From the IMG/VR virus record IMGVR_UViG_3300045988_159790: 64,000 nucleotides of DNA; one strand, 5' to 3'. This document shows, one piece after another, positions 1-64,000 of this stretch. Source of the stretch: a virus. The translations under genes and the position numbers were made by a program. How positions within the stretch are numbered: the stretch's first letter is position 1; each line of letters opens with the position of its first letter. Below the pieces are notes generated by a model. That model saw nothing but the letters and a program-made list of their open reading frames with translations, was not told the origin of the DNA and ran no database searches.

Positions 1-45
1 CGAACATGCGCCGAAACAAATAATTACCAAAACAATTGTAACAAT
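1..45 (-). CDS. 5' end of leftward gene running off window; hydrophobic N-terminus (MIVTIVLVIICFGAC...)
   Basis: ATG at 45 (minus) with AAAGGGG RBS just upstream; frame open to window edge; minus-strand promoters at 121-149 and ~99-116 upstream. Confidence 0.3.
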   Translation of the reverse strand, partial: MVTIVLVIICFGACS

Positions 46-120
46 CATAAAACTCAACCCCTTTCTATATTTATATGATAACATATTTTTTTATAATTGT
101 CAACTCCTTTCTACATTGTT

Positions 121-149
121 ATTATAACATTTTGTAACTTATTTGTCAA
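121..149 (-). promoter_or_regulatory. minus-strand promoter TTGACA-17-TATAAT (proximal, cassette 1)
   Basis: rc hexamers attata 121-126 and tgtcaa 144-149. Confidence 0.6.
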
Positions 150-164
150 GAACTTTCTGAAAAA

Positions 165-192
165 CTTTGTTTTCAATCTCATTTGTTATCTG
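165..192 (-). promoter_or_regulatory. conserved leader motif CAGATAACAAATGAGATTGAAAACAAAG (minus sense), copy 1
   Basis: Near-identical 27-nt block present once in each cassette between the distal and proximal minus promoters. Confidence 0.5.
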
Positions 193-217
193 CTTTTCTC
201 TGTTCCTTACATTGAAT

Positions 218-246
218 AGTATAATACTTTGAGGCAGATATTGCAA
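218..246 (-). promoter_or_regulatory. minus-strand promoter TTGCAA-17-TATACT (distal, cassette 1)
   Basis: Read from rc. Confidence 0.5.
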
Positions 247-255
247 TAGACAATA

Positions 256-295
256 TGCACAAAGTTATGGGAAAATATTTGTGCAGTTTTATGTG
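256..295. promoter_or_regulatory. operator-like inverted repeat TGCACAAAG-N-TTTGTGCA
   Basis: 8-9 bp arms with ~15-bp spacer containing TTATGGGAAAAT; located 10-50 bp upstream of plus promoter. Confidence 0.4.
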
Positions 296-305
296 CGGAT
301 TTCGC

Positions 306-334
306 TTGACAAAATATCAAAAGTATGGTATAAT
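306..334 (+). promoter_or_regulatory. consensus sigma70-type promoter TTGACA-17-TATAAT (cassette copy 1, convergent to flanking genes)
   Basis: Exact hexamers and 17-bp spacer read from sequence. Confidence 0.7.
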
Positions 335-342
335 GGTAAATA

Positions 343-369
343 CCGGCGAAGCCGGACGCCTTCCAGGCG
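343..369 (+). ncRNA. promoter-proximal twin hairpins A (CCGGC-GAA-GCCGG) and B (CGCCT-TCC-AGGCG), copy 1
   Basis: Begins ~9 nt after -10; stems co-vary between copies. Confidence 0.35.
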
Positions 370-394
370 ATGATTTTCTGACGAAAATTTTAGT

Positions 395-426
395 CATAAC
401 TAAAAAGGTAGGCATTTCTGCCTACC
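395..426 (-). terminator. rho-independent terminator of 439..888 (GGGTAGGCAGAAATGCCTACC + TTTTT on minus)
   Basis: Hairpin plus T-run on minus strand. Confidence 0.7.
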
Positions 427-438
427 CGCAACTGACTA

Positions 439-888
439 TTATATTAAATCTTTAAGTCTTTCAATAATGTCCTGTCTCGCGTCTATCGTGCAACCCTGCG
501 ACCAACCGCGTCTTACCTTTTCATTATCATCAACTAATATCTGAAATCCGCCTAAATGTCTAGTACAATTGGCTTTCGTTGTGCCATACTTGACAAGATG
601 TACTTCATCATAAGGGAAACCTATCTGCTCAAGCCATGCTCTCTTAGCACTGCGAACAGCCGCGTCATATTTTTTATTGCTTTCCTTGCTTAACCAACTT
701 ACAATAACAATCTTCCAACCATTAATCTTGAGTGTATTAATCAAATCGTTTAACATTGTAGGCTCATAAACTGGCTGTGCTATCTCATAAGGGCGAGTGC
801 TACAATTCTTTAAATCTTCAAGCCAACCCTCAACTCCATAGAAATCTGCTATTGTTCCGTCCATATCAAAAACTAAAATTTTATTCAT
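439..888 (-). CDS. HAD-superfamily phosphatase (5'-nucleotidase-like)
   Basis: N-terminal FDMDGTIADF (DxDGT motif I), VIVSW (motif II), LVDDN (motif IV); RBS AGAGGT; intrinsic terminator 395-426 just downstream. Confidence 0.75.
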   Translation of the reverse strand: MNKILVFDMDGTIADFYGVEGWLEDLKNCSTRPYEIAQPVYEPTMLNDLINTLKINGWKIVIVSWLSKESNKKYDAAVRSAKRAWLEQIGFPYDEVHLVKYGTTKANCTRHLGGFQILVDDNEKVRRGWSQGCTIDARQDIIERLKDLI

Positions 889-944
889 ATTATATACCTC
901 TTTTCTTTTTTAGATTGTCGGGGCTTTTCAGCCCCAACTTATTA

Positions 945-1916
945 TTAGCAATATCCCTCAAGCATTAACATTAAGCCCTCAATCTTACTTACATAAGAAT
1001 TATGCGTTGTCTGCTGGCTAAGATAGTTGTTAAATGCTTCAATAACTACTGGAATGGCTTTCGGTCTCTTGTTAATAGCATAATCGTAAGTTGTACCCAG
1101 TTCTCTGAAAGGAAAAGCCTTGAGTATTGGTTCAATCTTGCCTTTCTTTAATGCCTTTGTGAGAATATCAGCTTCTATCTCACTATCACTTAATGCGGTA
1201 TGGTCCTCAGTAAAATCGTATCTCTTATTAAGATACTGGAAGCTAGTTTCTGCTGAAGATTTAAAGAACTCTCCGCTGTTAGTGATTAAGCTATTGTCAA
1301 GACAGAAGTTTCTGTACTTATCAATATTTATTAATCTCTCACAAGCTACTGCCCATAAGTCCACGATAGGAAACTCAAAATCTCTTAACTTAAATACTGG
1401 TTTAAGATACTCTGGATTACTCTCTCTATCATCTTTATATCCCCTAACAATCTTCTCACAACTCATTCTCTGCTTATCTTCCCAGTACTGATAGCCTGGT
1501 GCGTAAAGGTGTGCGATGTACTGTTCTGTAAAAGGAATTGCTTTCTTGTAATCAAATGCGGCATTGTATGCACATGTGCAAGTACACATTTCCAAATCTT
1601 CAAGCAATTCTGCAACCATATCATTCCAGTTGCGAACACCTATCTTACCCTCTGCGAGAAGCTGTTCATAAATAGGGCGCTTATTGCGGTAATAGGCTGT
1701 ATTAAAGATAGCCGGTACAAAGAAAGTTTCCTGAATAAGATAATTAACTCTCTTTACTCTATTGCCCAATCTGTCTGTTATTACCCAGCCTATATCATAA
1801 ACAAGTGGCTTGGCAATAGCAATCTTCTGTTTCTGTTTCGGATTCTTTGCAATCTCATTTGCAAAAGGTAGTGTAGCAGTCTCCGTGTCCAATGTTAAAT
1901 AATACTTCTTTTTCAT
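945..1916 (-). CDS. DEDDh 3'-5' exonuclease (DnaQ-like)
   Basis: Exo I LTLDTETAT, Exo II YNAAFD, Exo III HTALSDSEIEAD motifs; RBS GAGGT; co-transcribed with 439..888 (no promoter in 889-944). Confidence 0.85.
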   Translation of the reverse strand: MKKKYYLTLDTETATLPFANEIAKNPKQKQKIAIAKPLVYDIGWVITDRLGNRVKRVNYLIQETFFVPAIFNTAYYRNKRPIYEQLLAEGKIGVRNWNDMVAELLEDLEMCTCTCAYNAAFDYKKAIPFTEQYIAHLYAPGYQYWEDKQRMSCEKIVRGYKDDRESNPEYLKPVFKLRDFEFPIVDLWAVACERLINIDKYRNFCLDNSLITNSGEFFKSSAETSFQYLNKRYDFTEDHTALSDSEIEADILTKALKKGKIEPILKAFPFRELGTTYDYAINKRPKAIPVVIEAFNNYLSQQTTHNSYVSKIEGLMLMLEGYC

Positions 1917-1955
1917 TTCTAAATGATACCTCTTTTCTTTGATTTCTATGTGTTT

Positions 1956-1985
1956 ATTATAACACCCTTTTTATTATTTTGTCAA
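1956..1985 (-). promoter_or_regulatory. minus-strand promoter TTGACA-18-TATAAT (proximal, cassette 2; drives exonuclease-HAD operon)
   Basis: Read from rc. Confidence 0.6.
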
Positions 1986-2001
1986 GTGGTTTTTTAAAAA
2001 A

Positions 2002-2028
2002 CTTGTTTTCAATCTCGGTTGTTATCTG
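2002..2028 (-). promoter_or_regulatory. conserved leader motif copy 2
   Basis: cttgttttcaatctcggttgttatctg. Confidence 0.5.
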
Positions 2029-2057
2029 TTTTTCTCTGTTCCCCTTGAACAATTATA

Positions 2058-2086
2058 ATTATAGACCTACTACAAGAGAATGTCAA
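2058..2086 (-). promoter_or_regulatory. minus-strand promoter TTGACA-17-TATAAT (distal, cassette 2)
   Basis: Read from rc. Confidence 0.6.
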
Positions 2087-2132
2087 GCATTTTTTAGGAA
2101 AAAATTGTTTTTATTTTAGTACATAAAATCGC

Positions 2133-2161
2133 TTGACAAATTACCGAAAGTATGCTACAAT
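2133..2161 (+). promoter_or_regulatory. promoter TTGACA-17-TACAAT (cassette copy 2)
   Basis: Read from sequence. Confidence 0.65.
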
Positions 2162-2169
2162 GCAAAATT

Positions 2170-2196
2170 CCGGCAAAGCCGGTCGCGCAGAGCGCG
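2170..2196 (+). ncRNA. twin hairpins A (CCGGC-AAA-GCCGG) and B (CGCGC-AGA-GCGCG), copy 2
   Basis: Same position relative to promoter; compensatory stem changes. Confidence 0.35.
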
Positions 2197-2205
2197 GTGA
2201 AAATG

Positions 2206-2232
2206 TAAAGAAAAAGTGCGGATTTCCGCACT
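2206..2232 (-). terminator. rho-independent terminator of 2231..2575
   Basis: AGTGCGGAAATCCGCACT + TTTTTC on minus. Confidence 0.7.
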
Positions 2233-2575
2233 AATTCTGATACAAATTTTTTACTTCTATTACATTTCCGCAACTATCACATTTATAATAATAATAGTTA
2301 GTACCTCCTACACCTCTTCCGCGACTGGAAGCACTAACAAATTCATAATGTCCATTTTCGCATTCTGTACAAATTCCATTATTCCATGTTTTTATATCGC
2401 TATCTGCCTCTTGTATAAGACCAAAAGAGAATAAACCCGCAATTATACTTGTAGTTATAATAAATACTAATATTTTTAACCATTTCTTTTTAGTATTCAT
2501 ATTACTAATTATTATTATACCGAAGAATGAACAAATAAGAAACATTAAACAAAACATAACGATATTTCTAAACAT
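2231..2575 (-). CDS. hypothetical membrane protein, two TM helices plus C-terminal CxxC...CxxC zinc ribbon
   Basis: 114 aa ORF, RBS AAAGGGG, hydrophobic segments, CTEC...CDSC; terminator hairpin at 2206-2232. Confidence 0.5.
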   Translation of the reverse strand: MFRNIVMFCLMFLICSFFGIIIISNMNTKKKWLKILVFIITTSIIAGLFSFGLIQEADSDIKTWNNGICTECENGHYEFVSASSRGRGVGGTNYYYYKCDSCGNVIEVKNLYQN

Positions 2576-2613
2576 ATTTTACCCCTTTCTTGGGGCTGTA
2601 TAGCCCCAATCCT

Positions 2614-3084
2614 TTATAATGTTTTACACTCTGCGACGAAATACTTCGCATGATATTTTTCTACAATAGCCTTTACAACAGTGCTTTGCTTTTGTGTCTC
2701 ACAATAGACATTGAATAACATATACTTCTCAATATCTATGTAGCTATATGGAATCCTTAAAGTGTCTAAAGTTTCCATTAACTCTTTAGCATAATGTGGC
2801 TTCACTGTCATTTCCACTTTCCATAGTTTATCTCTTGTACTCTTTTCTTCAATCAGCTTTACAATGTAAACTCCGATAAGATTACACATAGCTATTATGA
2901 AAGCCTTTAAGAGAAGCGGAAGGTCGCACATCATGTATATTACTACAATAGTATACAAACCATAGGCTAATGCGTTGATTGCGGCGGCAGCTCCTTTTCC
3001 ACACTTGACAGTTACTAAAGATTTTGCTGTCTGAATAATAACATTTACAATGTTAAGAATAATAAATAAAACTAATAAATTCAT
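2614..3084 (-). CDS. hypothetical membrane protein (N-terminal TM helices, soluble C-terminal domain)
   Basis: 156 aa ORF with GAGGT RBS; hydrophobic N-terminal half. Confidence 0.5.
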   Translation of the reverse strand: MNLLVLFIILNIVNVIIQTAKSLVTVKCGKGAAAAINALAYGLYTIVVIYMMCDLPLLLKAFIIAMCNLIGVYIVKLIEEKSTRDKLWKVEMTVKPHYAKELMETLDTLRIPYSYIDIEKYMLFNVYCETQKQSTVVKAIVEKYHAKYFVAECKTL

Positions 3085-3101
3085 AATTAATACCTCTTTT
3101 C

Positions 3102-3323
3102 TTAATATTCTTTTACTTCTCTTACTAAATCAACTGGTTCAGGTGGTACATCTGCTTCTGTAAGGTCTAACCAACAATGTCGCTCAAGCCATCTCAAAAG
3201 AACTAACTGTTCTCCTGTTATGTGTAAATATGTTGGCAGATTATCTTCATCATCATAATTGCCCTCAAGGTCTAATTTCTTAATACTTACATCATATTCA
3301 TCTTTCATAATTGAATACCTCAT
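3102..3323 (-). CDS. hypothetical small acidic protein (probable true start at internal ATG 3308, MKDEYD...)
   Basis: ORF; GAGGT RBS sits 8 nt upstream of the internal ATG. Confidence 0.45.
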   Translation of the reverse strand: MRYSIMKDEYDVSIKKLDLEGNYDDEDNLPTYLHITGEQLVLLRWLERHCWLDLTEADVPPEPVDLVREVKEY

Positions 3324-3350
3324 TTCTATTCTATGTTTTTGTCAAGGATA

Positions 3351-3377
3351 CTTGTTTTCAATCTTATTTGTTATCTG
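3351..3377 (-). promoter_or_regulatory. conserved leader motif copy 3
   Basis: cttgttttcaatcttatttgttatctg. Confidence 0.5.
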
Positions 3378-3395
3378 TTCCCTTGAACAATTATA

Positions 3396-3423
3396 ATTAT
3401 AACAGATTATAAGCAAATGTCAA
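3396..3423 (-). promoter_or_regulatory. minus-strand promoter TTGACA-16-TATAAT (distal, cassette 3)
   Basis: Read from rc. Confidence 0.55.
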
Positions 3424-3467
3424 GCAGTTTTGGGAAAATAAAAAAATTTTTTATTTTGATTTTTCTC

Positions 3468-3496
3468 TTGACAAAAATGCCAAAATGTGATATAAT
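3468..3496 (+). promoter_or_regulatory. promoter TTGACA-17-TATAAT (cassette copy 3)
   Basis: Read from sequence. Confidence 0.7.
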
Positions 3497-3505
3497 ATCA
3501 AAATA

Positions 3506-3541
3506 CCGGCGAAGCCGGACGCCCACAGGGCGGTCTTTTTT
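3506..3541 (+). ncRNA. twin hairpins A and B (CGCCC-ACA-GGGCG) followed by T-run GTCTTTTTT; a ~40-nt promoter-to-terminator unit, copy 3
   Basis: Hairpin B plus T7 forms an intrinsic terminator on plus strand. Confidence 0.4.
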
Positions 3542-3545
3542 GAGC

Positions 3546-3582
3546 ATAAAAAGCTGATGACTATTAGTTTAGTCATCAGCTT
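3546..3582 (-). terminator. rho-independent terminator of 3587..3952
   Basis: AAGCTGATGACTAAACTAATAGTCATCAGCTT + TTTT on minus. Confidence 0.7.
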
Positions 3583-3586
3583 ACAG

Positions 3587-3952
3587 CTACTTTTTCTTTC
3601 TATGCTTTATCAGCGACAGTGAGTATTCATTCTCGCCGATGTTAAAGGTCAACTCTTTCTGCGGATTGGCTATCTGAACATTACTAATCTTGCCATTAAG
3701 TACCATTCCTCCAAGTAGAGTTTTTAAACACCCGATAAAATCAACCTTTTCATCATCGAGTTTTACTTCTCGTGGCTTCCGCGGTTTCTTTTCAGCTTCC
3801 GCACCCTTAACATAGTTTTTTATTCCCTTAGCTTTGATTTCCATTTCCGCCATTTCCATAGCTTCTTCTTTTGTGACTGGTTCTCCGTCTGCTTCACATT
3901 CCTTGAAAATCTTTAAAGCTAACTTCTCTAAGGCTTCTTTTTTACTATCCAT
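3587..3952 (-). CDS. hypothetical protein
   Basis: 121 aa ORF, RBS AGAGGT, rho-independent terminator 3546-3582 immediately downstream. Confidence 0.55.
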   Translation of the reverse strand: MDSKKEALEKLALKIFKECEADGEPVTKEEAMEMAEMEIKAKGIKNYVKGAEAEKKPRKPREVKLDDEKVDFIGCLKTLLGGMVLNGKISNVQIANPQKELTFNIGENEYSLSLIKHRKKK

Positions 3953-3974
3953 GCCCTATACCTCTTTCTTTTAA

Positions 3975-3999
3975 ATTGGGCGGTGTATTTCAACCGCCC
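3975..3999 (-). terminator. GC-rich hairpin after 4009..4386 (weak T-run)
   Basis: GGGCGGTTGAAATACACCGCCC. Confidence 0.35.
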
Positions 4000-4008
4000 G
4001 TCCGCAGA

Positions 4009-4386
4009 TTAGACAAGTGAGAAGATTGCCTTGTCCTTTTCCTCTTCTCTCTTTGCTGTGCCATTGGCAACCATAATCTTGAGAAGTGCAACTACTTTCT
4101 GATTAGAAAGCGCCTGAACCGCTTCATCAGCAGGGAAGTCTTTCATAGCCTTGAGCATAATCTGAGTAGAAGTACCCTTGAAACCGTCAAGGACAACCTT
4201 GAGCTTCTCAACCAGTGCTTCATTAGCCTTAGCTTTCTTATCAGAACCAGCCTTAGCCTTAGCTTTCTTCTTCTCAAGGAGTTCCTTTTCGTGCATAAGA
4301 TAAGTCTTATACATCTCATTGTCCTGTACGAACTCTTCTCCAAGCATAGCCTCGATAACCTGTAACTTTGTAATCTTCTTTTCCAT
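4009..4386 (-). CDS. hypothetical protein (K/E-rich, helical)
   Basis: 125 aa ORF, RBS GAGGT; hairpin 3978-3999 downstream. Confidence 0.5.
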   Translation of the reverse strand: MEKKITKLQVIEAMLGEEFVQDNEMYKTYLMHEKELLEKKKAKAKAGSDKKAKANEALVEKLKVVLDGFKGTSTQIMLKAMKDFPADEAVQALSNQKVVALLKIMVANGTAKREEEKDKAIFSLV

Positions 4387-4498
4387 AATGCAATACCTCG
4401 CTTTTATATAATATTTGAAGCTGATTTTTATTTTTTAATGTGGTCGATTGATGGCTCCCTTTCCTTTCCACATATATATGATAGCACATTTTATTGCG

Positions 4499-4789
4499 CT
4501 AGTCAAGCATAAATAATGTCATTCCGGCTATTTCCTTTTCTACCACTTCTAAAGTATCTAAATGAATAGTGGCTCTGACTATCTTCCAACAGCCAGTTTC
4601 AAACTTGTTGTGTTCATGGCGGCGTGGTAGTCTCTCTGCGGCATGGACTGCACTCTGACAATCTTCAAATACACCATCTATAACATAAGCAACTTGCGTT
4701 CCCATGCAATCTAAGTATCTCATTACTTTTAAGACATACTTAGTCTCTGTTTTTCTTGGTACATGCTTAGTCTCTGTTCCCATAACCAT
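4499..4789 (-). CDS. hypothetical protein
   Basis: 96 aa ORF directly downstream of minus-strand TTGACA-17-TATAAT promoter 4810-4838; RBS GGAAG. Confidence 0.5.
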   Translation of the reverse strand: MVMGTETKHVPRKTETKYVLKVMRYLDCMGTQVAYVIDGVFEDCQSAVHAAERLPRRHEHNKFETGCWKIVRATIHLDTLEVVEKEIAGMTLFMLD

Positions 4790-4809
4790 TACTTCCTTTC
4801 TATACCCTT

Positions 4810-4838
4810 ATTATATCACTTAGGTATCTATTTGTCAA
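4810..4838 (-). promoter_or_regulatory. minus-strand promoter TTGACA-17-TATAAT (proximal, cassette 4)
   Basis: Read from rc. Confidence 0.6.
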
Positions 4839-4860
4839 GCACTTCTTTTTTTTTGTTCGG

Positions 4861-4888
4861 GTTGTTTAGCAATCTCATTTGTTATCTC
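4861..4888 (-). promoter_or_regulatory. conserved leader motif copy 4 (more diverged)
   Basis: gttgtttagcaatctcatttgttatctc. Confidence 0.4.
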
Positions 4889-4901
4889 CCTTACAAGTAT
4901 C

Positions 4902-4929
4902 ATTATAGCAGATTGCCCCAAAATTGCAA
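4902..4929 (-). promoter_or_regulatory. minus-strand promoter TTGCAA-16-TATAAT (distal, cassette 4)
   Basis: Read from rc. Confidence 0.5.
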
Positions 4930-4939
4930 TAGTCAAAAC

Positions 4940-4969
4940 TGCACAAGATTTTGGGATAATGTTTGTGCA
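4940..4969. promoter_or_regulatory. operator-like inverted repeat TGCACAAG-N-TTTGTGCA
   Basis: Same architecture in cassette 4. Confidence 0.4.
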
Positions 4970-4988
4970 ATATGTCAACTTTTTTCCC

Positions 4989-5017
4989 TTGACAAAAATC
5001 CTAAAAGGTGGTATAAT
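4989..5017 (+). promoter_or_regulatory. promoter TTGACA-17-TATAAT (cassette copy 4)
   Basis: Read from sequence. Confidence 0.7.
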
Positions 5018-5026
5018 AGGCAAATT

Positions 5027-5050
5027 CCGGCGGGGCCGGACGTGCTCCGC
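5027..5050 (+). ncRNA. hairpin A (CCGGC-GGG-GCCGG) and degenerate hairpin B, copy 4
   Basis: Same spacing from -10. Confidence 0.3.
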
Positions 5051-5059
5051 CCGGTGCGA

Positions 5060-5200
5060 TTATTCTAACTTAAATTAGTTTGAACTAACAAGTGTTTTAT
5101 AAGTCTAACTTAAGTTAGCTTAATCTAACTACAGTTAGTTTGAATTAACAAGGATTAGCTTAATCTAACTAGAGTTAGTTTGAATTAACAACTGTTAAAA
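5060..5200. repeat. tandem ~40-bp iterons (2 near-identical plus 2 degenerate) each carrying palindrome CTAACT-N2-3-AGTTAG followed by TTTGAATTAACAA
   Basis: agcttaatctaactacagttagtttgaattaacaagg at 5117 and 5157; degenerate copies at 5060 and 5098. Confidence 0.7.
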
Positions 5201-5299
5201 ATTGCTAACTTTACTTTTATAAAACGAACTTCAATTCGTCTTCTCTAACTTTAATTTTATACAGCTAATTACAGATATTTGTAGCTAATTAAAATTAGA

Positions 5300-5335
5300 G
5301 AACGCAAATCGAATTTTGGAGGGTTGCCGCTACTT
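5300..5335 (-). terminator. hairpin GGGTTGCC-N7-GGCAACCC overlapping stop of 5330..5614 (weak T-run)
   Basis: 8-bp stem. Confidence 0.35.
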
Positions 5336-5614
5336 GGCAACCCAAACCTTTAATATTATGTCGTCATATTTAGACGACTGGTCATTAATGTCAAATAACA
5401 TCTTGACATTTTGACCCTCCGCGATATCACAGCCATCATATTCCCAGATATCGCCTGCCCTATCAGCAATCCGCACAAATCCATTATCATTGCTGATTAC
5501 CTTACCCTCTCTTGTACAGTGACCCTCAAGGTATATCGCGCCTAAGAATAATATTCCTAAAACTAAACCCAGGGCTATTCTTTTAACTATTGCTTTACTA
5601 TTGTTTTTTCTCAT
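5330..5614 (-). CDS. hypothetical secreted/membrane-anchored protein
   Basis: 94 aa ORF, N-terminal basic stretch plus hydrophobic helix (signal/anchor-like), RBS GAGGT. Confidence 0.5.
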   Translation of the reverse strand: MRKNNSKAIVKRIALGLVLGILFLGAIYLEGHCTREGKVISNDNGFVRIADRAGDIWEYDGCDIAEGQNVKMLFDINDQSSKYDDIILKVWVAK

Positions 5615-5675
5615 TTTAAATACCTCATTTCATTTTTATTTTTATATGTGGGCTTGGCTTCCCAAGCCCTAATCA

Positions 5676-5984
5676 TTAACAATATATCAAACTCATGTCT
5701 GCCCACTTGAGAATAGATATCTGTGCGCATTGTCTACCAAGTGCCAAAGCGTCTCTTTTTGTAGACACTCTGTGGCTCTTGTCTACAAAATAAACGCCAT
5801 TCTCAAGCCAAAGTCCGCAATTACCACCGTATGCTCTAACGGCTTTAATTGCTTCCTCGGGAGTTGTAACCATTACTCCCTCGGTGGCTACTTGATAACC
5901 ACTCTTGTATGTGATTATCTTACCATTCTTGAGTGTTAAACCGCCACACTCCTCAATCTTTCTTATTGTCCTAATGTTTATCAT
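5676..5984 (-). CDS. hypothetical protein
   Basis: 102 aa ORF with RBS GTGAGGT. Confidence 0.5.
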   Translation of the reverse strand: MINIRTIRKIEECGGLTLKNGKIITYKSGYQVATEGVMVTTPEEAIKAVRAYGGNCGLWLENGVYFVDKSHRVSTKRDALALGRQCAQISILKWADMSLIYC

Positions 5985-6026
5985 ACTTATAATACCTCAC
6001 TTTCTTTTCTCTTGGATAGTCCCGGC

Positions 6027-6356
6027 TTAGTAGCCGAGACTTATTAACTTGTCTATGTAAGAGTTCAGAACTGCTACAAACTGCTTGTTTGTCATCTTTC
6101 TAAACCTCTCAAGTGTAAAGTCGATAGGCGGAAGTTCTACACCCTCAACCTTTATGATGTACACCTGCGGACACGCTTTAATTGCATTGACTGCATGGAA
6201 GATGTTCACATCTTCGTATATATAAGTTGTGTCCTCATAGTTTGCAAATCTCATTGAGAACTTCTCTTTTGTATACATATTTAATTTCTTCATAGTAACC
6301 TCTTTTCTGTCTCTCTCTTGAAAGACTATCAATTTTATTTTACGGTTTTCGTTCAC
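6027..6356 (-). CDS. hypothetical protein
   Basis: 109 aa ORF with RBS AGAGGT. Confidence 0.5.
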   Translation of the reverse strand: MNENRKIKLIVFQERDRKEVTMKKLNMYTKEKFSMRFANYEDTTYIYEDVNIFHAVNAIKACPQVYIIKVEGVELPPIDFTLERFRKMTNKQFVAVLNSYIDKLISLGY

Positions 6357-6583
6357 CGCACCATTATAATATCATACCCCGTTTTCAATGTCAACACTTT
6401 TTTCAAAAATTTTTAAAAATTTTTTTATGCCCTATTTTCAAGGCTTTTCACGCACCCAAACACATGCACCAGACGATGATGTGACTACTTTTTTAGTCAG
6501 CAATAGTGACGATGTGTTTACTTTTGTAGTCAAATAGTCATCAATTATGGGATATGATTAGTCTTGTAGTCACACTCAATGTC

Positions 6584-6652
6584 GATTTGAAAAGTTTAAA
6601 TAACTAGTCAAATAGGCAAAATGCGACACGCTTTATGGGAGGAAGCGTGCCG
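6584..6652 (+). repeat. conserved ~70-bp element with hairpin whose loop is UAUGGGAGG (copy A)
   Basis: gatttgaaaagtttaaataactagtcaaataggcaaaatgcgacacgctttatgggaggaagcgtgccg; stem cacgctt/aagcgtg. Confidence 0.5.
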
Positions 6653-6660
6653 TTCAAAAT

Positions 6661-6780
6661 AACTAACCAAAGTTAGTCAAGCCTAACAATAGTTAGACTA
6701 AACTAATTAGATTTCGGGAAGACTAACTAGAGTTAGTTTGAATTAACAAGCATTAAGCTTGACTAACTCAAGTTAGTCTT
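6661..6780. repeat. second cluster of four CTAAC(T)-N-(A)GTTAG palindromes including one full iteron copy (gactaactagagttagtttgaattaacaag)
   Basis: actaac-caaa-gttagt, ctaac-aata-gttag, gactaact-ag-agttag, gactaact-ca-agttagtc. Confidence 0.65.
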
Positions 6781-6790
6781 TCCTAAACTA

Positions 6791-6823
6791 GATGAGTGCG
6801 GATTAGCGGTTTCCGCACTCATC
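6791..6823. repeat. perfect inverted repeat with 11-12 bp arms (GATGAGTGCGG ... CCGCACTCATC)
   Basis: Read from sequence; no adjacent T-run on either strand. Confidence 0.6.
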
Positions 6824-6979
6824 TAATAGACTAGACATGAAGCCGATGATGAACTCCATAAGACTAAGAAGTTCGTCATCAGATATGACTATGTGCGTAA
6901 GCACAAAGTCAACTTTCTGATTGACTTCTGTGACAGTGGAGCATTGCTCCACCATCACTATAGCTTCTAAAAAACTCAT
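6803..6979 (-). CDS. small hypothetical protein (58 aa, MSFLEAIVMVEQCSTVTEV...), not in ORF track
   Basis: Strong RBS GGGGAGGTGG; ATG overlaps the TGA of upstream gene 6976..7461 in ATGA arrangement (translational coupling); stop codon lies in loop of perfect 12-bp-arm palindrome 6791-6823. Confidence 0.45.
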   Translation of the reverse strand: MSFLEAIVMVEQCSTVTEVNQKVDFVLTHIVISDDELLSLMEFIIGFMSSLLDECGNR

Positions 6980-7461
6980 TCTACCACCTCCCCAGTTTTT
7001 TCATTTACTAAGCTACATCTAAGACCTAGTATTTTGCAAGCTTTAGCTGTATTATAGAATACTGATAATGCTGTGCCATAACTTTCAATCCCTGTAAAGA
7101 TTGGAGTGTTGCCATTATAAACTCCGTAGGTTACTTCCTGGAGTTCAAACTCCGCGATTGCGGAGTTTACTTGATTCTGCATTTCCTTAAGTAATGCTCC
7201 ACCGAAAAGCTCCTGAAGCTGATTGCCTTGAGTGAGACAGTCAAGTTCCATCTCTAACTTTGCCCAACACTCTGCTGAATCCTCATAAATAAACCCCTTG
7301 AGGATTATCTTGCAATCTACAGCATTAACTACACTGTGGATTGTATTGATTATCATAAGAGCATTATCTGCTACTGTATCAACACAGAGCCAGTTGCCCT
7401 CTTTAACTTCTTTACCTATTATTGACCTCATTGTTGCAATCAGCTTGTTTCCTTTTATCAT
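6976..7461 (-). CDS. hypothetical protein (ORF track start 7491 is TTG; ATG at 7461 with GGAAAGAGGT RBS preferred)
   Basis: ORF, RBS-supported internal ATG (MIKGNKL...). Confidence 0.5.
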   Translation of the reverse strand: MIKGNKLIATMRSIIGKEVKEGNWLCVDTVADNALMIINTIHSVVNAVDCKIILKGFIYEDSAECWAKLEMELDCLTQGNQLQELFGGALLKEMQNQVNSAIAEFELQEVTYGVYNGNTPIFTGIESYGTALSVFYNTAKACKILGLRCSLVNEKTGEVVE

Positions 7462-7573
7462 AATATACCTCTTTCCGCCCTTGCTTCTCAAGGGCTATCT
7501 AATTTATTTTGCCGCCATTGCCTTGCGACACCATTATAGTACACCCACCGCGCACTCATTGCAATATGCAAAA

Positions 7574-7603
7574 TGCACAAAGTTTGACAGATGTTTTTGT
7601 GCA
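7574..7603. promoter_or_regulatory. operator-like inverted repeat TGCACAAAG-N-TTTGTGCA (third copy, outside a full cassette)
   Basis: Preceded by same ATTGCAATA context as copies 1 and 4. Confidence 0.4.
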
Positions 7604-7741
7604 ATTTGTACAAAAGAGAATGCACCAAGATGGAAGTACCGAACATTTGTTCACCGCTTTAGTCAGCTCCGAGAATAGTTTAGTTTTTTAGACGCATGAG
7701 TTGTGGGAATTTTTATTTGACTACTTGATTAGACTTTTAGA

Positions 7742-7810
7742 ATTTGAAATGTTTAAATGACTAGAAATATAGTAAAATGCGGAGCGCTTTATGGGAGGAA
7801 GCGCGCCGAT
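7742..7810 (+). repeat. conserved ~70-bp element copy B with compensatory stem change (gcgctt/aagcgc)
   Basis: aatttgaaatgtttaaatgactagaaatatagtaaaatgcggagcgctttatgggaggaagcgcgccg. Confidence 0.5.
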
Positions 7811-7987
7811 GATTTGAAAATGTACGGGACTACAGTCTCAGTGTATGCTGATTATTTTTTGATAAAACTACAGACCATACATAAAAGGTGGTCATCAGTT
7901 TAAAATAAAAAAATTTTCTCTTTTTACCCGGGGATATATTATGGGAAAATGAAAAATTAATTCGATGAAATCATATTTAGCTGGTAC

Positions 7988-8050
7988 ATTCACACACCCC
8001 AAATTTTTTGAAATTTAAAAAACGATTCACACACCAAAAATTTTTTCGTT
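7988..8050. repeat. direct repeat ATTCACACACC(C/A)AAAATTTTTT x2 (37-bp period)
   Basis: Read from sequence. Confidence 0.5.
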
Positions 8051-8065
8051 TTTTAAAATACGAGA

Positions 8066-8371
8066 TTAATTCCGAACAACTCTTCCATGTTTCCCTGTTT
8101 GCTTATATGCCATAAACAGATTATTTAATTTAGTATTATTTCCATCCCCTAAGTTAATTAATAGGAAATCACAATTTTTTATAATATCTGAAGTTTCCGC
8201 ATTTTTTATATAGCGGGTCGGCGCGCCAACCGAATCAGCCCATTTTGCGGCAATGCTATCTTTATTTGTTACTAGCATATAAAATAAATAGCATTGACTT
8301 TCCGCAATTAACTTCTGCATTTCCGCATCAATATCTTCAATTTTATTAAAACCAATCGCCGCGACTATCAT
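8066..8371 (-). CDS. hypothetical protein, first gene of leftward arm at the divergent promoter region
   Basis: 101 aa ORF, RBS AAAGGAGTG, minus-strand TTGAAA-17-TATAAT promoter 8394-8422. Confidence 0.5.
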   Translation of the reverse strand: MIVAAIGFNKIEDIDAEMQKLIAESQCYLFYMLVTNKDSIAAKWADSVGAPTRYIKNAETSDIIKNCDFLLINLGDGNNTKLNNLFMAYKQTGKHGRVVRN

Positions 8372-8393
8372 TTTTATTCACTCCTTTATAATA

Positions 8394-8422
8394 ATTATAT
8401 CAAAAATTTTTTTTCTTTTCAA
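8394..8422 (-). promoter_or_regulatory. minus-strand promoter TTGAAA-17-TATAAT for 8066..8371
   Basis: Read from rc; divergent from plus promoter 8440-8468. Confidence 0.55.
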
Positions 8423-8439
8423 ATTATCTACTTTTGTCC

Positions 8440-8468
8440 TTGACTTGTGAAAATTTTTTTGGTATAAT
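8440..8468 (+). promoter_or_regulatory. promoter TTGACT-17-TATAAT for rightward late/structural operon
   Basis: Read from sequence. Confidence 0.65.
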
Positions 8469-8499
8469 TATTATAAGAATAAGAAATAAGGAGAGACTA

Positions 8500-9582
8500 A
8501 TGGAGCAACAAAAAGAAAATAGTGATTATATTAAAATGGATTTTAATATTGAATCACCTGCGGAAAGAGTAGAGAAAGTAAAAGAAATTATTGCCAACAC
8601 TCCTCCTGAAAGATTAACTCATTCTTACTTAGAGAAATTAAGTAATTACATAATTTTTGCTATGGATAAAGAAGAAAGAAAACAAAACAAAATCTTAACA
8701 GATAACCATATGCAAACAGTAAATGTAAGAGAGACATCTTTTGAAGGACTTGTAGGTAGATTAGAAAATGGTGAAGATGGTATATATAATATGATTGCGA
8801 ATGACAAAAATATTATATTTAAACCAAAATTTGAAATTACAGACGCGGATATCGCGGAAATGCCTGAGCTAAGAGAACTCCGCAAGGGCATAGAAGAATT
8901 AAAAGAACAGTTAAAAACAGCAAGAGGCAAAAAAGCATATCAAATAAAAAAACATATCATAGAAGCAAGTCAAGACCAGTATGTAATAAAAAATTCTTAT
9001 AAAAAACCTATCTATTGTATAAATCCCCTTAAAAGTGTAGCAAAATTAGATTTAGATGAACATGTAACTGTTGATGAAAATGATGAAATTCATACTGATG
9101 GTATTTTAAGTTTACTCGTGCCGCGACATATTTGCGCGGTATTATGTAATTATGAAAAATTAAGAATTCAAACTTGGGATAAGTTAAATAGTGATGTTAA
9201 ATGGTTTCTTGTAGACTTAGATAATCTTATAGATGAAACTTTAAAATATGATTATCCAATATATTATGATATCACTCTCTTGAAAATTCGCGGCTACCAG
9301 AATACAGAAATTCAAGAGTATTTAGAAATAAAATATAATGTAAATCACTCTGTTGAATATATTTCTTCTCTTTGGAGAAATAAAATACCAAAATTACTTG
9401 CGGAAAAGGCACAAGAGAAATGGTTAGTTTGGTATTATACTAACAAAGCAGAAGGAAAATGGAAAAAATGTTCAAGATGTGGGCAAATTAAGTTAGCTAG
9501 TAATAGATTCTTTTCAAAAAATAATACAAGCAAAGACCATTTTTACAGTATATGTAAATGTTGCAGAAATAAAAGAAAATAA
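8500..9582 (+). CDS. hypothetical protein with C-terminal Cys4 zinc ribbon; first gene of rightward late operon
   Basis: ATG 8500 with AAGGAGA RBS (ORF track start 8434 lies inside promoter); CSRCGQ...CKCCRNK. Confidence 0.6.
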   Translation: MEQQKENSDYIKMDFNIESPAERVEKVKEIIANTPPERLTHSYLEKLSNYIIFAMDKEERKQNKILTDNHMQTVNVRETSFEGLVGRLENGEDGIYNMIANDKNIIFKPKFEITDADIAEMPELRELRKGIEELKEQLKTARGKKAYQIKKHIIEASQDQYVIKNSYKKPIYCINPLKSVAKLDLDEHVTVDENDEIHTDGILSLLVPRHICAVLCNYEKLRIQTWDKLNSDVKWFLVDLDNLIDETLKYDYPIYYDITLLKIRGYQNTEIQEYLEIKYNVNHSVEYISSLWRNKIPKLLAEKAQEKWLVWYYTNKAEGKWKKCSRCGQIKLASNRFFSKNNTSKDHFYSICKCCRNKRK

Positions 9583-9600
9583 TATAAAGGAGCTGACAAA

Positions 9601-10893
9601 ATGGGCGCACAAGAAGTAGAACCAGGGAAGTATTACTGTGAGAAATGTCGTAAGACAATGGGCGCAGTACAATTCTTTACCTATAAAGATGGTAGTAAAA
9701 GTGAATTATGCAAACAATGCTTAACTATGCATATTAATAATTGGGAGCCAGAAACATTCAAATGGCTATTGGAGAAATTTGATGTTCCATACCTTCCTTG
9801 GGAATGGGATAAAATTAGAGATAAACAATACGCGAAAGACCCTTATAAAATGACTGGAAATAGTGTTTTTGGTCGTTATCTCGCAAAAATGAAATTAAAT
9901 CAATGGAATAAATATCATTGGTCTGATACTGAGCGGCTGGTGCGGGAAGCAGATGAACTTGCTAATAGAGCGGCAGCGGCAAAAGAAGAAGATGAGAAAC
10001 TTGAAAATATGCGGAAACTCGCGGATGAGGGCGCAATTAGTGAATCTCAATATCAAACTTATGCGGAAACGCAGATTGAGAAACCTATACCTAAGTCAGA
10101 GAGTTTACCCAACCCATATGAAAATGGACAAGCTAATCCGGCATATCGAGCTGCTGCGCGAGCATCAGTTTATCCTGTAAATAATAATCCATTTGAAGAA
10201 ATTGATTTACCAGATGTAGGAAATGATTTAACACAAGAAGATAAGATTTATTTAGCCACAAAATGGGGTAGATTTTATTCCGCAGAAGAATGGGTAACTT
10301 TGGAAAAGAAATATAATGATTTTACAAATTCCTTTGATATACACTCTGCGGCGACAATAGATACTTTAATTTTTATCTGTAAGACTTCATTAAAAATGAA
10401 TCAGGCTCTTGATAGTGGAGATATTGAGTCTTATCAAAAATTATCAAGAGTTTATGATGCACAGATGAAAGCTGCGAAGTTTACAGAAGCACAGAACAAA
10501 GAAGATAAAAGTAATGATTTTGATGCTATTGGTTGCATAGTAGAATTCTGTGAAAAAGAGGGAGGATTTATTCCAAGATTTTATACAGAAACTCCGCAAG
10601 ATAAAGTTGATGTTGTTATTGCGGATGAGAAATCTTATGTTAAATCTCTTGTTGATGGCGATTCTGGATTAGCACAACAGATAGAACAGTATCTTAAAAA
10701 GCGTGAAATCCTTGAAGAACAGAAGAGAAATAAAGAAAAAGCAAAATTAGAAGGCAAAGAACAAATTGAATTAACAGATAAAGATATCCAAGAATATATG
10801 GAACATCAACAAAGAGAAAAAGAAAAAGATATTATTGCGGAAGATGATAATGAAGATAATTTTGGAAGCCTCTTTAGTGTGGAGGTTGAGTAA
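9601..10893 (+). CDS. hypothetical protein with N-terminal Cys4 zinc ribbon; possible small terminase/packaging protein by position
   Basis: RBS AAAGGAG; CEKCRK...CKQC; immediately precedes terminase large subunit with TAATG overlap. Confidence 0.55.
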   Translation: MGAQEVEPGKYYCEKCRKTMGAVQFFTYKDGSKSELCKQCLTMHINNWEPETFKWLLEKFDVPYLPWEWDKIRDKQYAKDPYKMTGNSVFGRYLAKMKLNQWNKYHWSDTERLVREADELANRAAAAKEEDEKLENMRKLADEGAISESQYQTYAETQIEKPIPKSESLPNPYENGQANPAYRAAARASVYPVNNNPFEEIDLPDVGNDLTQEDKIYLATKWGRFYSAEEWVTLEKKYNDFTNSFDIHSAATIDTLIFICKTSLKMNQALDSGDIESYQKLSRVYDAQMKAAKFTEAQNKEDKSNDFDAIGCIVEFCEKEGGFIPRFYTETPQDKVDVVIADEKSYVKSLVDGDSGLAQQIEQYLKKREILEEQKRNKEKAKLEGKEQIELTDKDIQEYMEHQQREKEKDIIAEDDNEDNFGSLFSVEVE

Positions 10894-12635
10894 TGAGTTT
10901 ACAAAGTATATTAGACCTTTCCGCGGAAAGAGATAATAAAAAGGTAGGCTGTTCAGAAGAAAGACTAAGAGAATGTCTTCCTGAATTAAGAAAAGCTATT
11001 GCTTTTTATCGTGAATATCCAGATATTTTTGTTGATGATATTAAAGGACCAGATTGTAATTTCCAATTTTATTTTTATCAGAGAGTCTTTTTAAGGTCAG
11101 TTATGCGGCATCGTCGAGTCTATGCAGTATTTCCTCGTGCTTACAGTAAATCATTTTTAACTATGATGGCTTTAATGTTGCGTGCAATTCTTTATCCAGG
11201 TGCAGCATTATTTGTAACTACAGGTGGAAAAGAGCAAGCTGCAAGTATTACAATCGCAAAGATTGAAGAAATTTGTCGACTTATTCCCGCATTAAACAAA
11301 GAAATCAATTGGGACAGAGGAGCCTCAAAAAAATCAAAAGATAATGTAAAATATATCTTTAAAAACGGTTCTACTATTGATATTCTTGCGGCAAGGGAAT
11401 CATCCAGAGGTCAGCGTCGTACAGGTGGAGCAATGGAAGAGTGTGTACTTATTGACGGAACTGCTTTAAATGAAATCATTATTCCAACTACAAATGTCGA
11501 TAGACGACTTGCGGATGGTAGTAGAGACCCTAAAGAAACAGTAAATAAAAGTCAAGTATATATTACAACTGCAGGATGGAAGAATTCATTTGCATATGAA
11601 CACCTTATTGAGATGTTGATTGATTCAATTTTAGACCCTGGTGAAGTAATGATATTAGGTGGAACATATGAAGTTCCAGTTGAAGCTGGTCTGTTGAGTG
11701 AAGATTTTGTAGACCAGTTAAAATTACAAGGTACATTCAACGATGCTTCATTTGATAGAGAATATCGAAGTATTTGGTCAGGAGACGCGGAAAATGCATT
11801 CTTCTCAAATGAATTATTTGATAAATATCGTCAGTTACTTCAGCCAGAATATGAATTTAGTTCAAGAAGTTCAAAAAACGCATATTATATACTATCAGTC
11901 GATGTAGGTCGTTTTGGTTGTACAACTGAGGTTATGGTTATAAAGGTAACGCCGCAAGTGCAAGGAACAGCATTGAAGACTCTTGTTAATATTTACAGTT
12001 ATGATGAAGAACATTTCGGAGTTCAAGCTATAAATATAAAGAAACTTTATTACAAGTATCGTGCAAGAACCGTGGTTATAGATGCTAATGGTTTAGGTGC
12101 TGGACTTGTGGATTTTATGATAATAGGTCAAGAAGACCCGAAAACAGGAGAATATTATCCACCTTTTGGAGTTGAAGGCGGAACTTTTGATGATTGGTAT
12201 GACCAATATAAGAAATTTAAAACTGATGATATGGTTAGAGATGCAATGTATTTAATTAAAGCGAATGCACCAATTAATACTGAAGCACATAGCTATTGTC
12301 AAACTCAAATATCTAGTGGGAAAATTAAATTTTTAATTGATGAAAGAGATGCAAAAATAAAGTTAATGTCTACAAAAGTTGGTCAAGAAATGACTCCAGA
12401 ACAACGTGCGGAAAGGCTGATACCATTCACTTTAACCACGATATTGAAGGAACAGATGTTAAATCTAGTGGAAGAGAATGAGGGCGTAAATATTATTCTT
12501 AAGCAAGCTAATAGAGGAATTAAGAAAGATAAGTTTTCTGCTTTCGAGTATGGATTATATTATATAAAGCAGCAAGAAGATAGGAAAAAAGATAGACATA
12601 GTAGAGATGTTTCAAAAATGATGTTTTTCAGTTAA
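10893..12635 (+). CDS. terminase large subunit
   Basis: 580 aa; N-terminal ATPase region with deviant Walker A-like VFPRAYSKSF, C-terminal acidic nuclease-like region (VVIDANGLGAGLVDF); position before portal; terminator 12640-12676 after. Confidence 0.7.
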   Translation: MSLQSILDLSAERDNKKVGCSEERLRECLPELRKAIAFYREYPDIFVDDIKGPDCNFQFYFYQRVFLRSVMRHRRVYAVFPRAYSKSFLTMMALMLRAILYPGAALFVTTGGKEQAASITIAKIEEICRLIPALNKEINWDRGASKKSKDNVKYIFKNGSTIDILAARESSRGQRRTGGAMEECVLIDGTALNEIIIPTTNVDRRLADGSRDPKETVNKSQVYITTAGWKNSFAYEHLIEMLIDSILDPGEVMILGGTYEVPVEAGLLSEDFVDQLKLQGTFNDASFDREYRSIWSGDAENAFFSNELFDKYRQLLQPEYEFSSRSSKNAYYILSVDVGRFGCTTEVMVIKVTPQVQGTALKTLVNIYSYDEEHFGVQAINIKKLYYKYRARTVVIDANGLGAGLVDFMIIGQEDPKTGEYYPPFGVEGGTFDDWYDQYKKFKTDDMVRDAMYLIKANAPINTEAHSYCQTQISSGKIKFLIDERDAKIKLMSTKVGQEMTPEQRAERLIPFTLTTILKEQMLNLVEENEGVNIILKQANRGIKKDKFSAFEYGLYYIKQQEDRKKDRHSRDVSKMMFFS

Positions 12636-12639
12636 AAAA

Positions 12640-12676
12640 TGCGGGCAGATTTATATAATTTGCCCGTACTTATTTT
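12640..12676 (+). terminator. intrinsic terminator after terminase gene
   Basis: GCGGGCAGA...TTGCCCGT imperfect hairpin + TTATTTTT. Confidence 0.5.
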
Positions 12677-12728
12677 TAATTAATATAGTAAGGATTACAT
12701 CATTGTACACATTGTGGAGGTGAGTAAT

Positions 12729-13085
12729 TTGAGAAGTTCTCGCGGAGAAATAAAAATTGAAGAAATTTTAACAATGGCAAATTTACCTTTTCAGGAAGAA
12801 TATAGCTTTCCAGATTTAGTAAGTTCAAGTGGAAGACCATTACGTTTTGACTTCTGTGTATTTGATGACAATGGAGATATAGATTTCTTAATCGAGTATC
12901 AAGGTATTCAACACTACGAGGCCAAGTCGAAATTTGGAGGTACTAAAGGGTTATATCGCCAGCAATATAATGATAAGATGAAAAGAATTTATTGTCAGCA
13001 ACATAATTATACTTTAGTTATTATTCCTTATTGGGAAGAGGGATTAGTAGATTATGATTATTTATTAAAAGCCGCAGGTTATTGA
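12729..13085 (+). CDS. PD-(D/E)XK endonuclease, DUF559/Vsr-like (free-standing homing-endonuclease-like)
   Basis: RFDFCVFDD...IEYQGIQHYE resembles DUF559 ...DF..IE.DG.QH core; TTG start 12729 with GGAGGTGAG RBS (ORF track GTG 12714 overlaps the RBS). Confidence 0.55.
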   Translation: MRSSRGEIKIEEILTMANLPFQEEYSFPDLVSSSGRPLRFDFCVFDDNGDIDFLIEYQGIQHYEAKSKFGGTKGLYRQQYNDKMKRIYCQQHNYTLVIIPYWEEGLVDYDYLLKAAGY

Positions 13086-13110
13086 CTTTTAACGAAAAAT
13101 TTGATATAAT
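13082..13110 (+). promoter_or_regulatory. internal promoter TTGACT-17-TATAAT upstream of portal gene
   Basis: Read from sequence. Confidence 0.6.
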
Positions 13111-13136
13111 AAGAAAGTAAAGGGGGCGAAAGATTA

Positions 13137-14741
13137 GTGACTGAAAAAACCAAGGAGATTAAAGAAAAAGGTTTCGATATGTTTAATAAAGAACCTTCAG
13201 CTCCAACAACCTTTTACAAAGATATGTTTTCTGAAGATAAATCAGATATCTATTTTAGTAGTGTAAAAGTAGGTCAAAAGAAACTGGATGATGCAACTTT
13301 AACGCTTAGTGATTTAAAGAAAGCAAATCCAAGATTAGCTGATAAAAATACTATTTTACAAGCAATAGATAGATATGATTTAAAACAAATGAGAGAAATT
13401 TCTGATTTCTTTTATCGGACAAGCGGAATTTATTCCAGAATATTACGATATATGGCATTTATGTATAGATATGATTATTTTATCACGCCTTATGTTAATG
13501 ACTCAAATATGAATAAAGAGAAACTTTTAAAAGGTTTTTATAATTCAATGTCAACTTTAGATAATTTTAAAGTTAAGAAAACATTAGGTGAAATAGCATT
13601 AAAAGTATTAAGGCATGGATGTTATTATGGATATAAAGTTGAACAAAACGGCGGAGCGGTATTACAAGAATTACCGCCAAATTATTGTAGAAGTAGATTC
13701 TCAGCTAATGGCAAACCCGCAGTTGAATTTAATATGAAATTTTTTGATGATAATTTTAGAGATATCCAGCAAAGATTACAGGTATTAAACATATTTCCTA
13801 AAGAGTTTTCTAAAGGATATGTAAAATATAAAAAAGGTTTACTGCCACCTCAATTTTCGGGTGACACAAATGGTTGGTATTTATTAGACCCAAAGCAAAC
13901 AGTTAGATTTACTGCAAATGGAGAAGAATATCCTGCTTTTATTTCTGTAATTCCTCTAATACTAGACTTAGATGAAGCGCAAGGTCTTGATAGAAAGAAA
14001 ACTTTACAAAGATTATTAAAACTTGTTGTTCAAAAAATGCCTTTAGATAAGAATGGGGAAATGATTTTTGACATTGATGAAATGAGAGCCTTTCATAATA
14101 ATGCGGTTACGATGTTAAAGAACGCTTTAGGATTAGAAGTTTTAACAACACTCGCGGATGTTAGTGTAGAAGATATGACTGATAGTAATGCTTCTGCGCA
14201 AACAGATGATTTACAAAGAGTTGAGCGTCAATTATATAATGAAGCAGGTGTGTCTCAAATGCAGTTTAATACAGATGGTAATATTGCATTAGAGAAATCT
14301 ATTTTAAATGATGAAGCTACAATGTATAATATGCTTTTACAATTTGAAGATTTTTTAAATGAGCTGTTAGAGCCATATAATAAAAGCCCTAAGAAAGTTC
14401 AGTATAAAGTACAGTTATTAACTACAACTATTTATAATTATAAAGAACTTTCAAAAGCGTATAAAGAGCAAACTCAATTAGGTTATTCTAAGATGTTGCC
14501 GCAGATAGCTTTAGGTCAAACTCAAAGTAGTATTTTAGCTACTGCTTATTTTGAGAATGAAGTTCTTGATTTAGTTAGCTTATTCATCCCACCTATGCAA
14601 AGTAGCGTAATGAACGCAGATATGTTAGATAGAACATCTAAGAAAATTGCAAATGGAGATGAAAAAGAAGCGGGAAGACCTGAAAAAGAAGATGACCAAA
14701 AATCAACTAAAACTTTACAGAATAAAGAAAGTATGAGCTAG
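13137..14741 (+). CDS. portal protein (by size and position)
   Basis: 534 aa, follows terminase; GTG start with GGGGG RBS; consensus promoter 13082-13110 upstream. Confidence 0.55.
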   Translation: MTEKTKEIKEKGFDMFNKEPSAPTTFYKDMFSEDKSDIYFSSVKVGQKKLDDATLTLSDLKKANPRLADKNTILQAIDRYDLKQMREISDFFYRTSGIYSRILRYMAFMYRYDYFITPYVNDSNMNKEKLLKGFYNSMSTLDNFKVKKTLGEIALKVLRHGCYYGYKVEQNGGAVLQELPPNYCRSRFSANGKPAVEFNMKFFDDNFRDIQQRLQVLNIFPKEFSKGYVKYKKGLLPPQFSGDTNGWYLLDPKQTVRFTANGEEYPAFISVIPLILDLDEAQGLDRKKTLQRLLKLVVQKMPLDKNGEMIFDIDEMRAFHNNAVTMLKNALGLEVLTTLADVSVEDMTDSNASAQTDDLQRVERQLYNEAGVSQMQFNTDGNIALEKSILNDEATMYNMLLQFEDFLNELLEPYNKSPKKVQYKVQLLTTTIYNYKELSKAYKEQTQLGYSKMLPQIALGQTQSSILATAYFENEVLDLVSLFIPPMQSSVMNADMLDRTSKKIANGDEKEAGRPEKEDDQKSTKTLQNKESMS

Positions 14742-14753
14742 GAGGATTAAATA

Positions 14754-16103
14754 ATGAAAAGAGCTTTTAATCGTAGTGTTGCTACTATTGATAAGCCAGA
14801 ATTTATAAATGTCACTTCAATTAATCCTCTTATCTCCGAATGTGAAGTAAAGGTTTTATATGTAGGTGAAAACCGCAATAAATCTTTAATCACAAAAGAA
14901 GTTGCTAGAAATATGGCAGAAACACTTCCAGGCTGTCCTATTGTTGGATATTATAGAGCAGATAAAGAAGATTTTTTTGACCATGGCGATATTCTTACTA
15001 TTGATGGAGATGGGATAAAATTTAGTGATGCAACAAGACCTTATGGTTTTGTAGCTCCAAATGCAAAAATTTGGTTTCAGAAATTTATTGATACTGATGA
15101 AAATGGAGTAGAAACGGAAAGAGAATACTTAATGACTACAGCTTTTTTATGGACTGGCTCTTATCCAGAATGTGAACAAGCTTTAGACAATAATAATCCG
15201 CAATCTATGAAATTAGAAAAAGACAGTTTAAAAGGAAATTGGGCAAAAACGGAAAATTCTAATGTTGAATTTTTCATAATAAATGACGCAATAATTCAGA
15301 ACTTATGTATTTTAGGAAATGATATTGAGCCTTGCTTTGAAGGCGCAGATATATCTGAACCAGACATAAGTGCTAATTTTAGTAAAGAAGATAAAGTTAC
15401 TACTTTATTTACTATGATGGAGCAATTAAAAGAATTATTAACTACTCAAAAAGAAGGAGGACAAAGTTCAATGAGTATGGTCGAAGAGACTAAGCTTGAT
15501 GAAACTTCTGTTGAAAATTTTTCAAAAGAACAGGACAAAACTGATGAAACTGTTCAAAAGAAAAATGAAAATACAATAGAAGAGTTCAAGAAACAGGATG
15601 AAGAAGAGAAACCTTCTGACAATAAAGAAGATGAATCTAAGGACAATAAGGAAGAAAAATCTTCTGATAATAAAGACGAAAAAGACAGTGAAGATAAGAA
15701 CGAAGATGAAGATAAAAAGAAAAATGAAAATTTTGAATTACTTCAGTCAGAGTTTGATGCCCTTCAGGCTAAATATACTTCATTAGAAGAGTCTTATAAT
15801 GAACTCGTAGCTTTCAAGAAAAGCATCGAAGATAAGCAAAAAGATGAATTAATTCAGTCTTTTTATATGCTTAGCGATGAAGATAAGAAAGATGTCATTG
15901 AAAACAAATCTAATTATAGTTTAGATGATATTGAAAAGGAACTTTCAGTTATCTGTGTAAGAAAGAAAGTTAATTTCAATTTAGATGATGACAAAGAAGA
16001 TTCTAAAGATGTTTCAACAACATTTAATTTAGATTCTTTAGAATCAGATAGTGATTTACCAGCTTGGTTAAAAGCGGTAGAGTCTACAGCTAAAAAGCAT
16101 TAA
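14754..16103 (+). CDS. capsid scaffolding protein (possibly with N-terminal protease-like domain)
   Basis: 449 aa; highly acidic low-complexity linker (KEDESKDNKEEKSSDNKDEKDSEDKNEDED) then coiled-coil-like C-terminus; between portal and capsid genes. Confidence 0.5.
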   Translation: MKRAFNRSVATIDKPEFINVTSINPLISECEVKVLYVGENRNKSLITKEVARNMAETLPGCPIVGYYRADKEDFFDHGDILTIDGDGIKFSDATRPYGFVAPNAKIWFQKFIDTDENGVETEREYLMTTAFLWTGSYPECEQALDNNNPQSMKLEKDSLKGNWAKTENSNVEFFIINDAIIQNLCILGNDIEPCFEGADISEPDISANFSKEDKVTTLFTMMEQLKELLTTQKEGGQSSMSMVEETKLDETSVENFSKEQDKTDETVQKKNENTIEEFKKQDEEEKPSDNKEDESKDNKEEKSSDNKDEKDSEDKNEDEDKKKNENFELLQSEFDALQAKYTSLEESYNELVAFKKSIEDKQKDELIQSFYMLSDEDKKDVIENKSNYSLDDIEKELSVICVRKKVNFNLDDDKEDSKDVSTTFNLDSLESDSDLPAWLKAVESTAKKH

Positions 16104-16125
16104 TTAAAATAGGAGGAACATAAAA

Positions 16126-16833
16126 ATGGCATTTACTAGAATTGGTTTTGGTCAGGTTGAAGAAAACCAGATGTCTTACTACCATACAGGTCAGATGTTT
16201 GCTAGTTTACCTCTTGATACATCGGTACAGTTACTTCAGAATGGTGAATTCATGTACTATGATTACGCAAGTGGAAAGGTAACAGCAGAGCCTAAAGTTG
16301 AGGGCGTAGAACCTATGTTAGTATTAAATGAAATTAAGGTTTATGAAGATTACCTTGCAAATAAAGATTTTGCTATGATGAGAGTAGGAGAGAACTATGT
16401 TACTAATCCTGCGGCAATCGGTAGAATTACTTCTGTAGTTATTGACCCAGCAACAGGTGGGGCAGCTAATCCTTATGGTGGCGGTTCAAAAACTGTAAGC
16501 GCAACAATCGACCCAGCTCATACAGAGTATGGTTATAGAATGAATGGTATAGCTCCAAGAGTTGTAAAGACTAATATTGGAGATATTTATACAACAAACA
16601 TGGTAGCTACAGGTGTAGATTATGCAGTTGGTAATATTTTAGTTCCAACAGTAACAGAAACAACAGTTAATGATTTAACTAATGGTGGAACAACAACACA
16701 GAAAACTTTAGTTCTTACAAAGAACGCTGATGGTGAGACTGCAGTACCTACTAAGGGTATGGCTTGGGCAGTTGTTAAGGTTTACACAATGCCAGACGGA
16801 CAGCCTGGATTAAAGTTACAAAGAGTACAGTAA
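16126..16833 (+). CDS. head protein (capsid accessory/decoration candidate)
   Basis: 235 aa beta-rich (G/T/V/P/Y) protein with perfect AGGAGG RBS directly upstream of putative major capsid gene. Confidence 0.45.
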   Translation: MAFTRIGFGQVEENQMSYYHTGQMFASLPLDTSVQLLQNGEFMYYDYASGKVTAEPKVEGVEPMLVLNEIKVYEDYLANKDFAMMRVGENYVTNPAAIGRITSVVIDPATGGAANPYGGGSKTVSATIDPAHTEYGYRMNGIAPRVVKTNIGDIYTTNMVATGVDYAVGNILVPTVTETTVNDLTNGGTTTQKTLVLTKNADGETAVPTKGMAWAVVKVYTMPDGQPGLKLQRVQ

Positions 16834-16851
16834 TAGGAGGAAAAGATAATA

Positions 16852-17886
16852 ATGGCATTACAGTATAGTGATATGTTAGCATTATGTAAGACAGTTGCTA
16901 AAGCTAATCCAGCTTCTCCTGTTGCTTATAGCTTCGGAGATAAAAAGTTTGGTTATGAAGATATGCATGAAACACTTCGTTCAGAGTTTCAGGCTTTAGC
17001 TCCAGATTACAGAACTTATGTAGAAAATCAGAATACAATATTCAGATTATTAGAAGAAACTTTCGATGATGTTTTACCAGAGAGAGTTATGCAGCAATAT
17101 TCTCAGTTTGCTGAAATTAAGACATTCGCGCAAGGAGATAAGCCTATTTTCTTACAGAGAATTACAACAGCTTCTCGTAGAAGAGCAAAGCAGTTCATTG
17201 GTAAGGTTGGCTTAAATGGTATGTACGAGGCATTCAGACTTGATGGTCGTGCTTACGAAGTAACAACTAACGCTATTGGTGGCGCTGCTAGAATCGGCTT
17301 TGAAGAATTCCTTGATGGTCGTGTAAATATGGCAGATGTCCTTGATATCGTTCTTGAAGGTCTTGATGAGTGCATCTATGTTGAGATTGAGAAGCAGTTA
17401 ATTGGAGCTGCTAAGAATGTTCAGGCAGCAAATAAGCATTCAGATAGTAAATTCAATGAATCACAGATGGATAGATTACTTTCTATTGCTGATTCTTATG
17501 GAAAGTCAACAATTTATTGTACTTTTGAATTTGCGGCAACAATGATTCCTTCAGAAGGTTGGATTTCAGATGAAATGAGAAATCAGAAGTGGAATAATGG
17601 TTACCTTGGTAACTATAAAGGACATACAGTAATTGTATTACCACAATCTTTTGAAGATGAAACAAATACAACAAAGGTTATTGACCCATCATATGCATTC
17701 ATTATTCCTACTGGTGCTGAAAAGCCAGTTAAGATTGCATTTGAAGGTGGTACAATTGCTAAGAGCTTCACAGGATATGATAACTCAGAAGAAATTCATA
17801 TCTATAAGAAGGTCGGTGTAAGAGCTATATTCTCTAATGCAATTTGTGTATATCAGAACACAACTCTTAAGAGAACAGCAGCCTAA
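16852..17886 (+). CDS. major capsid protein (putative)
   Basis: 344 aa; strong RBS; followed by very strong intrinsic terminator 17900-17934, as expected for the most abundant structural transcript. Confidence 0.6.
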   Translation: MALQYSDMLALCKTVAKANPASPVAYSFGDKKFGYEDMHETLRSEFQALAPDYRTYVENQNTIFRLLEETFDDVLPERVMQQYSQFAEIKTFAQGDKPIFLQRITTASRRRAKQFIGKVGLNGMYEAFRLDGRAYEVTTNAIGGAARIGFEEFLDGRVNMADVLDIVLEGLDECIYVEIEKQLIGAAKNVQAANKHSDSKFNESQMDRLLSIADSYGKSTIYCTFEFAATMIPSEGWISDEMRNQKWNNGYLGNYKGHTVIVLPQSFEDETNTTKVIDPSYAFIIPTGAEKPVKIAFEGGTIAKSFTGYDNSEEIHIYKKVGVRAIFSNAICVYQNTTLKRTAA

Positions 17887-17899
17887 GTAAAATTTAATA

Positions 17900-17934
17900 G
17901 GGGAGATAATTAATTTTATCTCCCCATTTTTTTT
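17900..17934 (+). terminator. strong intrinsic terminator after putative major capsid gene
   Basis: GGGGAGATAATTAATTTTATCTCCCC + ATTTTTTTT. Confidence 0.85.
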
Positions 17935-17958
17935 AGAGATAAAAGGAGAAAAAAGATA

Positions 17959-18552
17959 ATGGATGGAAATAAGTTAATTTCAGTTAGAAATAGAAACAAT
18001 GGTTCTACAGGATATTCTATTCCAGATAGAAACATTACTAGACTTTGGAATGTACCAGGAGAAACAAAAAATATTCCTTTTGCGGAATTACAGAGTTTAC
18101 AATATGTTCCTGGCGGAGAATATATCCTTGAGAATCTTTTAATTGTTGAAGATGATGAAGCTTTAAATGCATTAAATATGCATGTTGAGCCAGAATATAA
18201 ATATACAGAAGAAGATATTAAGAATATTCTTTTATCTGTAGATAATGATAGCCTAGATAGACTTGAAGATTTCTTAAACTTCAGTCCTGCAGGCGGAATT
18301 GATTTAGCTCAAAAATTAGCAGTTGAGTTAGAAATTCCAGATACAAGAAAGAGAAAGATGATTTCTGAAAAAACAGGATTAAATATAGATAACGCTATTA
18401 TGATTAATCATATGATGAATGATGATGATAGTGAAGAAGAAAAAGCTGCAGCTCCAAAAAGAAAAACAACTCCATTAGGAGAGGAAAAGAAGAGTGCTGC
18501 GCCAGTGAGAAAAACAACACCTAAGTATGTTGTAACATCAATGGGAAAATAA
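17959..18552 (+). CDS. hypothetical head-tail joining region protein; C-terminal tandem AAPKRKTTP/AAPVRKTTP repeats
   Basis: ORF with AAAAGGAG RBS. Confidence 0.5.
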   Translation: MDGNKLISVRNRNNGSTGYSIPDRNITRLWNVPGETKNIPFAELQSLQYVPGGEYILENLLIVEDDEALNALNMHVEPEYKYTEEDIKNILLSVDNDSLDRLEDFLNFSPAGGIDLAQKLAVELEIPDTRKRKMISEKTGLNIDNAIMINHMMNDDDSEEEKAAAPKRKTTPLGEEKKSAAPVRKTTPKYVVTSMGK

Positions 18553-18580
18553 TATAGGAAAGAGAGGTGCTTTATTTACA

Positions 18581-19183
18581 ATGAGCAAAATATACACCTC
18601 ATTCTCTACCATATATGATAATTTTTTAACAAGAGTAACTTCTGATATGTACATGGAATGGACTGAATTAGATACTTATAGTCATTTACAAGATTTATTG
18701 ACAGTATCAATTCCAAGATTTGAGTTTCCGCGCTTTAATATTTTTGATTATGAAGAAGGATATTATGATAGTTTAGGTACATATAAAGGAGTAGAAAGTA
18801 ATAATATTGAAGTGCCTGCGGCTGGATGGGTCGGAGGCACTTTTCATAATGACTTAACTCTTGAAGAGATTAATATTATTGCATTAGATATGGTTATAGA
18901 ATGGTTAGGACAGCAGTTATCAACAACAGATAATACTGTTATGAAATATAGCGGAAGTGATTTTAAATTTACATCACAAGCAAATCATATGGCAAAAATT
19001 AAAAATTTACTTGAAAAATATGAACAGGAGTCTAATCATCTTCAAAAGTTATATAAAAGAAGAATTGTTGATAAAGATGGTTCTATAAAAACTACTATTC
19101 CTACATTAATGATGCCTTTCTCTTCTCCGGAAGAAGAACGAATGAAAGGAGTGTTTTTTAATGGTTATGAAATACGACATTGA
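18581..19183 (+). CDS. hypothetical structural protein (connector/adaptor region)
   Basis: ORF with RBS GAGAGGTG. Confidence 0.5.
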   Translation: MSKIYTSFSTIYDNFLTRVTSDMYMEWTELDTYSHLQDLLTVSIPRFEFPRFNIFDYEEGYYDSLGTYKGVESNNIEVPAAGWVGGTFHNDLTLEEINIIALDMVIEWLGQQLSTTDNTVMKYSGSDFKFTSQANHMAKIKNLLEKYEQESNHLQKLYKRRIVDKDGSIKTTIPTLMMPFSSPEEERMKGVFFNGYEIRH

Positions 19184-19472
19184 TATTAGTATTAAAGCAG
19201 TTGAAAAGAATCTGGATAGAATTACAAATCGTATTTTTAAGCTACTTCCTTCAAGAGAAGAAGGAGATGATTGGAAAACTCCTTTAAAAAATTTAATTGT
19301 AGAAATTGGCGGAATGTCAAGTCTGTTATACGACCAAACAGATTTATTACATTTATTATGTAAGTTAGAAGGATTATTAGTCTTAACTGAAGATAATGAT
19401 TTTTTAGTATTTAGAGCAACTATTTTTGAATGCTTAGGACTAATAAATAAAATAAAACAATGTCTGGCTTAG
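19161..19472 (+). CDS. hypothetical structural protein
   Basis: ORF with AAAGGAGTG RBS, overlaps neighbours by a few codons (operon packing). Confidence 0.5.
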   Translation: MVMKYDIDISIKAVEKNLDRITNRIFKLLPSREEGDDWKTPLKNLIVEIGGMSSLLYDQTDLLHLLCKLEGLLVLTEDNDFLVFRATIFECLGLINKIKQCLA

Positions 19473-20410
19473 ACAATATGAAACAAAGACTTGATAGTCG
19501 CGGTGGTTTTCTTAATGGTCGTAATGTAAAAGGAAAATTGAATTCTTTTCATGCCGCACTTAATAACTCCTATCAGTCAGAGTGGATAACAGTAAATAAA
19601 GGAAAAGAAAATGAACAAAAAGTTCATTGCCTTATAAATCCTAGTAGATTAACAGAAGAGTTTGATAAAAAGGTTATTTCTGTTGATTTTGACAAAGGTA
19701 TAACTGAAGGAACTGTGTTCTATTGGGATAGAACAGAGAAATATTGGATTGTAAATTTACAGCAACATACTGAAGAAGCTTATTTTAGAGGAGATATTAC
19801 AAGATGTGATTATCAAGTTGATATTGATGGAGAGCATTATTGGGTTTATCTTCGTGGTCCAATAGAAACAGATATATCTTGGAGTCAAAAACATGGAATA
19901 TATTTTAATAATTTGAATTACTCTATGTTAATGCATATAACAAAAAATAAGAAGACTTTAGATTATTTTTCACGATTTAATGTAGTTAAGGTAAGTTTCT
20001 CTTATATAGATGAGAATGGTGAAAAACAAGAAGAATGGCATAGATGGCAAGTCGCGGCAACTGATAAATATTCTAATAACAATATTATTGAAGTGTATTT
20101 GAATGAATATGCGGATAACCCAATTGAAGAAGATAAAGTCAAGCAAGAAGAGAAAAAATTCTCTCCTGAAGAAGCTTATATCGATGGTCCGCAGTTTATA
20201 AATCCTTACGATGAAAATATTGTCTATACTATTAAAAATAGTGTTTGTGGAAGATTTATAGTTAATTCTAATAAAGTTAAAATTGTTGAATCGAATGACA
20301 ATTCATTAACATTAAATGTTTTAACAGGAAAATCTGCAAAATTTGATATTATATATCGGAAGCCAGAAGAAGATGATGTTGTTCTTAATGTAACAATTAA
20401 ATCATTATAG
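19460..20410 (+). CDS. hypothetical structural protein
   Basis: 316 aa ORF, overlaps previous stop. Confidence 0.5.
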   Translation: MSGLDNMKQRLDSRGGFLNGRNVKGKLNSFHAALNNSYQSEWITVNKGKENEQKVHCLINPSRLTEEFDKKVISVDFDKGITEGTVFYWDRTEKYWIVNLQQHTEEAYFRGDITRCDYQVDIDGEHYWVYLRGPIETDISWSQKHGIYFNNLNYSMLMHITKNKKTLDYFSRFNVVKVSFSYIDENGEKQEEWHRWQVAATDKYSNNNIIEVYLNEYADNPIEEDKVKQEEKKFSPEEAYIDGPQFINPYDENIVYTIKNSVCGRFIVNSNKVKIVESNDNSLTLNVLTGKSAKFDIIYRKPEEDDVVLNVTIKSL

Positions 20411-20428
20411 AGATAAAAGGAGAATAGA

Positions 20429-21037
20429 ATGGGAGTTAGAAGTCAGAAAATGAACTCAACTCTTCAAGGAGAGCCAAAATCCTCTTTTCTTTCATGTGAA
20501 AAAGATTTGGAATCAATTATTCGTAAGCTTTTTATAGAAGATAAAACTGTAAGTAATTATTTAAAAAGATTACTTGCAGTAAATACTTCAGATTGTTTAA
20601 TTGACAAAACAAATCCTGCTTACACAGATAAAGTAAATAAGTTATCTATAAAGAAATTATTAGATGATGGATATATCAGAATAAGTCCAAAGATTGAAAG
20701 AAAAGAAAATGAAGAAGTAAAATCATATATTAGAATTAATTTTGATAATTTTACTGAATCTAGTAATCCAGAATATAGAGACTGTATAGTAGAAATAGAT
20801 GTTTTATGTCATACTGATTACTGGGAATTGGAAAACTATCAATTAAGACCAATAAAAATTGTTGGATATATAGACGCCATTTTAAATAAAGCAAAACTTT
20901 CGGGAATAGGAACATTAAACTTTTTTGGTTGTACTGAAGTAACTTTAAGTAATGATTTATCAGGTTATTGTTTAATGTATCAAGCAACACATGGAAGTGA
21001 TGATTCAATTCCTGAAGAAGATGAAGATAATGATTAA
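20429..21037 (+). CDS. hypothetical structural protein (tail completion/terminator region)
   Basis: ORF with AAAGGAG RBS. Confidence 0.5.
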   Translation: MGVRSQKMNSTLQGEPKSSFLSCEKDLESIIRKLFIEDKTVSNYLKRLLAVNTSDCLIDKTNPAYTDKVNKLSIKKLLDDGYIRISPKIERKENEEVKSYIRINFDNFTESSNPEYRDCIVEIDVLCHTDYWELENYQLRPIKIVGYIDAILNKAKLSGIGTLNFFGCTEVTLSNDLSGYCLMYQATHGSDDSIPEEDEDND

Positions 21038-21779
21038 TGAGTTATTATTACTATCAAAAAATGACATTCCTTTTATTGAAGGACATGCAGTTATTCATAA
21101 TCCAACAATGAACGAGATTGCTCTTATAGGAGAGCGAGCTTTTAATATTGGCACACAATTTTTAAATTTTTCTAAAGAACTTTTATCTTCTAAGGACAAA
21201 AATGATTTAGAGGATAAAAGCGATTTTGATATATTTATGTCAGTAATGAATAGTCATGAGCGCTATGAATATAGAACTGATGCAATGCTAGTATTAGCAT
21301 TATTATTTCCAAACTGTCAATTAAAGATAGATAAAGATAAACTTATTTTAAAAGACCAAAATGGAGAAATCTTTATGGAAATAAATAATGATAATTTTAT
21401 TTCTTTTAGAGATAAAATAAGTGATTTATTTTGTCTTAAAAAAGTTGCAACTACTGCGGCGGTCTATGACCCAGCAGATAAGCAAGCCCGCAAGATAGCT
21501 GAGAAATTGAAAAAGAGACATGAGACTCTTGATAAAAAGAAAAATGGGGAAGAAAATGAGAATCAAAAAGTTTCAATTTTTGTTCGATATATTTCTATTC
21601 TTTCTATTGGTAATCATAAAGATATTAATGAGCTTATGAATTATACAGTTTATCAATTATTAGATGAGTTTACTCGTTTTCAAAAGAAACAAAGCTTTGA
21701 TGCTTATGTTCAAGCTAAAATTGCAGGGGCTAAAGACTTAGAAGAAGTTGAAAATTGGATGGGAGACATCCATTCATAG
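21030..21779 (+). CDS. hypothetical structural protein (start ATG 21030 overlapping upstream stop as ATGATTAA preferred over track start 20991)
   Basis: ORF; coupling overlap. Confidence 0.45.
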   Translation: MINELLLLSKNDIPFIEGHAVIHNPTMNEIALIGERAFNIGTQFLNFSKELLSSKDKNDLEDKSDFDIFMSVMNSHERYEYRTDAMLVLALLFPNCQLKIDKDKLILKDQNGEIFMEINNDNFISFRDKISDLFCLKKVATTAAVYDPADKQARKIAEKLKKRHETLDKKKNGEENENQKVSIFVRYISILSIGNHKDINELMNYTVYQLLDEFTRFQKKQSFDAYVQAKIAGAKDLEEVENWMGDIHS

Positions 21780-21809
21780 CAAATTATTTATTTAAGGAGG
21801 AAAAATATA

Positions 21810-22775
21810 ATGAAGTTTGGTGTCCGCGAAATATGCGATGTAACTTTTAAAGCTACTTCAAATAACCAAAAAATCGGAAAGAAAACTTTCAAAGCTGGAC
21901 AGCCAGCGTTTTTCATTGATAGTGCAAAAACATCTACTTTAGAGCAGGCTACAACAACAGTATATGCTCAAGGTGGTAAAGGTAACTCTCGTCTTATTGC
22001 TTGGGAAGGTGAAAAGACTATGACATTTACAGTTGAAGATGCTTTAATTTCTCCACAGGGTCTTGCTGTACTTTCAGGTGCAGGATTACTTGAAGCTGGT
22101 GAAAACGCAATTCAGCATGTTCATGTTACTATTGATGCAACAGTTGGTGATGAAGGTAAGGTAGAAATAAGCTTAGCAGAACTTAATGATGAATTAGGTA
22201 CAAATGAAGAAGAGCTTACTATCTGCGGAGATATTCCAGTATATGCTACAAAGCTTGATGGTTCAGGTGCAGGTATTGATTATTATTCAGATGTTACACT
22301 TACAGGTGCAACAGGAACAGAAAATGATTATCTTGTAAAAGTTAGCGATAATGCTGAATTTACAATTAAGGATGATGCATCTTTAGCTGTTACTAAGGGT
22401 ACTGTTGTTAAGTTAGACTTCTATGTAGCAATGAAGAAAGGTGTATCTGAAATTACTATTGCTCCAGAAGATTTCGGTGGATATTACTATGTTGAAGCTG
22501 ATACTTTATTCAGAAGTGAAGCTACTGGTAAAGATATGGCAGCTACAATTACAATTCCTAAAGCTAAAGTACAGTCAGCAATGACATTTACAATGGCTTC
22601 TAGTGGAGACCCAAGTACATTCACATTCACAATGGATGCATTCCCTGGATATACTTACTTTGATAGAACAAAGAAAGTTATGTGTACTATCCAGGTTGTA
22701 GGTACAGATGGAACAACAGAGGATGAAACATACCATAAAAATGTTCCAGCAGATACTCACAAAGCTACACCCTAA
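21810..22775 (+). CDS. major tail protein (zero-frame product)
   Basis: 321 aa beta-rich protein with AAGGAGG RBS between head-tail genes and chaperone/TMP genes; followed (after extension ORF) by strong terminator 23101-23140. Confidence 0.6.
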   Translation: MKFGVREICDVTFKATSNNQKIGKKTFKAGQPAFFIDSAKTSTLEQATTTVYAQGGKGNSRLIAWEGEKTMTFTVEDALISPQGLAVLSGAGLLEAGENAIQHVHVTIDATVGDEGKVEISLAELNDELGTNEEELTICGDIPVYATKLDGSGAGIDYYSDVTLTGATGTENDYLVKVSDNAEFTIKDDASLAVTKGTVVKLDFYVAMKKGVSEITIAPEDFGGYYYVEADTLFRSEATGKDMAATITIPKAKVQSAMTFTMASSGDPSTFTFTMDAFPGYTYFDRTKKVMCTIQVVGTDGTTEDETYHKNVPADTHKATP

Positions 22776-23073
22776 AGAAGAGCCGGCAGAGCCGGTATAC
22801 ACTATTTCATTAGGAGAGCCTGATAGTAGTGTTGTAGGAAAAGTATCGTGGGATGTTACAGTTCAGAAAGACGGAAAAACAGAAGGAACTTGTGCATTAG
22901 TAAGCTCTACTGTAAACGCTCTTGATGCAACAGAGAACACAACAGTAGTAGGAAATAAAGTAACAGTTGACTATACAGCAGCAGGAGGAACTACTGATGA
23001 AGAAGTTAAGATTGTCGTTAAGTGTGTAGAAGACAATACTAAGACAGCTACTGGAACTTATACAATCGCGTAA
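22774..23073 (+). CDS. C-terminal Ig-like (Big_2-type) extension of major tail protein reached by predicted programmed +1 frameshift at CCC_UAA (22770-22775)
   Basis: +1 frame ORF with no RBS of its own overlapping end of 21810..22775; sequence ...VTVDYTAAGG...TGTYTIA typical of phage Ig-like domains; shifty stop context CCC UAA A. Confidence 0.45.
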   Translation, partial: KEEPAEPVYTISLGEPDSSVVGKVSWDVTVQKDGKTEGTCALVSSTVNALDATENTTVVGNKVTVDYTAAGGTTDEEVKIVVKCVEDNTKTATGTYTIA

Positions 23074-23100
23074 GCGGGAATCCCGGTCAAGGATTTCTTT

Positions 23101-23140
23101 AGCGGGGTCGGGTTATTATACTCGACCCCGCATTTTTTTT
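23101..23140 (+). terminator. strong intrinsic terminator after major tail protein/Ig extension
   Basis: GCGGGGTCGGGTTATTATACTCGACCCCGC + ATTTTTTTT. Confidence 0.85.
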
Positions 23141-23159
23141 GTTTATAGGAGGTGAGACA

Positions 23160-24314
23160 GTGTCAAGAAAAAGTAATAAAAATACTGATACAGCATTATT
23201 TACTGCTAATGAAATTGAAGAGATAATTACTAATGTAGAAGGAATATTTAATTCTACAGAAGTAGATAATATTAGAGAAAAATTATTCAATATTTTAACA
23301 AAATTAAAAAGCTTAAAAGAAGACCTTATAAATGAATCTAATAAAAGAAATACTGTAAAACAAATGCGAGATTTTATAACAAAGAGATATACTGAATTAA
23401 AACCAAAAGATATACAGACGAAAAATCAAATGATAAAAATATATAACCATCATTTAACACAGTTATATGCTGAAGTTTATTTATGGATTATGAAAACTAG
23501 AGAATTTTTAACAGACCAAATAATTGATTATCATATATATTTTGGTGATGATACAAATAATATTAAATTATTAGATTTGAATGATTATGAGCTATTAAGA
23601 GTTTTAACTGGCTCAGTAAACGAAATTAAAATAGTGACTAGTAAGCTATTAGAACAAATTAGACAAGAAAGATTGGAAGGAAAACAGTTAGTTCAAAAAG
23701 AAGGAATACTTTCTAATGAAGAGAAGCAAAGAATAATAGATAGTCAAAATATTTCAGATTCACAAGGCGCACAACTTTCTAAATATTACAATTTAGCATT
23801 ACAAAGTGGGCATCTTAAAAAAGAAGGAAATTCAACTTATTATGTAAAATTACCATTTCCAAAGTACCAAAAAGGAAAAGGGAAAGAAAAGGAAGAAGTA
23901 AGTTTCAATTTTGGACATGTAGCGGAAGGTTTTGATACAGCTTTTAGTGAGGCACAAAGAGACGAAAAATTATTCACATTAAACGATTTTGCTATTAAAA
24001 TTGAACGAGATAATGTTAAAGCAGCTCAAGGTGGAGATAATTCTACATATATGTTTCATCATTATTCTGTTAAAGCGAATATGAAAGATAGTGGAGCTTC
24101 TCTTCAGCTTACTTCAACTATAATGTTAAATTTAGATAGATTAATCAAATTACTAAATACAAACACTGAAGAACTAAAGAAAAGAGAAGTTCTAAAAGAG
24201 TTGTATTTTAAAGAAAAAAAATATGAAGATTTAAAAAATGGTGCAGAATTAATGAATTCTCAGATAGATAAAGCTTTAGATATCGTTCTAAATGATTTTA
24301 ATAAGAAGACTTAG
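23160..24314 (+). CDS. hypothetical protein in tail assembly chaperone position (K/E-rich, helical)
   Basis: GTG 23160 with AGGAGG RBS (track TTG 23139 less likely); between major tail and tape measure. Confidence 0.5.
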   Translation: MSRKSNKNTDTALFTANEIEEIITNVEGIFNSTEVDNIREKLFNILTKLKSLKEDLINESNKRNTVKQMRDFITKRYTELKPKDIQTKNQMIKIYNHHLTQLYAEVYLWIMKTREFLTDQIIDYHIYFGDDTNNIKLLDLNDYELLRVLTGSVNEIKIVTSKLLEQIRQERLEGKQLVQKEGILSNEEKQRIIDSQNISDSQGAQLSKYYNLALQSGHLKKEGNSTYYVKLPFPKYQKGKGKEKEEVSFNFGHVAEGFDTAFSEAQRDEKLFTLNDFAIKIERDNVKAAQGGDNSTYMFHHYSVKANMKDSGASLQLTSTIMLNLDRLIKLLNTNTEELKKREVLKELYFKEKKYEDLKNGAELMNSQIDKALDIVLNDFNKKT

Positions 24315-24317
24315 AAA

Positions 24318-24346
24318 TTGACAATTTAAAAAAAATATGATATACT
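24318..24346 (+). promoter_or_regulatory. internal promoter TTGACA-17-TATACT upstream of 24376..24903
   Basis: Read from sequence. Confidence 0.6.
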
Positions 24347-24375
24347 ATAATTAAGAAATAAAAGGAGGGCTAATA

Positions 24376-24903
24376 ATGCCAAGTTTTAAAGAGTTAGATA
24401 TATCAGTAAATTCTGATTTATATTATGAGGGAGCAACTATAAATAATCACCCTATAAAAGTAAAGCAATATATCCCTATTGAAGAAAAAATAGAGATTGC
24501 GACAAATGTATTAAAAAATTCTTTTGATGAAAAGAATAGTTTTGCCAATCCTTTTAAAGTATCTGTTTATTTTGCTTTAGAGGTTATATATCATTATACA
24601 GATATTTTCTTTACAGATGAAGAAAAAGAAGACCCTACTAACTTATATAACATTCTTGAAAGTAATGATGTTATAAGTGCGGTTATTTCATTAATACCAA
24701 AAGATGAATATGATTATTTAAAATCAACTACAGATGAATTAATTAAGAATTTTTATGCTTATCGTAATTCTGTGTTAGGTATTTTAGAAGCTGTTAATGA
24801 AGATTATGCTGTTACACAGGCAGATTTAGACAATATTATTAAGGAAGTAGAAGACCCTAATTCATTAGGATTATTAAAAGAAATTATGACAAAATTGGGC
24901 TAA
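24376..24903 (+). CDS. hypothetical acidic protein in tail assembly chaperone position
   Basis: RBS AAAGGAGGG; own consensus promoter 24318-24346; terminator 24960-24996 after. Confidence 0.5.
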   Translation: MPSFKELDISVNSDLYYEGATINNHPIKVKQYIPIEEKIEIATNVLKNSFDEKNSFANPFKVSVYFALEVIYHYTDIFFTDEEKEDPTNLYNILESNDVISAVISLIPKDEYDYLKSTTDELIKNFYAYRNSVLGILEAVNEDYAVTQADLDNIIKEVEDPNSLGLLKEIMTKLG

Positions 24904-24959
24904 AATGTTCTATCGGTTCATAGGTTTCTCGAAATATTTTAGAAAAAGAAAATTATAAT

Positions 24960-24996
24960 GGGAATGTGATATTCATATCGCATTCCCATTTTTTAG
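24960..24996 (+). terminator. intrinsic terminator before tape measure gene
   Basis: GGGAATGTGATATTCATATCGCATTCCC + ATTTTTT. Confidence 0.7.
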
Positions 24997-25020
24997 TATA
25001 GAGAAAAAGGAGAAAAATGA

Positions 25021-28000
25021 ATGGCAGGAAGAAAAAGAATTGATATTGATATAGGGTTCAATACCGATACCTCAAGAGCAAAAGCTCAAATTCAAGATTT
25101 ACAAAAACAGATAGTTAATTTATCGGTTGCCGCAAAGCAGAATACAGCAACTAATACCTTATCTTCTGATATTTCCAAAGCTGTAATAGAAGCTAGTAAA
25201 TTAAATGGTATATTATCACAATCAATGACTTTTAAGGGAGATAACCTTGATTTATCTAAATTTGTTACAAACTTAAATAAGTCTGGTACTACTATTTCTC
25301 AAGTTCGTAAGAATTTAGAATCATTAGGTCCTCAAGGTCAAAAAGCATTTACATCTTTAGCGCAATCTATTATGTCTGCGGAAGTTCCTTTAAGACAGTC
25401 TGAAGGACTTTTAAAGAGTTTTTCTACTACTCTTACAAATAGTGCGAAATGGACTGTAGCTTCAGGTGCCGTTCATCAAGTACAAACAGAATTTAGTAAA
25501 GCTTTTGAATATAGTAGAAAGCTTGATAAATCATTAAATGAAATTAGAATAGTATCTGGAGAAAGTTCAGATAATATGGCTAAATTTGCTAAACAAGCAA
25601 ATGAATCTGCCAAAGCTTTAAATACAACAACAACTGCATATACAAATGCGGCATTAATCTTCTATCAGCAAGGTCTGGATACTGCCGCAGTTAAGGAACG
25701 TACTGATGCAGTTACAAAGATGGCAAGTGTTACAGGAGAGACTGCGGCGGATGTTTCTTCTTATATGACAGCTATTTGGAATAACTTTAATGATGGTTCA
25801 AAAAGCGTAGAATACTTTGCAGATGTTCTTACTGCATTAGGTGCGGCAACTGCATCTAGTACAGATGAAATCGCAGCAGGTCTTGAGAAGTTTGCTTCTA
25901 TTGGTAATACTGTAGGTTTATCATACGAATATGCTACTTCTGCTCTTGCAACTGTTGTTGCAGAAACTCGTCAGTCCGCAGATACTGTAGGTACTGCATT
26001 TAAGACATTATTCGCACGTATCCAGGACTTAGAGTTAGGTAATACTTTAGATGATGGAACAACATTAGGTCAGTATTCTAAGGCTCTTGAATCTATTGGT
26101 GTTAATATTAAAGATTCAAAAGGCGAAGTTCGTGATATGGATGATATCTTAGACGATATGGGTTCTAAATGGAAAACCATTTCTAAGGATACACAGATTG
26201 CAGTTGCGCAAGCAGTTGCAGGTACTCGTCAGTATAGCCAATTAATTGCCTTAATGGATAAATGGGATGTCTTCCAAGAGAACTTAAATATAGCTAAGGG
26301 TGCAGAAGGTTCTTTACAACAGCAAGCTGATATTTATGCAGAATCATGGGATGCCGCATCTAAGAAAATAAAAACTTCATTAGAAGAAATTTATTCAAAT
26401 CTTATTGATAGTAAAACTATGGTTGATTTAATGAAATTCCTTAGTAAAGCTATTGAAGGATTTGGTCATTTTGTTGATTCTGTTGGTGGAGTTAGAACTG
26501 CTTTTATTTTATTAGCAAATACTATAATTTCTAATCAAGGTCCTCAAATAAGCAAATATGTTGATAAAGTTGTTGATAACTTTAAAATTAAATTTGGTAT
26601 TATGGGCAAAGAAATTGAGGCAACCCGAGAGAAGGCTCAAAAAGAATATAAAGCTATGATTGCGGGAATGGATATAAGAACGCCAGAAGACCGTGCGCAA
26701 GTAGCTAATATGAAAGCAAATTATGATATTGAAAATGCTATTTTTGAGAAGAAAAAAGAGTTAGCTAAAATAAATGCAAATTTAACTGAATCTCAAATAG
26801 AACAAATAGCTAATGAAAAAGCTCAATTAAAACAATTAACAGAAGAAGCTGAAGTTACAGCTCAGATTTATGATACTAAAAATAAAGCTAGACACGCTGC
26901 ATCTGACGATATTTCATCTATTGGTCAGAGATTTAAAAGCACTAATTTATCTTTAGACAACGTAGACAGTAAAAAAATTCGTGAAAAAATTACTTCAGAA
27001 GTAAACAAAGCTTATTATGCAAAAAATTTACCTGAAAATACTTTACAAGAGCTTTATGCAAAGAAAGTATTATTAGGTGAAGCAGATGAATTACCTAGTG
27101 AATATTATCTTAGTCAAAACTATAAAGGTATAGAAAAAACCAGAGCAAGAAATAGCCGCTATTGGGATATGATACATCAAGTTGACCCTGCAGATGAGAA
27201 TGGTAATTATAGATTCTCAGAAAAAGAACGAAGACCAACAAATAGTGCGAATATTAATAAAACAGTATATAAATCATACCTTGAAAAATATAGAGATACT
27301 AAAAAGTTAGCTGAAGGCATGGTTAATCCTAATTTTGATGAAGAAGCACAGGAAGCTCTTCAGAATCAATTTTTTGAAGACTATAATGCTGCAGAATTAG
27401 CATATGCTGGAAATGAAACTAATATTTCTACTAGTAATAAAGTTTTAAATTTATTTGATATGAATAAAGTTAAATCAGGTAAATTTTCTTTAAAAGATAT
27501 GCAAGAAACATTATCTACTCTTTATAATTCTTCAAATGAAAATAAGCGAATGATTGATGACCTTATGAAATTAAATGAATATAAAAAAGAAGGTAATATT
27601 AAAAAGCTTATTACTGGTCAGAATGTAGCAGGTGCAGATAAAACAGACTATGCTCATATGCTACAGATGATTGAAAACAATAGAACGAGTTATCTTACAA
27701 ATCGAGATACTCTTAGTGGCAATCTCAGAGGTGTTTTACAAAATTACGGTTTTGAAGCTACAGATGTTACAAAGATATCTGACGCACTTGATGAACAACA
27801 TAAAGCGATAAAGGCTTCAGATAAGTCTTTAGCAGATTATGTAAAATCTTTATTAGATGTTCAAAATCATTCTAAATCAGTAGTTGATTCTATTAATGAG
27901 ATGGGATTTTCTGTAGGTAGTATTGGCGAGAATTTTGCTAATGGCGCGAGTGCTATGAGTAGTTTTGCGATGACTGCTAATAGTGCTTATTCTGTTTTTG

Positions 28001-31000
28001 AATCTATAGAAGAATTATTTTCTGGAGATTTAAAATTAAGTATTGGTTCTATAATTGGACTTTTTACTCAATTGGGCTTTAGTGTGTCTGGTTTTCTTCA
28101 AACAAAGAAATCATTTAATCAATTTTCAAACATGCTTTCGGGAACTATTGGTAATAGAGCTACTTTAAAAGACCAAAAAGCATTAGAAGACAGAAAATAC
28201 AATTTAGCAGAAACAAAAGATAGTATTGATGCTTCATTTAAAGAATATCTTGAAAAGAAAAGTGTATTTGGAAAAGATAAAGGTAAACAAAAGAAATTAT
28301 CAGATTTTGCAAGTTTGATAGGTGAAAGTCAAACAATAGACTTGCCAGATAATTTATCTAAAATGAGTGCTGATGAAAGAAAAGATTGGCTTTCTAAAGT
28401 AAGTGGAGCAAAAATTGATTCGCAATATAGAACTAGAGATTCTAGACTTACAGGAATTACAAAGGGTCTTATTACAAATGATAATGAATGGGCAAACTTT
28501 ACTGAAAGTTTAAAGCAGAGAAAAGCTGCCGCACAAGAAGAGCAAGATATTGTAGCAACAACTCAAGCGGTTGAAGGTCGTGGAATTCAAATCGCAAGTA
28601 AAGTTTCAAAGGCAATGGGCGCAATTGGTATTGCTGTTCAGGTTGCAACAGCAGCGTATGCCGCGTATAACCTTATTCATAAAGCGGTTGTAGCTAATTT
28701 ACAAAAAGAGGCAGAAGAAAGTCTTAGAGTAGCACAAAATACAACAGAAAGAACAAAGCAGTATAAAGAAGAATCAGATAAAGTTAGTGAATTAAAGAAA
28801 GCTTATGATGAATTATATAATAAGTATAATGATGGAGAATTATCAGCTTCCGCATTAAAGAAACAAAGCTATGACCTTTGTATGCAATATGGTGAAGAAG
28901 AGCTTGCAGTAAAAGCATTAAGTGGAGAATATAAGAGTCTCGAAGAAGCTATGAAGTCTATTGAGAGTAAAAAAACAGAGAAAACACTTAATTCTGCAAA
29001 GCAAGAACAGAAAAACTATGAAATAGCTCTTAAAGACCAATTAAGTGCAAGTGCAGAAGAAGATTCAGGTAGAAGAGATTTTGTTAATGGAACTGAGACT
29101 ATTGACTTAAAAGGTATGGTTGCAAGAAATTCTAAAGAAAAGAATTTAGCTAGTCAACTTCAAGAATTAGGAGTTCAATTCCTTACAAATGATAAAATTA
29201 GTCTCCAAAGTTTAGCTACTGCAATTAAGACAGATGCGGATGCAGTTCAATCTGTATTAAATGATTCTGATACTTCTGCAGCAAAACAATTAAGACAGTA
29301 TTTATCAAGTGCAAAAGACCAAATTGATGGTTTAACAGAATCTATAGATACTGCGCATGAAGCCCAAAAGACTATGATTGTAGATGCCCAAAACTTTGAT
29401 GCGATTAATTCTATTGAAGACTATACTACAACATGGAGAAATATGGTCCATGAAGCGTTAAGTAAAGGTGTTTATGATTCTATTGAGGATGCTTCAAAAT
29501 GGGCAAATTCGTATATGTCTGCTATTGATAGTATAAAAGAATATGCTCAAACTGCAACAGTTGCTGACACTATTATGTCTAATACTTCTACAGATGTATT
29601 TAAAGATATTCAAAAACAGAAAGATGAAATTGATAAGAAGACTACTGAAGATTATCTTAATGCTGTTGGGGATAATGCTAAATATATCTATCAAGATAAA
29701 GGTTTATTTGGTACGGGTCTTTTTGCAAAAGGTGAAATAACTGAAGAAGAATACAATAGCCATAATAAGTCTTATAATCAAGTTGGCGCAGGCGGTAATT
29801 ATATATATACTAAAGAAGTTGACCAAAATGCTGTTCAAGAATGGAAAGATAGTCAAAAAATAGCTTCTGAATTAAATAGTTTACAATATTATGAATCTAT
29901 GACGAAAGCTTTAGATAACTATTCTACTTATGAACAAAGTTTCTTTAGTGATAATTTTTCTCAGTTGCTTAGTGAAGCAATGGAGAAGAATAGTAATAAT
30001 ACAGAAAAAGCTTTATCTTCATTGGCAGAAAAGCTTCCTAATGTATTTAAAGGAAGTGCAGAAAAAGGCGAAGCTGATTATGCACAAACTTTAGTTGATG
30101 GTTTAATTACTGATAAAACAGAACTAACAGATAAGCAAAAGAAACAAATTCTTGATACTCTTGATTTTTCCGGTGTTACATCTGAAGGTGTATCAGTTGA
30201 TGAAAAAACTTTAAATAATATGGATTGGTCATCTCAAGCTACTCTTATGGCATCTTTCTATGGCGAGAAATTAAAGTTAATTGAAGAGACTGGTGATGCG
30301 GCAAGAGAAGAAGCTCAATTAGAAGCTGATACATATAAAGAAAAATATAAAGAGCAAATAGATGACTATAAAGAAGCTCAAAAAGAATTAGAATTATTAT
30401 CAGAAGATTCAGATGCTAATTTCACTCAAGATGATATTGGTAAATTAGTTGATAAGTTTAATGGCAATGATTTAAGTGGTCTTAATAGTGACACTATTAG
30501 AGATTTAAAAGATGCTATGAAAAATCAAGGCTATGGCAGTGATGATAGTGATGTTGTAAATTTCTTTAAAAAGCTTAGTAATAAAAAATATTCAGACCAG
30601 TTAGAGAAACTTGATGATTTAGTTAAAGACCTTACCGTTGATTCAGAAGATTGGAACAAGGTTGTTAAAGCTGGCGAAAAAGCGCAAGAAGCTAATAGTA
30701 GTGTTATTGATGAAATTCAAACTGGGTATAAGACTCTAACATCTGCTATGAAGGATTATAATGCTAATGGTTACTTTACTATGGATAATCTTCAAGCTAT
30801 CCTTGAACTTGAACCTAAATATCTTTCAGCATTAGAGTGGGATGGAAGTCAGTTTAAGTTAAATACTGCTGACTTAAAAGAGATGACTAAGGCTAAACTT
30901 GCGGATATGGCAGTAAGTCAAGCAAGAATTACTGTAGCTAAAGTTGAATCTATTTTATCAAGCGATAATGTAGTTAATGCAGCTATGGAATTAGAGATGA

Positions 31001-34000
31001 CTCAAAAGTTGACTACATCGACAATGAGTTATGCAGAGACTTTAATTGCAGAAGCTAGAGGTTTAGCTGCTGCAAACACAGAGCTTCAGAACAATGCTGC
31101 AGCAATGCAACAAGTTACAATGTATATTGATGCGCAGGAAAATGCGATTGCCGCGATAGGCAATGTTTATGATAATATTGATGCGCATTTTGATAAGATT
31201 ATGGGTAGTAGTTCTGCTGCTTCATCTTCAAAGAAGAAATACTTTGAAGATGAGTTCGATAGATATTGGGAATTTAAGAAGGCTATTGATGAAGTTGCTC
31301 ATGCAATGGAGCGCCTTGAAGATGAACAAGATAATCTGTACGGACAAGAATTAATTGATAATCTTAATCAAGTAAATGATTTATTAGTAACTCAAAAAGC
31401 TAATTATGAAGCTTTATATGAAGCACAAAAGGTTGAAGCAGAAGAATTAAGAAGCTCATTAAGTGCTTATGGTGCATTATTTGATGAGGAAGGTCGTCTT
31501 ACAAACTATGCAGATATTACGACATCTATGTTTGCACAGTATGGTAATGTTGATGATTCAGAAACATATGAAGAATTTAAGAAATATCTTGAAAGATATG
31601 ATACTCTTTATTATTCTGAAATGGTCGATACTACAGATAAGATTGTAGAAGAATCTAAGAAGATACTTGAAAATAATCTTAAGATTTGGGAAACAGATAT
31701 CCAAATTAACTTAGATTTAAAACAAGCTGAAAGAGACTGGAATGATTTCTTAAAAGAGATTAACAGAAACTTTAAATCAACATTTAGTGATGCAGGACAA
31801 GAGATTGAATATGCTTTAAAGAAAGCTCAAACATTTAACTTAAATGATGGAACTCTTGCAAGTGATATTCAGAAAGTTGAGAATATCAACTATGAAATAG
31901 ACCAATTGAAGAATGGCGGAACAAGTGATTTATTTAGTTCTTTATCAGAAGCAGAAAATGCTTTAAAAGAAGCTAACAAGACACTTCAAGATGATGCTGA
32001 GGAGCTATTCTCAACATATGAAGAAGGTTGGAACGCTTATTTAGAATATATTGATGATGTAGGAACGCATCTTGATAATATTAATAAGAAATATGAAGAA
32101 TTAAATGAAGAGCTTGAACATCAAGCTAATTTAATTAGTCTTTTATATGGAGATACAGCTTATGATAAACTTGCTAAGTTATATGATACTCAACAGAAAA
32201 ATAATTTAGCTCAATTAAAATCTTTAAGACAACAGACAGATTTTTATCAGGCACAATATGAGAAAGCTGTTCAATTAGATGGTGAAGATAGTAAATCCGC
32301 AGAAAAATGGCTTGAAAAGAAAAAACAAGCTATGCAAGACCTTCGTTCAGAAGAAGAGACTTACATTAAGACTATTCAAAGTAAATATAATAATACTATT
32401 GATAGTATCATTAAAAAAGCTAGAATGGCTACTAATGGCGGAGTTGACACTGATTGGGCTAGAACCATGTATGATTTAACAAAGACTAAATCAGAAGGTA
32501 ATTATGATGATGTTGAAAGAGTATATCAATTAACTTCATTACAATCTAAATGGAATAAATTAATTGCAGATACTACAGGAACTAAAAATCAAGAAAAGTT
32601 AAAGAAGATTATGGATGAGCAATTAGCTAATCTTGAAAAGAAAGCTACTTTAACAGAGTATGACATTGGTCTCGCGGAAAAAGCACTTGCGGTAGAACAA
32701 GCTAGAATAGCGCTTGAGCAAGCTCAGAATTCAAAAGATAGTATGAAGCTTACTAGAAATGCAGAAGGTAATTGGTCTTATCAATATGTAGCAGATGAAG
32801 ATAATGTTGCGGAAAAGCAACAAGATTTATTAGATGCTATTAATGATAAATATGAATATGTAAAATCTGCAAATCAACAAGCTTTAGATGATTTACTTCA
32901 ATATGAAGAAGATTTCTGGAATAAATACGCGGAGATTATGAAAGATGTTTCCTTATCTGATGAAGAAAGACAAAGTAGAATAGCTCAACTTTATGATATG
33001 TATTATGGAAAAGAAGGTATTCTTACTCAAGCTTATCAAGACTCTGCACAAACACAACAAGATTTAAACCTTGTTACAGCAGAACAATTATGGGCTATTT
33101 ACGAATCAGACCAAGAGAAGTATGCTACTATGACTGCTGCAGAACAAGAGTTAATAGATGGTTTAAAGAACGGAACTATTAAATCTTATGAAGATATTCA
33201 AGAAGCTGGTCAAAGAGTTAATGATGAAAGTCTTGACTATTGGAATACAACTGCACAAGCAATGGCAGATGCATGGAATGCAGATGATGGAATGAGTATT
33301 AAATCTCAGGTTAATGAAGCTTTAAAGGATTGCTCATCTGCATTAGGAGATTATAATGCAGATGTTGATGCAGGATGCGCAGCCGCAGGTGAAGATTTTA
33401 CAGATGTGGGTAGTGCGATAGATGATGTATCTAGTGCTATTGATGATTTAGATGGAACAACTGAAGATTATATTGACAATGCAGAAAAATTAATTGATGA
33501 TTACATAAATAGTTTAAAAGAATTAGAATCTCAATGGAAAGAAGTTAAGGCTATTGTTGAACAAAATATTGAAACTATGAAGAAATATGAGTTAGCAGCA
33601 AAGAGTGCTTCTACTGTCAAAACTCCAGCTGCTGCAGCTCCATCAAGCGGAGGTAGTGTAGGTGGAAATTCTACTGATATTGCAGATAATAACCCTCCGG
33701 AAGAAACAGTTCATTACTATTCAGTAGATAGCGCACCAGATGGTGATGGTTTAGTAGTAACAGTATATGAAAGAACGGGAAATAGTGAAAAAGCGATAGG
33801 ACGAGATGGAGAAGAGCCAAAAGATTACAGAGACCATAGAATTAGTTCTGTTTGGGAAGCTAGAGATTATATAAATCAAGTTTTATCTGATAATGGATAT
33901 GATGAAGAGTTAGACCCTAATGTAAATGTTCAAACAAGCGGTTACAAATATTATTTAGATAATGCAAGAGTAAATACATATTCTTTCGATACTGGCGGAT

Positions 34001-34353
34001 ACACTGGAGAATGGGATAATTCAGGAAGACTTGCAGTATTGCATCAAAAAGAGCTAGTTTTAAATAAAGATGATACAGAAAACATTCTTAATGCAGTTGA
34101 ATTTGTTCGTGGAATTGCAAGCTCTATAGGAGCTTCATTATTATCTCAACTTGCGGGAATGACAAATGCTACTTCTAGTATTCATCCAGTTAGTGCAGAT
34201 TACTTATCTTCTAATGTTAGTAATGCTTCTAATAATAATGTCTATAATGTTACTGCAGAGTTCCCTAATGCAGAGAGTGTTCAAGATATTAGAGAAGCTT
34301 TATTAAGTTTACCTAATTTAGTTAGTCAAAAAGTTAATGAAAAAAATATTTAA
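25021..34353 (+). CDS. tail tape measure protein (3110 aa)
   Basis: Very long A/S/Q/K/E-rich, largely helical ORF in canonical position after major tail/chaperones; RBS AAGGAG. Confidence 0.85.
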   Translation: MAGRKRIDIDIGFNTDTSRAKAQIQDLQKQIVNLSVAAKQNTATNTLSSDISKAVIEASKLNGILSQSMTFKGDNLDLSKFVTNLNKSGTTISQVRKNLESLGPQGQKAFTSLAQSIMSAEVPLRQSEGLLKSFSTTLTNSAKWTVASGAVHQVQTEFSKAFEYSRKLDKSLNEIRIVSGESSDNMAKFAKQANESAKALNTTTTAYTNAALIFYQQGLDTAAVKERTDAVTKMASVTGETAADVSSYMTAIWNNFNDGSKSVEYFADVLTALGAATASSTDEIAAGLEKFASIGNTVGLSYEYATSALATVVAETRQSADTVGTAFKTLFARIQDLELGNTLDDGTTLGQYSKALESIGVNIKDSKGEVRDMDDILDDMGSKWKTISKDTQIAVAQAVAGTRQYSQLIALMDKWDVFQENLNIAKGAEGSLQQQADIYAESWDAASKKIKTSLEEIYSNLIDSKTMVDLMKFLSKAIEGFGHFVDSVGGVRTAFILLANTIISNQGPQISKYVDKVVDNFKIKFGIMGKEIEATREKAQKEYKAMIAGMDIRTPEDRAQVANMKANYDIENAIFEKKKELAKINANLTESQIEQIANEKAQLKQLTEEAEVTAQIYDTKNKARHAASDDISSIGQRFKSTNLSLDNVDSKKIREKITSEVNKAYYAKNLPENTLQELYAKKVLLGEADELPSEYYLSQNYKGIEKTRARNSRYWDMIHQVDPADENGNYRFSEKERRPTNSANINKTVYKSYLEKYRDTKKLAEGMVNPNFDEEAQEALQNQFFEDYNAAELAYAGNETNISTSNKVLNLFDMNKVKSGKFSLKDMQETLSTLYNSSNENKRMIDDLMKLNEYKKEGNIKKLITGQNVAGADKTDYAHMLQMIENNRTSYLTNRDTLSGNLRGVLQNYGFEATDVTKISDALDEQHKAIKASDKSLADYVKSLLDVQNHSKSVVDSINEMGFSVGSIGENFANGASAMSSFAMTANSAYSVFESIEELFSGDLKLSIGSIIGLFTQLGFSVSGFLQTKKSFNQFSNMLSGTIGNRATLKDQKALEDRKYNLAETKDSIDASFKEYLEKKSVFGKDKGKQKKLSDFASLIGESQTIDLPDNLSKMSADERKDWLSKVSGAKIDSQYRTRDSRLTGITKGLITNDNEWANFTESLKQRKAAAQEEQDIVATTQAVEGRGIQIASKVSKAMGAIGIAVQVATAAYAAYNLIHKAVVANLQKEAEESLRVAQNTTERTKQYKEESDKVSELKKAYDELYNKYNDGELSASALKKQSYDLCMQYGEEELAVKALSGEYKSLEEAMKSIESKKTEKTLNSAKQEQKNYEIALKDQLSASAEEDSGRRDFVNGTETIDLKGMVARNSKEKNLASQLQELGVQFLTNDKISLQSLATAIKTDADAVQSVLNDSDTSAAKQLRQYLSSAKDQIDGLTESIDTAHEAQKTMIVDAQNFDAINSIEDYTTTWRNMVHEALSKGVYDSIEDASKWANSYMSAIDSIKEYAQTATVADTIMSNTSTDVFKDIQKQKDEIDKKTTEDYLNAVGDNAKYIYQDKGLFGTGLFAKGEITEEEYNSHNKSYNQVGAGGNYIYTKEVDQNAVQEWKDSQKIASELNSLQYYESMTKALDNYSTYEQSFFSDNFSQLLSEAMEKNSNNTEKALSSLAEKLPNVFKGSAEKGEADYAQTLVDGLITDKTELTDKQKKQILDTLDFSGVTSEGVSVDEKTLNNMDWSSQATLMASFYGEKLKLIEETGDAAREEAQLEADTYKEKYKEQIDDYKEAQKELELLSEDSDANFTQDDIGKLVDKFNGNDLSGLNSDTIRDLKDAMKNQGYGSDDSDVVNFFKKLSNKKYSDQLEKLDDLVKDLTVDSEDWNKVVKAGEKAQEANSSVIDEIQTGYKTLTSAMKDYNANGYFTMDNLQAILELEPKYLSALEWDGSQFKLNTADLKEMTKAKLADMAVSQARITVAKVESILSSDNVVNAAMELEMTQKLTTSTMSYAETLIAEARGLAAANTELQNNAAAMQQVTMYIDAQENAIAAIGNVYDNIDAHFDKIMGSSSAASSSKKKYFEDEFDRYWEFKKAIDEVAHAMERLEDEQDNLYGQELIDNLNQVNDLLVTQKANYEALYEAQKVEAEELRSSLSAYGALFDEEGRLTNYADITTSMFAQYGNVDDSETYEEFKKYLERYDTLYYSEMVDTTDKIVEESKKILENNLKIWETDIQINLDLKQAERDWNDFLKEINRNFKSTFSDAGQEIEYALKKAQTFNLNDGTLASDIQKVENINYEIDQLKNGGTSDLFSSLSEAENALKEANKTLQDDAEELFSTYEEGWNAYLEYIDDVGTHLDNINKKYEELNEELEHQANLISLLYGDTAYDKLAKLYDTQQKNNLAQLKSLRQQTDFYQAQYEKAVQLDGEDSKSAEKWLEKKKQAMQDLRSEEETYIKTIQSKYNNTIDSIIKKARMATNGGVDTDWARTMYDLTKTKSEGNYDDVERVYQLTSLQSKWNKLIADTTGTKNQEKLKKIMDEQLANLEKKATLTEYDIGLAEKALAVEQARIALEQAQNSKDSMKLTRNAEGNWSYQYVADEDNVAEKQQDLLDAINDKYEYVKSANQQALDDLLQYEEDFWNKYAEIMKDVSLSDEERQSRIAQLYDMYYGKEGILTQAYQDSAQTQQDLNLVTAEQLWAIYESDQEKYATMTAAEQELIDGLKNGTIKSYEDIQEAGQRVNDESLDYWNTTAQAMADAWNADDGMSIKSQVNEALKDCSSALGDYNADVDAGCAAAGEDFTDVGSAIDDVSSAIDDLDGTTEDYIDNAEKLIDDYINSLKELESQWKEVKAIVEQNIETMKKYELAAKSASTVKTPAAAAPSSGGSVGGNSTDIADNNPPEETVHYYSVDSAPDGDGLVVTVYERTGNSEKAIGRDGEEPKDYRDHRISSVWEARDYINQVLSDNGYDEELDPNVNVQTSGYKYYLDNARVNTYSFDTGGYTGEWDNSGRLAVLHQKELVLNKDDTENILNAVEFVRGIASSIGASLLSQLAGMTNATSSIHPVSADYLSSNVSNASNNNVYNVTAEFPNAESVQDIREALLSLPNLVSQKVNEKNI

Positions 34354-34457
34354 AAAATGGGGCAGGAAACTGCCCCAATATTTTTTTGGTCAGTTTTAAA
34401 TAATTTTGCCCAAAGAAAAATTAATTATTGTAAGAGATTAAAAGGAGGTTTTACAGA

Positions 34458-37400
34458 ATGTCAAATAAGAATAGTCAAGATATTTCTTCAGCTTTATTAG
34501 CGGCATTTGAAACTTATAGTAAAAGTACTGCCGCGTCAGTAAAAGCATCTGCTACTATTGAATGTACAATTACTGGTATCGTAGATAGAGCTGCAGGCAT
34601 TTATACAGTTAAATATCAAAACAATATATTTAATGTATACTCTAATAACGCTGACTACTCTATTAAAGATATTGTTTATGTTTTAGTTCCAGAAAATGAT
34701 TTTTCAAAAAAGAAAATGATTGTAGGATTAATAAAGCATAATACTAATGAATCAGCATCTTCTGCAGAGGAAGATTCTACAGCTAGCCAATATCTTGTAA
34801 TTGCAGACAATGTTTTAGATATTAACTCAAAAGAAGTTATAAACCTTTGTTCTTTTCATACAGAAACGAAAGATGTTTTTTCAAGTAATGTAGATTCCGC
34901 AGACCAAGTTTTAATGCCAAAATACTTAAAACATTATAAAACTTATGCTTTATCTATGAAAGTAAAAACTGCATTAATAGATAGTCAAAGAGTTGGCGGA
35001 GATTATGGTATTATATTACAACTTCCATTTTTTAGATATAGTGAAGATAATGATAAGATGATTAATGATAAGACTTTAACATTTGATATTCATAAGATGT
35101 TAGGTAATCCATATAATTATCAAGTTTGGACACAACAGACTTATTACTTTACATTAGAAGAAAATGATGAAGAATTTTATGATAGCCGCAGAAGCCCTAT
35201 TATTTCTGCTTTTGTGAGAGACTTTAATCAAGATGAAAATATTGATACAAATGATATTTTTATTAAAGATGTTCAATTTTTAGTTGTTCAAGCTTTAACA
35301 GAAACAGAAATGCAAGGTAACTATTTAAAAATAAAATCCGATACTGGAGAATACTTTTTAAAGAACTACTTTGAAACAACGAAAACTTTAAAGCCAATTT
35401 TAAAGATAAAAGGACAAGAAAAAAATATTAATGGTTATGATTGCTATTGGTTTGTAAAAGATGCTTCAGTTAATGCAACTAATAATCCTGACTATTGTAC
35501 AAAAGGTGGACTTGGTTGGAAGTGTCTTAATGAGAAAACTAAAGTTAATACAAATGACAATGGCGATACTTCTTATCAATATGTTACAAATGTATATAGT
35601 TATCAAGTAAAGATAGAAGATGTTAAAACATCATTAATTTATAAATGTGTATTAACAAAAGATACAGAAAGAATTTCTGATGAATTAGAAATTGTAAATC
35701 TTAATTCAGATATTAAGTTTAGTTTGTATTCAACAACAGGAAGTAATAATTTTGTAAAAAATATAGGTAAAGTAAGTCTTGCGGCAGACCTTTATTATCC
35801 AGGAATTACAGATAATGAAAACTCAACAAGTAATTTTAAATATTACTGGGATAGATACGCAAAAGATGGAACTTACTTAGATAGTGACTTCTTAACTTTT
35901 AGTGATATAAATGCTAAAGAGAACGGACATTATATTACTAAAGGTACTTATCCGACTTCTAAAATGCAAGATAGTAATTTAATTACTTGTACAGTATTTG
36001 AAGAAAAACAACGCGCGGATGGTAGTATAGAGAGCATTAACCTTGGTAGCGCAGATTTAGCTGTCGCCGCAGCGGATAGTTATGAATATGTAACTTATTT
36101 ATATAATGCAACTAGATTATATAATTATGATTCAGATGGAGATTCTCCTTTTACAGAATATTATGATAAAGATACAGTAAACTTAAATGAAATTGAACCA
36201 ATTACATTTAAGATATATAAAGCAAATGGAAATGAATTAACAGAAACAGAATATTTAGCTGTTAATATTATTTGGAGAATACCAAAGAAGTCTTTGATTA
36301 ATATTAATCCTGTTTTAATTAGTGAGGAAGACGATAATTATTATTATGTTCGTGGCGAGAGAAATCTTCCTTATACCATTGATGCTACATACAATCCTTC
36401 AAAAAGCAATAATGAGATTACTTTATATACCACTTTTGCGGGAGTTGAGATGTTAAATAATACATCATTTACTTTTGTTAAAGATGGCGGAAATGGTACT
36501 AATGGTACAAATTATAGTGCAGAAATTATCATTGACGGATATGCATATGGACAAAAGAATCCTACTACTAACGGAGTGTATAAACTTTGTTATGTTTATT
36601 TTGCAGATAGTGCAAAATGGATGCTATATGATATGCAAAATAATCAATTAATTGATGATACAACATTAAGGACTCTTGATGTAAGAGTATTTAGTCAAGG
36701 TAAAGTTATTACTGATGATACTTTATATACAGTAACATGGAGTATGTTTGATAATAAAGCAACTAATCCTTGCTTTACTTTTGATAGTACAAAAAATCAG
36801 TTAATTCCATCAAAGATATTTGACCCTTCAGAAGTATATTGTAATATTTTGCAAGCAGAAGTAACTGTTACAGATACAAGCGTTGCTAATAAGAATTGGA
36901 TAATTTATGCTTACTATCCTATTGAAATTACTTATTGTGCAAAAGAGTCAGATGTTATTTATACAGATGAAAAAGGCAATAAGAAATGCGCAGTTCCAGT
37001 GCTTAATGGCGGATATTCAGAAGTCTTATTTGCTTCAGATGGTACAAATCCAAAGTGGGACAATAGTTCTAACTTTACTGTTGTAGATAATCTATATAGT
37101 ATAGATAGTTCAAATGTTTATGATTATGAATGGGAGGCTTCAGAAAACTTAAACATTTCAGAATATAGAAGTGCAGACTTACCAGAAAATCAGAAAGTAA
37201 TTGAGCCTACTTCAAAATTTGATAGTGGTATTAGTAAGAACTATATAAAGACAACACTTACTCTTGATTCAAAAACTAAAGAGGGATTAACTAAAACAAA
37301 AGCAGAATATGATAAAGAAGCAGAAGATTATCAAAATCAAATTACTACTTTAACAACTAATTATTCAACTTTAAAAAATGTTTTAAGCTATTTCCAATAT

Positions 37401-39896
37401 AAACCTTGGTTAAATGTTTTAACAGAAGTAAAAGATTATATTTCTCTTAATAATGATATGATTAGAACTTTAAGAGAAAGTGAAAGTCTTTTAAGTGATG
37501 TTAGTAAATATTATCAACAACATACTGAAATTGGCGGAATTGTAACTATTGATTTTGTTACTTATAATAACTATATCAATAGAGATGTTACAAATGCATT
37601 GTTAGGTAAAACTTTGCCAGTTTCTTTTTCAACTAGAAAAATTGATTTAACAGATAGACAGCTTGCTAGGTTAAAAGAAAAACTTGATATTTCTGTTTAT
37701 AATGTATTTATAAATTATGTAAATATATATAATGATAAAGTAGAAGTAGTTCTTCAATATAAGAATCAATTAATCGCAGAAGAAGGCGGTGCTAGAAAGT
37801 ATGAAAGTAAAAGAGAAAAACTCTATAATCTTTGCTCTGGAGATTCTACTAGTGCAATTACAGGAGGAATCTATCCTGTTTCCCGCATGATTTCTACTTT
37901 TGATAAGATTAAAACAACATATAAAAATTCTTATGATAATTTGGTCGCATTACAAAATCATTTCACAGAGATAAGTTCTTATTCTGAATACAGCGATATT
38001 TTTGAAAATATGAAAAAGACACTGTTAGATTATGGAAAATTATCAGATTCAGAAGAGAATATGGAAATTAAAGAAAATCTTACAAATGATTATAATGAAC
38101 AATTAAAATCATTATATAGTTCTAAAATGGCAGCTATAACTCATGCTAATGCGTATGATGTATTAATTGGTGTTGAAATGAATAGAATTATTCATATTAA
38201 ACCAATTATTATGTTGTATAATAGATATGCTATGTCTAACATTAATGGTTGGGATGGTAATAAAATATATACAGGTGATGAAGATAGCTTCTTATTAGCT
38301 CCGCAAGTAGGCGCAGGTAAAAAAGATAGTAATAATAAATTCACAGGTATGGTTATGGGACTTAGAAATTTGAATAAGACATCTGCCGCAGAAGATACCC
38401 AAGTAGGTCTTTTTGGATATAGTGGCGGCGCGCAATCACTTTTCTTAAATGCGGAAGATGGTTCTGCAATATTTGGTCTTCATAAAAGAGGACAAATTAT
38501 TATTGACCCATTAACATCACAAGCCTTGTTATACAGTGGTAATTTTTATAAAGAATTCGGTAAAGATGGAAAGCCAACTGGTTATTCTTCTCAAAATAGG
38601 AATAATCAAGGTATGCAGATTGATTTAACAACACCTAAAATTGAGTTTGGTTCTGGTAATTTCATAGTTACTCCTGAGGGGCATGTAACTGCAAAAGGTG
38701 GAGGCTCAATCGCGGGTTGGCAAATTGGAAATACAACTTTAAAAAGTTCTGATGGGAATGTTACATTAGATTCTCAAAATACTAAGATTTATGGTCATGG
38801 TCACTCTACTCTTGACAATACTACTGATGGATTCTACTTAGGTCCAGATGGTATTAGTATAGGTTCTTGTTTTAGAGTAAATCAAGATACTTTATTATTA
38901 GGAAGCTTAAGAAGCGGTAGTAGACATTGGGAATTAAAGTATGATGCAGATAATAGCTATTTAAGTTACGGTAGAAAAGGAAGTAGTAGTTCTGTTTATG
39001 TAGGAACAGATGCAATCACTTTAGGTCGAAAATTCAGTGTTAATAACGAAGGTGAACTAACTGCAACATTAGGTCACATAGGCGGCTGGAGTATTGAAGA
39101 TAAAAGTTTATCTTGTGATAGTAGGAGTGCTTCTATGTATAGTGGTAGTCATACTACTTTAGATTCAACATCTGGCGGATTTTATTTAAGTTCAGATGGA
39201 TTTAGTCTTGGTAAACATTTTAAATTTAAAGAAAATGGAGAAGGAACAGTTGGTAATCTATATGTTTCTGATTCGGGTTGGTTAGCTTTAAATGTAAATG
39301 AAGATAATGAGTGTGGTATAGGCACTAATTCATCTGCATTTTATGGTGGAAGTCCAGATTCGAGTACTGCGCCTTTTAGAGTTACATATGATGGTCATTT
39401 ATATTCAACTAATGCTACAATATCTGGTGATATAACTGCTTCAAGTGGAACTATTGGTGGTTGTACGATTGAAGAAGGTGTCTTAAAAGTAGACACTATA
39501 AATATTAGAACTGGAGCTATTACTGCAAATGAAATTGCTTCACATACTATTACATCTGATGAAATAGATACTGATAGACTATATTGTAATGCTGCGAATG
39601 TTAAAGGAACTCTTACTGCAAATCAAATAGATTGTCAAGGTGTTATTGATGCTGGAACTATTAATGCAGACAATATCACAACAGGAACTCTTTCTGTAGA
39701 AAGATTAAGTAGTCCAAAGCATACGAAGGCTATTGAATGGTATAGCTATTTTATACCTGGTTTTACGCAAAAAACAATTCAGGTTAATGAAAAACAGGCT
39801 GATGGGACATATCTTTTTCATGATGTTACAATTGATGTAATTCAAAGTAATACTCAACATTACTTCTTAGCAGCAGTACCTGATACTGGTAATTAA
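34458..39896 (+). CDS. large tail/baseplate-associated protein or tail fibre (1812 aa) with C-terminal GGW/IGGW beta-repeat region
   Basis: RBS AAAGGAGG; repeated ...SIAGWQIG.../...IGGWSIED.../...TIGGCTIEEG... motifs and G/S/T-rich C-terminus typical of phage fibre proteins. Confidence 0.55.
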   Translation: MSNKNSQDISSALLAAFETYSKSTAASVKASATIECTITGIVDRAAGIYTVKYQNNIFNVYSNNADYSIKDIVYVLVPENDFSKKKMIVGLIKHNTNESASSAEEDSTASQYLVIADNVLDINSKEVINLCSFHTETKDVFSSNVDSADQVLMPKYLKHYKTYALSMKVKTALIDSQRVGGDYGIILQLPFFRYSEDNDKMINDKTLTFDIHKMLGNPYNYQVWTQQTYYFTLEENDEEFYDSRRSPIISAFVRDFNQDENIDTNDIFIKDVQFLVVQALTETEMQGNYLKIKSDTGEYFLKNYFETTKTLKPILKIKGQEKNINGYDCYWFVKDASVNATNNPDYCTKGGLGWKCLNEKTKVNTNDNGDTSYQYVTNVYSYQVKIEDVKTSLIYKCVLTKDTERISDELEIVNLNSDIKFSLYSTTGSNNFVKNIGKVSLAADLYYPGITDNENSTSNFKYYWDRYAKDGTYLDSDFLTFSDINAKENGHYITKGTYPTSKMQDSNLITCTVFEEKQRADGSIESINLGSADLAVAAADSYEYVTYLYNATRLYNYDSDGDSPFTEYYDKDTVNLNEIEPITFKIYKANGNELTETEYLAVNIIWRIPKKSLININPVLISEEDDNYYYVRGERNLPYTIDATYNPSKSNNEITLYTTFAGVEMLNNTSFTFVKDGGNGTNGTNYSAEIIIDGYAYGQKNPTTNGVYKLCYVYFADSAKWMLYDMQNNQLIDDTTLRTLDVRVFSQGKVITDDTLYTVTWSMFDNKATNPCFTFDSTKNQLIPSKIFDPSEVYCNILQAEVTVTDTSVANKNWIIYAYYPIEITYCAKESDVIYTDEKGNKKCAVPVLNGGYSEVLFASDGTNPKWDNSSNFTVVDNLYSIDSSNVYDYEWEASENLNISEYRSADLPENQKVIEPTSKFDSGISKNYIKTTLTLDSKTKEGLTKTKAEYDKEAEDYQNQITTLTTNYSTLKNVLSYFQYKPWLNVLTEVKDYISLNNDMIRTLRESESLLSDVSKYYQQHTEIGGIVTIDFVTYNNYINRDVTNALLGKTLPVSFSTRKIDLTDRQLARLKEKLDISVYNVFINYVNIYNDKVEVVLQYKNQLIAEEGGARKYESKREKLYNLCSGDSTSAITGGIYPVSRMISTFDKIKTTYKNSYDNLVALQNHFTEISSYSEYSDIFENMKKTLLDYGKLSDSEENMEIKENLTNDYNEQLKSLYSSKMAAITHANAYDVLIGVEMNRIIHIKPIIMLYNRYAMSNINGWDGNKIYTGDEDSFLLAPQVGAGKKDSNNKFTGMVMGLRNLNKTSAAEDTQVGLFGYSGGAQSLFLNAEDGSAIFGLHKRGQIIIDPLTSQALLYSGNFYKEFGKDGKPTGYSSQNRNNQGMQIDLTTPKIEFGSGNFIVTPEGHVTAKGGGSIAGWQIGNTTLKSSDGNVTLDSQNTKIYGHGHSTLDNTTDGFYLGPDGISIGSCFRVNQDTLLLGSLRSGSRHWELKYDADNSYLSYGRKGSSSSVYVGTDAITLGRKFSVNNEGELTATLGHIGGWSIEDKSLSCDSRSASMYSGSHTTLDSTSGGFYLSSDGFSLGKHFKFKENGEGTVGNLYVSDSGWLALNVNEDNECGIGTNSSAFYGGSPDSSTAPFRVTYDGHLYSTNATISGDITASSGTIGGCTIEEGVLKVDTINIRTGAITANEIASHTITSDEIDTDRLYCNAANVKGTLTANQIDCQGVIDAGTINADNITTGTLSVERLSSPKHTKAIEWYSYFIPGFTQKTIQVNEKQADGTYLFHDVTIDVIQSNTQHYFLAAVPDTGN

Positions 39897-39915
39897 AAAA
39901 GGAGATAAAAGGATA

Positions 39916-40095
39916 ATGGAAAAATTAAGATTAAAATTAATAGAAGATATTAATGCAAGCGGACTTCCGCTTGAAGCAATTGTTTTTGTAGTTAGAGATG
40001 TTTATAGAGATGCTCAAGAAACATATCAAAAATATCAACTTGCACAACAAACTCAAACTACAGAAGAAAAGAAAGAAGATATAGACCACCAGTAA
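39916..40095 (+). CDS. small hypothetical protein (59 aa), not in ORF track
   Basis: AAAGGAG RBS, ATG 39916, ends immediately before strong terminator 40085-40114. Confidence 0.45.
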   Translation: MEKLRLKLIEDINASGLPLEAIVFVVRDVYRDAQETYQKYQLAQQTQTTEEKKEDIDHQ

Positions 40096-40114
40096 TGGTG
40101 GTCTTATTTTTTTG
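40085..40114 (+). terminator. intrinsic terminator after small ORF 39916..40095
   Basis: GACCACCAGTAATGGTGGTC + TTATTTTTTT. Confidence 0.8.
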
Positions 40115-40182
40115 GTCTAAAATATGTAATTTATATTTTTTAGATTTTAAATGTAATATAGGATAGGAGGTAGCTTATCTAA

Positions 40183-40635
40183 ATGTTAGCTTTATTGAAA
40201 TCTTATTCTGTTGGAGAAATTTTTATCTTCATAGTTGTGCTTGCTTTGGCGGTAAAGGAAGCTATCTCATTATATCAATATTTTGCAAAAGGAATTTCTG
40301 ATAACTTTGATAAGAAGTATAAAAAGCAGGAAACTCTTAATAGTTTAAGTGAGAAAATAAACCAATTAACAATAATGGTTAAACAACTTCAAGAAAATAA
40401 TGAACAGCAAAATAAGAAAATCGAGAACTTAATTGATTCTGATGTACAAGATATAAGAAGTTGGATTGTGCAACAACATCATGCGTGTCAACAAGGAAAA
40501 CGCTTAGACTCGTTTGAAATGGATTGTATTGAAAAAAGATATGCGTGTTATGATAAAGAAGGCGGCAATTCATACATCCATAATCTTGTAGAGGGGATTA
40601 GAAAAATGAATAATAGTCAAGAACAAGAGAAATAA
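40183..40635 (+). CDS. hypothetical protein with N-terminal TM helix and coiled-coil
   Basis: 150 aa ORF with AGGAGG RBS. Confidence 0.5.
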   Translation: MLALLKSYSVGEIFIFIVVLALAVKEAISLYQYFAKGISDNFDKKYKKQETLNSLSEKINQLTIMVKQLQENNEQQNKKIENLIDSDVQDIRSWIVQQHHACQQGKRLDSFEMDCIEKRYACYDKEGGNSYIHNLVEGIRKMNNSQEQEK

Positions 40636-40651
40636 AAGGAGGCATATTTCG

Positions 40652-43231
40652 ATGGCAAGTAATACTTTATATGCACCAACATTAAGTAGTTATATGCCAG
40701 CTTTTCTTGCAAGTAGCAATTCTTGCAGAATATATTTTTCTCTATCTAAATTTAATACCGCCGCAGATATTAAGTCCGCTCATATTTCAGTTGTTAAACA
40801 ACCGAGCGGACTTAGTGTTGTTGAAACAAATTCTGGAGCGAGAATAAATAATAGATATAGAAATACTGGTATTATAGTTAATGCGGAAGTCCATGCCGCA
40901 GATAATGATTTATATTATGTTGAGTTATTTGGAAATGAATTAAAAAATAATAATTATGATAAAGATTCTTCTTCAGGCATAACAGCTCTTGGTCGTGTAG
41001 GTTTTACAGCCGGATGGATTTATAAAATTCAAATTCGATTATGCGGAACGGAGAATTATACAGCTTCTTCTATTGGTCTAGCACAATGGCTCGTAGATAA
41101 TTCAAATAGTTTTTCTGAATGGTCTACAGTAACTTTAACTAAAGCTATTGATGATACGAGAATCCAGATTAGCACTTTAGATTTTGATTCCTCTGTTATT
41201 AATAATGTAAATGAAGATAAAAGTCTATATTTATCCACACTGGATTTAAAGGGTAAATATAGTTGTAAAGACACAACTGAATTACTCTATTCATATCAAT
41301 TAAAATTATATGGAGAAGATTATATTGCCGCAGATTCTGAGGAAGGTTTATTAGAAGATAGCGGAATTAAATATGGAAACCAGTATGAGGCAAGTCAAAA
41401 TGAATTTGGACATACTTTTAAAACAGAATTAAAAGATGGGCAGAATTACACATTAGTATTTTCATATATGACTACCAATAAATATGAAAAACAACTAATT
41501 ATTCCTTTTGATGTTATAGTAGATGAGCTACCCGAGGTTGATGCGGAAGTTTATACAATAGATAGTTTTAGCCCTTATAATCATCATAAGCCTGAAACTA
41601 AAAATTTTATGCGAGCTATTACAGATTTAGCAACAGAAGAAGAAGAAGGTTATATTTGCTTAAAGTTACATACATCAAGTGAAAATTTATATAATGGAGT
41701 TATTTGTTTGCGCAGAGCAGATAGTAAAGATAATTTCAAGACATGGCAAGATATTAAATTGATTTATATTAAAAATCAAAATATTAATGATATTCCTGAA
41801 GTATATGATTTTGCTATTGAAAGTGGTGTTTGGTATAAATATGGTATTCAGACATATTCAGAGTTAGGTCGTGGCATATTAAAGTCTATGTCTGTACCTG
41901 TTATAAGAAATTTTGAGCATATGTTTCTTTTAGGAGAGAATAATCAACAATTAAAGATTGAATTTAATCCAAAGATAAATAGTTATAAATATAATGTATC
42001 AGATGGGAAGACTGATACTATTGGCGGCAAGTATCCATTTATTACAAGAAATGGCGCAGTTCGATATAGAACAATTCCACTTGAAGGTCTTATTTCTTTT
42101 AACATGGATGAGAATGGACATTTTATAACAAAAGATAAAGTATATGGGAAAGAGATTGCGGATTTACATAGAGCTTATGAACAAGAACATGGAATTGATT
42201 TTTATAATTATAATTATGAAAAAGATTTTCGTGAAGAAGTATTAAAGTTCTTATTAGATGGAAAACCAAAACTTTTCAAATCTCCAACTGAAGGAAATAT
42301 TATTCTGAGATTAATGGATGTCAGTTGTACACCAAATCAACAGTTGGCAAGAATGATATATACATTTACCGCAAATGGACATGAAATTGCGGAGAATACT
42401 TTAGAGAATTATGTAAAATATAATTTCTATGACCCAGGTCAATATGGAGAAGATGAAATGTCAACAGAAGTAAGACTTGGGCAATATTGCGGAACTATTA
42501 AATTAGGAGAGAATATCCTTGCGAAAGTAAAAGAGAAATATAATTTTAAAAATGAAAGTTTAAATCTCCAAGAAGAGCTTATTAAATTATCAAATGTAAG
42601 AATCGAAATTCAAGATGGAAAAGGTGTTACATCTAATATTCTTCAAAAACCTGGATACACTTTAGTCTATAATAATAATATACCTATTAACTTATTTGGA
42701 CCAAATGAAGAATATCAATTTGACGAAATGATAGAGATTGCCGCGGATGATAATTTACATATTGTAAGTGCAGAAGAGACTAATCCAAACACTACAGTTA
42801 CTATACAAATGGATTATTTATATACTGTTTCTATTGGCGCTTATACTGCAAAGCCAGTAAAATCAAGAATTATTAGAAGAAATATTGGACAGATATATGA
42901 TGTATTTGAACCTAATACTTCTCTATATAATGAAATATATTATAAATATTATATTGACTGGGATAATCAATATAGAAAATTATATAATTTAAGTTCTATT
43001 TCTATTGAAGCAGAACCTGGAGCAACTTTTAGTATCAAAACTAAAGATAACAAAGAAGCTAATAAGTATATAATTGGCGAAAATGGACGATTAACATTAG
43101 GAGATATTACAACTATTACTGCAATAGATTTTATTGGATATACTACTGCAGATGGTCAAGCAGAAGAAAAGGCTATGCAGATTATGCTTGACTATACTTA
43201 TAGTGTAATATCTGGTGAATATATAGGATAG
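40652..43231 (+). CDS. baseplate/distal tail structural protein (859 aa)
   Basis: Large ORF with AAAGGAGG RBS in tail-tip gene block. Confidence 0.5.
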   Translation: MASNTLYAPTLSSYMPAFLASSNSCRIYFSLSKFNTAADIKSAHISVVKQPSGLSVVETNSGARINNRYRNTGIIVNAEVHAADNDLYYVELFGNELKNNNYDKDSSSGITALGRVGFTAGWIYKIQIRLCGTENYTASSIGLAQWLVDNSNSFSEWSTVTLTKAIDDTRIQISTLDFDSSVINNVNEDKSLYLSTLDLKGKYSCKDTTELLYSYQLKLYGEDYIAADSEEGLLEDSGIKYGNQYEASQNEFGHTFKTELKDGQNYTLVFSYMTTNKYEKQLIIPFDVIVDELPEVDAEVYTIDSFSPYNHHKPETKNFMRAITDLATEEEEGYICLKLHTSSENLYNGVICLRRADSKDNFKTWQDIKLIYIKNQNINDIPEVYDFAIESGVWYKYGIQTYSELGRGILKSMSVPVIRNFEHMFLLGENNQQLKIEFNPKINSYKYNVSDGKTDTIGGKYPFITRNGAVRYRTIPLEGLISFNMDENGHFITKDKVYGKEIADLHRAYEQEHGIDFYNYNYEKDFREEVLKFLLDGKPKLFKSPTEGNIILRLMDVSCTPNQQLARMIYTFTANGHEIAENTLENYVKYNFYDPGQYGEDEMSTEVRLGQYCGTIKLGENILAKVKEKYNFKNESLNLQEELIKLSNVRIEIQDGKGVTSNILQKPGYTLVYNNNIPINLFGPNEEYQFDEMIEIAADDNLHIVSAEETNPNTTVTIQMDYLYTVSIGAYTAKPVKSRIIRRNIGQIYDVFEPNTSLYNEIYYKYYIDWDNQYRKLYNLSSISIEAEPGATFSIKTKDNKEANKYIIGENGRLTLGDITTITAIDFIGYTTADGQAEEKAMQIMLDYTYSVISGEYIG

Positions 43232-43241
43232 GAGGAATTGA

Positions 43242-45533
43242 ATGAATAGCAATGATTATTTACAAGATTATTCTTTTTTAAAAGAGTTAGATAATGAAAG
43301 AATAAAAGTCTATTATGTTAAAATCATTGTCTTAACATTAGATGAACTTCCTATTAGAGCTATTGAAGGAAGAGTCGGGATTGGCTCTTCTATATCAATA
43401 GCCGCAAACTCTGCGGTTCGTAGAACATGTAGTTTAAATTTTGTCGCAGAAGATTCTGATAATGATTTAAGCGATATTGATAACTTATTAAGTATGAATA
43501 GAAAGATTAAAATACTTATAGGTTTTGAAAATACAATTAATAACAAATATGATAAAATAGTGTGGTTTCCGCAAGGAATTTATGTTATAAATCAAATTTC
43601 TTTAACGCATGGTATAACAGGAGTTAATGTTTCAATCTCTTGTAAAGATAAGATGTGTTTATTAAATGGTGAGAATGGCGGTAATTTTCCTACTTCAGTT
43701 ACATTTAATCCATATGACCAATTATATGGTTATATGAAAATTGACTATGATAGTGATGAGATACCGTTTCCCGCAGATTATAATGATTATACAATTTATG
43801 GATTCTATAGTACTGTTACTAAAAGTATTTCTTATTATTATCATAGTAAAGATACTGGCTTATGGACAGAGGGTGGAGAAGATTTAATCAACTCTACTGT
43901 TTCTATTGAAACAAAGATATATGATATCATTCAGACAGTTGTATGTAATTATGGCGGAGAATCTATAGATAAAATTTTAATTACTGACATTCCGCTTAGA
44001 ACAAAACAGCTATCTCATTATGGCGGTTCTAATGTTTTATATTATAACAGTAAAAATAATTATTACACCACTAATGAGAAGTATGTTGCAGAAGATACAA
44101 GAAGTAACACAGAAGAAACATCCGCATGGCAGCAATTTTCTTTTAATGAAGATGTAGGATATGAATATGTTGATTTTGTTTATCCAAAAGAACTTACTGG
44201 CGGAATGGGAGATAATGTTTGCACTATCCTAGATACTATTGTTTCTACATTAGGTAATTATGAATATTTTTATGACATAGATGGAAATTTTGTTTTTCAA
44301 GAGAAAAAGAATTATCTTAATAATTCTTATACTCCTGATAATTATTATAGACTAGATAATGGAAAGCCAATGGCTTTAAATAGTTTAAATAATATGGTTG
44401 TATTAGATAATACTAATTATCAAGTTGATTTTACAGGAAATACCGAATCTGTATATACCTTTAATGAAGGTAATGGATTAATTTCATCTTATTCAAATAA
44501 TCCTTCTTATACAAATATTAAAAATGACTATCATATCTGGGGTAAAGATGATAATTCTAATGCTATTCACTATCATTTAGTTATAAAAGAAAAACCTAAA
44601 ATAGAAAATGAATATAAAGTTATTTTCTTAAAAAATGAAGATGGACAGTATAATGGTAAAATTAGATTAGCTTTGCCTAATGAGATAAGCGCCATGTTAG
44701 AGTATAATGAAAATCAAAAATCACTTGATATGAGCGGTAATGCTTCATTCAAGTATGATGAAGAAAGTGGTACTTATATTATTGATACTAATTATTATGG
44801 TCAAGTTGACAAATCTGCATTACAAATTGACGGTAATACAATTTATAATTATATTCCGGATGATTGGCGTGCGGAGATATACTTACAAGGTTTAACAAAA
44901 TTACAAGCTTCTCAAAGACCAGATATTTATGAACAAGAATTATTAGATAATTTTAATTCTATTTATGAATTTTGTTATTATAATGAAGATAATGAATTCA
45001 TTCCGCATGGTCGTTTTAAAGAAGATGTATTTAAGCCAAATAATTTAAAATACTATATTGATTATTTAGAACCTGTAGATAGTATGTATGATTTTTCTGT
45101 TGATGCTATTAATAGCAAGATATATACTTACCAACAAGACAGTATTAAAAAAATTTATGATAGAGATGTTCCAAATGTTATTTTAATAGATATCAATGAT
45201 GAACAAAGAGATTCTCTTATAAAAGAATGTGAACTAGCAGGACAAACTTATTCAAATATTGATTCTGCATTATTTAAAAATATTATTCCAACAACAGTAG
45301 GATATTCTGCCGCGGAAATAGCTAGACAAGCATTATACCAATATATTACTTATAATGAGTCAATTTCACTTCAAAGTAGACCTATTTACTATTTAGATGT
45401 AAATAGAAGAATTACAGTAGAAGACAAAGCATCAAAGATATCAGGAGATTATATTATATCATCTATCTCAATGCCATTAGATGCGTCTGGCAATATGTCT
45501 ATAACAGCCACTCGTGCAGCAGATAGATTATAA
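43242..45533 (+). CDS. baseplate/tail-tip structural protein (763 aa)
   Basis: Large ORF with AGGAGG RBS. Confidence 0.5.
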   Translation: MNSNDYLQDYSFLKELDNERIKVYYVKIIVLTLDELPIRAIEGRVGIGSSISIAANSAVRRTCSLNFVAEDSDNDLSDIDNLLSMNRKIKILIGFENTINNKYDKIVWFPQGIYVINQISLTHGITGVNVSISCKDKMCLLNGENGGNFPTSVTFNPYDQLYGYMKIDYDSDEIPFPADYNDYTIYGFYSTVTKSISYYYHSKDTGLWTEGGEDLINSTVSIETKIYDIIQTVVCNYGGESIDKILITDIPLRTKQLSHYGGSNVLYYNSKNNYYTTNEKYVAEDTRSNTEETSAWQQFSFNEDVGYEYVDFVYPKELTGGMGDNVCTILDTIVSTLGNYEYFYDIDGNFVFQEKKNYLNNSYTPDNYYRLDNGKPMALNSLNNMVVLDNTNYQVDFTGNTESVYTFNEGNGLISSYSNNPSYTNIKNDYHIWGKDDNSNAIHYHLVIKEKPKIENEYKVIFLKNEDGQYNGKIRLALPNEISAMLEYNENQKSLDMSGNASFKYDEESGTYIIDTNYYGQVDKSALQIDGNTIYNYIPDDWRAEIYLQGLTKLQASQRPDIYEQELLDNFNSIYEFCYYNEDNEFIPHGRFKEDVFKPNNLKYYIDYLEPVDSMYDFSVDAINSKIYTYQQDSIKKIYDRDVPNVILIDINDEQRDSLIKECELAGQTYSNIDSALFKNIIPTTVGYSAAEIARQALYQYITYNESISLQSRPIYYLDVNRRITVEDKASKISGDYIISSISMPLDASGNMSITATRAADRL

Positions 45534-45550
45534 TATTAGAAAGGAGAATA

Positions 45551-46300
45551 ATGAATTATAGTATTGGACAATATAATAATATAAATGAGTCTTTACAAAT
45601 TATGAGTCCTGTGAGCCAAAGTGGTGACCCATATGAAGTAGAAACTGTTATTGAAGATACAGGTATTGTTTTTAAAGACCCCGCAGTTAAATTAAGTGGG
45701 TCTTTATCTAGTAATAACAATTACTTTTTACATTGTAAAATAAAACGACTTAGTACAGAACAAACTTTTTATGTTAAATTAAGAACTGCAAATGATGCAG
45801 AAACAAAAGAACAGAATATCAAGATTGTAACTGTAAAACAAGGTGCGGGATGGTTTGACCTTCAAATAATTTTTAATCCAATTATAAATTCTTTTAATGA
45901 AATTTTATTTAATTTAACAAGAAGTACAATTGACTATACTAGCGCTCCAAGAAAACCAATTATTATTTTTGAAGAATTATCTGAATTACAAAATTTATTA
46001 GGCGGAAGTGCGATTCCCGCGAGTGTAGTTTTAAAATTAGGAGTTCAAGCAGGACCAGGTCTTAATATGTGTATTAACGGGGAAGGTGTTATGGTTGGTA
46101 ATAGTGGAAAATATGAAGTTAATAATGGAAAAGTTTATGTAACTTTTCTTTCTATTGTTACAACCGCAACAGATACAGATATAGAAGATAAGCAAGCTGA
46201 AAATAAAACAATCTGTTTATTTAACAGAGTGGATGGAGATAATAGAGTACGAAAAGTACGACCATTTACTATTGATTATATTTATGAGGAAGGAGAATAA
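45551..46300 (+). CDS. baseplate-associated hypothetical protein
   Basis: 249 aa ORF with AAAGGAG RBS. Confidence 0.5.
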   Translation: MNYSIGQYNNINESLQIMSPVSQSGDPYEVETVIEDTGIVFKDPAVKLSGSLSSNNNYFLHCKIKRLSTEQTFYVKLRTANDAETKEQNIKIVTVKQGAGWFDLQIIFNPIINSFNEILFNLTRSTIDYTSAPRKPIIIFEELSELQNLLGGSAIPASVVLKLGVQAGPGLNMCINGEGVMVGNSGKYEVNNGKVYVTFLSIVTTATDTDIEDKQAENKTICLFNRVDGDNRVRKVRPFTIDYIYEEGE

Positions 46301-46303
46301 TAA

Positions 46304-47983
46304 ATGGAAAGCTTTTATGGCGGAAGACAAGGTAAATCATTTATTCTAGTTGACCATTTTGACACAATTGCGGATATGGAAAAATGCTTTGCCGCAGGTG
46401 GTAGTACAACAGATAGAGTGAATTATGGAGAATATGTTATTATTGATACTATCATAAATAGACATGATAAACAAGATTTGGACAATGGTAAAGTCTATAT
46501 GCGTAAGATAGATAATACTGCAGAATATATAGGTCAAATTGTAGGACCACAAGGTAATTGTCCTATTGTTGATTTTCAAGAATTTAATGACCCTAATCAT
46601 TATTTAACTGATGGTACGCAGATTTCTACTATTTCTAATACGGGACTTGTACCGGGTAAAGATAGTGCGGGTAATTATAATGATAGTGTAACTACTAAAT
46701 GGGGAATTATGAGAGACAAATATAACAATGTAATAGGCTGTTATATTGGTTTAAAATTTCCTTATTTAGTTGAAGATTATACTGCAACAAGCGTTTCTGC
46801 GTATGTAGATGCATCTATTGATAAGATAGAAGATGAACATCCATTTTATAAGAAGTGGAGAATTAATGTTCCAAAAGGTATTAAAGGTGATGCTGTTACT
46901 GGAGTTGAAACAGTAACAAATAGCGGAAGACAGTATTATAGATTTACAATTACTAACTATGATAATTCAACTCCAACAACAAGAACTGTTGATTTTGATT
47001 ATAATGTAATTAGCAATATTACAGTAGCGGATAATGGTACTTTAACAATATCCTTAACTTGCCATGATGATATTATATTTAGTAATAGATTAAGATGGAT
47101 TGATGAAATGACATTAAATGATAGTGGTGTCTTAAGTGTTACATATAATAATGTTAATAGCCCAACTATTATTAATCAAGATAATCCAGTTAGATGGGTT
47201 AATGGTATGAATATTGCGGCAGATGGTAAAGTTTCTACAACATATAACACTTCAACAGCACCTGTTATTATTAACAATGATAATCCTATTAAATGGATTG
47301 AATCTATATCATTTGCGCAAAATGGTCAGGTTAGTGTAAAATATAATACACAAGAAACTGCTACAATAGTAAATAGTGAAAATCCTATTTTATGGATTGC
47401 CGCAATGTCGATTGATGATGAAGGTCATGTCGTTGCTACCATGAATGATAATAGTGAAAAGAAATCAACTGGTCATTTAAAGTGGTTTGATAATGTCACA
47501 CTCGCGGCAGATGGTACACTTACTTTTGTTTATCATAATTCAGAAGATGGAAATGTTATTTTTAGTAAAGCTATTAAATGGATTAGCGGTATTAAAGTTA
47601 ATACAGGAGATAGTGAAGGCGAAGGGAATCAAAAGCTTAATATAAGTTATAATAATGGAACTAATGAAGATATTGGTAATCCTATTAACTATATTATGGA
47701 AGCTATTGTTTCTCAACCAAATATTGAAAATTCAACAGCAGAACCTTATCATTTATTAATTTTATATGCAGACCCTGCATATCGTGCAGCATTAGCCTCA
47801 CCAGTTAGTTATCCAAGTCAGAAATTTAATACTTTAAGAACAGATTGGTTTGATGCGGGTATGATTCGTGGAGAAAAAGGTGAAGTGACTGGAATAGTTC
47901 CAAGTCAGATTATTAGTACATCTGCAGATAGTTTAGTAGAGAATGGTATTTTATTAAATACAGTAACAATAAAACATGCTTAA
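46304..47983 (+). CDS. tail fibre protein with six to seven ~22-aa tandem repeats (NP.rW..g...dG.vsv.YN)
   Basis: RBS AAGGAG; internal periodic repeats; strong terminator 47988-48016 after. Confidence 0.55.
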   Translation: MESFYGGRQGKSFILVDHFDTIADMEKCFAAGGSTTDRVNYGEYVIIDTIINRHDKQDLDNGKVYMRKIDNTAEYIGQIVGPQGNCPIVDFQEFNDPNHYLTDGTQISTISNTGLVPGKDSAGNYNDSVTTKWGIMRDKYNNVIGCYIGLKFPYLVEDYTATSVSAYVDASIDKIEDEHPFYKKWRINVPKGIKGDAVTGVETVTNSGRQYYRFTITNYDNSTPTTRTVDFDYNVISNITVADNGTLTISLTCHDDIIFSNRLRWIDEMTLNDSGVLSVTYNNVNSPTIINQDNPVRWVNGMNIAADGKVSTTYNTSTAPVIINNDNPIKWIESISFAQNGQVSVKYNTQETATIVNSENPILWIAAMSIDDEGHVVATMNDNSEKKSTGHLKWFDNVTLAADGTLTFVYHNSEDGNVIFSKAIKWISGIKVNTGDSEGEGNQKLNISYNNGTNEDIGNPINYIMEAIVSQPNIENSTAEPYHLLILYADPAYRAALASPVSYPSQKFNTLRTDWFDAGMIRGEKGEVTGIVPSQIISTSADSLVENGILLNTVTIKHA

Positions 47984-47987
47984 TATA

Positions 47988-48016
47988 GGGCGGCTTAATT
48001 GCCGCCCATTTTTTTA
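47988..48016 (+). terminator. intrinsic terminator after repeat-containing fibre gene
   Basis: GGGCGGCTTAATTGCCGCCC + ATTTTTTTATT. Confidence 0.85.
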
Positions 48017-48084
48017 TTGGTCAAAGTTTTGTAATTTATTAATTGAGATTTTTATATTATATATAAATATGGAGGTGTTGTTTA

Positions 48085-48300
48085 ATGAGTAAAAGTGATT
48101 CATCTAAGTTCATCTCACAAATAACACTTGGAGAAGATAAAGTTGTATTAAAAGACCCAAATGCTATTGAGAGAGAAAAAGATAGTGATGTTGAAGCTGT
48201 TTTAAATTTTGTAAATGGTTTTAATATTTTTGGTATGAATATAACTTTAAACAAGGAAGATAATACAATTAATTTTGGAAAACAGGAGGGTGAAGAATGA
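48085..48300 (+). CDS. small hypothetical protein, paralog of next gene
   Basis: RBS GGAGGTG; shares V.LKDPNAI...DSD...LNF.NG..FG...TINFG with 48297..48641. Confidence 0.5.
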   Translation: MSKSDSSKFISQITLGEDKVVLKDPNAIEREKDSDVEAVLNFVNGFNIFGMNITLNKEDNTINFGKQEGEE

Positions 48301-48641
48301 GTGATAAAGTAAGTACGAAGATTACTTTTGAAAATGAAGTTTATACTGTAAAAGACCCAAATGCAATAAATAAATATGAAGATAGCGCTGATTCTGATGA
48401 AGTACAAGGTCAGGGTGATGTAACTGGAATTTTAAATTTTTCAAATGGAATGAAATTATTTGGAATTACTGGTGTCGATTATGATAAAGATACTGAAACA
48501 ATTAACTTTGGGGAATATAATCCTGAAGACAATGCGCCAGTATATAAATTTAAAATAATGACAGAAGATGAGTATTCTGTTTTAACTGATAAAGACCCTT
48601 ATACTTTTTATTTATTAGAAAAAAGTAGTAAGGAGGAATAA
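48297..48641 (+). CDS. small hypothetical protein, tandem paralog; C-terminal ...DKDPYTFYLLEK motif
   Basis: RBS AGGAGGG, ATGA overlap with previous gene. Confidence 0.5.
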   Translation: MSDKVSTKITFENEVYTVKDPNAINKYEDSADSDEVQGQGDVTGILNFSNGMKLFGITGVDYDKDTETINFGEYNPEDNAPVYKFKIMTEDEYSVLTDKDPYTFYLLEKSSKEE

Positions 48642-50545
48642 TGCAAGAATATTATTTAGATGGTAATGATAATAAAACTAAAACAAGTTTTTATCAAGAT
48701 ATTAATAGTGGAATATATAATAATGTTGCTATTGGTAAAATATATTTTGATAATAGATTACTTTGGACTGCACCAAAGAAAAAATATGCTATTATTAATA
48801 TCTATAAAATGAGCAGAATTAGAACAATAGAAAATAATCAGTATAATTATTTAACTTATGATATTAATTTTACAAAAGGCGCCTTACCAGAATATTATAA
48901 TGTAGCAGAAAAAGACTCTCCTGCCGCAATTTATGCAAAAGAAGGTAAGCTTTATTCAACTGCAGATTATGCTTATTTTAGTGAATTAAGATTATTAAAT
49001 TCATATATGGGGTTCGGTGGCATACCGACAGAAGGACCTATCACAAGTCAACCAATTGATATAGGTAATTCAAATATATGGTTTAATAAAAGCAATTATC
49101 ATGGTAGTTATAATGATGATGGATTTATGACTTTTTCAGATTGTTACTGGAATTATCAAAATATTATTTTTCCCAATACTGTAACTAATCTATCCTATAC
49201 TTTTTCAAATGCTTGGGGATTAACTTGGCAGTTACCTCTTAAATCTAGTGATTTTGTATTAAATATGTATTATACTTATTTTAATGCGGGTGGCGGTATA
49301 GAAATTATAAATAATAAAGTTCAAAGAAAATCTATTAATAATTGGAGTACTTTATGTTTAATGCATGAAGGCGGAATTGGCAATAATGTATTAGATATGC
49401 AAAGTACTTTTGAAGGTAGTTCTTTAACGGTTCCACCTTGGCCTCATGCTATGGATAATTCATGGGGTTTTTTTGGTCCTAATACGGTAAGAGCTATATC
49501 TACTTATCGTAGCTGTCCTATGATTACTGCAGTAGGGATTGATTGGATGGGACATAGTGATTCTAATATTTTTCCTACTAATTTAAAATATATTAGTCAA
49601 GTTTTTTATAATTGTCAAAATTTAACAACTGCAGTAGTTGGAGTACAAGACCCAGCAAATACTTATATTTGGGAAGTATATCGTGATTGTCCAAATATAA
49701 ATTTAATACTTATGGACCCAACGGTATCTAATTTTGGAGGTAGTATTTTTGGAGGCTGGAATTGGTGCATTGGTGGGGATTGTGCTTTACTTAAAGATAA
49801 TATAGTTTTTAGAGCTGGTGGTTGTGGTGCTTTGTTAAATGCCAGTGCTTTAGGACCTAGTTTAGGTTATAATGCTAGAAGACAAGTTAATAATATGAGT
49901 TTTAGTATGTCATTAAATGTAGTAGATTTTTCTTATTGCGCAGATTCTTGTTCAAATCTAAATTATTTTGAATTTGAAGGTGAAAATGTTATTAATATAG
50001 CATGGTGTTTTAATAACTGTAATAATTTAAGAAATGTATATCAAAGACAATTAATGCAAAATTGTAATACTGTAGATATGAGCTTTACTTTTTCTTATTG
50101 CCCTAAATTAGAATATGATGAAACTTTATTAATAACTTCAAAAAACTTAATGACTATTCAATGTTGTTATTTTGGTTGTACTAATTTAAAACATATTCAT
50201 GACCGTTATATCACTAGTAATTGGACAAGAATTGGCGGAGATAAATTGGTAAATGTAAGTGCTGCATTTCAAGGATGTCCATTATTAGGTGGTAATTATT
50301 ATTTTGCTTCTGAAAATATCATATATGGAGATTTATTAGGATATCAATCTTCACCTGGAAGAGGGAATATCTTAAATATTTATATTAAATCAAATACTTT
50401 AACAAATAATAGTTTTGCAAAACATTATGCAAAAAATATTTGGTCTAATGGGAATGGTTATGATGATGCTGCAAATAATATTTTTATATATTATGCTGAA
50501 AGACAACCAGAATATAATCGTTATAAAGAAGCTAATTGGGGATAA
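48641..50545 (+). CDS. LRR_5 (BspA-type leucine-rich repeat) protein; putative receptor-binding/fibre protein
   Basis: Repeated F.nC.nL/YY.C.NL units; C-terminal WSNGNGYDDAANNIFIYY motif shared with 51679..54312. Confidence 0.55.
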   Translation: MQEYYLDGNDNKTKTSFYQDINSGIYNNVAIGKIYFDNRLLWTAPKKKYAIINIYKMSRIRTIENNQYNYLTYDINFTKGALPEYYNVAEKDSPAAIYAKEGKLYSTADYAYFSELRLLNSYMGFGGIPTEGPITSQPIDIGNSNIWFNKSNYHGSYNDDGFMTFSDCYWNYQNIIFPNTVTNLSYTFSNAWGLTWQLPLKSSDFVLNMYYTYFNAGGGIEIINNKVQRKSINNWSTLCLMHEGGIGNNVLDMQSTFEGSSLTVPPWPHAMDNSWGFFGPNTVRAISTYRSCPMITAVGIDWMGHSDSNIFPTNLKYISQVFYNCQNLTTAVVGVQDPANTYIWEVYRDCPNINLILMDPTVSNFGGSIFGGWNWCIGGDCALLKDNIVFRAGGCGALLNASALGPSLGYNARRQVNNMSFSMSLNVVDFSYCADSCSNLNYFEFEGENVINIAWCFNNCNNLRNVYQRQLMQNCNTVDMSFTFSYCPKLEYDETLLITSKNLMTIQCCYFGCTNLKHIHDRYITSNWTRIGGDKLVNVSAAFQGCPLLGGNYYFASENIIYGDLLGYQSSPGRGNILNIYIKSNTLTNNSFAKHYAKNIWSNGNGYDDAANNIFIYYAERQPEYNRYKEANWG

Positions 50546-50558
50546 AAGGAGGGCTTAA

Positions 50559-51671
50559 ATGAAAAATTGGAACTTTAATGGTTCATTAAAAGAAAATAAT
50601 AAAAGAGTTCTTACTGAAGCAGAAGGTACTGTAAACATGATTGGCGCAAGAAAAGACCCTTCTGTATCTTTTAATAATGACAATGGTAAGCTTAAAATGA
50701 CATTAAATATACCTGCGGGAGGCGGTTCTTCTGGTGGAGGCAGTGAAGAATCTGGAGTAGGTAGAACATATGTTACTGAAGATGGCGAAAGCCGTGGAGA
50801 ATATTTTAATGTTTATGAAGCACCTGAAGGAACTGATTATATTGGAAATGCATGGGGGTATGGCTCTCATGCAGAGGGCGGAGATTTATGGAGAAGTGAT
50901 GTTTCTCAAACACCTTCTTATTTAGAATATGATGCAGAAAAAATACCCTATAATATAATAGCTAGAGATACTCTTTTTGCAGCAGGGTCTTGTGTATATA
51001 TTCACACTTCTGCAGCGATAGGCTTAAATTCTCATGCCGAGGGGTATCAATGTATTGCTGCGGGAGATGCTTCTCATGCAGAAGGATATAAAACATTTGC
51101 AGATAGTAGTGCATGTGGAGCGTCGCATGCTGAAGGTTATAAAACAAAAGCAACTGGTAAATATAGTCATGCAGAAGGATATCAATCAGAAGCTAGTGGA
51201 GGAGCATCTCATGTAGAGGGTACTAATACAAATGCTACTGGATGGGGTTCTCATGCAGAAGGATGTAGTACAATAAGTGCGTGTGATTATAGTCATGCAG
51301 AAGGATACTATACAAAAGCTAATAGAAGTATGTCTCATGCTGAAGGTAACAATACTATTGCAGATGGAGTAGCTGCTCATGTAGAAGGTAATACAACTAT
51401 TGCAGGTAGCGATTATCAGCATGTACAAGGAAGGTATAACATTGCAGATTATAATAATAAATATGCTATGATTATTGGAAATGGAACTGGTAGTAGTAGT
51501 AATCGTAGAGCCAATGCCTTAACGGTAGATTGGGGAGGAAATCAAACAATTGCAGGTGAATTATATATTAAGAATTCATCCCAACCTTTGATTAGATGTT
51601 TAACTCAATCAGAATATGATAATTTAGCTACTAAAAATCCATATACATTATATTTAATAAAGGAGGAATAA
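50559..51671 (+). CDS. fibre protein with YadA-head/Hep_Hag-like beta-roll repeats (SHAEGY...A.G ~14-aa period, >=10 copies)
   Basis: Periodic SHAEGY.T.A.G repeats; C-terminal ...KNPYTLYLIKEE motif shared with 48297..48641. Confidence 0.55.
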   Translation: MKNWNFNGSLKENNKRVLTEAEGTVNMIGARKDPSVSFNNDNGKLKMTLNIPAGGGSSGGGSEESGVGRTYVTEDGESRGEYFNVYEAPEGTDYIGNAWGYGSHAEGGDLWRSDVSQTPSYLEYDAEKIPYNIIARDTLFAAGSCVYIHTSAAIGLNSHAEGYQCIAAGDASHAEGYKTFADSSACGASHAEGYKTKATGKYSHAEGYQSEASGGASHVEGTNTNATGWGSHAEGCSTISACDYSHAEGYYTKANRSMSHAEGNNTIADGVAAHVEGNTTIAGSDYQHVQGRYNIADYNNKYAMIIGNGTGSSSNRRANALTVDWGGNQTIAGELYIKNSSQPLIRCLTQSEYDNLATKNPYTLYLIKEE

Positions 51672-51678
51672 ATATTAT

Positions 51679-54312
51679 ATGTTAATTATTAATAATTTTA
51701 ATATTTGCGATGGATACTATAATAATAGTCCTCTTATAGCAGCTTATTGGGGTAGTAATTTAGTTTGGCAGAAACAACTTTCTAATCCATATGTTAGATA
51801 TTTAAACGGAATTGCTTTTAAAAATATTTTCGATACTTTAGAATATGGAGCCTATTCTGAAAATATTGCTAATATTTGTTTTTATAATGCTTCTAATGAG
51901 ATAGCTAATCATTTTACAAAAAATATCTTTTTTGCATATAATGAACCAATAAATTTTAGAACTACAACCCGAAATATCTTTATTGAAGATAATAAAGAGC
52001 CTCCTTCAGAAATTTTTCTTGTAGGAGATTGTAGCTATTTATTATCAAAATGGCAAACGCAAGCTTATTATTTTGATATTAAAAATAATAAAAATAAAAT
52101 TCCTTCTTTAAATTTTCATTATGCAGAAAATTTAGCTTTTTTTTTAGGGGACCCCTATTATTATAATTATAAAGTTTATTCAAGATATTCCAAAAATAAT
52201 ACTTTTTATTACTATCTCTTTGATGAAGTACCATTTTCTATAGATTGTGGAGATAATACTTTAAATTTATATTGTGCATATTATAATCAAAATACTATTA
52301 TAAAAGCAAAAAATCTATGTGGTGAAAATACTATTTCACTATATGGTAGTTATGAGAATTGTTCCAATTTAGTAGCTTTTCCGCAATGTAAGAATAATGT
52401 TATAGATATGTCTCGTACTTATTATAATTGCAGCAACTTGATAGGTACTCCAGTATGTGGAGATAATGTTATAAATATGGATTGTACATATTATAATTGT
52501 AGTAATATTACTGGGCAGGCAAGAATAAGCAAAAAAGCTACTATGGTATCTCAGACTTATGCTTTTTCAGGCGTAAATGAGGTAGCTCGAGAATTAAATC
52601 CTCTAATGACCCATTATAATTGGGTATATTTAGGTTGTCATAATATAAAAAATATTTATTGGGATTCAAAAATAAATTATAGAAATATTGGAGAACTAGA
52701 CCATTATGGTTTTTTTAATCATTATTTTAGTGGAGTGTATGCAGATACTGGAATTGAAGAGGCTTTTTTCCCTTTTATTAACAATAATTCATATTATGAA
52801 TTAGAGTCTGGCTACTCTATGTTTCAATCTTGTCAAAATCTTCATAAAATAAATTATTCTTTTGATAATAATATAACTAAAATAAGCGGACATGTCTTTA
52901 TAAATAATAGTTTCTCATATTGTCCTAATTTAAAAAATATTCATTTTCCAAATTATGCAACTTCAGTATCTTTTTTATCTCAAAATACAGGAGTGACTTC
53001 TATTAATTTTGATAATCTTATTAATACTTCTAGTGTTACATTAGACTTATCTTATAGTCAAAATTTAATAGAGGTTAATAGTTGTAATATAAATTATTTA
53101 CGTTCGTATAGAACTGTTTATTATTATTTTGAAAATTGCAGTAATTTAAAAATTTTTAATGTTAGTAATTTAAACCTAGGAGGCGATACCTGGGCTGGAG
53201 GTGTAAAGTTAAATAACTGTATTAATTTATATTCTGCCAAAGTAGATGAGTTTCCTCATGTAAACTTTTATAATTGTAGAAATTTAAAAAATATAGTTCT
53301 TGGAAAAAAAATAAGAGAATTATATCATACTTTTGAAAATTGTATAAGTTTATCATCTGCAATACTACCAGAAGATTTTTCTAATAGTAATAAAACAGGA
53401 CATTATCCAGATAGAGGCTTGCTCTTCTGTATGGAAGCAGCTTTTAAAAATTGTACAAATTTATTATCTGTTAATGGAGGTTTACAATTATTTAGAAGCG
53501 CTGCGGATAGAAAGGAAATTTTTTGTAATTGTTATAATCTTGTAAATGTGCCAACTTCTTTTTATAATAATGCAAAATATAATTTTATTATGTTTCAATA
53601 TGATTATAATACTAATAATTATGGTATTTGGAATAATACTTTTGCAAACTGTTATAATTTAATTACAGCTCCTTTTATTCCTGTTAGGAGTTACAATGGA
53701 TGCTATTTCTATGATACTTATTGGAATTGTACAAATTTAAGGTATTTAAAAGTAGAAGGTATTGATATGAATGATTATTATAATATAAATAAAGATATGC
53801 TTCAATATAACATATCTTTAAGTAGAACTTTTGGATATTGTAGATGTTTGAACAAAGAGGGCTTCGGACCTTTATTTAATAGAATATTAAATAATGTATC
53901 CTTTTTATTTGAAACTTTTATTGGTTGCGATAATTTATATGAAGCTTTTGAAATGCCAAATGTTAGACTAATGGAAGGTGCATATAGTAATTGTAAAAAT
54001 TTAATTACTGCATATAGTGGACCAAATACAATAGATTTATATTCAACATATTCAGATTGTCCTAATTTAAGAGGCAATCTTTATCTTCAAAATAATAATA
54101 TGAATAATATTAGTCGTTGTATTTATAATAGGAATAATCAGAATATTTTAAATATTTATGTAAATTCAAACACAAAAACCAACAATACTTTATATTATAA
54201 TAATTTATATGAAATATGGAGTAATGCAAATTATTGGAATATATGGTCTAATGGTTTAGGATATGATGATGCAAAGAACAATGTTTATGTTTATTACTTA
54301 GATAAAATGTAA
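51679..54312 (+). CDS. LRR_5 (BspA-type) repeat protein, larger paralog of 48641..50545
   Basis: Many NCxNL repeat units; shared C-terminal WSNGLGYDDAKNNVYVYY motif. Confidence 0.55.
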   Translation: MLIINNFNICDGYYNNSPLIAAYWGSNLVWQKQLSNPYVRYLNGIAFKNIFDTLEYGAYSENIANICFYNASNEIANHFTKNIFFAYNEPINFRTTTRNIFIEDNKEPPSEIFLVGDCSYLLSKWQTQAYYFDIKNNKNKIPSLNFHYAENLAFFLGDPYYYNYKVYSRYSKNNTFYYYLFDEVPFSIDCGDNTLNLYCAYYNQNTIIKAKNLCGENTISLYGSYENCSNLVAFPQCKNNVIDMSRTYYNCSNLIGTPVCGDNVINMDCTYYNCSNITGQARISKKATMVSQTYAFSGVNEVARELNPLMTHYNWVYLGCHNIKNIYWDSKINYRNIGELDHYGFFNHYFSGVYADTGIEEAFFPFINNNSYYELESGYSMFQSCQNLHKINYSFDNNITKISGHVFINNSFSYCPNLKNIHFPNYATSVSFLSQNTGVTSINFDNLINTSSVTLDLSYSQNLIEVNSCNINYLRSYRTVYYYFENCSNLKIFNVSNLNLGGDTWAGGVKLNNCINLYSAKVDEFPHVNFYNCRNLKNIVLGKKIRELYHTFENCISLSSAILPEDFSNSNKTGHYPDRGLLFCMEAAFKNCTNLLSVNGGLQLFRSAADRKEIFCNCYNLVNVPTSFYNNAKYNFIMFQYDYNTNNYGIWNNTFANCYNLITAPFIPVRSYNGCYFYDTYWNCTNLRYLKVEGIDMNDYYNINKDMLQYNISLSRTFGYCRCLNKEGFGPLFNRILNNVSFLFETFIGCDNLYEAFEMPNVRLMEGAYSNCKNLITAYSGPNTIDLYSTYSDCPNLRGNLYLQNNNMNNISRCIYNRNNQNILNIYVNSNTKTNNTLYYNNLYEIWSNANYWNIWSNGLGYDDAKNNVYVYYLDKM

Positions 54313-54328
54313 TAAAGGAGAGCAGATA

Positions 54329-54763
54329 ATGATAACAACCACAATAAATAGCTTAACTAAAAAAGCTGAAAATTCAGATACTACATACCAAATTGCAGTA
54401 AAACAATTTCTAGTAGAACCTTTAAGAGGTTCTACTGGAGTTAATAATCTTGAAGAACAATTTTTATTAGGAGTTGATTGTGTAACAACAGAGCAAGAGG
54501 ATTCTAGTACACATGTAAAAACAATAGTACAAGAATTTAGAAACGCGGATTCTGTTACAACTAATTATTATACAATCACTTCAACTATACAACCAGAACT
54601 AAGTGCGGGATACACCGCTGCATATACTGAAATAGAAAGACATGTTCTCTCTTTTGTTTCTGCGGCTGGCACTATTACTGTAGCAACTAAGGTTGTATCA
54701 AAAAAGAAAGAGAACAATATTACTTCTACTAAGACAGTAATTACAAATAGTCTGGCGGGTTAA
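54329..54763 (+). CDS. hypothetical T/S-rich protein, last gene of fibre operon
   Basis: RBS AAAGGAG; strong terminator 54754-54783 overlaps its stop. Confidence 0.5.
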   Translation: MITTTINSLTKKAENSDTTYQIAVKQFLVEPLRGSTGVNNLEEQFLLGVDCVTTEQEDSSTHVKTIVQEFRNADSVTTNYYTITSTIQPELSAGYTAAYTEIERHVLSFVSAAGTITVATKVVSKKKENNITSTKTVITNSLAG

Positions 54764-54783
54764 AATACCCGCCTTCTTTTTTG
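54754..54783 (+). terminator. intrinsic terminator ending fibre operon
   Basis: GGCGGGTTAAAATACCCGCC + TTCTTTTTT. Confidence 0.85.
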
Positions 54784-54974
54784 TAATTAGCTGTAATCTA
54801 ATTTTCTTTGTCAATTCGGACAAGTTTTCACTTTAAAAAATAATCGTATGTCTCCTGTTAAATTGCGAATTTCTACATGAAATAGTTAAAATTTTCCAAA
54901 ATTTCATGACAATTCTACATAAATCACTTAACGCTATTTTTATATAGTATTGCAAGGGAAAGGAGAAAAGAAAA

Positions 54975-55385
54975 ATGTATAATCAAATGCCTTATTTTGG
55001 TCAACAAACTCAGTCGCCATATAGCTTGCCACAATACTACCAGCAAGCACCAACGCCGCAACCACAGTTTGTAGCACCACAACCACAACAACCTACATTA
55101 AAAGGAAGACCGGTTTCTTCAATAGATGAGGCTAAAGCCTCTCAGATTGATTTTGATGGAAGTCTATATCTATTCCCAGATATTGCTAATAAAAGAATTT
55201 ATACAAAGCAGATAAGCGAAAATGGAATAGCTATAATGAATTCTTATTCTTTGCAAGAAGAAATTTCCACACTTCCGCAAGAATATGTAACTAAGGAAGA
55301 GTTTGACAAGGTTGTTGCACAATTGAAGTCTCTATTGGAAGAAAGAGATAAAAAGGAAACACCCAAAGCAACTATGAGTTTTTAA
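54975..55385 (+). CDS. hypothetical protein with Q/P/Y-rich low-complexity N-terminus
   Basis: RBS AAAGGAG; first gene of a separate five-gene unit. Confidence 0.5.
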   Translation: MYNQMPYFGQQTQSPYSLPQYYQQAPTPQPQFVAPQPQQPTLKGRPVSSIDEAKASQIDFDGSLYLFPDIANKRIYTKQISENGIAIMNSYSLQEEISTLPQEYVTKEEFDKVVAQLKSLLEERDKKETPKATMSF

Positions 55386-55397
55386 TAGGAGGTTTTA

Positions 55398-55634
55398 ATG
55401 AGTAATGGAATAAATCCAATGCAACTACTTGGAATGATAAAAAATGGTTCTAACCCACAGCAATTAATGCTGTCAATCTTAGAACAAAATCCTAATATGA
55501 AGACATTAACAGACTTAGCAAAAGCTAATAATGCAAATGGTATTGAGAATTTTGTTAGAAATTATGTTAATAGTCAAGGTGGAGATTTTGATAAAGATTT
55601 TAATGCCTTTAAACAAATGTTAGGCGTTAAATAA
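55398..55634 (+). CDS. small hypothetical protein (N/Q-rich)
   Basis: RBS AGGAGG. Confidence 0.5.
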   Translation: MSNGINPMQLLGMIKNGSNPQQLMLSILEQNPNMKTLTDLAKANNANGIENFVRNYVNSQGGDFDKDFNAFKQMLGVK

Positions 55635-55661
55635 ATAAATTTTATAAGGAGGACAAAAGAA

Positions 55662-56444
55662 ATGTTCAATTCAAACAGTGGTTATTCATTAGCCGATATT
55701 GCTGCGGCAACCGGCAATAATAACTGTAACAATGGCGGTTGGAATGACGGAGGTGCCTGGTGGATTATTATCTTGTTCTTATTCTGCTTTGCTGGCGGAT
55801 GGGGAAATGGACGAGGTGGACTCTTCGGAGGTTCAGATTCTACAGGTAGTGGTATAACAGATGGTTATATTTTAACTTCAGATTTCGCTAACATCGAAAG
55901 GAAAATCGACAATGTAAACAACGGTATCTGCGATGGATTCTATGCTATGAATACTGGTATGTTAAATGGCTTTGGTCAGGTAAATAACAATATTACACAG
56001 CAAACAATAGCAGATATGCAGAATACTAACGCAGTAACTGCTCAAATTACCGCGTTAAGTAATCAGATGAGTCAGTGCTGCTGCGATAACAAATTCCAGT
56101 CTGCAACGCAATCAGCTGACTTAAATTATCGCTTAGCTGAACAGAGTTGCCAGACTCGTCAGACTATAGCGGATGCTGCGCAGGCAATAACATTAGGAAA
56201 TGATGCTAATACTCGTAGTATCTTAGCTGCTATCCAGGATATGAATACTCAAGCATTACAAGATAAGATTGCTACTCTTACAGCAGACAATCAGGCTCTT
56301 AAGTTTGCTGCTTCTCAGCAAGCTCAGAATGCATATCTTGTTCACACTTTAGCACCAAGTCCAAACCCAGCATATATTGTTCCTAATCCTTACACAGGAA
56401 ATTATGGATACAATAATTGTGGTTGTTGTGCATGTGCAGGCTAA
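55662..56444 (+). CDS. hypothetical protein with one TM helix, Gly-rich segment, Q-rich helical middle and Cys-rich termini (QCCCDN; NNCGCCACAG)
   Basis: RBS AAGGAGG. Confidence 0.5.
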   Translation: MFNSNSGYSLADIAAATGNNNCNNGGWNDGGAWWIIILFLFCFAGGWGNGRGGLFGGSDSTGSGITDGYILTSDFANIERKIDNVNNGICDGFYAMNTGMLNGFGQVNNNITQQTIADMQNTNAVTAQITALSNQMSQCCCDNKFQSATQSADLNYRLAEQSCQTRQTIADAAQAITLGNDANTRSILAAIQDMNTQALQDKIATLTADNQALKFAASQQAQNAYLVHTLAPSPNPAYIVPNPYTGNYGYNNCGCCACAG

Positions 56445-56460
56445 TTAAAGGAGGTCTATA

Positions 56461-56883
56461 ATGGAGATTACAGCAAATGCAGTTCAGACAGTAACAGCAA
56501 ATTCAAATGTAATATTTACAGACACTCCGGTGTCAGGTAATTGCTCTATTGTTCATAGAGAAGGTTCAGGTCTCGTAAAATTACGCGGCCTGACTTCTAC
56601 CCAATGTAGAGCAAGATTTAGAGCTAGTTTTGGAGCAAATATCGCATTGCCAGATGGCGGTACTGCTGGTCCAATTTCAGTAACTATCTCTCTTGATGGA
56701 GAACCAATCTCCGCTACTAGAATGATTGTTACACCAGCCGCAGTTAGTAATTATTTTAATGTTTCTGCAGATATTTTTGTAGATGTGCCTAAAAATTGTT
56801 GTGCTACAATAGCAGTTACAAATACAAGTGGAGTAACTATCTTAGTACAAAATGCTAATTTAATTGTTGAGCGAGTAGCTTAA
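56461..56883 (+). CDS. beta-sandwich protein resembling C-terminal (C1q/TNF-like) domain of exosporium protein BclA (ends ...NANLIVERVA)
   Basis: RBS AAAGGAGG; all-beta composition; C-terminal ...LIVERVA resembles the BclA ending ...IIIEKVA as I recall it (not checked). Confidence 0.4.
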   Translation: MEITANAVQTVTANSNVIFTDTPVSGNCSIVHREGSGLVKLRGLTSTQCRARFRASFGANIALPDGGTAGPISVTISLDGEPISATRMIVTPAAVSNYFNVSADIFVDVPKNCCATIAVTNTSGVTILVQNANLIVERVA

Positions 56884-56897
56884 AGAAAGGAGTCCTT

Positions 56898-57443
56898 ATG
56901 AATAACTTAAAAAGTATGAAAGAGCAATTAACCAGTGTTGTCCAAGCGCAAATGGGAAATATGCAAAATGTAAATGCTAAAGAGTTAGGCGAAGCTGTTG
57001 ATATGATAAAGGACCTATCTGAAGCTATTTATTATTGCACAATTACAGAAGCTATGGAAGAAAAAGAGAAAGAAGAAATACATTATTATACAGATAAAAG
57101 ATATCCAGATTACTATAGAGACGTAGATAGAGAATATGGAAGAATGTATTATGATGACAAACCTGGTGCGGGAACTGGATATACTGGTACACGAATGATG
57201 TATACAGAACAAATTCCAAAGACAATGATGCGTGATTCTAGAGAGGGTAGAAGCGGTATGAGCCGCCGCATGTATATGGAATCTAAGGAAATGCACAAAG
57301 ATAGTACTACTCAAATGCATGAATTAGATAACTATATTAAAGAATTAGGTAGTGATATCACAGAAATGATAAAAGATTCTACTCCAGAAGAAAAACAAGT
57401 TCTCCAACAGAAAATAGCTAATTTAGCTGCAAAGATAAAATAA
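56898..57443 (+). CDS. hypothetical Tyr/Met/Arg-rich low-complexity protein
   Basis: RBS AAAGGAG; YYTDKRYPDYYRDVDREYGRMYYDD. Confidence 0.5.
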   Translation: MNNLKSMKEQLTSVVQAQMGNMQNVNAKELGEAVDMIKDLSEAIYYCTITEAMEEKEKEEIHYYTDKRYPDYYRDVDREYGRMYYDDKPGAGTGYTGTRMMYTEQIPKTMMRDSREGRSGMSRRMYMESKEMHKDSTTQMHELDNYIKELGSDITEMIKDSTPEEKQVLQQKIANLAAKIK

Positions 57444-57760
57444 TGAAAATAAATGGTATTGATTGGAGGGTTTATTTTGTTGAAAAAGATAATGAAAAAT
57501 TACAAAGAAGTGATGGCTCATATACCCTCGGTTCATGCGATAATAATACTAATATTATTTATCTTAGAGAGGATTTGTATGGAAGGTCATTAAAAAAAGT
57601 CTTATGTCATGAACTAGCGCATGCGGCAATGTTTTCGTATCAAATTAATTTGACATTAGACCAAGAAGAGCTAATTGCAGATTTTATTGCAACTTATGGA
57701 GAAGAAATTATTGATATTACGAATTTTCTTTTTAATAAATTAAAGGAGAGGTCTTATTGA
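57443..57760 (+). CDS. small HExxH zinc metallopeptidase-like protein (SprT/ImmA-like)
   Basis: CHELAHAAMF motif; TAATG overlap with previous gene; stop inside bidirectional terminator hairpin. Confidence 0.5.
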   Translation: MKINGIDWRVYFVEKDNEKLQRSDGSYTLGSCDNNTNIIYLREDLYGRSLKKVLCHELAHAAMFSYQINLTLDQEELIADFIATYGEEIIDITNFLFNKLKERSY

Positions 57761-57780
57761 CCTCTCCTATTTTTTTGTTT
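57745..57780. terminator. terminator hairpin at convergence of rightward and leftward arms
   Basis: GGAGAGGTCTTATTGACCTCTCC + TATTTTTTTGTTT on plus; sits between convergent genes. Confidence 0.7.
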
Positions 57781-58304
57781 TAAAAAGCAGATTTACTAGG
57801 TATACTATTAGCTTTAACTTTTTGGGCATTTGTAGTCCCATTTACTAAATAGGCATCTAAGATGCAAATAGCATCTGCTTCATCATCATTTACTATTTTA
57901 TTATAATTATTTTTTACATATTCTATATCTGCCGCTTTTAACCTATCTCTTGTTATTCCACGTCCCGTATGAATACCAATAGCACTTCTCCAAGAGCTTG
58001 GTAGTATAGTCTCAATTTTTATATTTTTATTATATTCCCAAACTGCAACTCTTAAACATCCTTGTAACCAATTTAATTTTTGATTAACTGTTGAATTATG
58101 CGTATACTCTGCATGAACTTCTTCTATTACTATTATATCTATATTATATTTTTTTATAAGTTTTAGTATCTCATCTCGCATATATGCAATTCTTTTCTCT
58201 ATTGATGTACTTGCGGAAGCTATACATCCTGAGTCTCTTACTTCTTCACTTTTAATACTCCAACCTGTTGATTTAGTACTGGCATCTAATGCTAATATAT
58301 TCAT
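57780..58304 (-). CDS. RuvC-like Holliday junction resolvase
   Basis: N-terminal ILALDASTKSTGWSI and C-terminal DDEADAICILDAY catalytic motifs; RBS AGGAGA. Confidence 0.8.
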   Translation of the reverse strand: MNILALDASTKSTGWSIKSEEVRDSGCIASASTSIEKRIAYMRDEILKLIKKYNIDIIVIEEVHAEYTHNSTVNQKLNWLQGCLRVAVWEYNKNIKIETILPSSWRSAIGIHTGRGITRDRLKAADIEYVKNNYNKIVNDDEADAICILDAYLVNGTTNAQKVKANSIPSKSAF

Positions 58305-58454
58305 TGTTTTTTTCTCCTATCTAAAATTTGATTTAAAAAAATCCAAAACCTAATTTTGTTTTCTATTTACGAGTGTCTGCAACCTGAGCAGATTTTTTCT
58401 CTTACATTTAGTATATCAAATTTTTTCTTTAGAGTCAATGAGTTTAATGTAGAA

Positions 58455-58489
58455 AATAAAAAAAAATGGAGAGTGAATTAACACTCTCC
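58455..58489 (-). terminator. intrinsic terminator after dut-region genes
   Basis: GGAGAGTGTTAATTCACTCTCC + TTTTTTTTT on minus. Confidence 0.8.
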
Positions 58490-58729
58490 ATCAAACATAC
58501 AAGTAAAATTTTTATTTCCTTTATAGTAATATTCTTTCATCATCTTATTATGATAATATTCTAAATCTCTAAAAGTAACAAATTTATTTCCAAAATCATC
58601 ACGTATATCATTGGCAACAATTTTTTCTGCTGTTATCACTCCAGTACTTAAATTACTTGCATCAATAGTAGTTGAAATATTAGTTATTTCCGGAAGAACC
58701 AAAACCGCCATCTCCTCTATCTGTTTCAT
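58478..58729 (-). CDS. small hypothetical protein overlapping 3' end of dut in another frame
   Basis: ORF only; no clear RBS; ends at terminator 58455-58489. Confidence 0.3.
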   Translation of the reverse strand: MKQIEEMAVLVLPEITNISTTIDASNLSTGVITAEKIVANDIRDDFGNKFVTFRDLEYYHNKMMKEYYYKGNKNFTCMFDGEC

Positions 58730-59138
58730 TCAAATCATTAACTTCTGTGAATTCCATTGATTGATATGGTAATAAAATCATTTGCGCAATTCTATCCCCA
58801 GGCGAGATAACTGTATTTCTATTCGAGTCATTATGAATAGCTACGATAACTTCGCCTCGATAGTCACAATCAACCACACCTACGCAATTAGCTGGTCTAA
58901 GCCCTTGCTTAGTAGCCAATCCGCTTCTAGCAAAGATTCCTGCAAAGAATCCTTCAGGTAACTCAAAAGCTAAGCCAGTTCCAATTTTAACAGTTTCTTC
59001 AGATTTTATTGTAATTGGAGCATCTATAGCTGCATAGAGGTCATATCCGGCAGCATACTTTGAACCCTGAGTAGGAATAATAGCATCGTCCCGCAATTTT
59101 TTAACATTAATCATAAATGTATTACTTAAAAGACTCAT
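58680..59138 (-). CDS. dut: dUTP diphosphatase
   Basis: AAGYDLYAA, GVVDCDYRGEV, RGDGGFGSSG dUTPase motifs; RBS GGAGGA. Confidence 0.95.
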   Translation of the reverse strand: MSLLSNTFMINVKKLRDDAIIPTQGSKYAAGYDLYAAIDAPITIKSEETVKIGTGLAFELPEGFFAGIFARSGLATKQGLRPANCVGVVDCDYRGEVIVAIHNDSNRNTVISPGDRIAQMILLPYQSMEFTEVNDLNETDRGDGGFGSSGNN

Positions 59139-59431
59139 TAATCTTCATCCTCCTCATCATTCCTTGCTATTGTTGGGAAACTGCCAAATTTTCTTGAATA
59201 ATCTACTGAAATAGTAGAATCTGGTTCTTTCTCTTCCTGGAATACTCTATTAAGAGTAACACGATACCATGACTGAACAACTTCACCTTTAACCTTCTGC
59301 TCTTTATATTCTGATGAATATTTTGCTAAAATAGAAGTTTTTTCATTTTTAGCTTCTTCAATAAGAGCTTTTGCTTCAGACTCTGAGTCTACTCTCCATT
59401 GCTCTTGTGTTTTTATTAAATATTTTGACAT
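59138..59431 (-). CDS. hypothetical protein
   Basis: 97 aa ORF with AAAGGAG RBS. Confidence 0.5.
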   Translation of the reverse strand: MSKYLIKTQEQWRVDSESEAKALIEEAKNEKTSILAKYSSEYKEQKVKGEVVQSWYRVTLNRVFQEEKEPDSTISVDYSRKFGSFPTIARNDEEDED

Positions 59432-59445
59432 TTTATTAACTCCTT

Positions 59446-59706
59446 TTATCTCGAAACAATATTTATATTCAAATCTTCACAATCATACTTAGTAAAGAAA
59501 TCTTTTTTATATTTTTCAAGATAAGCTGTATTTCCTACTAAGTCTATATCATTTATTGAATACTCTTTACAAAAACCAATTATAGCATCGACTAAAGAGT
59601 CAGTAGGCGCAGATTGTAACTCTACGCCTATACCACGCTTATAGATAGCTATTGTTTGGTCATAATCTCCTATATTAAACAATACAATTATTTTATCCAT
59701 TAGCAC
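59446..59706 (-). CDS. hypothetical protein
   Basis: 86 aa ORF with AAGGAG RBS. Confidence 0.5.
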   Translation of the reverse strand: MLMDKIIVLFNIGDYDQTIAIYKRGIGVELQSAPTDSLVDAIIGFCKEYSINDIDLVGNTAYLEKYKKDFFTKYDCEDLNINIVSR

Positions 59707-60068
59707 TCAATTACTCCTTGTGACCAATCTGCTAAATAATATACAAAGCTATCATTTAACTGCGGATTTCTTATCCATATCTCATAGGCATCTCCCTCAG
59801 ATTGCTTAATAATATCCATAACCTCTCCAAGAGAATGAAGAATTTCTGATAACTTTAAAGTAATGTTATCCCAATCTGCATTCTTGCAATTAAACAATGT
59901 ATAATAATGTGTTTCATTATTTACAAGTATAAAATATGTCTGTTTATCACTCATATATCCAGAAACTTGATTAAGCTTTTTATTATACTCAAGGGGGTCT
60001 AAAGGCTGACCTTGATTTATAATCTGTTTATTAATCTCATATATAGTTCCTAACTGAATATTAGCCAT
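59700..60068 (-). CDS. hypothetical protein
   Basis: 122 aa ORF. Confidence 0.5.
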   Translation of the reverse strand: MANIQLGTIYEINKQIINQGQPLDPLEYNKKLNQVSGYMSDKQTYFILVNNETHYYTLFNCKNADWDNITLKLSEILHSLGEVMDIIKQSEGDAYEIWIRNPQLNDSFVYYLADWSQGVIEC

Positions 60069-60119
60069 TCTTTTCTTACCTTTCTTCTTTTTATTAATTA
60101 TATCATAAATTTTTAAAAA

Positions 60120-62288
60120 TTACAAATGTAATACTCTATCTCTTATTTCTTCTGTTCTCCCCTGATTCCAAAAATTCGTGCCTATATATCCACATGTTCT
60201 TCTGGCAACATTCATCTTGCTAGTATCTGTATTACCGCAGTTAGGACATCTCCAATAAAGTTTATGATTGTCATCTTCTTCAATCATTATTTGACCGGTG
60301 TATCCACAACATTGACAATAATCAGATTTGGTGTTAATTTCTGCATACATAATATTGCCATAAATAAATTGTAAAACTGATTCAATAGCCTCAATATTAT
60401 TCTGCATATCTGGAACTTCAATATAACTGATTGCACCACCAGGAGAAAGTTTCTGAAATTCTGATTCAAGTTTTAATTTCTTAAAAGCATCTATTTTCTC
60501 TCTTACACATACATGATAAGAATTTGTAATATAATCATGGTCTGTTACATTTTCAATAATACCAAATCTTTTCTTCAAACATTTTGCAAATTTATATGTT
60601 GTTGATTCTAGAGGGGTTCCATATACAGAATAATCTATATCTTCTGCAGCTTTCCATTGTTCGCATTTATCATTAAGATACTGCATTACGGATAAAGCAA
60701 AATGCTTTCCTTCTTCTGTAGTATGAGATTTTCCTAACATTCGATATGTCATTTCATATAATCCTGCATAACCTAAAGATATAGTGGAATAACCATGATA
60801 TAATAATTCATTAATATTATCATCCTTACTTAATCTTGCTATTGCGCCATGTTGCCATAATATTGGTGCAATTTGAGAAGATGTATTTAATAATCTACCA
60901 TGTCTACATTTTAAAGCTATATGACATAATTCAAGTCTTTCCTCTAATATTTTCCAAAATTCATCAAAATCTCCATTAGAAGAACATGCAACATCTACTA
61001 AATTAATAGTAACAACACCTTGATTAAATCTGCCATAGTATTTACCTTTATTTTTATCATAATTTAAGGCATGAGCATAATTTTCCTTCATTCTATCAAC
61101 TGTCAAGAAGCTACGACAGCCCATACAAGGATATAAATCGCCTTCCTTAATTTCTTTTTCAATCTTATTAGAAATATAGTCTGGAACCATTCTTTTAGCA
61201 GTACATTGAGCAGCTAAGTGTGTTAAGTACCAATATTTACTATCTTTATGAATATTTATATCATCAAGAGCGTAAATTAATTTAGGAAAAGCCGGAGTAA
61301 TATAAACACCTTTTTCATTCTTTACACCTTGTATTCTTTGTTTTAACACTTCTTCAATAACAAGAGCTAAATCTTCTCTGTCTTGTCCTTCTTCAGCTTC
61401 TATTAAGTTCATATAAACAGTAATAAAAGGAGCTTGACCATTTGTAGTCATCAAAGTAACTATCTGATATTGTAAGGTTTGAACACCTGCGCGAACATCA
61501 TTTAAAACCATTTTTTCAATAGTCTCTTCTGAAAGCTCTGGATAATCTTTTCTAAATTTCTTTCTACTTTCTTCAACAAAAGGAGATAAATGAGCTAAAC
61601 TTACTGACTGTCCTCCATATTGAGAACTTGCAACTTGAGCAATTATTTGTGTGGCAATGTTACAAGCTGTTGAAAATTTATGAGGTTTATCAATCTTTGT
61701 TTTACTTATAACAGTTCCATTTTGTAGCATATCTTCCAAATTTATTAAACAGCAATTATAAATTCTTTGAATAAAATAATCTGCATCATGGAAATGCAAA
61801 ATTCCTTTTTCATGAGCATCTACAATTTCCTGTGGTAATAGAAATCTTTTAGTTACATCTACTGAAACTTCACCAGCTACATAATCTCTCTGTGTAGTAG
61901 CAAGCATTGCGTCCTTATTTGAATTTTCATGTAAATAATAATCATTTGAAGAATCTACAATTTCATTAATTGTGTCATCTATTGTATTCTTTCTTTTTTT
62001 ATTTCTTTTTTCACGAAATAATATATAAGATTTTGCCACATCTTTTCTTTTTGTTGACATAAGACCTTTTTCAACATAGTCTTGAATCTCTTCTATTGTT
62101 AAAGTTTTTTCTTCTGCAATATCGCTAATATAATCTGCAATATTACCAGCTTTCTCAATAGCATAATCATCTACATTACCATTGTCAACATCTTTAAACG
62201 CGGCAAGCACAGCATCAATAATTTTATTTCTATCAAATTTCTGTACTCTTCCATCTCTTTTTATAATAGTTTTCATTAGAACCTCCAT
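60120..62288 (-). CDS. nrdD: anaerobic ribonucleoside-triphosphate reductase (class III RNR)
   Basis: N-terminal ATP-cone, C-terminal Zn ribbon CQCCGYTG...CPNCG and glycyl-radical motif RRTCGYIG; RBS GGAGGT. Confidence 0.93.
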   Translation of the reverse strand: MEVLMKTIIKRDGRVQKFDRNKIIDAVLAAFKDVDNGNVDDYAIEKAGNIADYISDIAEEKTLTIEEIQDYVEKGLMSTKRKDVAKSYILFREKRNKKRKNTIDDTINEIVDSSNDYYLHENSNKDAMLATTQRDYVAGEVSVDVTKRFLLPQEIVDAHEKGILHFHDADYFIQRIYNCCLINLEDMLQNGTVISKTKIDKPHKFSTACNIATQIIAQVASSQYGGQSVSLAHLSPFVEESRKKFRKDYPELSEETIEKMVLNDVRAGVQTLQYQIVTLMTTNGQAPFITVYMNLIEAEEGQDREDLALVIEEVLKQRIQGVKNEKGVYITPAFPKLIYALDDINIHKDSKYWYLTHLAAQCTAKRMVPDYISNKIEKEIKEGDLYPCMGCRSFLTVDRMKENYAHALNYDKNKGKYYGRFNQGVVTINLVDVACSSNGDFDEFWKILEERLELCHIALKCRHGRLLNTSSQIAPILWQHGAIARLSKDDNINELLYHGYSTISLGYAGLYEMTYRMLGKSHTTEEGKHFALSVMQYLNDKCEQWKAAEDIDYSVYGTPLESTTYKFAKCLKKRFGIIENVTDHDYITNSYHVCVREKIDAFKKLKLESEFQKLSPGGAISYIEVPDMQNNIEAIESVLQFIYGNIMYAEINTKSDYCQCCGYTGQIMIEEDDNHKLYWRCPNCGNTDTSKMNVARRTCGYIGTNFWNQGRTEEIRDRVLHL

Positions 62289-62362
62289 TATTTTTATATT
62301 TTTGAGTCTATAAATATATAACTTTTATTATATAAAAGTTATATATTTTTGACCAATGGAAA

Positions 62363-62635
62363 CTATTCTGTGTAACCTAATTTTACATCATCACTAGGTC
62401 TTGGTATATCACATAGTTCCTTATATTTATTGATATACCAATCTGATTTCCGCATATCTTCCTCACCATTCTTAAAAAGCGCTCTTTTTCTATATTTCCA
62501 AGCATTTAATTTACAAAAAGATTTAACCTCTTCTTTACCAAAAAGTAAAATCATTTCATCTATACATTCCATAGACCCTTCTCTACAATAATGAGAAGGG
62601 TGGTTTACAGCATCATGTTTTTGTGATTCTGACAT
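62363..62635 (-). CDS. DUF3310-family phage protein
   Basis: NHPSHY signature near N-terminus; RBS AAAGGAG. Confidence 0.6.
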   Translation of the reverse strand: MSESQKHDAVNHPSHYCREGSMECIDEMILLFGKEEVKSFCKLNAWKYRKRALFKNGEEDMRKSDWYINKYKELCDIPRPSDDVKLGYTE

Positions 62636-62647
62636 TTTTTATCTCCT

Positions 62648-64000
62648 TTAATCATAATATTCTTCTTCTTCAAAAGCGTCTACAGATGTCCATCTTTCAT
62701 GGGTAATTTGCATTTTATCTCCCATAACATTTGTAATTTTATACAACTGATGCGCATTTGTTGATTTATAAGTTTTTCCAACAAAAGTATCTTCTCTTCT
62801 GAAGCCTGTTATCATTAACATTGTTCCTCGTGTGAACCAACCTTTTTCCATAACAGTTTTAGTTCCATCAGGGTTTCTTCTACTAATCTGTTTTTTAAAC
62901 ATTGCATAATACTCTCTTGTAAATTTTACATTCACAACACCTGTTGTTGTTAATAAAGAAATTGATGATTTACTATCATTCTTTGCAACTACAGTACCAA
63001 TAATAGTAGAAAGTTTAAAGATTGGAATTCTAGACTTTCCTCTCTTAAAGAAGTAGTCTACTTCTGGTTCTGAACTTAAATCATTAAAATCACTTAATCC
63101 ATAAGTATATTTATTTATATTACTTAATTCATGTGGATGGAAATAAAAACATAAAGATTGCATTTCCCAATGCGAAATTGTTCCTAATGCATATTTATTC
63201 CACATTTGTTTAAATAATAATAAATTATAATCATACAATAATTGATTTTGGTTTTCAGATAACCATGCTCTTACCATGTCCATTTTCTTTTTATAATAAT
63301 TGTCCCAAACTGTTTGTTTAAAACAAATATAATTATTTATATTTTCTGTATCATTCATAGCTTCAGGGATAAATTTTTCTATAAAGCTAATACAACTTCC
63401 ATCTAAAACATAATATAAACCTGTTCGATGAGTTTTTAGATACTTATTAAAATTATATATTCTCACATATAACTCTAAATCTTTTGGAACTAAATTATTT
63501 TGTATTAAGCCATTAAAATTCTGTAATGTTAATTTCTTTTTAGGCTCGCAAACTTGACTAATATAATATATCATAATAGATTGTCTATTAGAAAAATCTT
63601 TATCAACTTCATCAAAAGCTCCACTCTTAATCAAATTAATCATTGCCGTTTTTGGTAATTGTATTTTAAACATAAAGTCTTTTATACCATAAAATGGTCT
63701 TAATTGTTTAATTACATCTATTGTATTTTTATTAATTCCACTAATAGCTTTTAATCCATACAAGATTCGATTATTTTCAACATCTGGCTTAAAACCATAA
63801 TCCGAAGTATTTATATTAACAAGAGATACTTCAATTCCCTTTGATGTAATCGCGCCAATGGCTTTTGCTATTTTTGTATAATCAGTACCTTTTTCTTTTT
63901 TCTTTAACTCATCTTCATTATCATATTCATACTCTATATCTTCATCTTCTTCAAGAGACCCGCTATTTACAACTAAGCACGCAGTATCCCAATATATAGG
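62648..64000 (-). CDS. DNA polymerase III alpha (DnaE-type) C-terminal region, gene continues off window
   Basis: Frame open upstream of track start (TTG 63763) to the window edge, with ...GFKPDVENNRILYGLKAISGINKNTIDVIKQLRPFYGIKDFMFKIQ...IKSGAFD matching the DnaE helix-hairpin-helix/PDVN region, then OB-fold-like C-terminus. Confidence 0.75.
   Translation of the reverse strand, partial: PIYWDTACLVVNSGSLEEDEDIEYEYDNEDELKKKEKGTDYTKIAKAIGAITSKGIEVSLVNINTSDYGFKPDVENNRILYGLKAISGINKNTIDVIKQLRPFYGIKDFMFKIQLPKTAMINLIKSGAFDEVDKDFSNRQSIMIYYISQVCEPKKKLTLQNFNGLIQNNLVPKDLELYVRIYNFNKYLKTHRTGLYYVLDGSCISFIEKFIPEAMNDTENINNYICFKQTVWDNYYKKKMDMVRAWLSENQNQLLYDYNLLLFKQMWNKYALGTISHWEMQSLCFYFHPHELSNINKYTYGLSDFNDLSSEPEVDYFFKRGKSRIPIFKLSTIIGTVVAKNDSKSSISLLTTTGVVNVKFTREYYAMFKKQISRRNPDGTKTVMEKGWFTRGTMLMITGFRREDTFVGKTYKSTNAHQLYKITNVMGDKMQITHERWTSVDAFEEEEYYD

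Follow-up and report, generated by a model that had tools for sequence, protein, structure and literature searches.

Four intergenic cassettes of one common architecture (C1, 100-438; C2, 1917-2230; C3, 3324-3586; C4, 4790-5060) occur in the window, i.e. the whole 64-kb stretch of viral DNA analysed, and are most likely paralogues, each a copy of a composite boundary cassette that separates early ORFan operons. The favoured reading, given a probability of roughly 0.6, is that these early-operon boundary cassettes promote, insulate and, by homology, shuffle ORFan modules. The source is most likely a large SPbeta-like siphovirus (~150 kb) with gut Firmicutes as hosts and a sigma factor gene of its own; the genome context includes the sigma gene, terminase, portal, a 3110-aa tape measure protein (PhageMin_Tail) and YonG_N. 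The first-pass annotation had described four copies of about 250 bp with the same architecture, and all four are present where it had placed them; sister strains carry five.

Along the minus strand, in which the early genes run, the order is the upstream operon's intrinsic terminator, two small GC hairpins, a backward sigmaA promoter, an operator TGCACAAA-N14-TTTGTGCA or an A/T tract, a distal sense promoter, a 24-nt leader box, and a proximal sense promoter (~150 bp from the antisense promoter) followed by the next operon's SD and ATG. The plus-strand (antisense) transcript is predicted to start 1-3 nt before the twin hairpins. All promoters and terminators discussed here are consensus predictions. 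Perfect (12/12) TTGACA-N16-18-TATAAT promoters occur eight times in the window, all eight within 121-5017 and in cassettes, against ~0.2 expected by chance as estimated from base composition, and the cassette motif searches have 0 matches expected in shuffles.

In C1 a terminator scan and fold place the intrinsic terminator of upstream gene 439-888 at 400-427 on the minus strand (stem 406-427, T-run 400-405). It is followed by the twin GC hairpins (343-369; CCGGC-GAA-GCCGG at 343-355 and CGCCT-TCC-AGGCG at 357-369), after which a weak T-run lies at 374-379 on the plus strand, by the antisense promoter (TTGACA-17-TGgTATAAT, 12/12; 306-334, plus strand), and by the inverted-repeat operator (256-285), 9 nt upstream of the -35 of the distal sense promoter (TTGCAA-17-TATACT, only 9/12; 218-246, minus). 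The leader box CAGATAACAAATGAGATTGAAAACAA (167-192, minus) and a 12/12 proximal sense promoter (121-149, minus) come next, and an extra tandem proximal promoter module (TTGACA-17-TATCAT, 11/12; 75-103, minus) then leads to the SD and an ATG near 48, bringing C1 to four promoters. C2 comprises the terminator of upstream gene 2231-2575 (2209-2232, minus; terminator scan), twin hairpins CCGGC-AAA-GCCGG and CGCGC-AGA-GCGCG (2170-2196), an antisense promoter TTGACA-17-TACAAT (11/12; 2133-2161, plus), a 12/12 distal sense promoter (2058-2086, minus), a leader box with CCG in place of ATG (2003-2028, minus), and a 12/12 proximal sense promoter with an 18-nt spacer (1956-1985, minus) upstream of gene 945-1916. 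The C3 terminator, of upstream gene 3587-3952, has a 13-bp stem (3551-3582, minus; terminator scan and fold), and the twin hairpins CCGGC-GAA-GCCGG and CGCCC-ACA-GGGCG (3506-3532) run into T6 (3536-3541), together predicted to end a plus-strand RNA at ~40 nt in the manner of a terminator. Its antisense promoter (3468-3496, plus) and its distal sense promoter with a 16-nt spacer (3396-3423, minus) are both 12/12, its leader box (3352-3377, minus) reads ATA in the window versus ATG in sister strains, and in place of the missing proximal promoter is an orphan TTGACA without a -10 (3342-3347, minus). C4 adjoins an iteron array, and no upstream terminator was found in it. Its hairpins (5027-5053) are CCGGC-GGG-GCCGG and CGTGC-TCC-GCCCG, the second with one T.C mismatch, and an alternative fold into one longer hairpin is predicted; the antisense promoter (12/12; 4989-5017, plus) points into the iteron array (5045-5250), and the operator (4940-4969), a distal sense promoter TTGCAA-16-TATAAT (10/12; 4902-4929, minus), the leader-box core GATAACAAATGAGATTG (4870-4886, minus) and a 12/12 proximal sense promoter (4810-4838, minus) upstream of gene 4499-4789 complete the unit.

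Much of the earlier description of these parts is borne out. The plus-strand consensus promoter is in every cassette (12/12 in C1, C3 and C4; 11/12 in C2), with TGn in all, and the leader motif was found in C1, C2 and C3, with the core alone in C4. The twin hairpins, 8-9 nt after the -10, are in all four, although the second is mismatched in C4; an upstream-gene terminator holds for C1 (406-427), C2 (2215-2232) and C3 but not for C4; and the supposed AT-rich operator-like segment is a defined inverted repeat only in C1 and C4, C2 and C3 having A/T tracts there. The claim of three near-perfect promoters in every cassette is wrong in three of the four, given the 9/12 and 10/12 distal promoters of C1 and C4 and the absent proximal -10 of C3.

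On the boundary reading, early ORFan operons would be transcribed by host sigmaA, and to judge from the consensus matches each ORFan module would be equipped with strong promoter(s) and a terminator of its own and would therefore be expressed independently straight after infection. The terminator and the opposing promoter-hairpin unit together would close the module, the least certain step, with the unit opposing read-through by RNAP collision or occupancy. The product of this unit may be a very short 5'-hairpin RNA in C3, C1 and the sister-strain cassette B, and an antisense RNA into the upstream operon in C2 and most relatives. The comparison of strains further shows modules deleted, inserted or swapped by recombination in a way that would leave regulation intact, the cassettes serving as portable homology because blocks of near-identical sequence are common to them. 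Against the boundary reading, a constitutive consensus promoter facing the phage's own early operon is a cost with no evident return.

The antisense promoter with its GC hairpin is a family-wide feature that is new here. Across ~40 related phage early regions, with distinct antisense promoters counted at a match of at least 11/12, a strong hairpin directly follows 86 of 100 antisense promoters versus 7% of 357 sense promoters, and a scan anchored on hairpins gave 58 in antisense orientation (36 with a full promoter, 22 with TTGACA only) versus 5 in sense. A divergent sense promoter lies within 330 nt in 64 of 82 units in the relatives, face-to-face promoter pairs are present, and where a promoter exists the hairpin starts at a fixed 7-9 nt from the -10. 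A simple promoter-plus-5'-hairpin model does not fit 22 of the 109 family hairpins, which stand 4-5 nt after a lone TTGACA without a -10. The relatives have one long hairpin, unrelated in sequence to the twin hairpins of the window. It is followed in the plus (antisense) direction by ~1 T in 8 nt with no T-run, and its usual tail in the sense direction, GAAATTTCC, starts with A's (by eye); the hairpin in relatives is thus not a classical terminator.

These features bear on a possible though unlikely alternative, that the antisense unit makes a cis-antisense RNA across the upstream operon's 3' end and terminator, insulation and recombination being secondary. The 5'-hairpin-stabilised transcript would lower or time-limit the upstream operon through transcriptional interference and RNase III-type decay, much as lambda OOP acts against cII or as in the type I toxin-antitoxin pairs of SPbeta. 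Since plus-side T-runs are nearly absent after the hairpin in relatives, and likewise for the sense terminator (printed examples, by eye), plus-strand transcripts should run on into the upstream gene; the face-to-face promoter pairs and C2, where no plus-strand T-run follows the twin hairpins and a plus-strand terminator is lacking, also fit the alternative. The hairpin spacing also puts it at the extreme 5' end of the RNA, a position in which stem-loops stabilise RNAs (RNase J, RNase E). However, a T-run right after hairpin 2 in three of the five cassette types of the window species (C3, B and C1) predicts a ~40-nt RNA that ends before any mRNA overlap, the promoter is a constitutive sigmaA consensus and so has no obvious temporal control, and the genes upstream of the cassettes are heterogeneous and not toxins.

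That short RNA, with its twin hairpins and 4-5 strong promoters, might itself be the product, a decoy or sponge acting in trans on a host protein or defence system (e.g. an antitoxin-like or repeat-mimic RNA), to which only a slight likelihood is attached. From strong promoters, discrete hairpins and the T-runs of C3, B and C1 a tiny, abundant RNA would be expected, and the unit is present in several copies per genome, with conserved stems and variable loops; but the copies vary in loop and second-stem sequence, which leaves no common recognition sequence, the relatives have the single long unrelated hairpin and no terminator, and no Rfam match was found. With 5-bp stems and 3-nt, mostly purine loops, the hairpins of the window resemble the early promoters of phage N4, and all units point towards the sigma and late genes. 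It is nevertheless scarcely credible that the hairpins serve a virion RNA polymerase as DNA-hairpin promoters of the N4 type, or that they are RNA antitermination signals (put/nut-like) by which plus-strand transcripts extend into the sigma and late genes: the giant 3110-aa protein is the tape measure and not a virion RNAP, TTT loops occur, the units come after canonical sigmaA promoters, hairpin 2 is followed by T-runs in three cassette types, and the sigma gene has its own promoter (8440-8468) and is separated from the units by 3.4 kb of antisense genes.

Recombination at the cassettes is seen in close relatives. In flanks that are 99.9% and 99.0% identical to the window, the sister strain L074 has at the C4 site two cassettes (A and B) around a 1.54-kb block of small ORFs, and the C4 of the window is their exact chimera, whose left half matches cassette A and whose right half matches cassette B (as found in L003, L004 and L074). 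The crossover falls within 15 identical bases (4942-4956), no exact A/B match at the junction being longer; it lies in the operator and not in the hairpins. Eight Logan contigs were reported with the window-type neighbourhood, of which the one read matches the window at 100% identity; the chimera is therefore not a one-off misassembly. Two small genes vary in presence between strains, and their breakpoints fall in repeats of the SD-ATG or of the proximal-promoter module at the edges of cassettes: a 73-aa ORFan at the edge of C3 (3102-3323, minus), flanked by the repeated SD-ATG GAGGTATTnAATTATGAA and absent in L003 and L023, and a 96-aa ORFan (4499-4789, minus), absent in L003, which lies between two proximal promoter modules. 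The second breakpoint of the latter indel is a solo proximal-type module (TTGACT-17-TATCAT, 10/12; 4478-4506, minus) between the 96-aa and 125-aa genes. Independent indels ending on cassette modules thus number three, and the sequences show that sister strains differ by gene blocks lost or gained via recombination at cassettes; that the cassettes, through their homology, shuffle ORFan modules is the most likely reading. In L003 the distal half of cassette B is C3-like, and the cassettes themselves are therefore mosaics.

A decidedly doubtful alternative is that the GC hairpins act as DNA, either as cruciforms or targets of structure-specific proteins that stimulate recombination, or as semi-mobile palindromes, GC-rich in an AT-rich genome like the GC clusters of yeast mitochondria, landing beside TTGACA-containing regulatory DNA. 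RNA-strand asymmetry is absent (G:U usage gave no preferred RNA strand, 77 versus 73), AAA<->TTT loop inversions, typical of palindrome template switching, are seen between strains in two cassette types, many family hairpins are without a full promoter (40 scored 'none' in addition to the 22 with TTGACA only), many hairpins have ...TTCGGC at the start and GCCG-CCAAA at the end (by eye), and the phage encodes a RuvC-like resolvase. Yet the mapped crossover is outside the hairpins, the remaining two indels map to repeats of a promoter or SD, stems are just 5 bp in the window species, and the fixed spacing from the -10 points to a role at the level of the transcript or RNAP. It is very unlikely that the cassettes are neutral remnants left when one promoter region was duplicated in tandem, with recombination incidental and no commoner than elsewhere. 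Several other indels of the same region do lie at ordinary gene junctions away from cassettes, L029 has a plain 754-bp tandem duplication, and the paralogous cassettes are only 65-85% identical. But the architecture is kept in ~40 diverged genomes despite differences in hairpin sequence, promoter hexamers are perfect in paralogues with differing spacers, the second of the twin hairpins shows two compensatory pairs between the cassette types (the stem of the first is invariant), and cassette modules are where the three independent indels end.

PeSLs are composite promoter/terminator repeats that flank ORFans and are used as recombination sites, and the likeness to them proposed in the first-pass annotation stands at the functional level: the cassettes are composite promoter/terminator repeats around ORFans and behave like PeSLs in that the C4 chimera and the breakpoints of the 73-aa and 96-aa indels fall on them. 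Its expectation that gene content would vary between conserved cassettes, with breakpoints at their edges, is likewise favoured by the relatives. The cassettes are not members of the PeSL family, however, and the promoter count was overstated; they are bidirectional, have three times the size and no sequence relation, and are found in an SPbeta-like Firmicutes siphovirus, and their antisense promoter and hairpins have no counterpart in PeSLs. Both the inverted-repeat operator and the 24-nt leader box are also found in distant relatives, whose sigma identity is only 55-64%. In the window the operator pattern TGCACAA(A/G)-N14-TTTGTGCA has 3 matches versus 0.01 expected, the third (7574-7603) being outside the four cassettes and ~9 nt upstream of a TTGCAA -35 (7559-7564).

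The early region of this phage carries four intergenic cassettes (C1-C4, at 100-438, 1917-2230, 3324-3586 and 4790-5060) that share a single architecture, as the first-pass annotation had proposed; in a multiple alignment they align full-length with 65% mean column identity and long invariant blocks. The cassettes are linked by direct-repeat families, and motif searches match the cassettes alone, with 0 matches expected in shuffled sequence. The 64-kb window contains eight perfect promoters (TTGACA-N16-18-TATAAT), and every one of them falls in 121-5017; base composition gives an estimate of ~0.2 by chance. Each cassette measures 260-340 bp, 4-5 copies being found in 5-7 kb, and combines two or three promoters in the sense (minus-strand) direction of the early genes, an antisense (plus-strand) promoter with its own hairpins, a putative operator and a leader box.

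The convergent plus-strand promoter is indeed present in all four cassettes (a 12/12 match to consensus in three and 11/12 in one, with TGn in all), and two 5-bp GC hairpins lie 8-9 nt beyond it in each. The intrinsic terminator of the upstream gene, also ascribed to every copy, is predicted in silico in three cassettes (406-427, 2215-2232 and 3551-3582) but is missing from C4, which adjoins an iteron-like array. Three near-perfect promoters per cassette proved too generous a count, since the distal sense promoter scores only 9/12 in C1 and 10/12 in C4, and C3 is without a proximal -10; C1 has an additional tandem proximal promoter module. The AT-rich segment likened to an operator is a true inverted repeat in C1 and C4, but C2 and C3 have A/T tracts there, as well as consensus TTGACA distal promoters. 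The repeat, TGCACAA(A/G)-N14-TTTGTGCA (also given as TGCACAAA-N14-TTTGTGCA and TGCACAA-N-TTGTGCA), occurs three times in the window, in C1, in C4 and at 7574-7603, each time 9-10 nt upstream of a TTGCAA -35, and it is also found in the related locus L030 and other relatives. The leader box GATAACAAATGAGATTGA is exact in two relatives, L029 (four copies, one of them matching over 24 nt) and L061 (two copies), and there always lies between tandem sense promoters. Most copies of the box have a Shine-Dalgarno sequence and an ATG AGA TTG AAA mini-ORF; a leader peptide was nevertheless rejected as the conserved feature, since the ATG is replaced by CCG in C2 and by ATA in C3 of the window, and conservation is just as high in the non-coding spacer. 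Slippage-prone homopolymers occupy regulatory positions: among strains the poly-A/T tract from the leader box to the proximal promoter varies from ~9 to ~30 nt (window 4846-4856 vs ~7030-7075 of L004, a 150-kb relative), and the second hairpin of C3 is followed by a run of 6 to 9 T.

In the gene calls of the window, minus-strand genes occupy 1 to ~8400 and plus-strand genes run from 8434 on. The first gene of the plus block encodes a phage sigma factor (phrog_5767) with its own predicted promoter at 8440-8468, and later genes encode a YonG_N protein, terminase, portal, a 3110-aa tape-measure protein (PhageMin_Tail) and tail proteins. The portal shows distant similarity to those of Enterococcus EF1-like, Phass-1, Brevibacillus and SPbeta-like siphoviruses, weak in the last case. 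Close relatives are IMG/VR contigs of 147-150 kb; more distant ones are ~140-kb stand-alone contigs binned with Clostridia, Bacilli and Erysipelotrichaceae MAGs and seen only in phage-sized MAG form. Gene content, portal similarity and the MAG bins of the relatives therefore place the cassettes in the early region of a large SPbeta-like gut Firmicutes siphovirus. Eight of ten cassette-flanking early proteins tested have no match in Pfam or PHROGs, and megablast found no match among INPHARED phages. The strict promoter-hairpin pattern has no match in GTDB genomes, so the element is not common in prophages in that exact form. The best named portal relative is Phage Phass-1 (OQ749652.1; 38% identity), a member of the "Caudoviricetes code 15 clade" with a fragmented annotation; it was set aside as a comparison genome as too distant and because of genetic code 15, whereas code 11 suits the window, giving ORFs as long as 3110 aa. 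A divergent promoter pair at 8394-8468 (minus TTGAAA-17-TATAAT and plus TTGACT-17-TATAAT, both 11/12) sits within a 27-nt inverted repeat (8386-8412 / 8450-8476) at the switch point between the leftward early genes and the sigma factor gene, which starts near 8500. At the right end of the window (57780-64000) the genes lie again on the minus strand and form a replication and nucleotide module with a RuvC-like resolvase, dUTPase, NrdD and a DNA-polymerase-like gene.

The window, together with ten metagenome contigs and two IMG/VR genomes, yielded 19 distinct versions of the twin hairpins, of which 15 were aligned and counted. Stem 1 (CCGGC/GCCGG) is invariant in 15/15, while its loop varies (GAA, GGA, AAA, TTT, GGG), the changes including AAA<->TTT inversions; stem 2 shows two compensatory pairs (GC<->CG and CG<->UA), with 98.7% of its cells paired vs 16-42% in slid controls. 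On this comparative evidence the hairpins are judged to be selected structures. Neutral duplication of a single promoter region is an improbable alternative, against which the compensatory changes in stem 2 speak. A plus-strand T-run follows hairpin 2 in C3 (T6), in B (T5; A and B being two neighboring cassettes of the sister strains L003, L004 and L074) and weakly in C1, and is absent from C2 and C4; where present it predicts a plus-strand RNA of ~40 nt. The minus-strand tail of the hairpins in the window reads WAUUU. Action of such a short RNA in trans is likewise improbable. Inspection by eye showed no convincing complementarity of the plus-strand RNA to the leader box. Rfam searches of the window, L003 and L004 gave no gathering-score matches and chance-level matches alone at E<=1; in both modes nothing was returned for the hairpins, the leader box or the neighboring non-coding DNA. 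Mimicry of a CRISPR repeat was also considered and dropped; it is hairpin 2 of C2 alone that bears what we take to be a resemblance to a type I-C repeat.

With the sigma protein as probe, 45 related loci were fetched (52-64% identity), whose early regions have the same build, with perfect sense promoters directly before SD-ATG. A strong hairpin follows the antisense promoter (at least 11/12) in 86% of 100 distinct cases, compared to 7% of 357 sense promoters, and the mean minimum free energy of the first 60 nt is -17.9 kcal/mol for antisense vs -4.2 kcal/mol for sense promoters. These relatives mostly have one GC stem of 8-12 bp, which as a rule begins 7-9 nt beyond the antisense -10, commonly with GGAAATTTCGG before it and an A-run and the upstream gene's terminator after it; in 64/82 antisense units a divergent sense promoter lies at most 330 nt away. 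A promoter-blind scan anchored on the hairpins found a full antisense promoter at 36, face-to-face promoters at 6, a sense promoter only at 4 and a lone TTGACA 4-5 nt to the left at 22; of the remaining 41 hairpins, 40 had none of these (several are apparently ordinary sense terminators) and one had a lone TTGACA on its right. As far as comparison of sequences can establish, the antisense promoter-hairpin unit is conserved across the whole uncultured phage family.

Two arrangements depart from the common form. Some relatives have true face-to-face consensus promoter pairs around one common GC hairpin (L030 4308-4592; also L044 2128-2224, L064 2022-2128 and L066 1468-1559), both promoters being 12/12 with -10 boxes just 25-45 nt apart and the gap being filled by one GC-rich palindrome. 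The 22 GC-rich hairpins that lie 4-5 nt after a lone TTGACA (e.g. L056 765-791, 1391-1419 and 3085-3115; L058 1080-1111; L060 3306-3332) have no -10 at promoter spacing, and some carry TACAAT in the loop; they look as if the hairpin had interrupted a promoter, or a promoter had been built around it.

Several functions can be considered for this unit. The hairpins of the relatives have only ~1 T in 8 nt on the plus (antisense) side, and their sense-direction tail usually begins with A's; they are thus not classical terminators. Lying at a fixed 7-9 nt from the -10, the hairpin would occupy the very 5' end of the antisense RNA, a position at which stem-loops stabilize transcripts against RNase J or RNase E. 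A cis-antisense RNA acting on the upstream operon is a less likely alternative; it would suit C2 and most relatives, where the RNA would run into that operon, but less so C3, B and C1, where the T-run is predicted to end it early. G:U pairs assign the structure to neither RNA strand (77 vs 73, with folding energies 42 vs 42), i.e. this asymmetry carries no signal. A role at the DNA level, as a cruciform or mobile palindrome, is rather unlikely: the strand-neutral pairing and the inverted loops would suit it, but the tightly fixed distance of the hairpin from the -10 speaks against it. A type I toxin-antitoxin system was rejected, as the genes upstream differ in kind (a HAD/PNK-like phosphatase, a membrane protein, ORFans).

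Promoters of the phage N4 type, in which a giant virion-packaged single-subunit RNA polymerase recognizes a hairpin with a 5-7-bp stem and a 3-nt loop, are suggested by the 5-bp stems and 3-nt loops of the window. Both these and put/nut-like antitermination are unlikely, since the only giant protein with a domain match is the tape measure, the loops include TTT, the sigma gene has its own promoter (8440-8468), and T-runs follow hairpin 2 in three cassette types.

The preferred reading, drawn from sequence, is that the unit is a boundary element. The terminator, an opposing promoter-bound or elongating RNA polymerase, and the hairpin would jointly close each early module, and the antisense promoter would give a short-circuited tiny RNA in C3, B and C1, but in C2 and most relatives an antisense RNA that enters the upstream operon. 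A more far-reaching proposal is that an antisense sigmaA promoter with a 5'-proximal GC hairpin, just downstream of early-operon terminators, is a dedicated and previously undescribed device of the whole ~140-150-kb gut Firmicutes phage family, and that it would insulate host-takeover genes, or shut them off at a set time, by programmed convergent transcription or an RNA polymerase roadblock and, together with the operator and the 24-nt leader box, would move between lineages and organize ORFan exchange; we give this composite proposal about one chance in three.

Mobility of the cassettes can be followed in gene content. Comparison across strains found that indel ends fall in cassettes and that one chimeric cassette was left behind; this check had been suggested in the first-pass annotation, and its outcome largely bears out the interpretation put forward there. 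L003 and L004, both of 150 kb, have five cassettes each. In C4 of the window, the hairpin and antisense-promoter side matches cassette A of these strains and the leader and proximal-promoter side matches cassette B. In the Logan contig L074, whose two flanks match the window at 99.9% and 99.0% identity, seven small ORFs form a 1.54-kb block that lies precisely between A and B. Diagnostic differences place the A/B crossover in 15 identical bases (window 4942-4956) within the inverted-repeat operator. An assembly artifact was rejected as the source of the chimera; the exact A/B overlap of just 15 nt rules out de Bruijn-graph collapse, and eight Logan contigs are reported to have the window-type neighborhood, the one that was read (L073) being 100% identical to the window over 10.3 kb.

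Further indels follow the same pattern. A 73-aa gene (3102-3323) is absent from L003 and the related locus L023, the deletion lying between two SD-ATG repeats at the edge of C3. A 96-aa gene (4499-4789), not on record in an exact-protein look-up, is absent from L003, and at each end the breakpoint falls in a copy of the proximal-promoter module (4810-4838 and, as a solo copy, 4478-4506). The distal half of cassette B of L003 is C3-like, so the cassettes are themselves mosaics. Other indels, to the left of C1 and within the small-ORF block, fall at ordinary junctions between genes; the association of cassettes with indels therefore appears clear but not exclusive. A 121-aa and 125-aa gene pair (window 3587-4386) has a diverged paralogous copy in sister genomes (L001 361-1125), just beyond the window's left edge, and thus whole ORFan modules as well as cassettes have been duplicated.

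PeSLs of T4-type myoviruses join a sigma70-like early promoter to a stem-loop terminator in ~100 bp; they cluster among ORFans, and indels between close relatives end in PeSLs and leave a chimeric PeSL (Arbiol, Comeau & Krisch 2010, PMC2839356; Comeau et al. 2014, PMC4122927). The cassettes too are composite intergenic repeats, in which a stem-loop terminator and an SD accompany a consensus early promoter for the host sigma factor; they are clustered among small ORFans, with ORFan indels ending in cassettes, one chimeric cassette remaining, and crossovers in short identical stretches that include the region between SD and -10. Every cassette has a predicted 11/12 or 12/12 promoter with TGn, and all but C4 an adjacent terminator stem-loop in silico besides the twin GC hairpins. 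The proposed PeSL likeness thus holds for promoter, terminator, ORFan clustering and the chimera after deletion, but not for size, single promoter or T4-type lineage: the cassettes are about 250-340 bp vs ~100 bp or less, in place of a single-promoter unit that spans stop codon to next ATG, its stem-loop in or beside the promoter, they combine two or three promoters in the sense direction with an antisense promoter and its hairpins, an operator and a leader box, and they have no sequence relation to PeSLs, belonging to an SPbeta-like siphovirus of a Gram-positive host. Sequence comparison indicates that the cassettes work like PeSLs without being members of that class; the element is real and non-random, and apparently represents a new, bidirectional form of the composite promoter-terminator cassettes that shuffle genes.

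In SPbeta, the 15-bp SPBRE operator motif is repeated in early promoter regions and its proven binder is MrpR (Kohm et al. 2023, PMC10516654). Like SPBRE, the inverted repeat is a short, conserved element that recurs in intergenic early-gene promoter regions of a large siphovirus, and the two phages share YonG_N and a weak portal similarity. The inverted repeat, with three window copies at a fixed distance from a TTGCAA -35 and others in distant relatives, has an operator-like pattern and may be likened to SPBRE by its arrangement; SPBRE is bound by MrpR, whereas the operator here is putative, and the small neighboring proteins, as candidate repressors, have no Pfam match.

Convergent promoters or 3'-overlapping antisense RNAs are familiar from coliphage 186 pR/pL, lambda OOP RNA and the SPbeta type I toxin-antitoxin pair bsrG/SR4, which likewise aim a strong promoter at a transcription unit from its 3' side. 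Those are single switches or gene pairs, whereas here the arrangement is repeated at early-operon boundaries, and three of five cassette types are predicted to end the antisense RNA before overlap. The host-takeover module of phage SPO1 is made up of numerous short early operons that have a strong sigmaA promoter and a terminator apiece, and is comparable in its dense small ORFan operons, its near-consensus sigmaA promoters and its setting in a large Firmicutes phage that later uses its own sigma factor; to our knowledge neither a repeated antisense promoter-hairpin unit nor cassette-mediated indels have been reported for SPO1.

PeSL-type modular shuffling was previously described from T4-like phages of Gram-negatives, and the same evolutionary logic now appears in unrelated, uncultured large gut Firmicutes siphoviruses, with a recombination event caught between near-identical strains (99.9%/99.0%). 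Self-contained promoter/terminator linkers would allow ORFans to be gained and lost with regulation intact. The conserved design rule, early operons capped by a backward consensus promoter pointing into a GC hairpin, could show how these phages insulate or shut down host-takeover genes, and the cassettes, operator and leader box offer concrete motifs for annotating early regions of metagenomic phage genomes.

Other repeats and structures surround the cassettes. A GC-richer, ORF-free stretch of ~180 nt with several complementary segments lies left of the window near a contig end (L001 120-300, IMGVR_UViG_3300014039_000016) and looks like a structured RNA; the equivalent region of L003 has no Rfam match at the gathering threshold. 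Large non-coding stretches at 6400-6660 and 7650-8060 contain further repeats: GATGTGnnTACTTTTnTAGTCA three times at 6478-6572, a 35-nt GC-containing hairpin-like repeat AAAATGCGnnnCGCTTTATGGGAGGAAGCGnGCCG at 6618-6652 and 7774-7808, and ATTCACACACC...TTTTTT twice at 7988-8058. Two arrays of the 14-bp palindrome CTAACTNNAGTTAG, spaced 20 or 40 bp (5045-5250 and 6663-6808; 8 sites vs 0.17 expected), flank the genes at 5330-6356 and are iteron-like, possibly an origin, a partition site or a regulator array; the antisense promoter of C4 points straight into the first of them.

Follow-up and report, generated by a model that had tools for sequence, protein, structure and literature searches.

Results

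The window, by which we mean the whole 64,000-nucleotide stretch of DNA that was analysed, carries four promoter cassettes on its minus strand, each with one copy of a short conserved element. The operons of the window comprise one to three translated genes, with terminators at operon ends only. The features of the four cassettes are as follows.

103-75, minus strand: third promoter of cassette 1 (promoter scan 11/12)
121-149, minus strand: proximal promoter of cassette 1 (promoter scan 12/12)
157-202, minus strand: element copy 1 (covariance model 52.7 bits, fold, motif match; stem arms ~198-192 and 165-159; core loop GATAAC...AAC 190-169)
218-246, minus strand: distal promoter of cassette 1, TTGCAA-17-TATACT (promoter scan 9/12), which would transcribe copy 1
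1956-1985, minus strand: proximal promoter of cassette 2 (promoter scan 12/12)
1993-2038, minus strand: element copy 2 (covariance model 57.8 bits, fold; stem arms ~2034-2028 and 2002-1996; core 2026-2005)
2058-2086, minus strand: distal promoter of cassette 2, TTGACA-17-TATAAT (promoter scan 12/12)
3342-3387, minus strand: element copy 3 (covariance model 41.5 bits; stem arms ~3390-3377 and 3351-3339; core 3375-3354)
3396-3423, minus strand: sole promoter of cassette 3, TTGACA-16-TATAAT (promoter scan 12/12)
4810-4838, minus strand: proximal promoter of cassette 4 (promoter scan 12/12)
4852-4898, minus strand: element copy 4, degenerate (covariance model 32.3 bits, fold; core 4886-4864; stem arms ~4896-4888 and 4861-4853)
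4902-4929, minus strand: distal promoter of cassette 4, TTGCAA-16-TATAAT (promoter scan 10/12)

A preliminary description of this DNA had reported a 27-nt motif that is almost identical in cassettes 1 to 3 and recognisable in cassette 4, and our searches agree with it. The sequence CAGATAACAAATGAGATTGAAAACAAG occurs on the minus strand at 166-192 (one mismatch), 2002-2028 (two mismatches) and 3351-3377 (one mismatch), where 100 shuffles gave a chance expectation of 0 matches, and the fourth copy, GAGATAACAAATGAGATTGCTAAACAAC at 4888-4861 on the same strand, is degenerate. The accompanying statement that the motif lies between tandem promoters stands for cassettes 1, 2 and 4, which have a proximal promoter in addition to the distal promoter found in all four, but not for cassette 3. 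There, the only -35-like sequence downstream of the motif is a TTGACA at 3345-3340, which has no -10 box and thus does not make a real proximal promoter; this hexamer belongs to the 3' arm of the copy 3 hairpin. When every position of the window was scored with a covariance model, only these four copies were found, and the score dropped from 32.3 bits for copy 4 to 17 bits for the next match. The core of copy 4 contains a 1-nt insertion (GAUUGCUAAAC), a variant that recurs in L001, L044 and L138. Within the motif of cassettes 1 and 2, the direct repeats CAGAG, CAGAT and GAGAT are phased at 10-12 bp intervals.

Beyond what had been described, we found that the motif forms the nearly invariant loop of a small covarying hairpin, the stem of which begins where transcription is predicted to start. 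In 23 independent instances, drawn from viral and metagenome contigs, the conserved 22-nt core reads GAUAACAA-A-Y-GAGAUUGA-N-AAC and sits in a full loop of ~25 nt (R-GAUAACAA-A-Y-GAGAUUGA-N-AAC-AA), whereas the flanks of the core diverge in sequence and yet keep their mutual complementarity. In an ungapped alignment anchored on the core alone, 76.1% of the stem cells were paired compared to 48.0% in shuffles (0/500), the covariation score was 0.711 compared to 0.228 (0/500), changes on both sides were seen at 6 of 6 stem pairs, and slid registers paired at 38-53% only. This picture was unchanged for 35 distinct sequences, and the closing pair is C:G, A:U, G:C or G:U depending on the lineage. 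The stem energy, computed with the loop held open, averaged -3.71 kcal/mol with each core's own flanks but -0.78 with chimeric flanks (Mann-Whitney p 7.6e-11), and the own-flank mean was reached in none of 20,000 permutations; chance or coding matches to the core averaged -1.15. The stems are weak, with z-scores of +0.23, +0.08, -2.17 and -1.39 when the four window copies were folded without constraint (copy 3: -8.8 kcal/mol, z-score -2.2), and the core is predicted to be unpaired in the folds. Nearly all loop positions are constrained, core position 10 alternating between U and C and core position 19 being freely variable, and the element scores are bimodal.

All 23 independent instances have a strong sigma-A promoter upstream, in the same orientation as the element. 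The element lies 17-35 nt past the -10 box, and the base of the stem lies a median of 7 nt past it, which is the predicted transcription start. In contrast to this constant upstream partner, the distance from the element to the next -35 box varies from 6 to 41 nt; the element lies between stacked promoters in 14/23 instances, while about 7/23 have no proximal promoter. No terminator or obvious processing site was found directly after the hairpin of the window copies, and the hairpin should therefore remain joined to the downstream mRNA.

The core pattern is carried by 10 viral and 76 metagenome stretches, which provide ~25 distinct promoter-associated instances. The element is common to at least three unrelated groups of gut and rumen Firmicutes phages or mobile elements, namely the family of the window, phi29-like podoviruses, in which [promoter + hairpin] units form tandem arrays with a 112-bp period, and elements bearing ParB/XRE. 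In at least 20 lineages and in all three groups the core is letter-perfect although both flanks have diverged beyond recognition. Within the family of the window, the promoter cassettes have been duplicated and shuffled. The expectation that related phages would share the motif is borne out for close relatives and some distant phages, but many homologous cassettes of the same family are without it. The element is thus dispensable, as many close relatives do without it and use single promoters or other 5' hairpins instead. Where relatives have stacked promoters without the element, different hairpins occupy that position, whereas single-promoter relatives have none; this comparison of sequences speaks for what may be a generic need for a 5' hairpin.

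We believe that this RNA element is so far undescribed. A search of Rfam 15 with window positions 1-6000 and eight other element-bearing loci returned no match up to E=1 overlapping any copy, and only two weak matches off the element. Neither Megablast nor blastn found a related sequence or a motif copy among GenBank phages, and we found no report of the motif sequence in the literature. PLSDB plasmids gave weak matches only, the best of which, an A/T-rich iteron-like stretch of a Paraclostridium plasmid, has changes at invariant positions and was judged to be a chance match. In addition, phylogenetic profiling found no phage protein that co-occurs with the element.

Discussion

Our analyses support the view that the element is a structured, transcribed leader element, to which we assign a probability of roughly 85%. 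The preliminary description had left open whether the motif is an activator/repressor site, a UP-like element or a signal in the leader RNA. Both DNA readings fit poorly, because the spacing to the next -35 box is variable and about a third of the instances lack a proximal promoter, whereas the leader-RNA option is favoured because the upstream promoter is the constant partner, always in matching orientation, with a covarying stem at the predicted start. The RNA reading rests on position and orientation, since neither the counts of G.U and A.C pairs (9 versus 8) nor strand-specific energies tell which strand folds.

A rather improbable alternative is that the distal promoter mainly makes copies of the hairpin as an abundant decoy or trans-acting small RNA, in which the loop sequesters an RNA-binding host protein of defence or regulation, or pairs with a host RNA. 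Several copies per genome, all of them after consensus early promoters, as well as the tandem arrays of the phi29-like contigs would suit such a role, as would the patchy occurrence among relatives, which is typical of accessory counter-defence functions, and the spread of the element across unrelated mobile elements. The constraint on almost all loop positions and the bimodal scores are also in line with this idea, and a core position 10 that alternates between U and C would be suited to pairing with G. However, duplex scans of the window and of rrn loci revealed no complementary target above shuffled background apart from the antisense strand of the element itself, and with neither terminator nor obvious processing site the hairpin stays on the mRNA. 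Furthermore, none of the 76 metagenome loci carries the core in CRISPR-like or antitoxin-like periodic arrays (30-70 nt), which also argues against an RNA anti-CRISPR (solitary repeat) or a type III antitoxin mimic.

We consider it very improbable that the motif is a double-stranded DNA site, be it operator, activator site or UP-like, that controls the proximal promoter. The location between stacked promoters in most instances and the phased repeats of cassettes 1 and 2 would fit such a site, and the strand test is compatible with a DNA structure. Set against this are not only the spacing and the missing downstream promoters, but also the A/T-rich upstream stretch that proximal promoters already possess, as do all other promoters of the window's phage family. 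Moreover, arms that change in sequence but stay complementary are the behaviour of a folded single strand and not of a duplex site. Equally improbable is a functionless passenger copied along with promoter modules by recombination; the cassettes of the window's family are clearly duplicated and shuffled, and many relatives lack the element, but neutral hitch-hiking predicts neither a perfect core between diverged flanks across three element groups nor flanks that retain their complementarity. Least credible of all is a translated or vestigial initiation region (a Shine-Dalgarno-like run, AUG and the mini-ORF MRLKT...) acting as a leader peptide or ribosome-binding 5' stabiliser, since, even though many 5' arms hold GGAG, GAGG or AAGG 7-9 nt ahead of the AUG and gene starts of the window's family read GGTAACAAAAATGAG, near the motif's GGATAACAAATGAG, the AUG is replaced by ACG in seven lineages and by GUG, CCG or AUA in others, AGA UUG ANA shows no synonymous changes and its sole free position (core position 19) is a second codon position, the mini-ORF is not conserved in length or in sequence past codon 5, and the Shine-Dalgarno-like run is buried in the stem and missing in several lineages, including L128, L093 and L120.

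For the leader element, we propose a mechanism in two parts, for which the odds of being correct in outline are about even. RNA transcribed from the distal early promoter (in cassette 3 the only promoter) would carry the stem-loop at its very 5' end, and the stem would supply long-leader transcripts with a base-paired 5' end. Such ends shield Firmicutes mRNAs against 5'-end-dependent decay. Transcripts from the proximal promoters would begin near their ribosome-binding site and need no hairpin. The loop, in turn, would be recognised by its sequence and dock a conserved host factor. A loop conserved almost to the letter should contact an equally conserved host component, and a partner on the host side is suggested by the sharing of the loop among three element groups and the lack of a co-occurring phage protein. 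The transcription-elongation machinery of NusB/S10 (Nus) would be the first candidate, given that some low-GC Clostridia carry, at the boxA position of their rRNA leaders, a sequence to which the 3' two-thirds of the loop is similar. Docking of Nus might render early transcription complexes rRNA-like, that is, fast and termination-resistant, but we regard this particular factor as unlikely.

The loop sets the element apart from known 5' stabilisers. In ermC, aprE and SP82 early RNA, which we take to be examples of 5'-terminal stabiliser stem-loops or leaders of Firmicutes and phage mRNAs, as in the element with its predicted start, a hairpin begins at or within a few nucleotides of the transcription start of a strongly expressed long-leader mRNA. 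Known 5' stabilisers act via structure or ribosome binding and do not require a conserved loop, a point that also counts against the proposed mechanism insofar as a generic protective hairpin needs none. The element, by contrast, combines a weak stem with a 22-nt loop that is almost invariant while the stem varies, and would thus be more than a generic stabiliser. Structured leader RNAs directly after phage early promoters are also known from HK022 put and Bacillus EAR, antiterminators that act directly on RNA polymerase. However, put comprises two stem-loops (~70 nt) and EAR, a multi-helix RNA, is larger, and the element has no sequence or architecture in common with either and no Rfam match. 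The PeSL of T4-type phages resemble it as repeated early-promoter modules with an attached stem-loop in a plastic, duplication-prone early region, but they occur in another host phylum, have another sequence and are conserved as whole repeats, whereas the element conserves the loop only and its stem covaries.

Conserved host factors read signals of the boxA/nut type, which are found in rRNA leaders, lambda nut, CRISPR-array leaders and suhB, on the nascent RNA, and mobile elements, for example lambda, exploit them. Like these signals, the element is a short RNA signal just past strong promoters, and its motif is predicted to be single-stranded in the 5' leader, in sense orientation. Unlike the element, boxA is linear, ~12 nt long and outside any covarying hairpin, and we know of no rrn boxA that forms a hairpin loop. 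The element also differs from lambda-type nut in having neither boxB nor an analogue of N. Moreover, there are no downstream terminators or long untranslated RNAs that require protection, and short, translated operons with terminators at their ends only would not obviously require antitermination or shielding from Rho. At the level of sequence, the comparison suggests a modest resemblance to boxA. The 3' part of the loop matches some Clostridial rrn leaders over 12-16 nt, these leaders having been retrieved by a pattern that forced 10 matching bases. The rrn leaders of uncultured low-GC Clostridia read (A)TGAAGATTGAAAAC and those of two Peptostreptococcaceae GGAGATTGAAAAC, which may not be the leaders of the host; both sequences occupy the position of the Bacillales GATCTTTGAAAAC. 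For unbiased Bacillales leaders, the whole-loop similarity gave p values of ~0.02 and 0.2, and the best match of a third leader lay elsewhere. Part of the rrn sequence belongs also to the 16S processing stem. The sequence against which the Nus reading compares the rRNA-leader boxA is GAGAUUGAAAAC. boxA varies with phylogeny, and the rRNA leader of the species itself, or of a related one, serves to validate it by comparison (PMC7665894). In the part examined, the 16S-23S spacer of a candidate host lineage contains 5S and tRNA genes.

More tentatively, and with the odds leaning against it, the element may represent a new class of mobile-element RNA whose loop takes over or inactivates a conserved host machine, either as an rRNA-leader mimic that loads Nus onto early transcription complexes without a phage protein or as an abundant early decoy against an RNA-recognising defence system or nuclease, and which unrelated Clostridial phages and other mobile elements acquired independently. 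To our knowledge, early transcription in phages of gut and rumen Firmicutes is almost unstudied. The element is short, easily recognised and backed by covariation, and in several phage groups that are unrelated to one another it would mark the earliest RNA of the infection. Its partner could reveal a protein-independent capture of host elongation factors, a novel signal for RNA stabilisation in Clostridia or an RNA-based counter-defence. In addition, the element may serve, in phage contigs from metagenomes, as a marker of early regions and of host range, and expression constructs for Clostridia could possibly use it as a leader part.

Presumed resemblances of the element to the 3' ends of CRISPR I-B/III repeats, the anticodon loop of tRNA-Phe, the 16S decoding-site sequence, cre sites, RAT and K-turns lacked support, an A-rich 22-mer being easily matched. 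An N4-like hairpin promoter, considered for the CCGGC-NNN-GCCGG hairpins that adjoin the cassettes, was dropped because the 3110-aa ORF encodes a tape-measure protein rather than a virion RNA polymerase. A further mini-hairpin, GUUCaagggGAAC at 2050-2038, precedes element copy 2.

A covarying stem-loop behind early promoters

We propose that the conserved 27-nt motif between tandem promoters belongs to an undescribed, covariation-supported stem-loop which, judging from predicted start sites, would form the 5' end of early transcripts. No Rfam match overlapped any copy of the element in the window or at eight other loci, and the element sequence was absent from the searchable literature. The preliminary description had the motif repeated in four cassettes, each time downstream of a distal promoter, and both statements were borne out: three minus-strand matches carry 1-2 mismatches where chance would give 0, a fourth copy is degenerate, and a distal promoter precedes every copy (4/4).

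166-192, minus strand, 27-mer copy 1
2002-2028, minus strand, 27-mer copy 2
3351-3377, minus strand, 27-mer copy 3
4888-4861, minus strand, degenerate copy 4

The further claim that the motif lies upstream of a proximal promoter stands for cassettes 1, 2 and 4, where that promoter is perfect, but not for cassette 3, which lacks a real one. A covariance model run over the window found these four copies only (52.7, 57.8, 41.5 and 32.3 bits) and nothing further above 17 bits. The repeated cassette of ~250 bp comprises the motif, terminator hairpins and a plus-strand promoter. Three minus-strand promoters lie in series in cassette 1 (246-218, 149-121 and 103-75), and behind them a small hydrophobic ORF runs past the window start. 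Between the copy 4 hairpin and its proximal promoter lies a hypervariable homopolymer (4854-4846; loci L001 and L044), with 9 A in the window versus 32 A in a 98%-identical relative.

The stretches that directly border the 22-nt core on its two sides are mutually complementary, and their sequence varies between phages:

Stem arms at five of the compared loci (5' arm; 3' arm)
L128: AAAACAG; CTGTTTT
L085: AAGAGG; CCTCTT
L133: GGTTGAGG; CCTAACC
L006: AGGAAT; ATTCCT
L005: GATAAG; CTTATC

With the core kept unpaired, own flanks gave a mean stem energy of -3.71 kcal/mol, compared with -0.78 for chimeras that joined one instance's 5' flank to another's 3' flank (Mann-Whitney p 7.6e-11; observed mean reached in 0/20,000 permutations); for chance or coding matches to the core the mean was -1.15. 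In an ungapped alignment with the core as sole anchor, 76.1% of cells in a proposed six-pair stem were paired versus 48.0% after shuffling (0/500), and the covariation score was 0.711 versus 0.228 in shuffles (0/500). All six pairs showed changes on both sides, pairing fell to 38-53% in slid registers, and a larger model-derived alignment gave the same picture. The stem spans ~10 pairs around a loop of median 25 nt, and the closing pair is C:G, A:U, G:C or G:U depending on lineage. The complementarity and covariation of the flanks therefore identify the motif as the loop of a stem-loop. Stem stability is low: folded without constraint, the four copies in the window come out at -4.2 to -8.8 kcal/mol (z-scores +0.23, +0.08, -2.17 and -1.39).

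Sigma-A promoters begin transcription ~7 nt past the -10 hexamer, and the median distance from that hexamer to the outermost paired base is 7 nt (range -1 to 22), so that the hairpin is predicted to be 5'-terminal on the transcript. Neither G.U versus A.C counts (9 versus 8) nor strand-specific energies tell the folding strands apart; we favour RNA because the element keeps a constant place and orientation after a promoter.

The window phage and the distribution of the element

The window phage (GC ~31%) encodes its own sigma factor (8434-9582), terminase, portal, a 3110-aa tape-measure protein and an anaerobic ribonucleotide reductase. Its close kin are uncultivated IMG/VR phages of ~150 kb; no similar sequence was found among the GenBank phages searched. 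From position 1 to ~8000 the genes are small, on the minus strand and preceded by consensus sigma-A promoters; perfect TTGACA-N16-18-TATAAT sites number eight in the 64 kb, all of them inside 1-5017. The host polymerase transcribes this early region.

Scanning for the exact pattern gave 10 viral and 76 metagenome stretches with the core, some of them chance matches within coding regions. About 25 distinct instances follow a strong -10 box at 17-35 nt, and their flanks show no relationship to the window flanks. Checked for its presence in related genomes, the motif gave a mixed picture: the window clade, the L046 clade and some distant phages carry it, whereas many homologous cassettes of the same family do not. 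Within the sigma-anchored family the two clades are the only carriers. At loci L050, L055-L057, L060, L064 and L065, the counterparts of cassette 2's 323-aa gene have a single promoter and no element, and three further loci (L047, L068, L111) have stacked promoters with other hairpins at the element's place. Having a hairpin at the 5' end of the distal transcript, with its long leader, therefore seems a general habit of stacked promoters in the family, of which the conserved-loop element is a specialised, dispensable form. Other small hairpins starting distal-promoter transcripts include GUUCaagggGAAC (window 2050-2038), GUUCCaggaaGGAAC (L047) and UACCACUuaaaagAGUGGUA (L068, L111). The 323-aa early protein itself (945-1916, minus strand; phrog_20187) is kept family-wide at 24-28% identity, and its N-terminus, MKKKYYLTLDTETA, resembles a DEDD-type exonuclease motif.

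Beyond this family, phi29-like podoviruses, whose polymerase is protein-primed, also carry the element, as do contigs with ParB-like, XRE and transposase genes; the element, with its near-invariant loop, is common to unrelated Firmicutes phages and mobile elements. On phi29-like podovirus contigs (L005, L008, L069, L130), consensus promoter and element form tandem arrays of 112-bp period at one contig end, upstream of the operon encoding the protein-primed DNA polymerase.

Possible functions of the conserved loop

Element scores show two modes, which means that almost all loop positions are under constraint. Together with the distribution and our finding no phage protein that co-occurs with the element, this indicates a conserved host-side partner. 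The likeliest mechanism, about as likely right as wrong in outline, has two parts: the stem would provide a base-paired 5' end for long-leader transcripts, and the loop would dock a conserved host factor, for which the NusB/S10 (Nus) transcription-elongation machinery is the first candidate.

Divergent boxA elements have been validated by rRNA-leader comparison (Stringer et al., PMC7665894), and boxA regulation extends beyond rRNA (Baniulyte et al., PMC5725501). Bacillales rrn leaders contain GATCTTTGAAAACTGAACAA between promoter and 16S, and we regard this stretch, partly by inference, as the boxA region of Firmicutes. Scanning genomes for GATTGAAAAC at 56-116 nt before the 16S start gave 30 leaders; several from uncultured low-GC Clostridia read (A)TGAAGATTGAAAACTGAATAA and two from Peptostreptococcaceae read GGAGATTGAAAACTGAACAA at the same position, resembling the phage loop, (A)YGAGATTGANAAC, in a comparison where the search pattern pre-set 10 matching bases. 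Unbiased Bacillales leaders gave p ~0.02 and 0.2, and in a third the best match was off-site. The rrn sequence at the boxA position partly overlaps the 16S processing stem, and the operons of the phage are short, translated and terminated at their ends only. Owing to these forced bases, the weak unbiased match, the overlap and the operon architecture, we regard Nus as a tentative and rather improbable identity for the docked factor.

The main rival to the two-part mechanism, itself improbable, is that the element acts as an abundant decoy or small RNA; searches of the window and of bacterial rrn loci gave no complementary sequence with which it could pair in trans. None of the metagenome loci has the core in periodic arrays, which speaks against its exactly copying a CRISPR or antitoxin repeat. 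The preliminary description left open whether the motif is a DNA site for the proximal promoter or a leader RNA signal. The element lies 6 to 41 nt from the next promoter, which is missing in ~7/23 non-redundant instances; the upstream promoter is therefore the constant partner, which argues against the DNA site and makes it very unlikely, while the covarying stem-loop, its base at the predicted start and its fixed orientation favour the leader RNA. We give equally little credence to a passenger without function. A mini-ORF is the least probable: seven lineages have ACG in place of the apparent AUG and others have GUG, CCG or AUA, and position 19, the sole core position free to vary, would fall second in its codon, with third positions invariant.

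Neighbouring signals

Each cassette also contains one perfect plus-strand promoter (TTGACA-17-TGnTATAAT), pointing at the end of the preceding minus-strand operon, directly into GC hairpins:

306-334, plus strand, promoter; GC hairpin at 343-369
2133-2161, plus strand, promoter; GC hairpin at 2170-2182
3468-3496, plus strand, promoter; GC hairpin at 3506-3532
4989-5017, plus strand, promoter; GC hairpin at 5027-5058

The layout is kept at L046, L050, L064 and L065, with stems that differ between copies and a semi-conserved loop; viewed on the minus strand, the GC hairpin with AAUUUU after it reads as a second terminator. Such units might give rise to short convergent RNAs or serve as transcriptional insulators. 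Between the divergent promoters lies an inverted repeat, TGCACAAA ... TTTGTGCA (285-278 / 263-256 in cassette 1; 4970-4963 / 4945-4939 in cassette 4), and relatives have TTTGTGCAA 10-17 nt upstream of the plus-strand promoter -35; both look like an operator for a dimeric regulator. Directly upstream of cassette 4, at 5060-5280, at least five 20-bp units carry the palindrome CTAACT-NN-AGTTAG, with a similar block in L047, and could form an array of operators or a block of origin-like iterons. Finally, TTTTCCCAAAA lies directly upstream of the distal -35 (3437-3427, with equivalent sites in the other cassettes) and also upstream of an rRNA promoter -35 on two contigs (L025, L033) of an uncultured low-GC Clostridia genome, which may point to the host or to mimicry of rRNA promoters by the phage.

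Follow-up and report, generated by a model that had tools for sequence, protein, structure and literature searches.

The DNA analysed here, called the window below, is a stretch of 64,000 nucleotides from the ~150-kb genome of an uncultivated phage (IMG/VR record IMGVR_UViG_3300045988_159790). Its early region carries three copies of a spaced palindrome, TGCACAA-N16-TTGTGCA: copy 1 in cassette 1 (256-285; TGCACAAAG-N13-TTTGTGCA, with TTATGGGAAAAT inside the spacer), copy 2 in cassette 4 (4940-4969; TGCACAAG-N14-TTTGTGCA, with TTTTGGGATAAT inside the spacer), and the stand-alone copy 3 (7574-7603; TGCACAAAG-N13-TTTGTGCA). These are the only exact matches in the window; the shuffled window contains none, and even one-mismatch matches number 0.15 in the shuffles. 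The single arm is not enriched elsewhere in the window (18 matches vs 17 expected), and the motif is absent from the late-gene region at 8.4-57 kb. A preliminary description had recognized the same three copies and their arms of 8-9 bp, and both points stand, except that it ran copy 1 on to 295 rather than 285 and allowed a spacer of 13-15 nt; all three copies have a 16-nt spacer (N14 if arms of 8 nt are assumed). The upstream context shared by the copies, ATTGCAATAG, is also real, and within it TTGCAA serves as the -35 box of a sigma-70-type promoter on the minus strand.

Copy 1 lies 9 nt from the -35 box of such a promoter, a weak one (218-246, minus strand; TTGCAA at 241-246, 17-nt spacer, TATACT at 218-223; 9 of 12 consensus positions), which places the palindrome centre at about -59.5, counted, like the other centres given for these palindromes, from a start site that is inferred and not mapped. 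On the other side, 20 nt away, is a TG-extended consensus promoter on the plus strand (306-334; TTGACA-17-TATAAT, 12/12), for which the centre falls at about -70.5. This promoter points at the 3' end of the gene at 439-888, and directly past its start site are two GC hairpins on the plus strand, CCGGCGAAGCCGG and CGCCTTCCAGGCG (343-369), which together look like a second terminator when read on the minus strand. Copy 2 repeats this layout. Its minus-strand promoter (4902-4929; TTGCAA-16-TATAAT, 10/12) has its -35 box 10 nt away (centre at about -59.5) and leads into ORF 4499-4789, followed by ORF 4009-4386 and ORF 3587-3952, while the plus-strand consensus promoter (4989-5017; -35 at 4989, 12/12) begins 19 nt away (centre at about -69.5) and runs into hairpins at 5027-5058 and then an array of repeats with a 20-bp period. 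Copy 3 is without a plus-strand partner; it lies 9 nt from the -35 box of the weakest of the associated promoters (7536-7564, minus strand; TTGCAA at 7559-7564, 17-nt spacer, TACTAT at 7536-7541; 8/12), which leads into ORF 6976-7461 and ORF 6803-6979. Cassettes 2 and 3 have no palindrome and instead have distal promoters that match the consensus at 12 of 12 positions. In cassettes 1 and 4 the palindrome was thus correctly described as lying between a minus- and a plus-strand promoter (the latter with -35 boxes at 306 and 4989, both 12/12). The two promoters had been called divergent or convergent; they are divergent, standing back to back, and the second word fits only the relation of the plus-strand promoter to the upstream minus-strand gene.

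The two-part motif lies upstream of early promoters, at a fixed distance, in well over 100 uncultivated gut and rumen phages of Clostridia. Together with its helical phasing it recurs at 160 unique sites in IMG/VR phage contigs, and phAss-1, a published phage, has it too. A set of phage DNA picked by protein, not by motif (1.05 Mb), contains 37 perfect 8-mer inverted repeats at N14, and TGCACAAA accounts for 27 of them; other spacings yield 4-18 perfect repeats of mixed sequence. Conservation of the arms in related phages, on which the preliminary description had made its reading depend, is thus evident: one and the same half-site is found in phages with terminases only 62-74% identical and in contigs of 5 to 195 kb. 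Some of these contigs look temperate, with the site between CI-like and Cro-like genes. The second most frequent arm spacing is N26, exactly one helical turn longer than N16, and the distance between the two -35 boxes (~58 bp) is held in both forms; half-sites are also found as tight TTGTGCA-N3-TGCACAA pairs. In 57 sites, and then in 121 further ones collected without any requirement on context, a -35 hexamer begins at a distance of 9-10 or 19-20 nt (also 30 nt) from the palindrome, whereas random positions used as a control give a flat distribution. The hexamer TTG[AC][AC]A stands at offsets 9-10 in 69 of 344 flanks, against about 1.7 expected. Near promoters in the relatives average 10.0 of 12 consensus positions and most often have TTGCAA as -35 (TTGACA in 21 of 99); far promoters average 11.6, with 25 of 36 perfect. 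Both promoters flank the motif in 19 of the 160 related sites.

These observations support the view that the element is a putative protein-binding site, symmetric and linked to promoters. The sequence of the arms is itself conserved across sites, single arm mismatches are uncompensated (6:1 in the promoter-distal arm), and complementarity stops at the arms, yet an A at -4 and a T at +4 are invariant in 43 of 47 sites. We put at roughly 0.55 the probability that it is a two-half-site element for a sequence-specific DNA-binding protein, which would lie on one helix face just upstream of host-type (sigma-A) early promoters. Relative to the weak promoter the palindrome extends from about -45 to -74, and relative to the strong one from about -55 to -85; neither at its three places in the window nor at most of the 160 viral sites does it overlap a -35 box, a -10 box or a start site. 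Its centres in the window (about -59.5 and -69.5/-70.5) share one face of the helix upstream of the -35 box, where class I-type sites would have theirs at about -61, -71 and -82, and copies 1 and 2 form spaced inverted repeats between weak and strong promoters of opposite orientation. Because the core promoter is left free, an upstream regulator, of class I or resembling p4 of phage phi29, fits better than a classic operator. Judged from the sequence, the palindromes are most likely the landing site of a putative transcription regulator in an activator-like placement.

How such a protein might act can be sketched as follows. The half-site would be TTGTGCA(A), usually paired head to head with 16 nt between the halves, and the promoter-proximal one would lie 9-10 nt upstream of the -35 box, where a bound protein would occupy the place of the upstream contacts of RNA polymerase (alpha C-terminal domain). 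The protein would help the polymerase at the weak minus-strand promoters (TTGCAA as -35; 8-10 of 12 consensus positions), and with the perfect promoter standing back to back, one helical turn further off, it would tilt the balance between the two. Help at the weak promoters combined with such a shift in balance is the most likely mode of action, and it would resemble that of phi29 p4, with the weak promoter activated and the strong one held back. Two points weigh against this scheme: many near promoters are already close to consensus (TTGACA-17-TATAAT) and would not need an activator, and one rigid dimer would be unable to span both N16 and N26.

A candidate for the binder lies in the operon downstream of copy 2. 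ORF 4009-4386 (minus strand) encodes a protein of 125 aa predicted to form a long helix (residues 24-66) and, at its C terminus, a winged helix; the AlphaFold2 model (mean pLDDT 90.8) has a three-helix bundle and a beta-hairpin wing. The preliminary description had proposed looking for helix-turn-helix proteins among the small early genes, and this ORF answers to that search. Its top Foldseek matches in the PDB are all winged-helix DNA binders (YodB, AspA, F-93, the Fur DNA-binding domain, and LmrR), with weak E-values of 0.01-0.05. It has no Pfam, NCBIfam or PDB sequence match and belongs to no curated family (MarR, PadR, ArsR and similar), a weak MarR_2 match appearing in just one relative. 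It is a member of an unannotated phage family of at least 650 proteins with a conserved recognition helix.

The family co-localises with the motif, yet is not specific to it. At all seven phage loci chosen by the ORF 4009-4386 protein there are motif sites within 6 kb (1-9 each; at one locus just a one-mismatch copy). A site lies at most 700 nt upstream of 43% of the family genes vs 20% of other small genes (p=3e-4), and a family gene is present at 10 of 14 loci with at least three sites vs 15 of 106 loci with one site; these statistics include redundant loci from the same contigs, and the loci share ancestry. In the relative L318, the operon behind the equivalent of copy 1 holds a second paralogue. 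On the other hand, distant homologues (30-36% identity, loci L320-L324) reside in AT-rich phages that lack the motif and have A-tract UP elements instead, the presence of the motif and that of a family gene are not associated among terminase-selected loci, and most single-site viral loci have no family gene in the retrieved DNA. That the binder in this phage is ORF 4009-4386 together with its paralogues seems to us a plausible candidate assignment at somewhat less than even odds. A bolder proposal, tentative and as a whole rather unlikely, is that this unannotated family of small proteins with a long helix and a winged helix (at least 650 members) autoregulates and times the early cassettes of large Clostridia siphophages through a pan-clade two-part site, TGCACAA-N16/26-TTGTGCA, from one position boosting a weak sense promoter and restraining a perfect antisense promoter that makes a short hairpin RNA only. 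Such a system would amount to a p4-like switch assembled from unrelated components and employed anew in each cassette.

Alternatively, the upstream site may be bound by a conserved DNA-binding protein of the Clostridia host, which phages exploit to drive or time early transcription, much as phi29 uses host Spo0A boxes. We regard this as unlikely, but it has several observations behind it: (i) the half-site is identical across the diverse phages noted above, some of them temperate-looking; (ii) in a scan of 185,579 species genomes the motif occurs at at least 120 loci, about 110 of the 120 matches listed being in Clostridia; (iii) among the matches listed, 73% of the bacterial sites are intergenic vs 17% of random positions; and (iv) their neighbours are ordinary chromosomal genes, the phage family of ORF 4009-4386 being found at one of the 120 loci listed. 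The strong enrichment in Clostridia chromosomes suggests either a host factor or a separate and unrelated role of the motif, bearing in mind that a palindromic query favours inverted repeats generally. Against a host factor, the bacterial sites are without fixed phasing to promoters, and they differ in their flanks and have extra outward complementarity, so that they may be a different element. Moreover, we know of no Firmicutes regulator whose motif matches the half-site, a literature string search for it found nothing, and the site accompanies just a subset of the early promoters (three in the window).

The preliminary description had read the palindromes as the classic arrangement of a dimeric repressor, that is, as operators through which a phage protein shuts off the flanking promoters. 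We consider this improbable. The inverted symmetry with arms of 7-9 bp, the fixed spacing and the place between back-to-back promoters are all as expected of an operator, and some temperate-looking contigs have, between their CI-like and Cro-like genes, 12-bp palindromes made of the same half-site (TTTGTGCACAAA) that resemble true operators. Repression from upstream is also possible, since phi29 p4, bound upstream, represses the very strong promoter A2c. However, the site is clear of the core promoter elements in the window and in most relatives, and offsets of 9-10, 19-20 and 30 nt show a helical phasing to the -35 box that is needed for polymerase contact and superfluous for steric occlusion. 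Neither Pfam nor tblastn with 23 phage XRE proteins found an XRE/Cro-type (HTH_3) repressor gene in the 64-kb window.

It is very improbable that the element works without a dedicated protein, as an RNA hairpin, a cruciform, curved DNA or a recombination-promoting sequence at cassette boundaries. The folding energies of the 40-nt stretches as RNA are -7.4 to -10.6 kcal/mol (z-scores -1.8 to -3.5), the spacer is bordered by A- and T-tracts, which would suit a structural role, two symmetric variants (TATACAAA and TGCATAAA) occur in the phage locus L329, and cassette 4 of the window resembles a recombinant of two L318 cassettes with the crossover in or near the palindrome. Yet the loops of a hairpin would be 12-16 nt long and the U-run is absent, so that neither an intrinsic terminator nor a structured RNA is recognizable; the element lies upstream of both flanking promoters and hence outside their transcripts. 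Covariation between the arms is absent, symmetric arm variants occur at background frequency, mismatches are uncompensated as noted above, and no Rfam family was found for the palindrome. A hairpin or recombination sequence also leaves the one-turn step from N16 to N26 and the strict -35 phasing without reason. Finally, the arms might be the -35 and -10 boxes, 16-17 nt apart, of a promoter for an alternative sigma factor such as the sigma-like protein of the phage itself (ORF 8434-9582; phrog_5767, E=1e-49), and the arm spacing does equal the usual one, but this is barely credible, since the -35 would have to mirror the -10 as its exact reverse complement, the symmetric A at -4 and T at +4 included, the late-gene region, where a phage sigma factor would be expected to act, lacks the motif, and N26 and N3 arrangements occur.

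An upstream site for a regulator would be useful in several ways. These gut and rumen phages of 100-195 kb are uncultivated, and the annotation of nearly all their early genes is "hypothetical". A cis-element whose half-site, spacing and promoter register are defined flags a co-regulated subset of early promoters, aids the annotation of early regions and promoter strands in metagenomic phage contigs, and offers a concrete, cheap binding test with a 125-aa protein and a 40-bp probe. Should the binder prove to be of host origin, the motif would instead bring to light a global regulator of Clostridia that phages tap into.

Among known systems, the host-takeover module of SPO1 is similar in its crowded genome end, with short operons in both orientations that have their own strong early promoter(s) and terminator; SPO1, however, uses the HU-like TF1 on hmU-containing DNA, and to our knowledge no comparable conserved palindrome has been described for it. 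The AimR operator of arbitrium phages, with 6-bp inverted repeats 25 bp apart, shares the widely spaced inverted half-sites upstream of a regulated promoter, served by one extended dimer, but AimR is a large TPR protein, none of which was detected here, and arbitrium phages have one operator each, whereas the early region here has several. The late promoters that depend on P2 Ogr or P4 delta, small phage activators, have a TGT-N12-ACA dyad at about -55, likewise a dyad conserved throughout the phage and fixed in its position upstream of sigma-70-type promoters; they differ in half-site orientation and spacing, the element here marks early-region and not late promoters, and there was no sign of an Ogr-like zinc-finger protein. 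Class I activator sites, such as those of CRP at -61.5 and -71.5, are matched by a symmetric site near -59.5, -69.5/-70.5 and about -80 on one helical face, within reach of the alpha C-terminal domain; here, however, 23 bp instead of ~11 bp separate the half-site centres, the sequence bears no relation to TGTGA-N6-TCACA, and many target promoters are already strong.

The last comparison is with p4 at the early-late switch of phi29 (A2b/A2c/A3). The half-sites are unrelated (CTTTTT/AAAATG for p4, TGCACAA/TTGTGCA here), p4 binds at sites whose centres lie near -82 and which overlap the -35 box of A2b, the candidate binder here is a winged-helix protein without the p4 fold, and no p4 homologue is apparent from Pfam or PHROG matches among the early ORFs. 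The p4 sites are nevertheless short inverted repeats ~15 bp apart, upstream of and between opposed sigma-A promoters of very different strength, the weak one activated and the strong one repressed by contact with the polymerase, and it is this layout, spaced short inverted repeats between opposed weak and strong sigma-A promoters, that copies 1 and 2 in the present phage share.

Three copies of the palindrome TGCACAA-N16-TTGTGCA, all with the same spacer length, lie in the window at 256-285, 4940-4969, and 7574-7603. All three had been pointed out in a preliminary description, which extended the first to 295 instead of 285. Shuffled windows contained 0 exact matches, and their one-mismatch matches averaged 0.15; the single arm is not over-represented in the rest of the window, where the sole further near-match (40443, one mismatch) falls within a late gene. 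The window is part of a large siphovirus: it encodes a terminase, a portal protein, and a 3110-aa tape-measure protein, together with an anaerobic ribonucleotide reductase, a dUTPase, and a RuvC-like protein, and positions 1-8400 have no megablast match to cultured phages. Every gene from 1 to ~8370 is on the minus strand. The plus-strand late block begins (region 8371-8470) with a sigma-like ORF, 8434-9582 (phrog_5767, E=1e-49), which has a zinc-ribbon-like tail at the C-terminus, with back-to-back promoters (8394-8468) at the border between early and late genes.

Four homologous intergenic cassettes are found at about 150-420, 1990-2240, 3340-3600, and 4840-5100, each with tandem minus-strand promoters that serve the next gene and a perfect TG-extended consensus plus-strand promoter with GC hairpins immediately 3'. 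In cassettes 1 and 4, just as the preliminary description had it, the palindrome lies between the distal minus-strand promoter and the plus-strand promoter: copy 1 is 9 nt from the distal TTGCAA -35 box and 20 nt from the plus-strand promoter, and copy 2 is 10 and 19 nt away, respectively. Copy 3 is accompanied by a minus-strand promoter only (TTGCAA-17-TACTAT), 9 nt away. If start sites are set 7 nt past the -10 box, the palindrome is centred at -59.5 relative to the minus-strand promoter next to each copy and, relative to the plus-strand promoters, at -70.5 for copy 1 and -69.5 for copy 2. No arms are present in cassettes 2 and 3, whose distal promoters instead match the consensus hexamers at 12/12 positions.

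The window terminase has 54 relatives in IMG/VR, most at 62-74% identity. The palindrome with its TTGCAATA context is matched in 32 viral stretches, and the bare 16-base pattern gives at least 119 viral matches on contigs of 5 to 195 kb. The closest relatives of the window, L318 and L319, have four copies each in the left-end ~9 kb of a 147-150 kb contig; the arms, whose conservation in related phages the preliminary description had made a test of its reading, are unchanged there except for single uncompensated substitutions. Two N16 and two N26 copies (named by spacer length) occur in the right-end 18 kb of phAss-1, a published gut phage of 135,976 bp with genetic code 15, a 3149-aa tape-measure protein, and Eubacteriales as its predicted host (PMC10607447); promoters and palindromes are not mentioned in that paper (PMC10607447). 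The left half of cassette 4 (4884-5030) resembles one L318 cassette and its right half another (7951-8098, 9339-9486), and the window lacks the stretch of small ORFs (1.4 kb) that separates those two. By this comparison, cassette 4 looks like a recombination product within the conserved palindrome/promoter region.

The palindrome is phased to promoters. At 57 sites, and then at 121 found independently, good sigma-70-type promoters start 9-10 nt from one palindrome end, and in many cases a perfect promoter starts 19-20 nt from the other, with a lesser peak at 30 nt. No offset peaks are seen with random positions from the same loci. TTG[AC][AC]A occurs at offsets 9-10 in 69 of 344 flanks, compared with ~1.7 expected. 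The near promoters, whose commonest -35 box is TTGCAA, are weaker than the far ones (mean 10.0/12 versus 11.6/12), of which 25/36 are perfect and 86% are TG-extended. Judged from sequence, the element has the geometry expected of an upstream regulator site: it is on the side of the helix that faces the polymerase and stays clear of the core promoter.

The arms themselves suggest that a protein is bound. In 1.05 Mb of phage DNA, chosen by protein and not by motif, TGCACAAA makes up 27 of the 37 perfect N14-spaced 8-mer inverted repeats, and other N14 arm sequences do not exceed the background level of other spacings. An A at -4 and a T at +4 are symmetric and almost invariant. The second commonest spacing, N26 (with N25-27), is one helical turn longer than N16; in this form the -35 boxes are back to back, one 9 nt from each arm, and their separation (~58 bp) is equal in both forms. 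Tight TTGTGCA-N3-TGCACAA half-site pairs adjoin some N16 sites. We put the probability that the element is a protein-binding upstream promoter element at roughly three in four.

Several other features of the cassettes should be mentioned. The perfect TG-extended promoter (with its hairpins at 306-369, 2133-2200, 3468-3532, and 4989-5058) points back towards the 3' end of the gene upstream. A GC-rich hairpin follows after 2-8 nt, then an A-run and the terminator of the upstream gene, so that a transcript of only about 40-90 nt is to be expected. On the sense strand, the hairpin and T-run read like a second terminator, whose stems vary among phages with pairing preserved. The same backward arrangement is seen in L067, L069, L070, L072, L086, L249, L288, and L301. 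A leader of ~28 nt, ACTTGTTTTCAATCTCATTTGTTATCTG (read on the plus strand), is conserved in all four cassettes, where it separates the distal minus-strand promoter from the proximal one (165-193, 2005-2033, 3353-3380, and 4866-4890). The spacer motif TTTYGGGA(A/T)AAT (265-276, 2095-2110, 3432-3446, and 4950-4961) is retained in the arm-less cassettes 2 and 3; in the N26 form it is set 4-5 nt inward of the arm adjoining the weak promoter, and a similar TTCCTAAAAT occurs upstream of promoters in the AT-rich phages L320-L324. An extended -10 element (TGGGAWAAT) was considered and rejected, because the part conserved in the N26 relatives is TTTYGGGA, not a -10.

Two arrays with a 20-bp period and CTAACTnnAGTTAG-like palindromes as their unit lie at 5045-5250 and 6663-6808; the former directly follows the plus-strand promoter of cassette 4 and is a candidate for an origin of replication or a partition site. 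A sequence like the Gram-positive LexA (Cheo) box, CGAACATTTGTTC, is located at 7640-7652, with 37 nt between it and copy 3, and L318 and L319 have it unchanged; GAAC-N4-GTTC boxes are also found in the spacer of palindrome-linked promoters of other phages (L057 ~3625, L080 ~4530). An element of ~60 nt is repeated in ORF-free DNA at 6594-6652 and 7751-7808; its terminal hairpin reads CACGCTT-TATGGGAGG-AAGCGTG in one copy and GCGCGCTT-TATGGGAGG-AAGCGCGC in the second, the loop being identical and the stem changes compensatory.

Which protein might bind? The preliminary description had looked to HTH proteins among the small early genes: searches of Pfam, PHROGs, NCBIfam, and PDB sequences found no HTH family among these ORFs, and a winged helix is predicted by structural modeling for one of them, ORF 4009-4386 (125 aa, 18 close homologues). 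Its AlphaFold2 model (mean pLDDT 90.8) places the winged helix after a long helix (residues 24-66), and its structural neighbours are winged-helix DNA binders only, with weak E-values. A profile from 18 diverse family members retrieved at least 650 proteins, chiefly encoded in metagenomic assemblies and in some cases on contigs of phage size; two carry the label "predicted transcriptional regulator", and the recognition helix is conserved as (S/T)xQK(V/I/A)(S/T)ALL. The window operon ORF96, winged-helix gene, ORF121 has copy 2 at its head, and the operon behind the copy-1 equivalent in L318 contains a second pair of a winged-helix gene and an ORF121-like gene. Motif sites (1-9 each) lie within 6 kb in 7/7 phage loci retrieved via the protein, one having a one-mismatch copy only; a site lies at most 700 nt upstream of 43% of the family genes versus 20% of other small genes; and the gene is present in 10/14 loci with at least three sites versus 15/106 single-site loci, although these loci are redundant and phylogenetically related, which counts against them as evidence for the binder. 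Also against it, distant homologues are present in the motif-free phages L320-L324, and in terminase-selected loci no local association of gene and motif was found. Recognition helix and site do not co-vary at L329, where the arms are TGCATAA and TATACAA and yet the SNQKISALL helix is unchanged, lending the candidate no support. We regard the winged-helix family only tentatively as the binder in this phage. Consensus promoters (11-12/12) are densely arrayed in L320-L324, and what lies upstream of each is a textbook A-tract UP element, not a palindrome. The model of the partner protein, ORF 3587-3952 (mean pLDDT 80), gave no meaningful structural neighbour. Generic XRE and AbrB-like proteins, clustered near sites elsewhere, were rejected as a universal binder because they are heterogeneous and absent from the window.

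A host factor is an unlikely binder, and nevertheless a serious rival in view of the bacterial genomes, where a scan found at least 120 loci (L087-L206). About 110 of those listed are Clostridia (Oscillospiraceae, Ruminococcus, Acutalibacteraceae, and Lachnospiraceae); 73% of the listed sites are intergenic versus 17% of random positions, their neighbours are ordinary chromosomal genes, and the phage winged-helix family is present at 1/120 listed loci. The listed sites show no fixed promoter register, and their flanks are unlike the phage ones (TACRAA at +4, additional outward complementarity). In the matches listed, TGCACAAA-N14-TTTGTGCA occurs frequently between the genes of Clostridia chromosomes, and five bacterial copies precede genes for paralogous ECF-like sigma factors of 185 aa.

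A structural role in RNA fares worse than a protein site. As RNA, the element can form a stem, merely 8-9 bp and A/U-rich, with a 12-16 nt loop; it lies upstream of both flanking promoters, arm mismatches are uncompensated, with the promoter-distal arm favoured 6:1, no complementarity was found outside or inside the arms, and an Rfam search of the whole window found no family. The classic operator of a dimeric repressor, as first proposed for these palindromes, is contradicted by the position that defines that class, since the palindrome lies upstream of the core promoter without overlap.

How would a protein-bound upstream element act? Activation of the sense promoter is suggested by the weakness of the TTGCAA promoters and by the 12/12 promoters of the cassettes that lack the palindrome; a fifth of near promoters in relatives are already TTGACA, which speaks against simple activation. 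We give about even odds that the adjacent weak promoter is, on balance, activated. With a perfect consensus promoter on the other side, one turn more distant, a dual action like that of p4 might be imagined. A literature search with half-site strings returned nothing relevant, and we know of no fit in half-site, orientation, and spacing among the sites of DnaA, Spo0A, Rex, CRP/FNR, BirA, NrdR, or SpoIIID, or the clostridial flexible cre sites. The element shares no sequence or protein family with phi29 p4, P2 Ogr, or class I CRP sites; the likeness is one of position, to class I CRP sites as an upstream regulator site, and to p4 and Ogr sites as an upstream regulator site of phage promoters.
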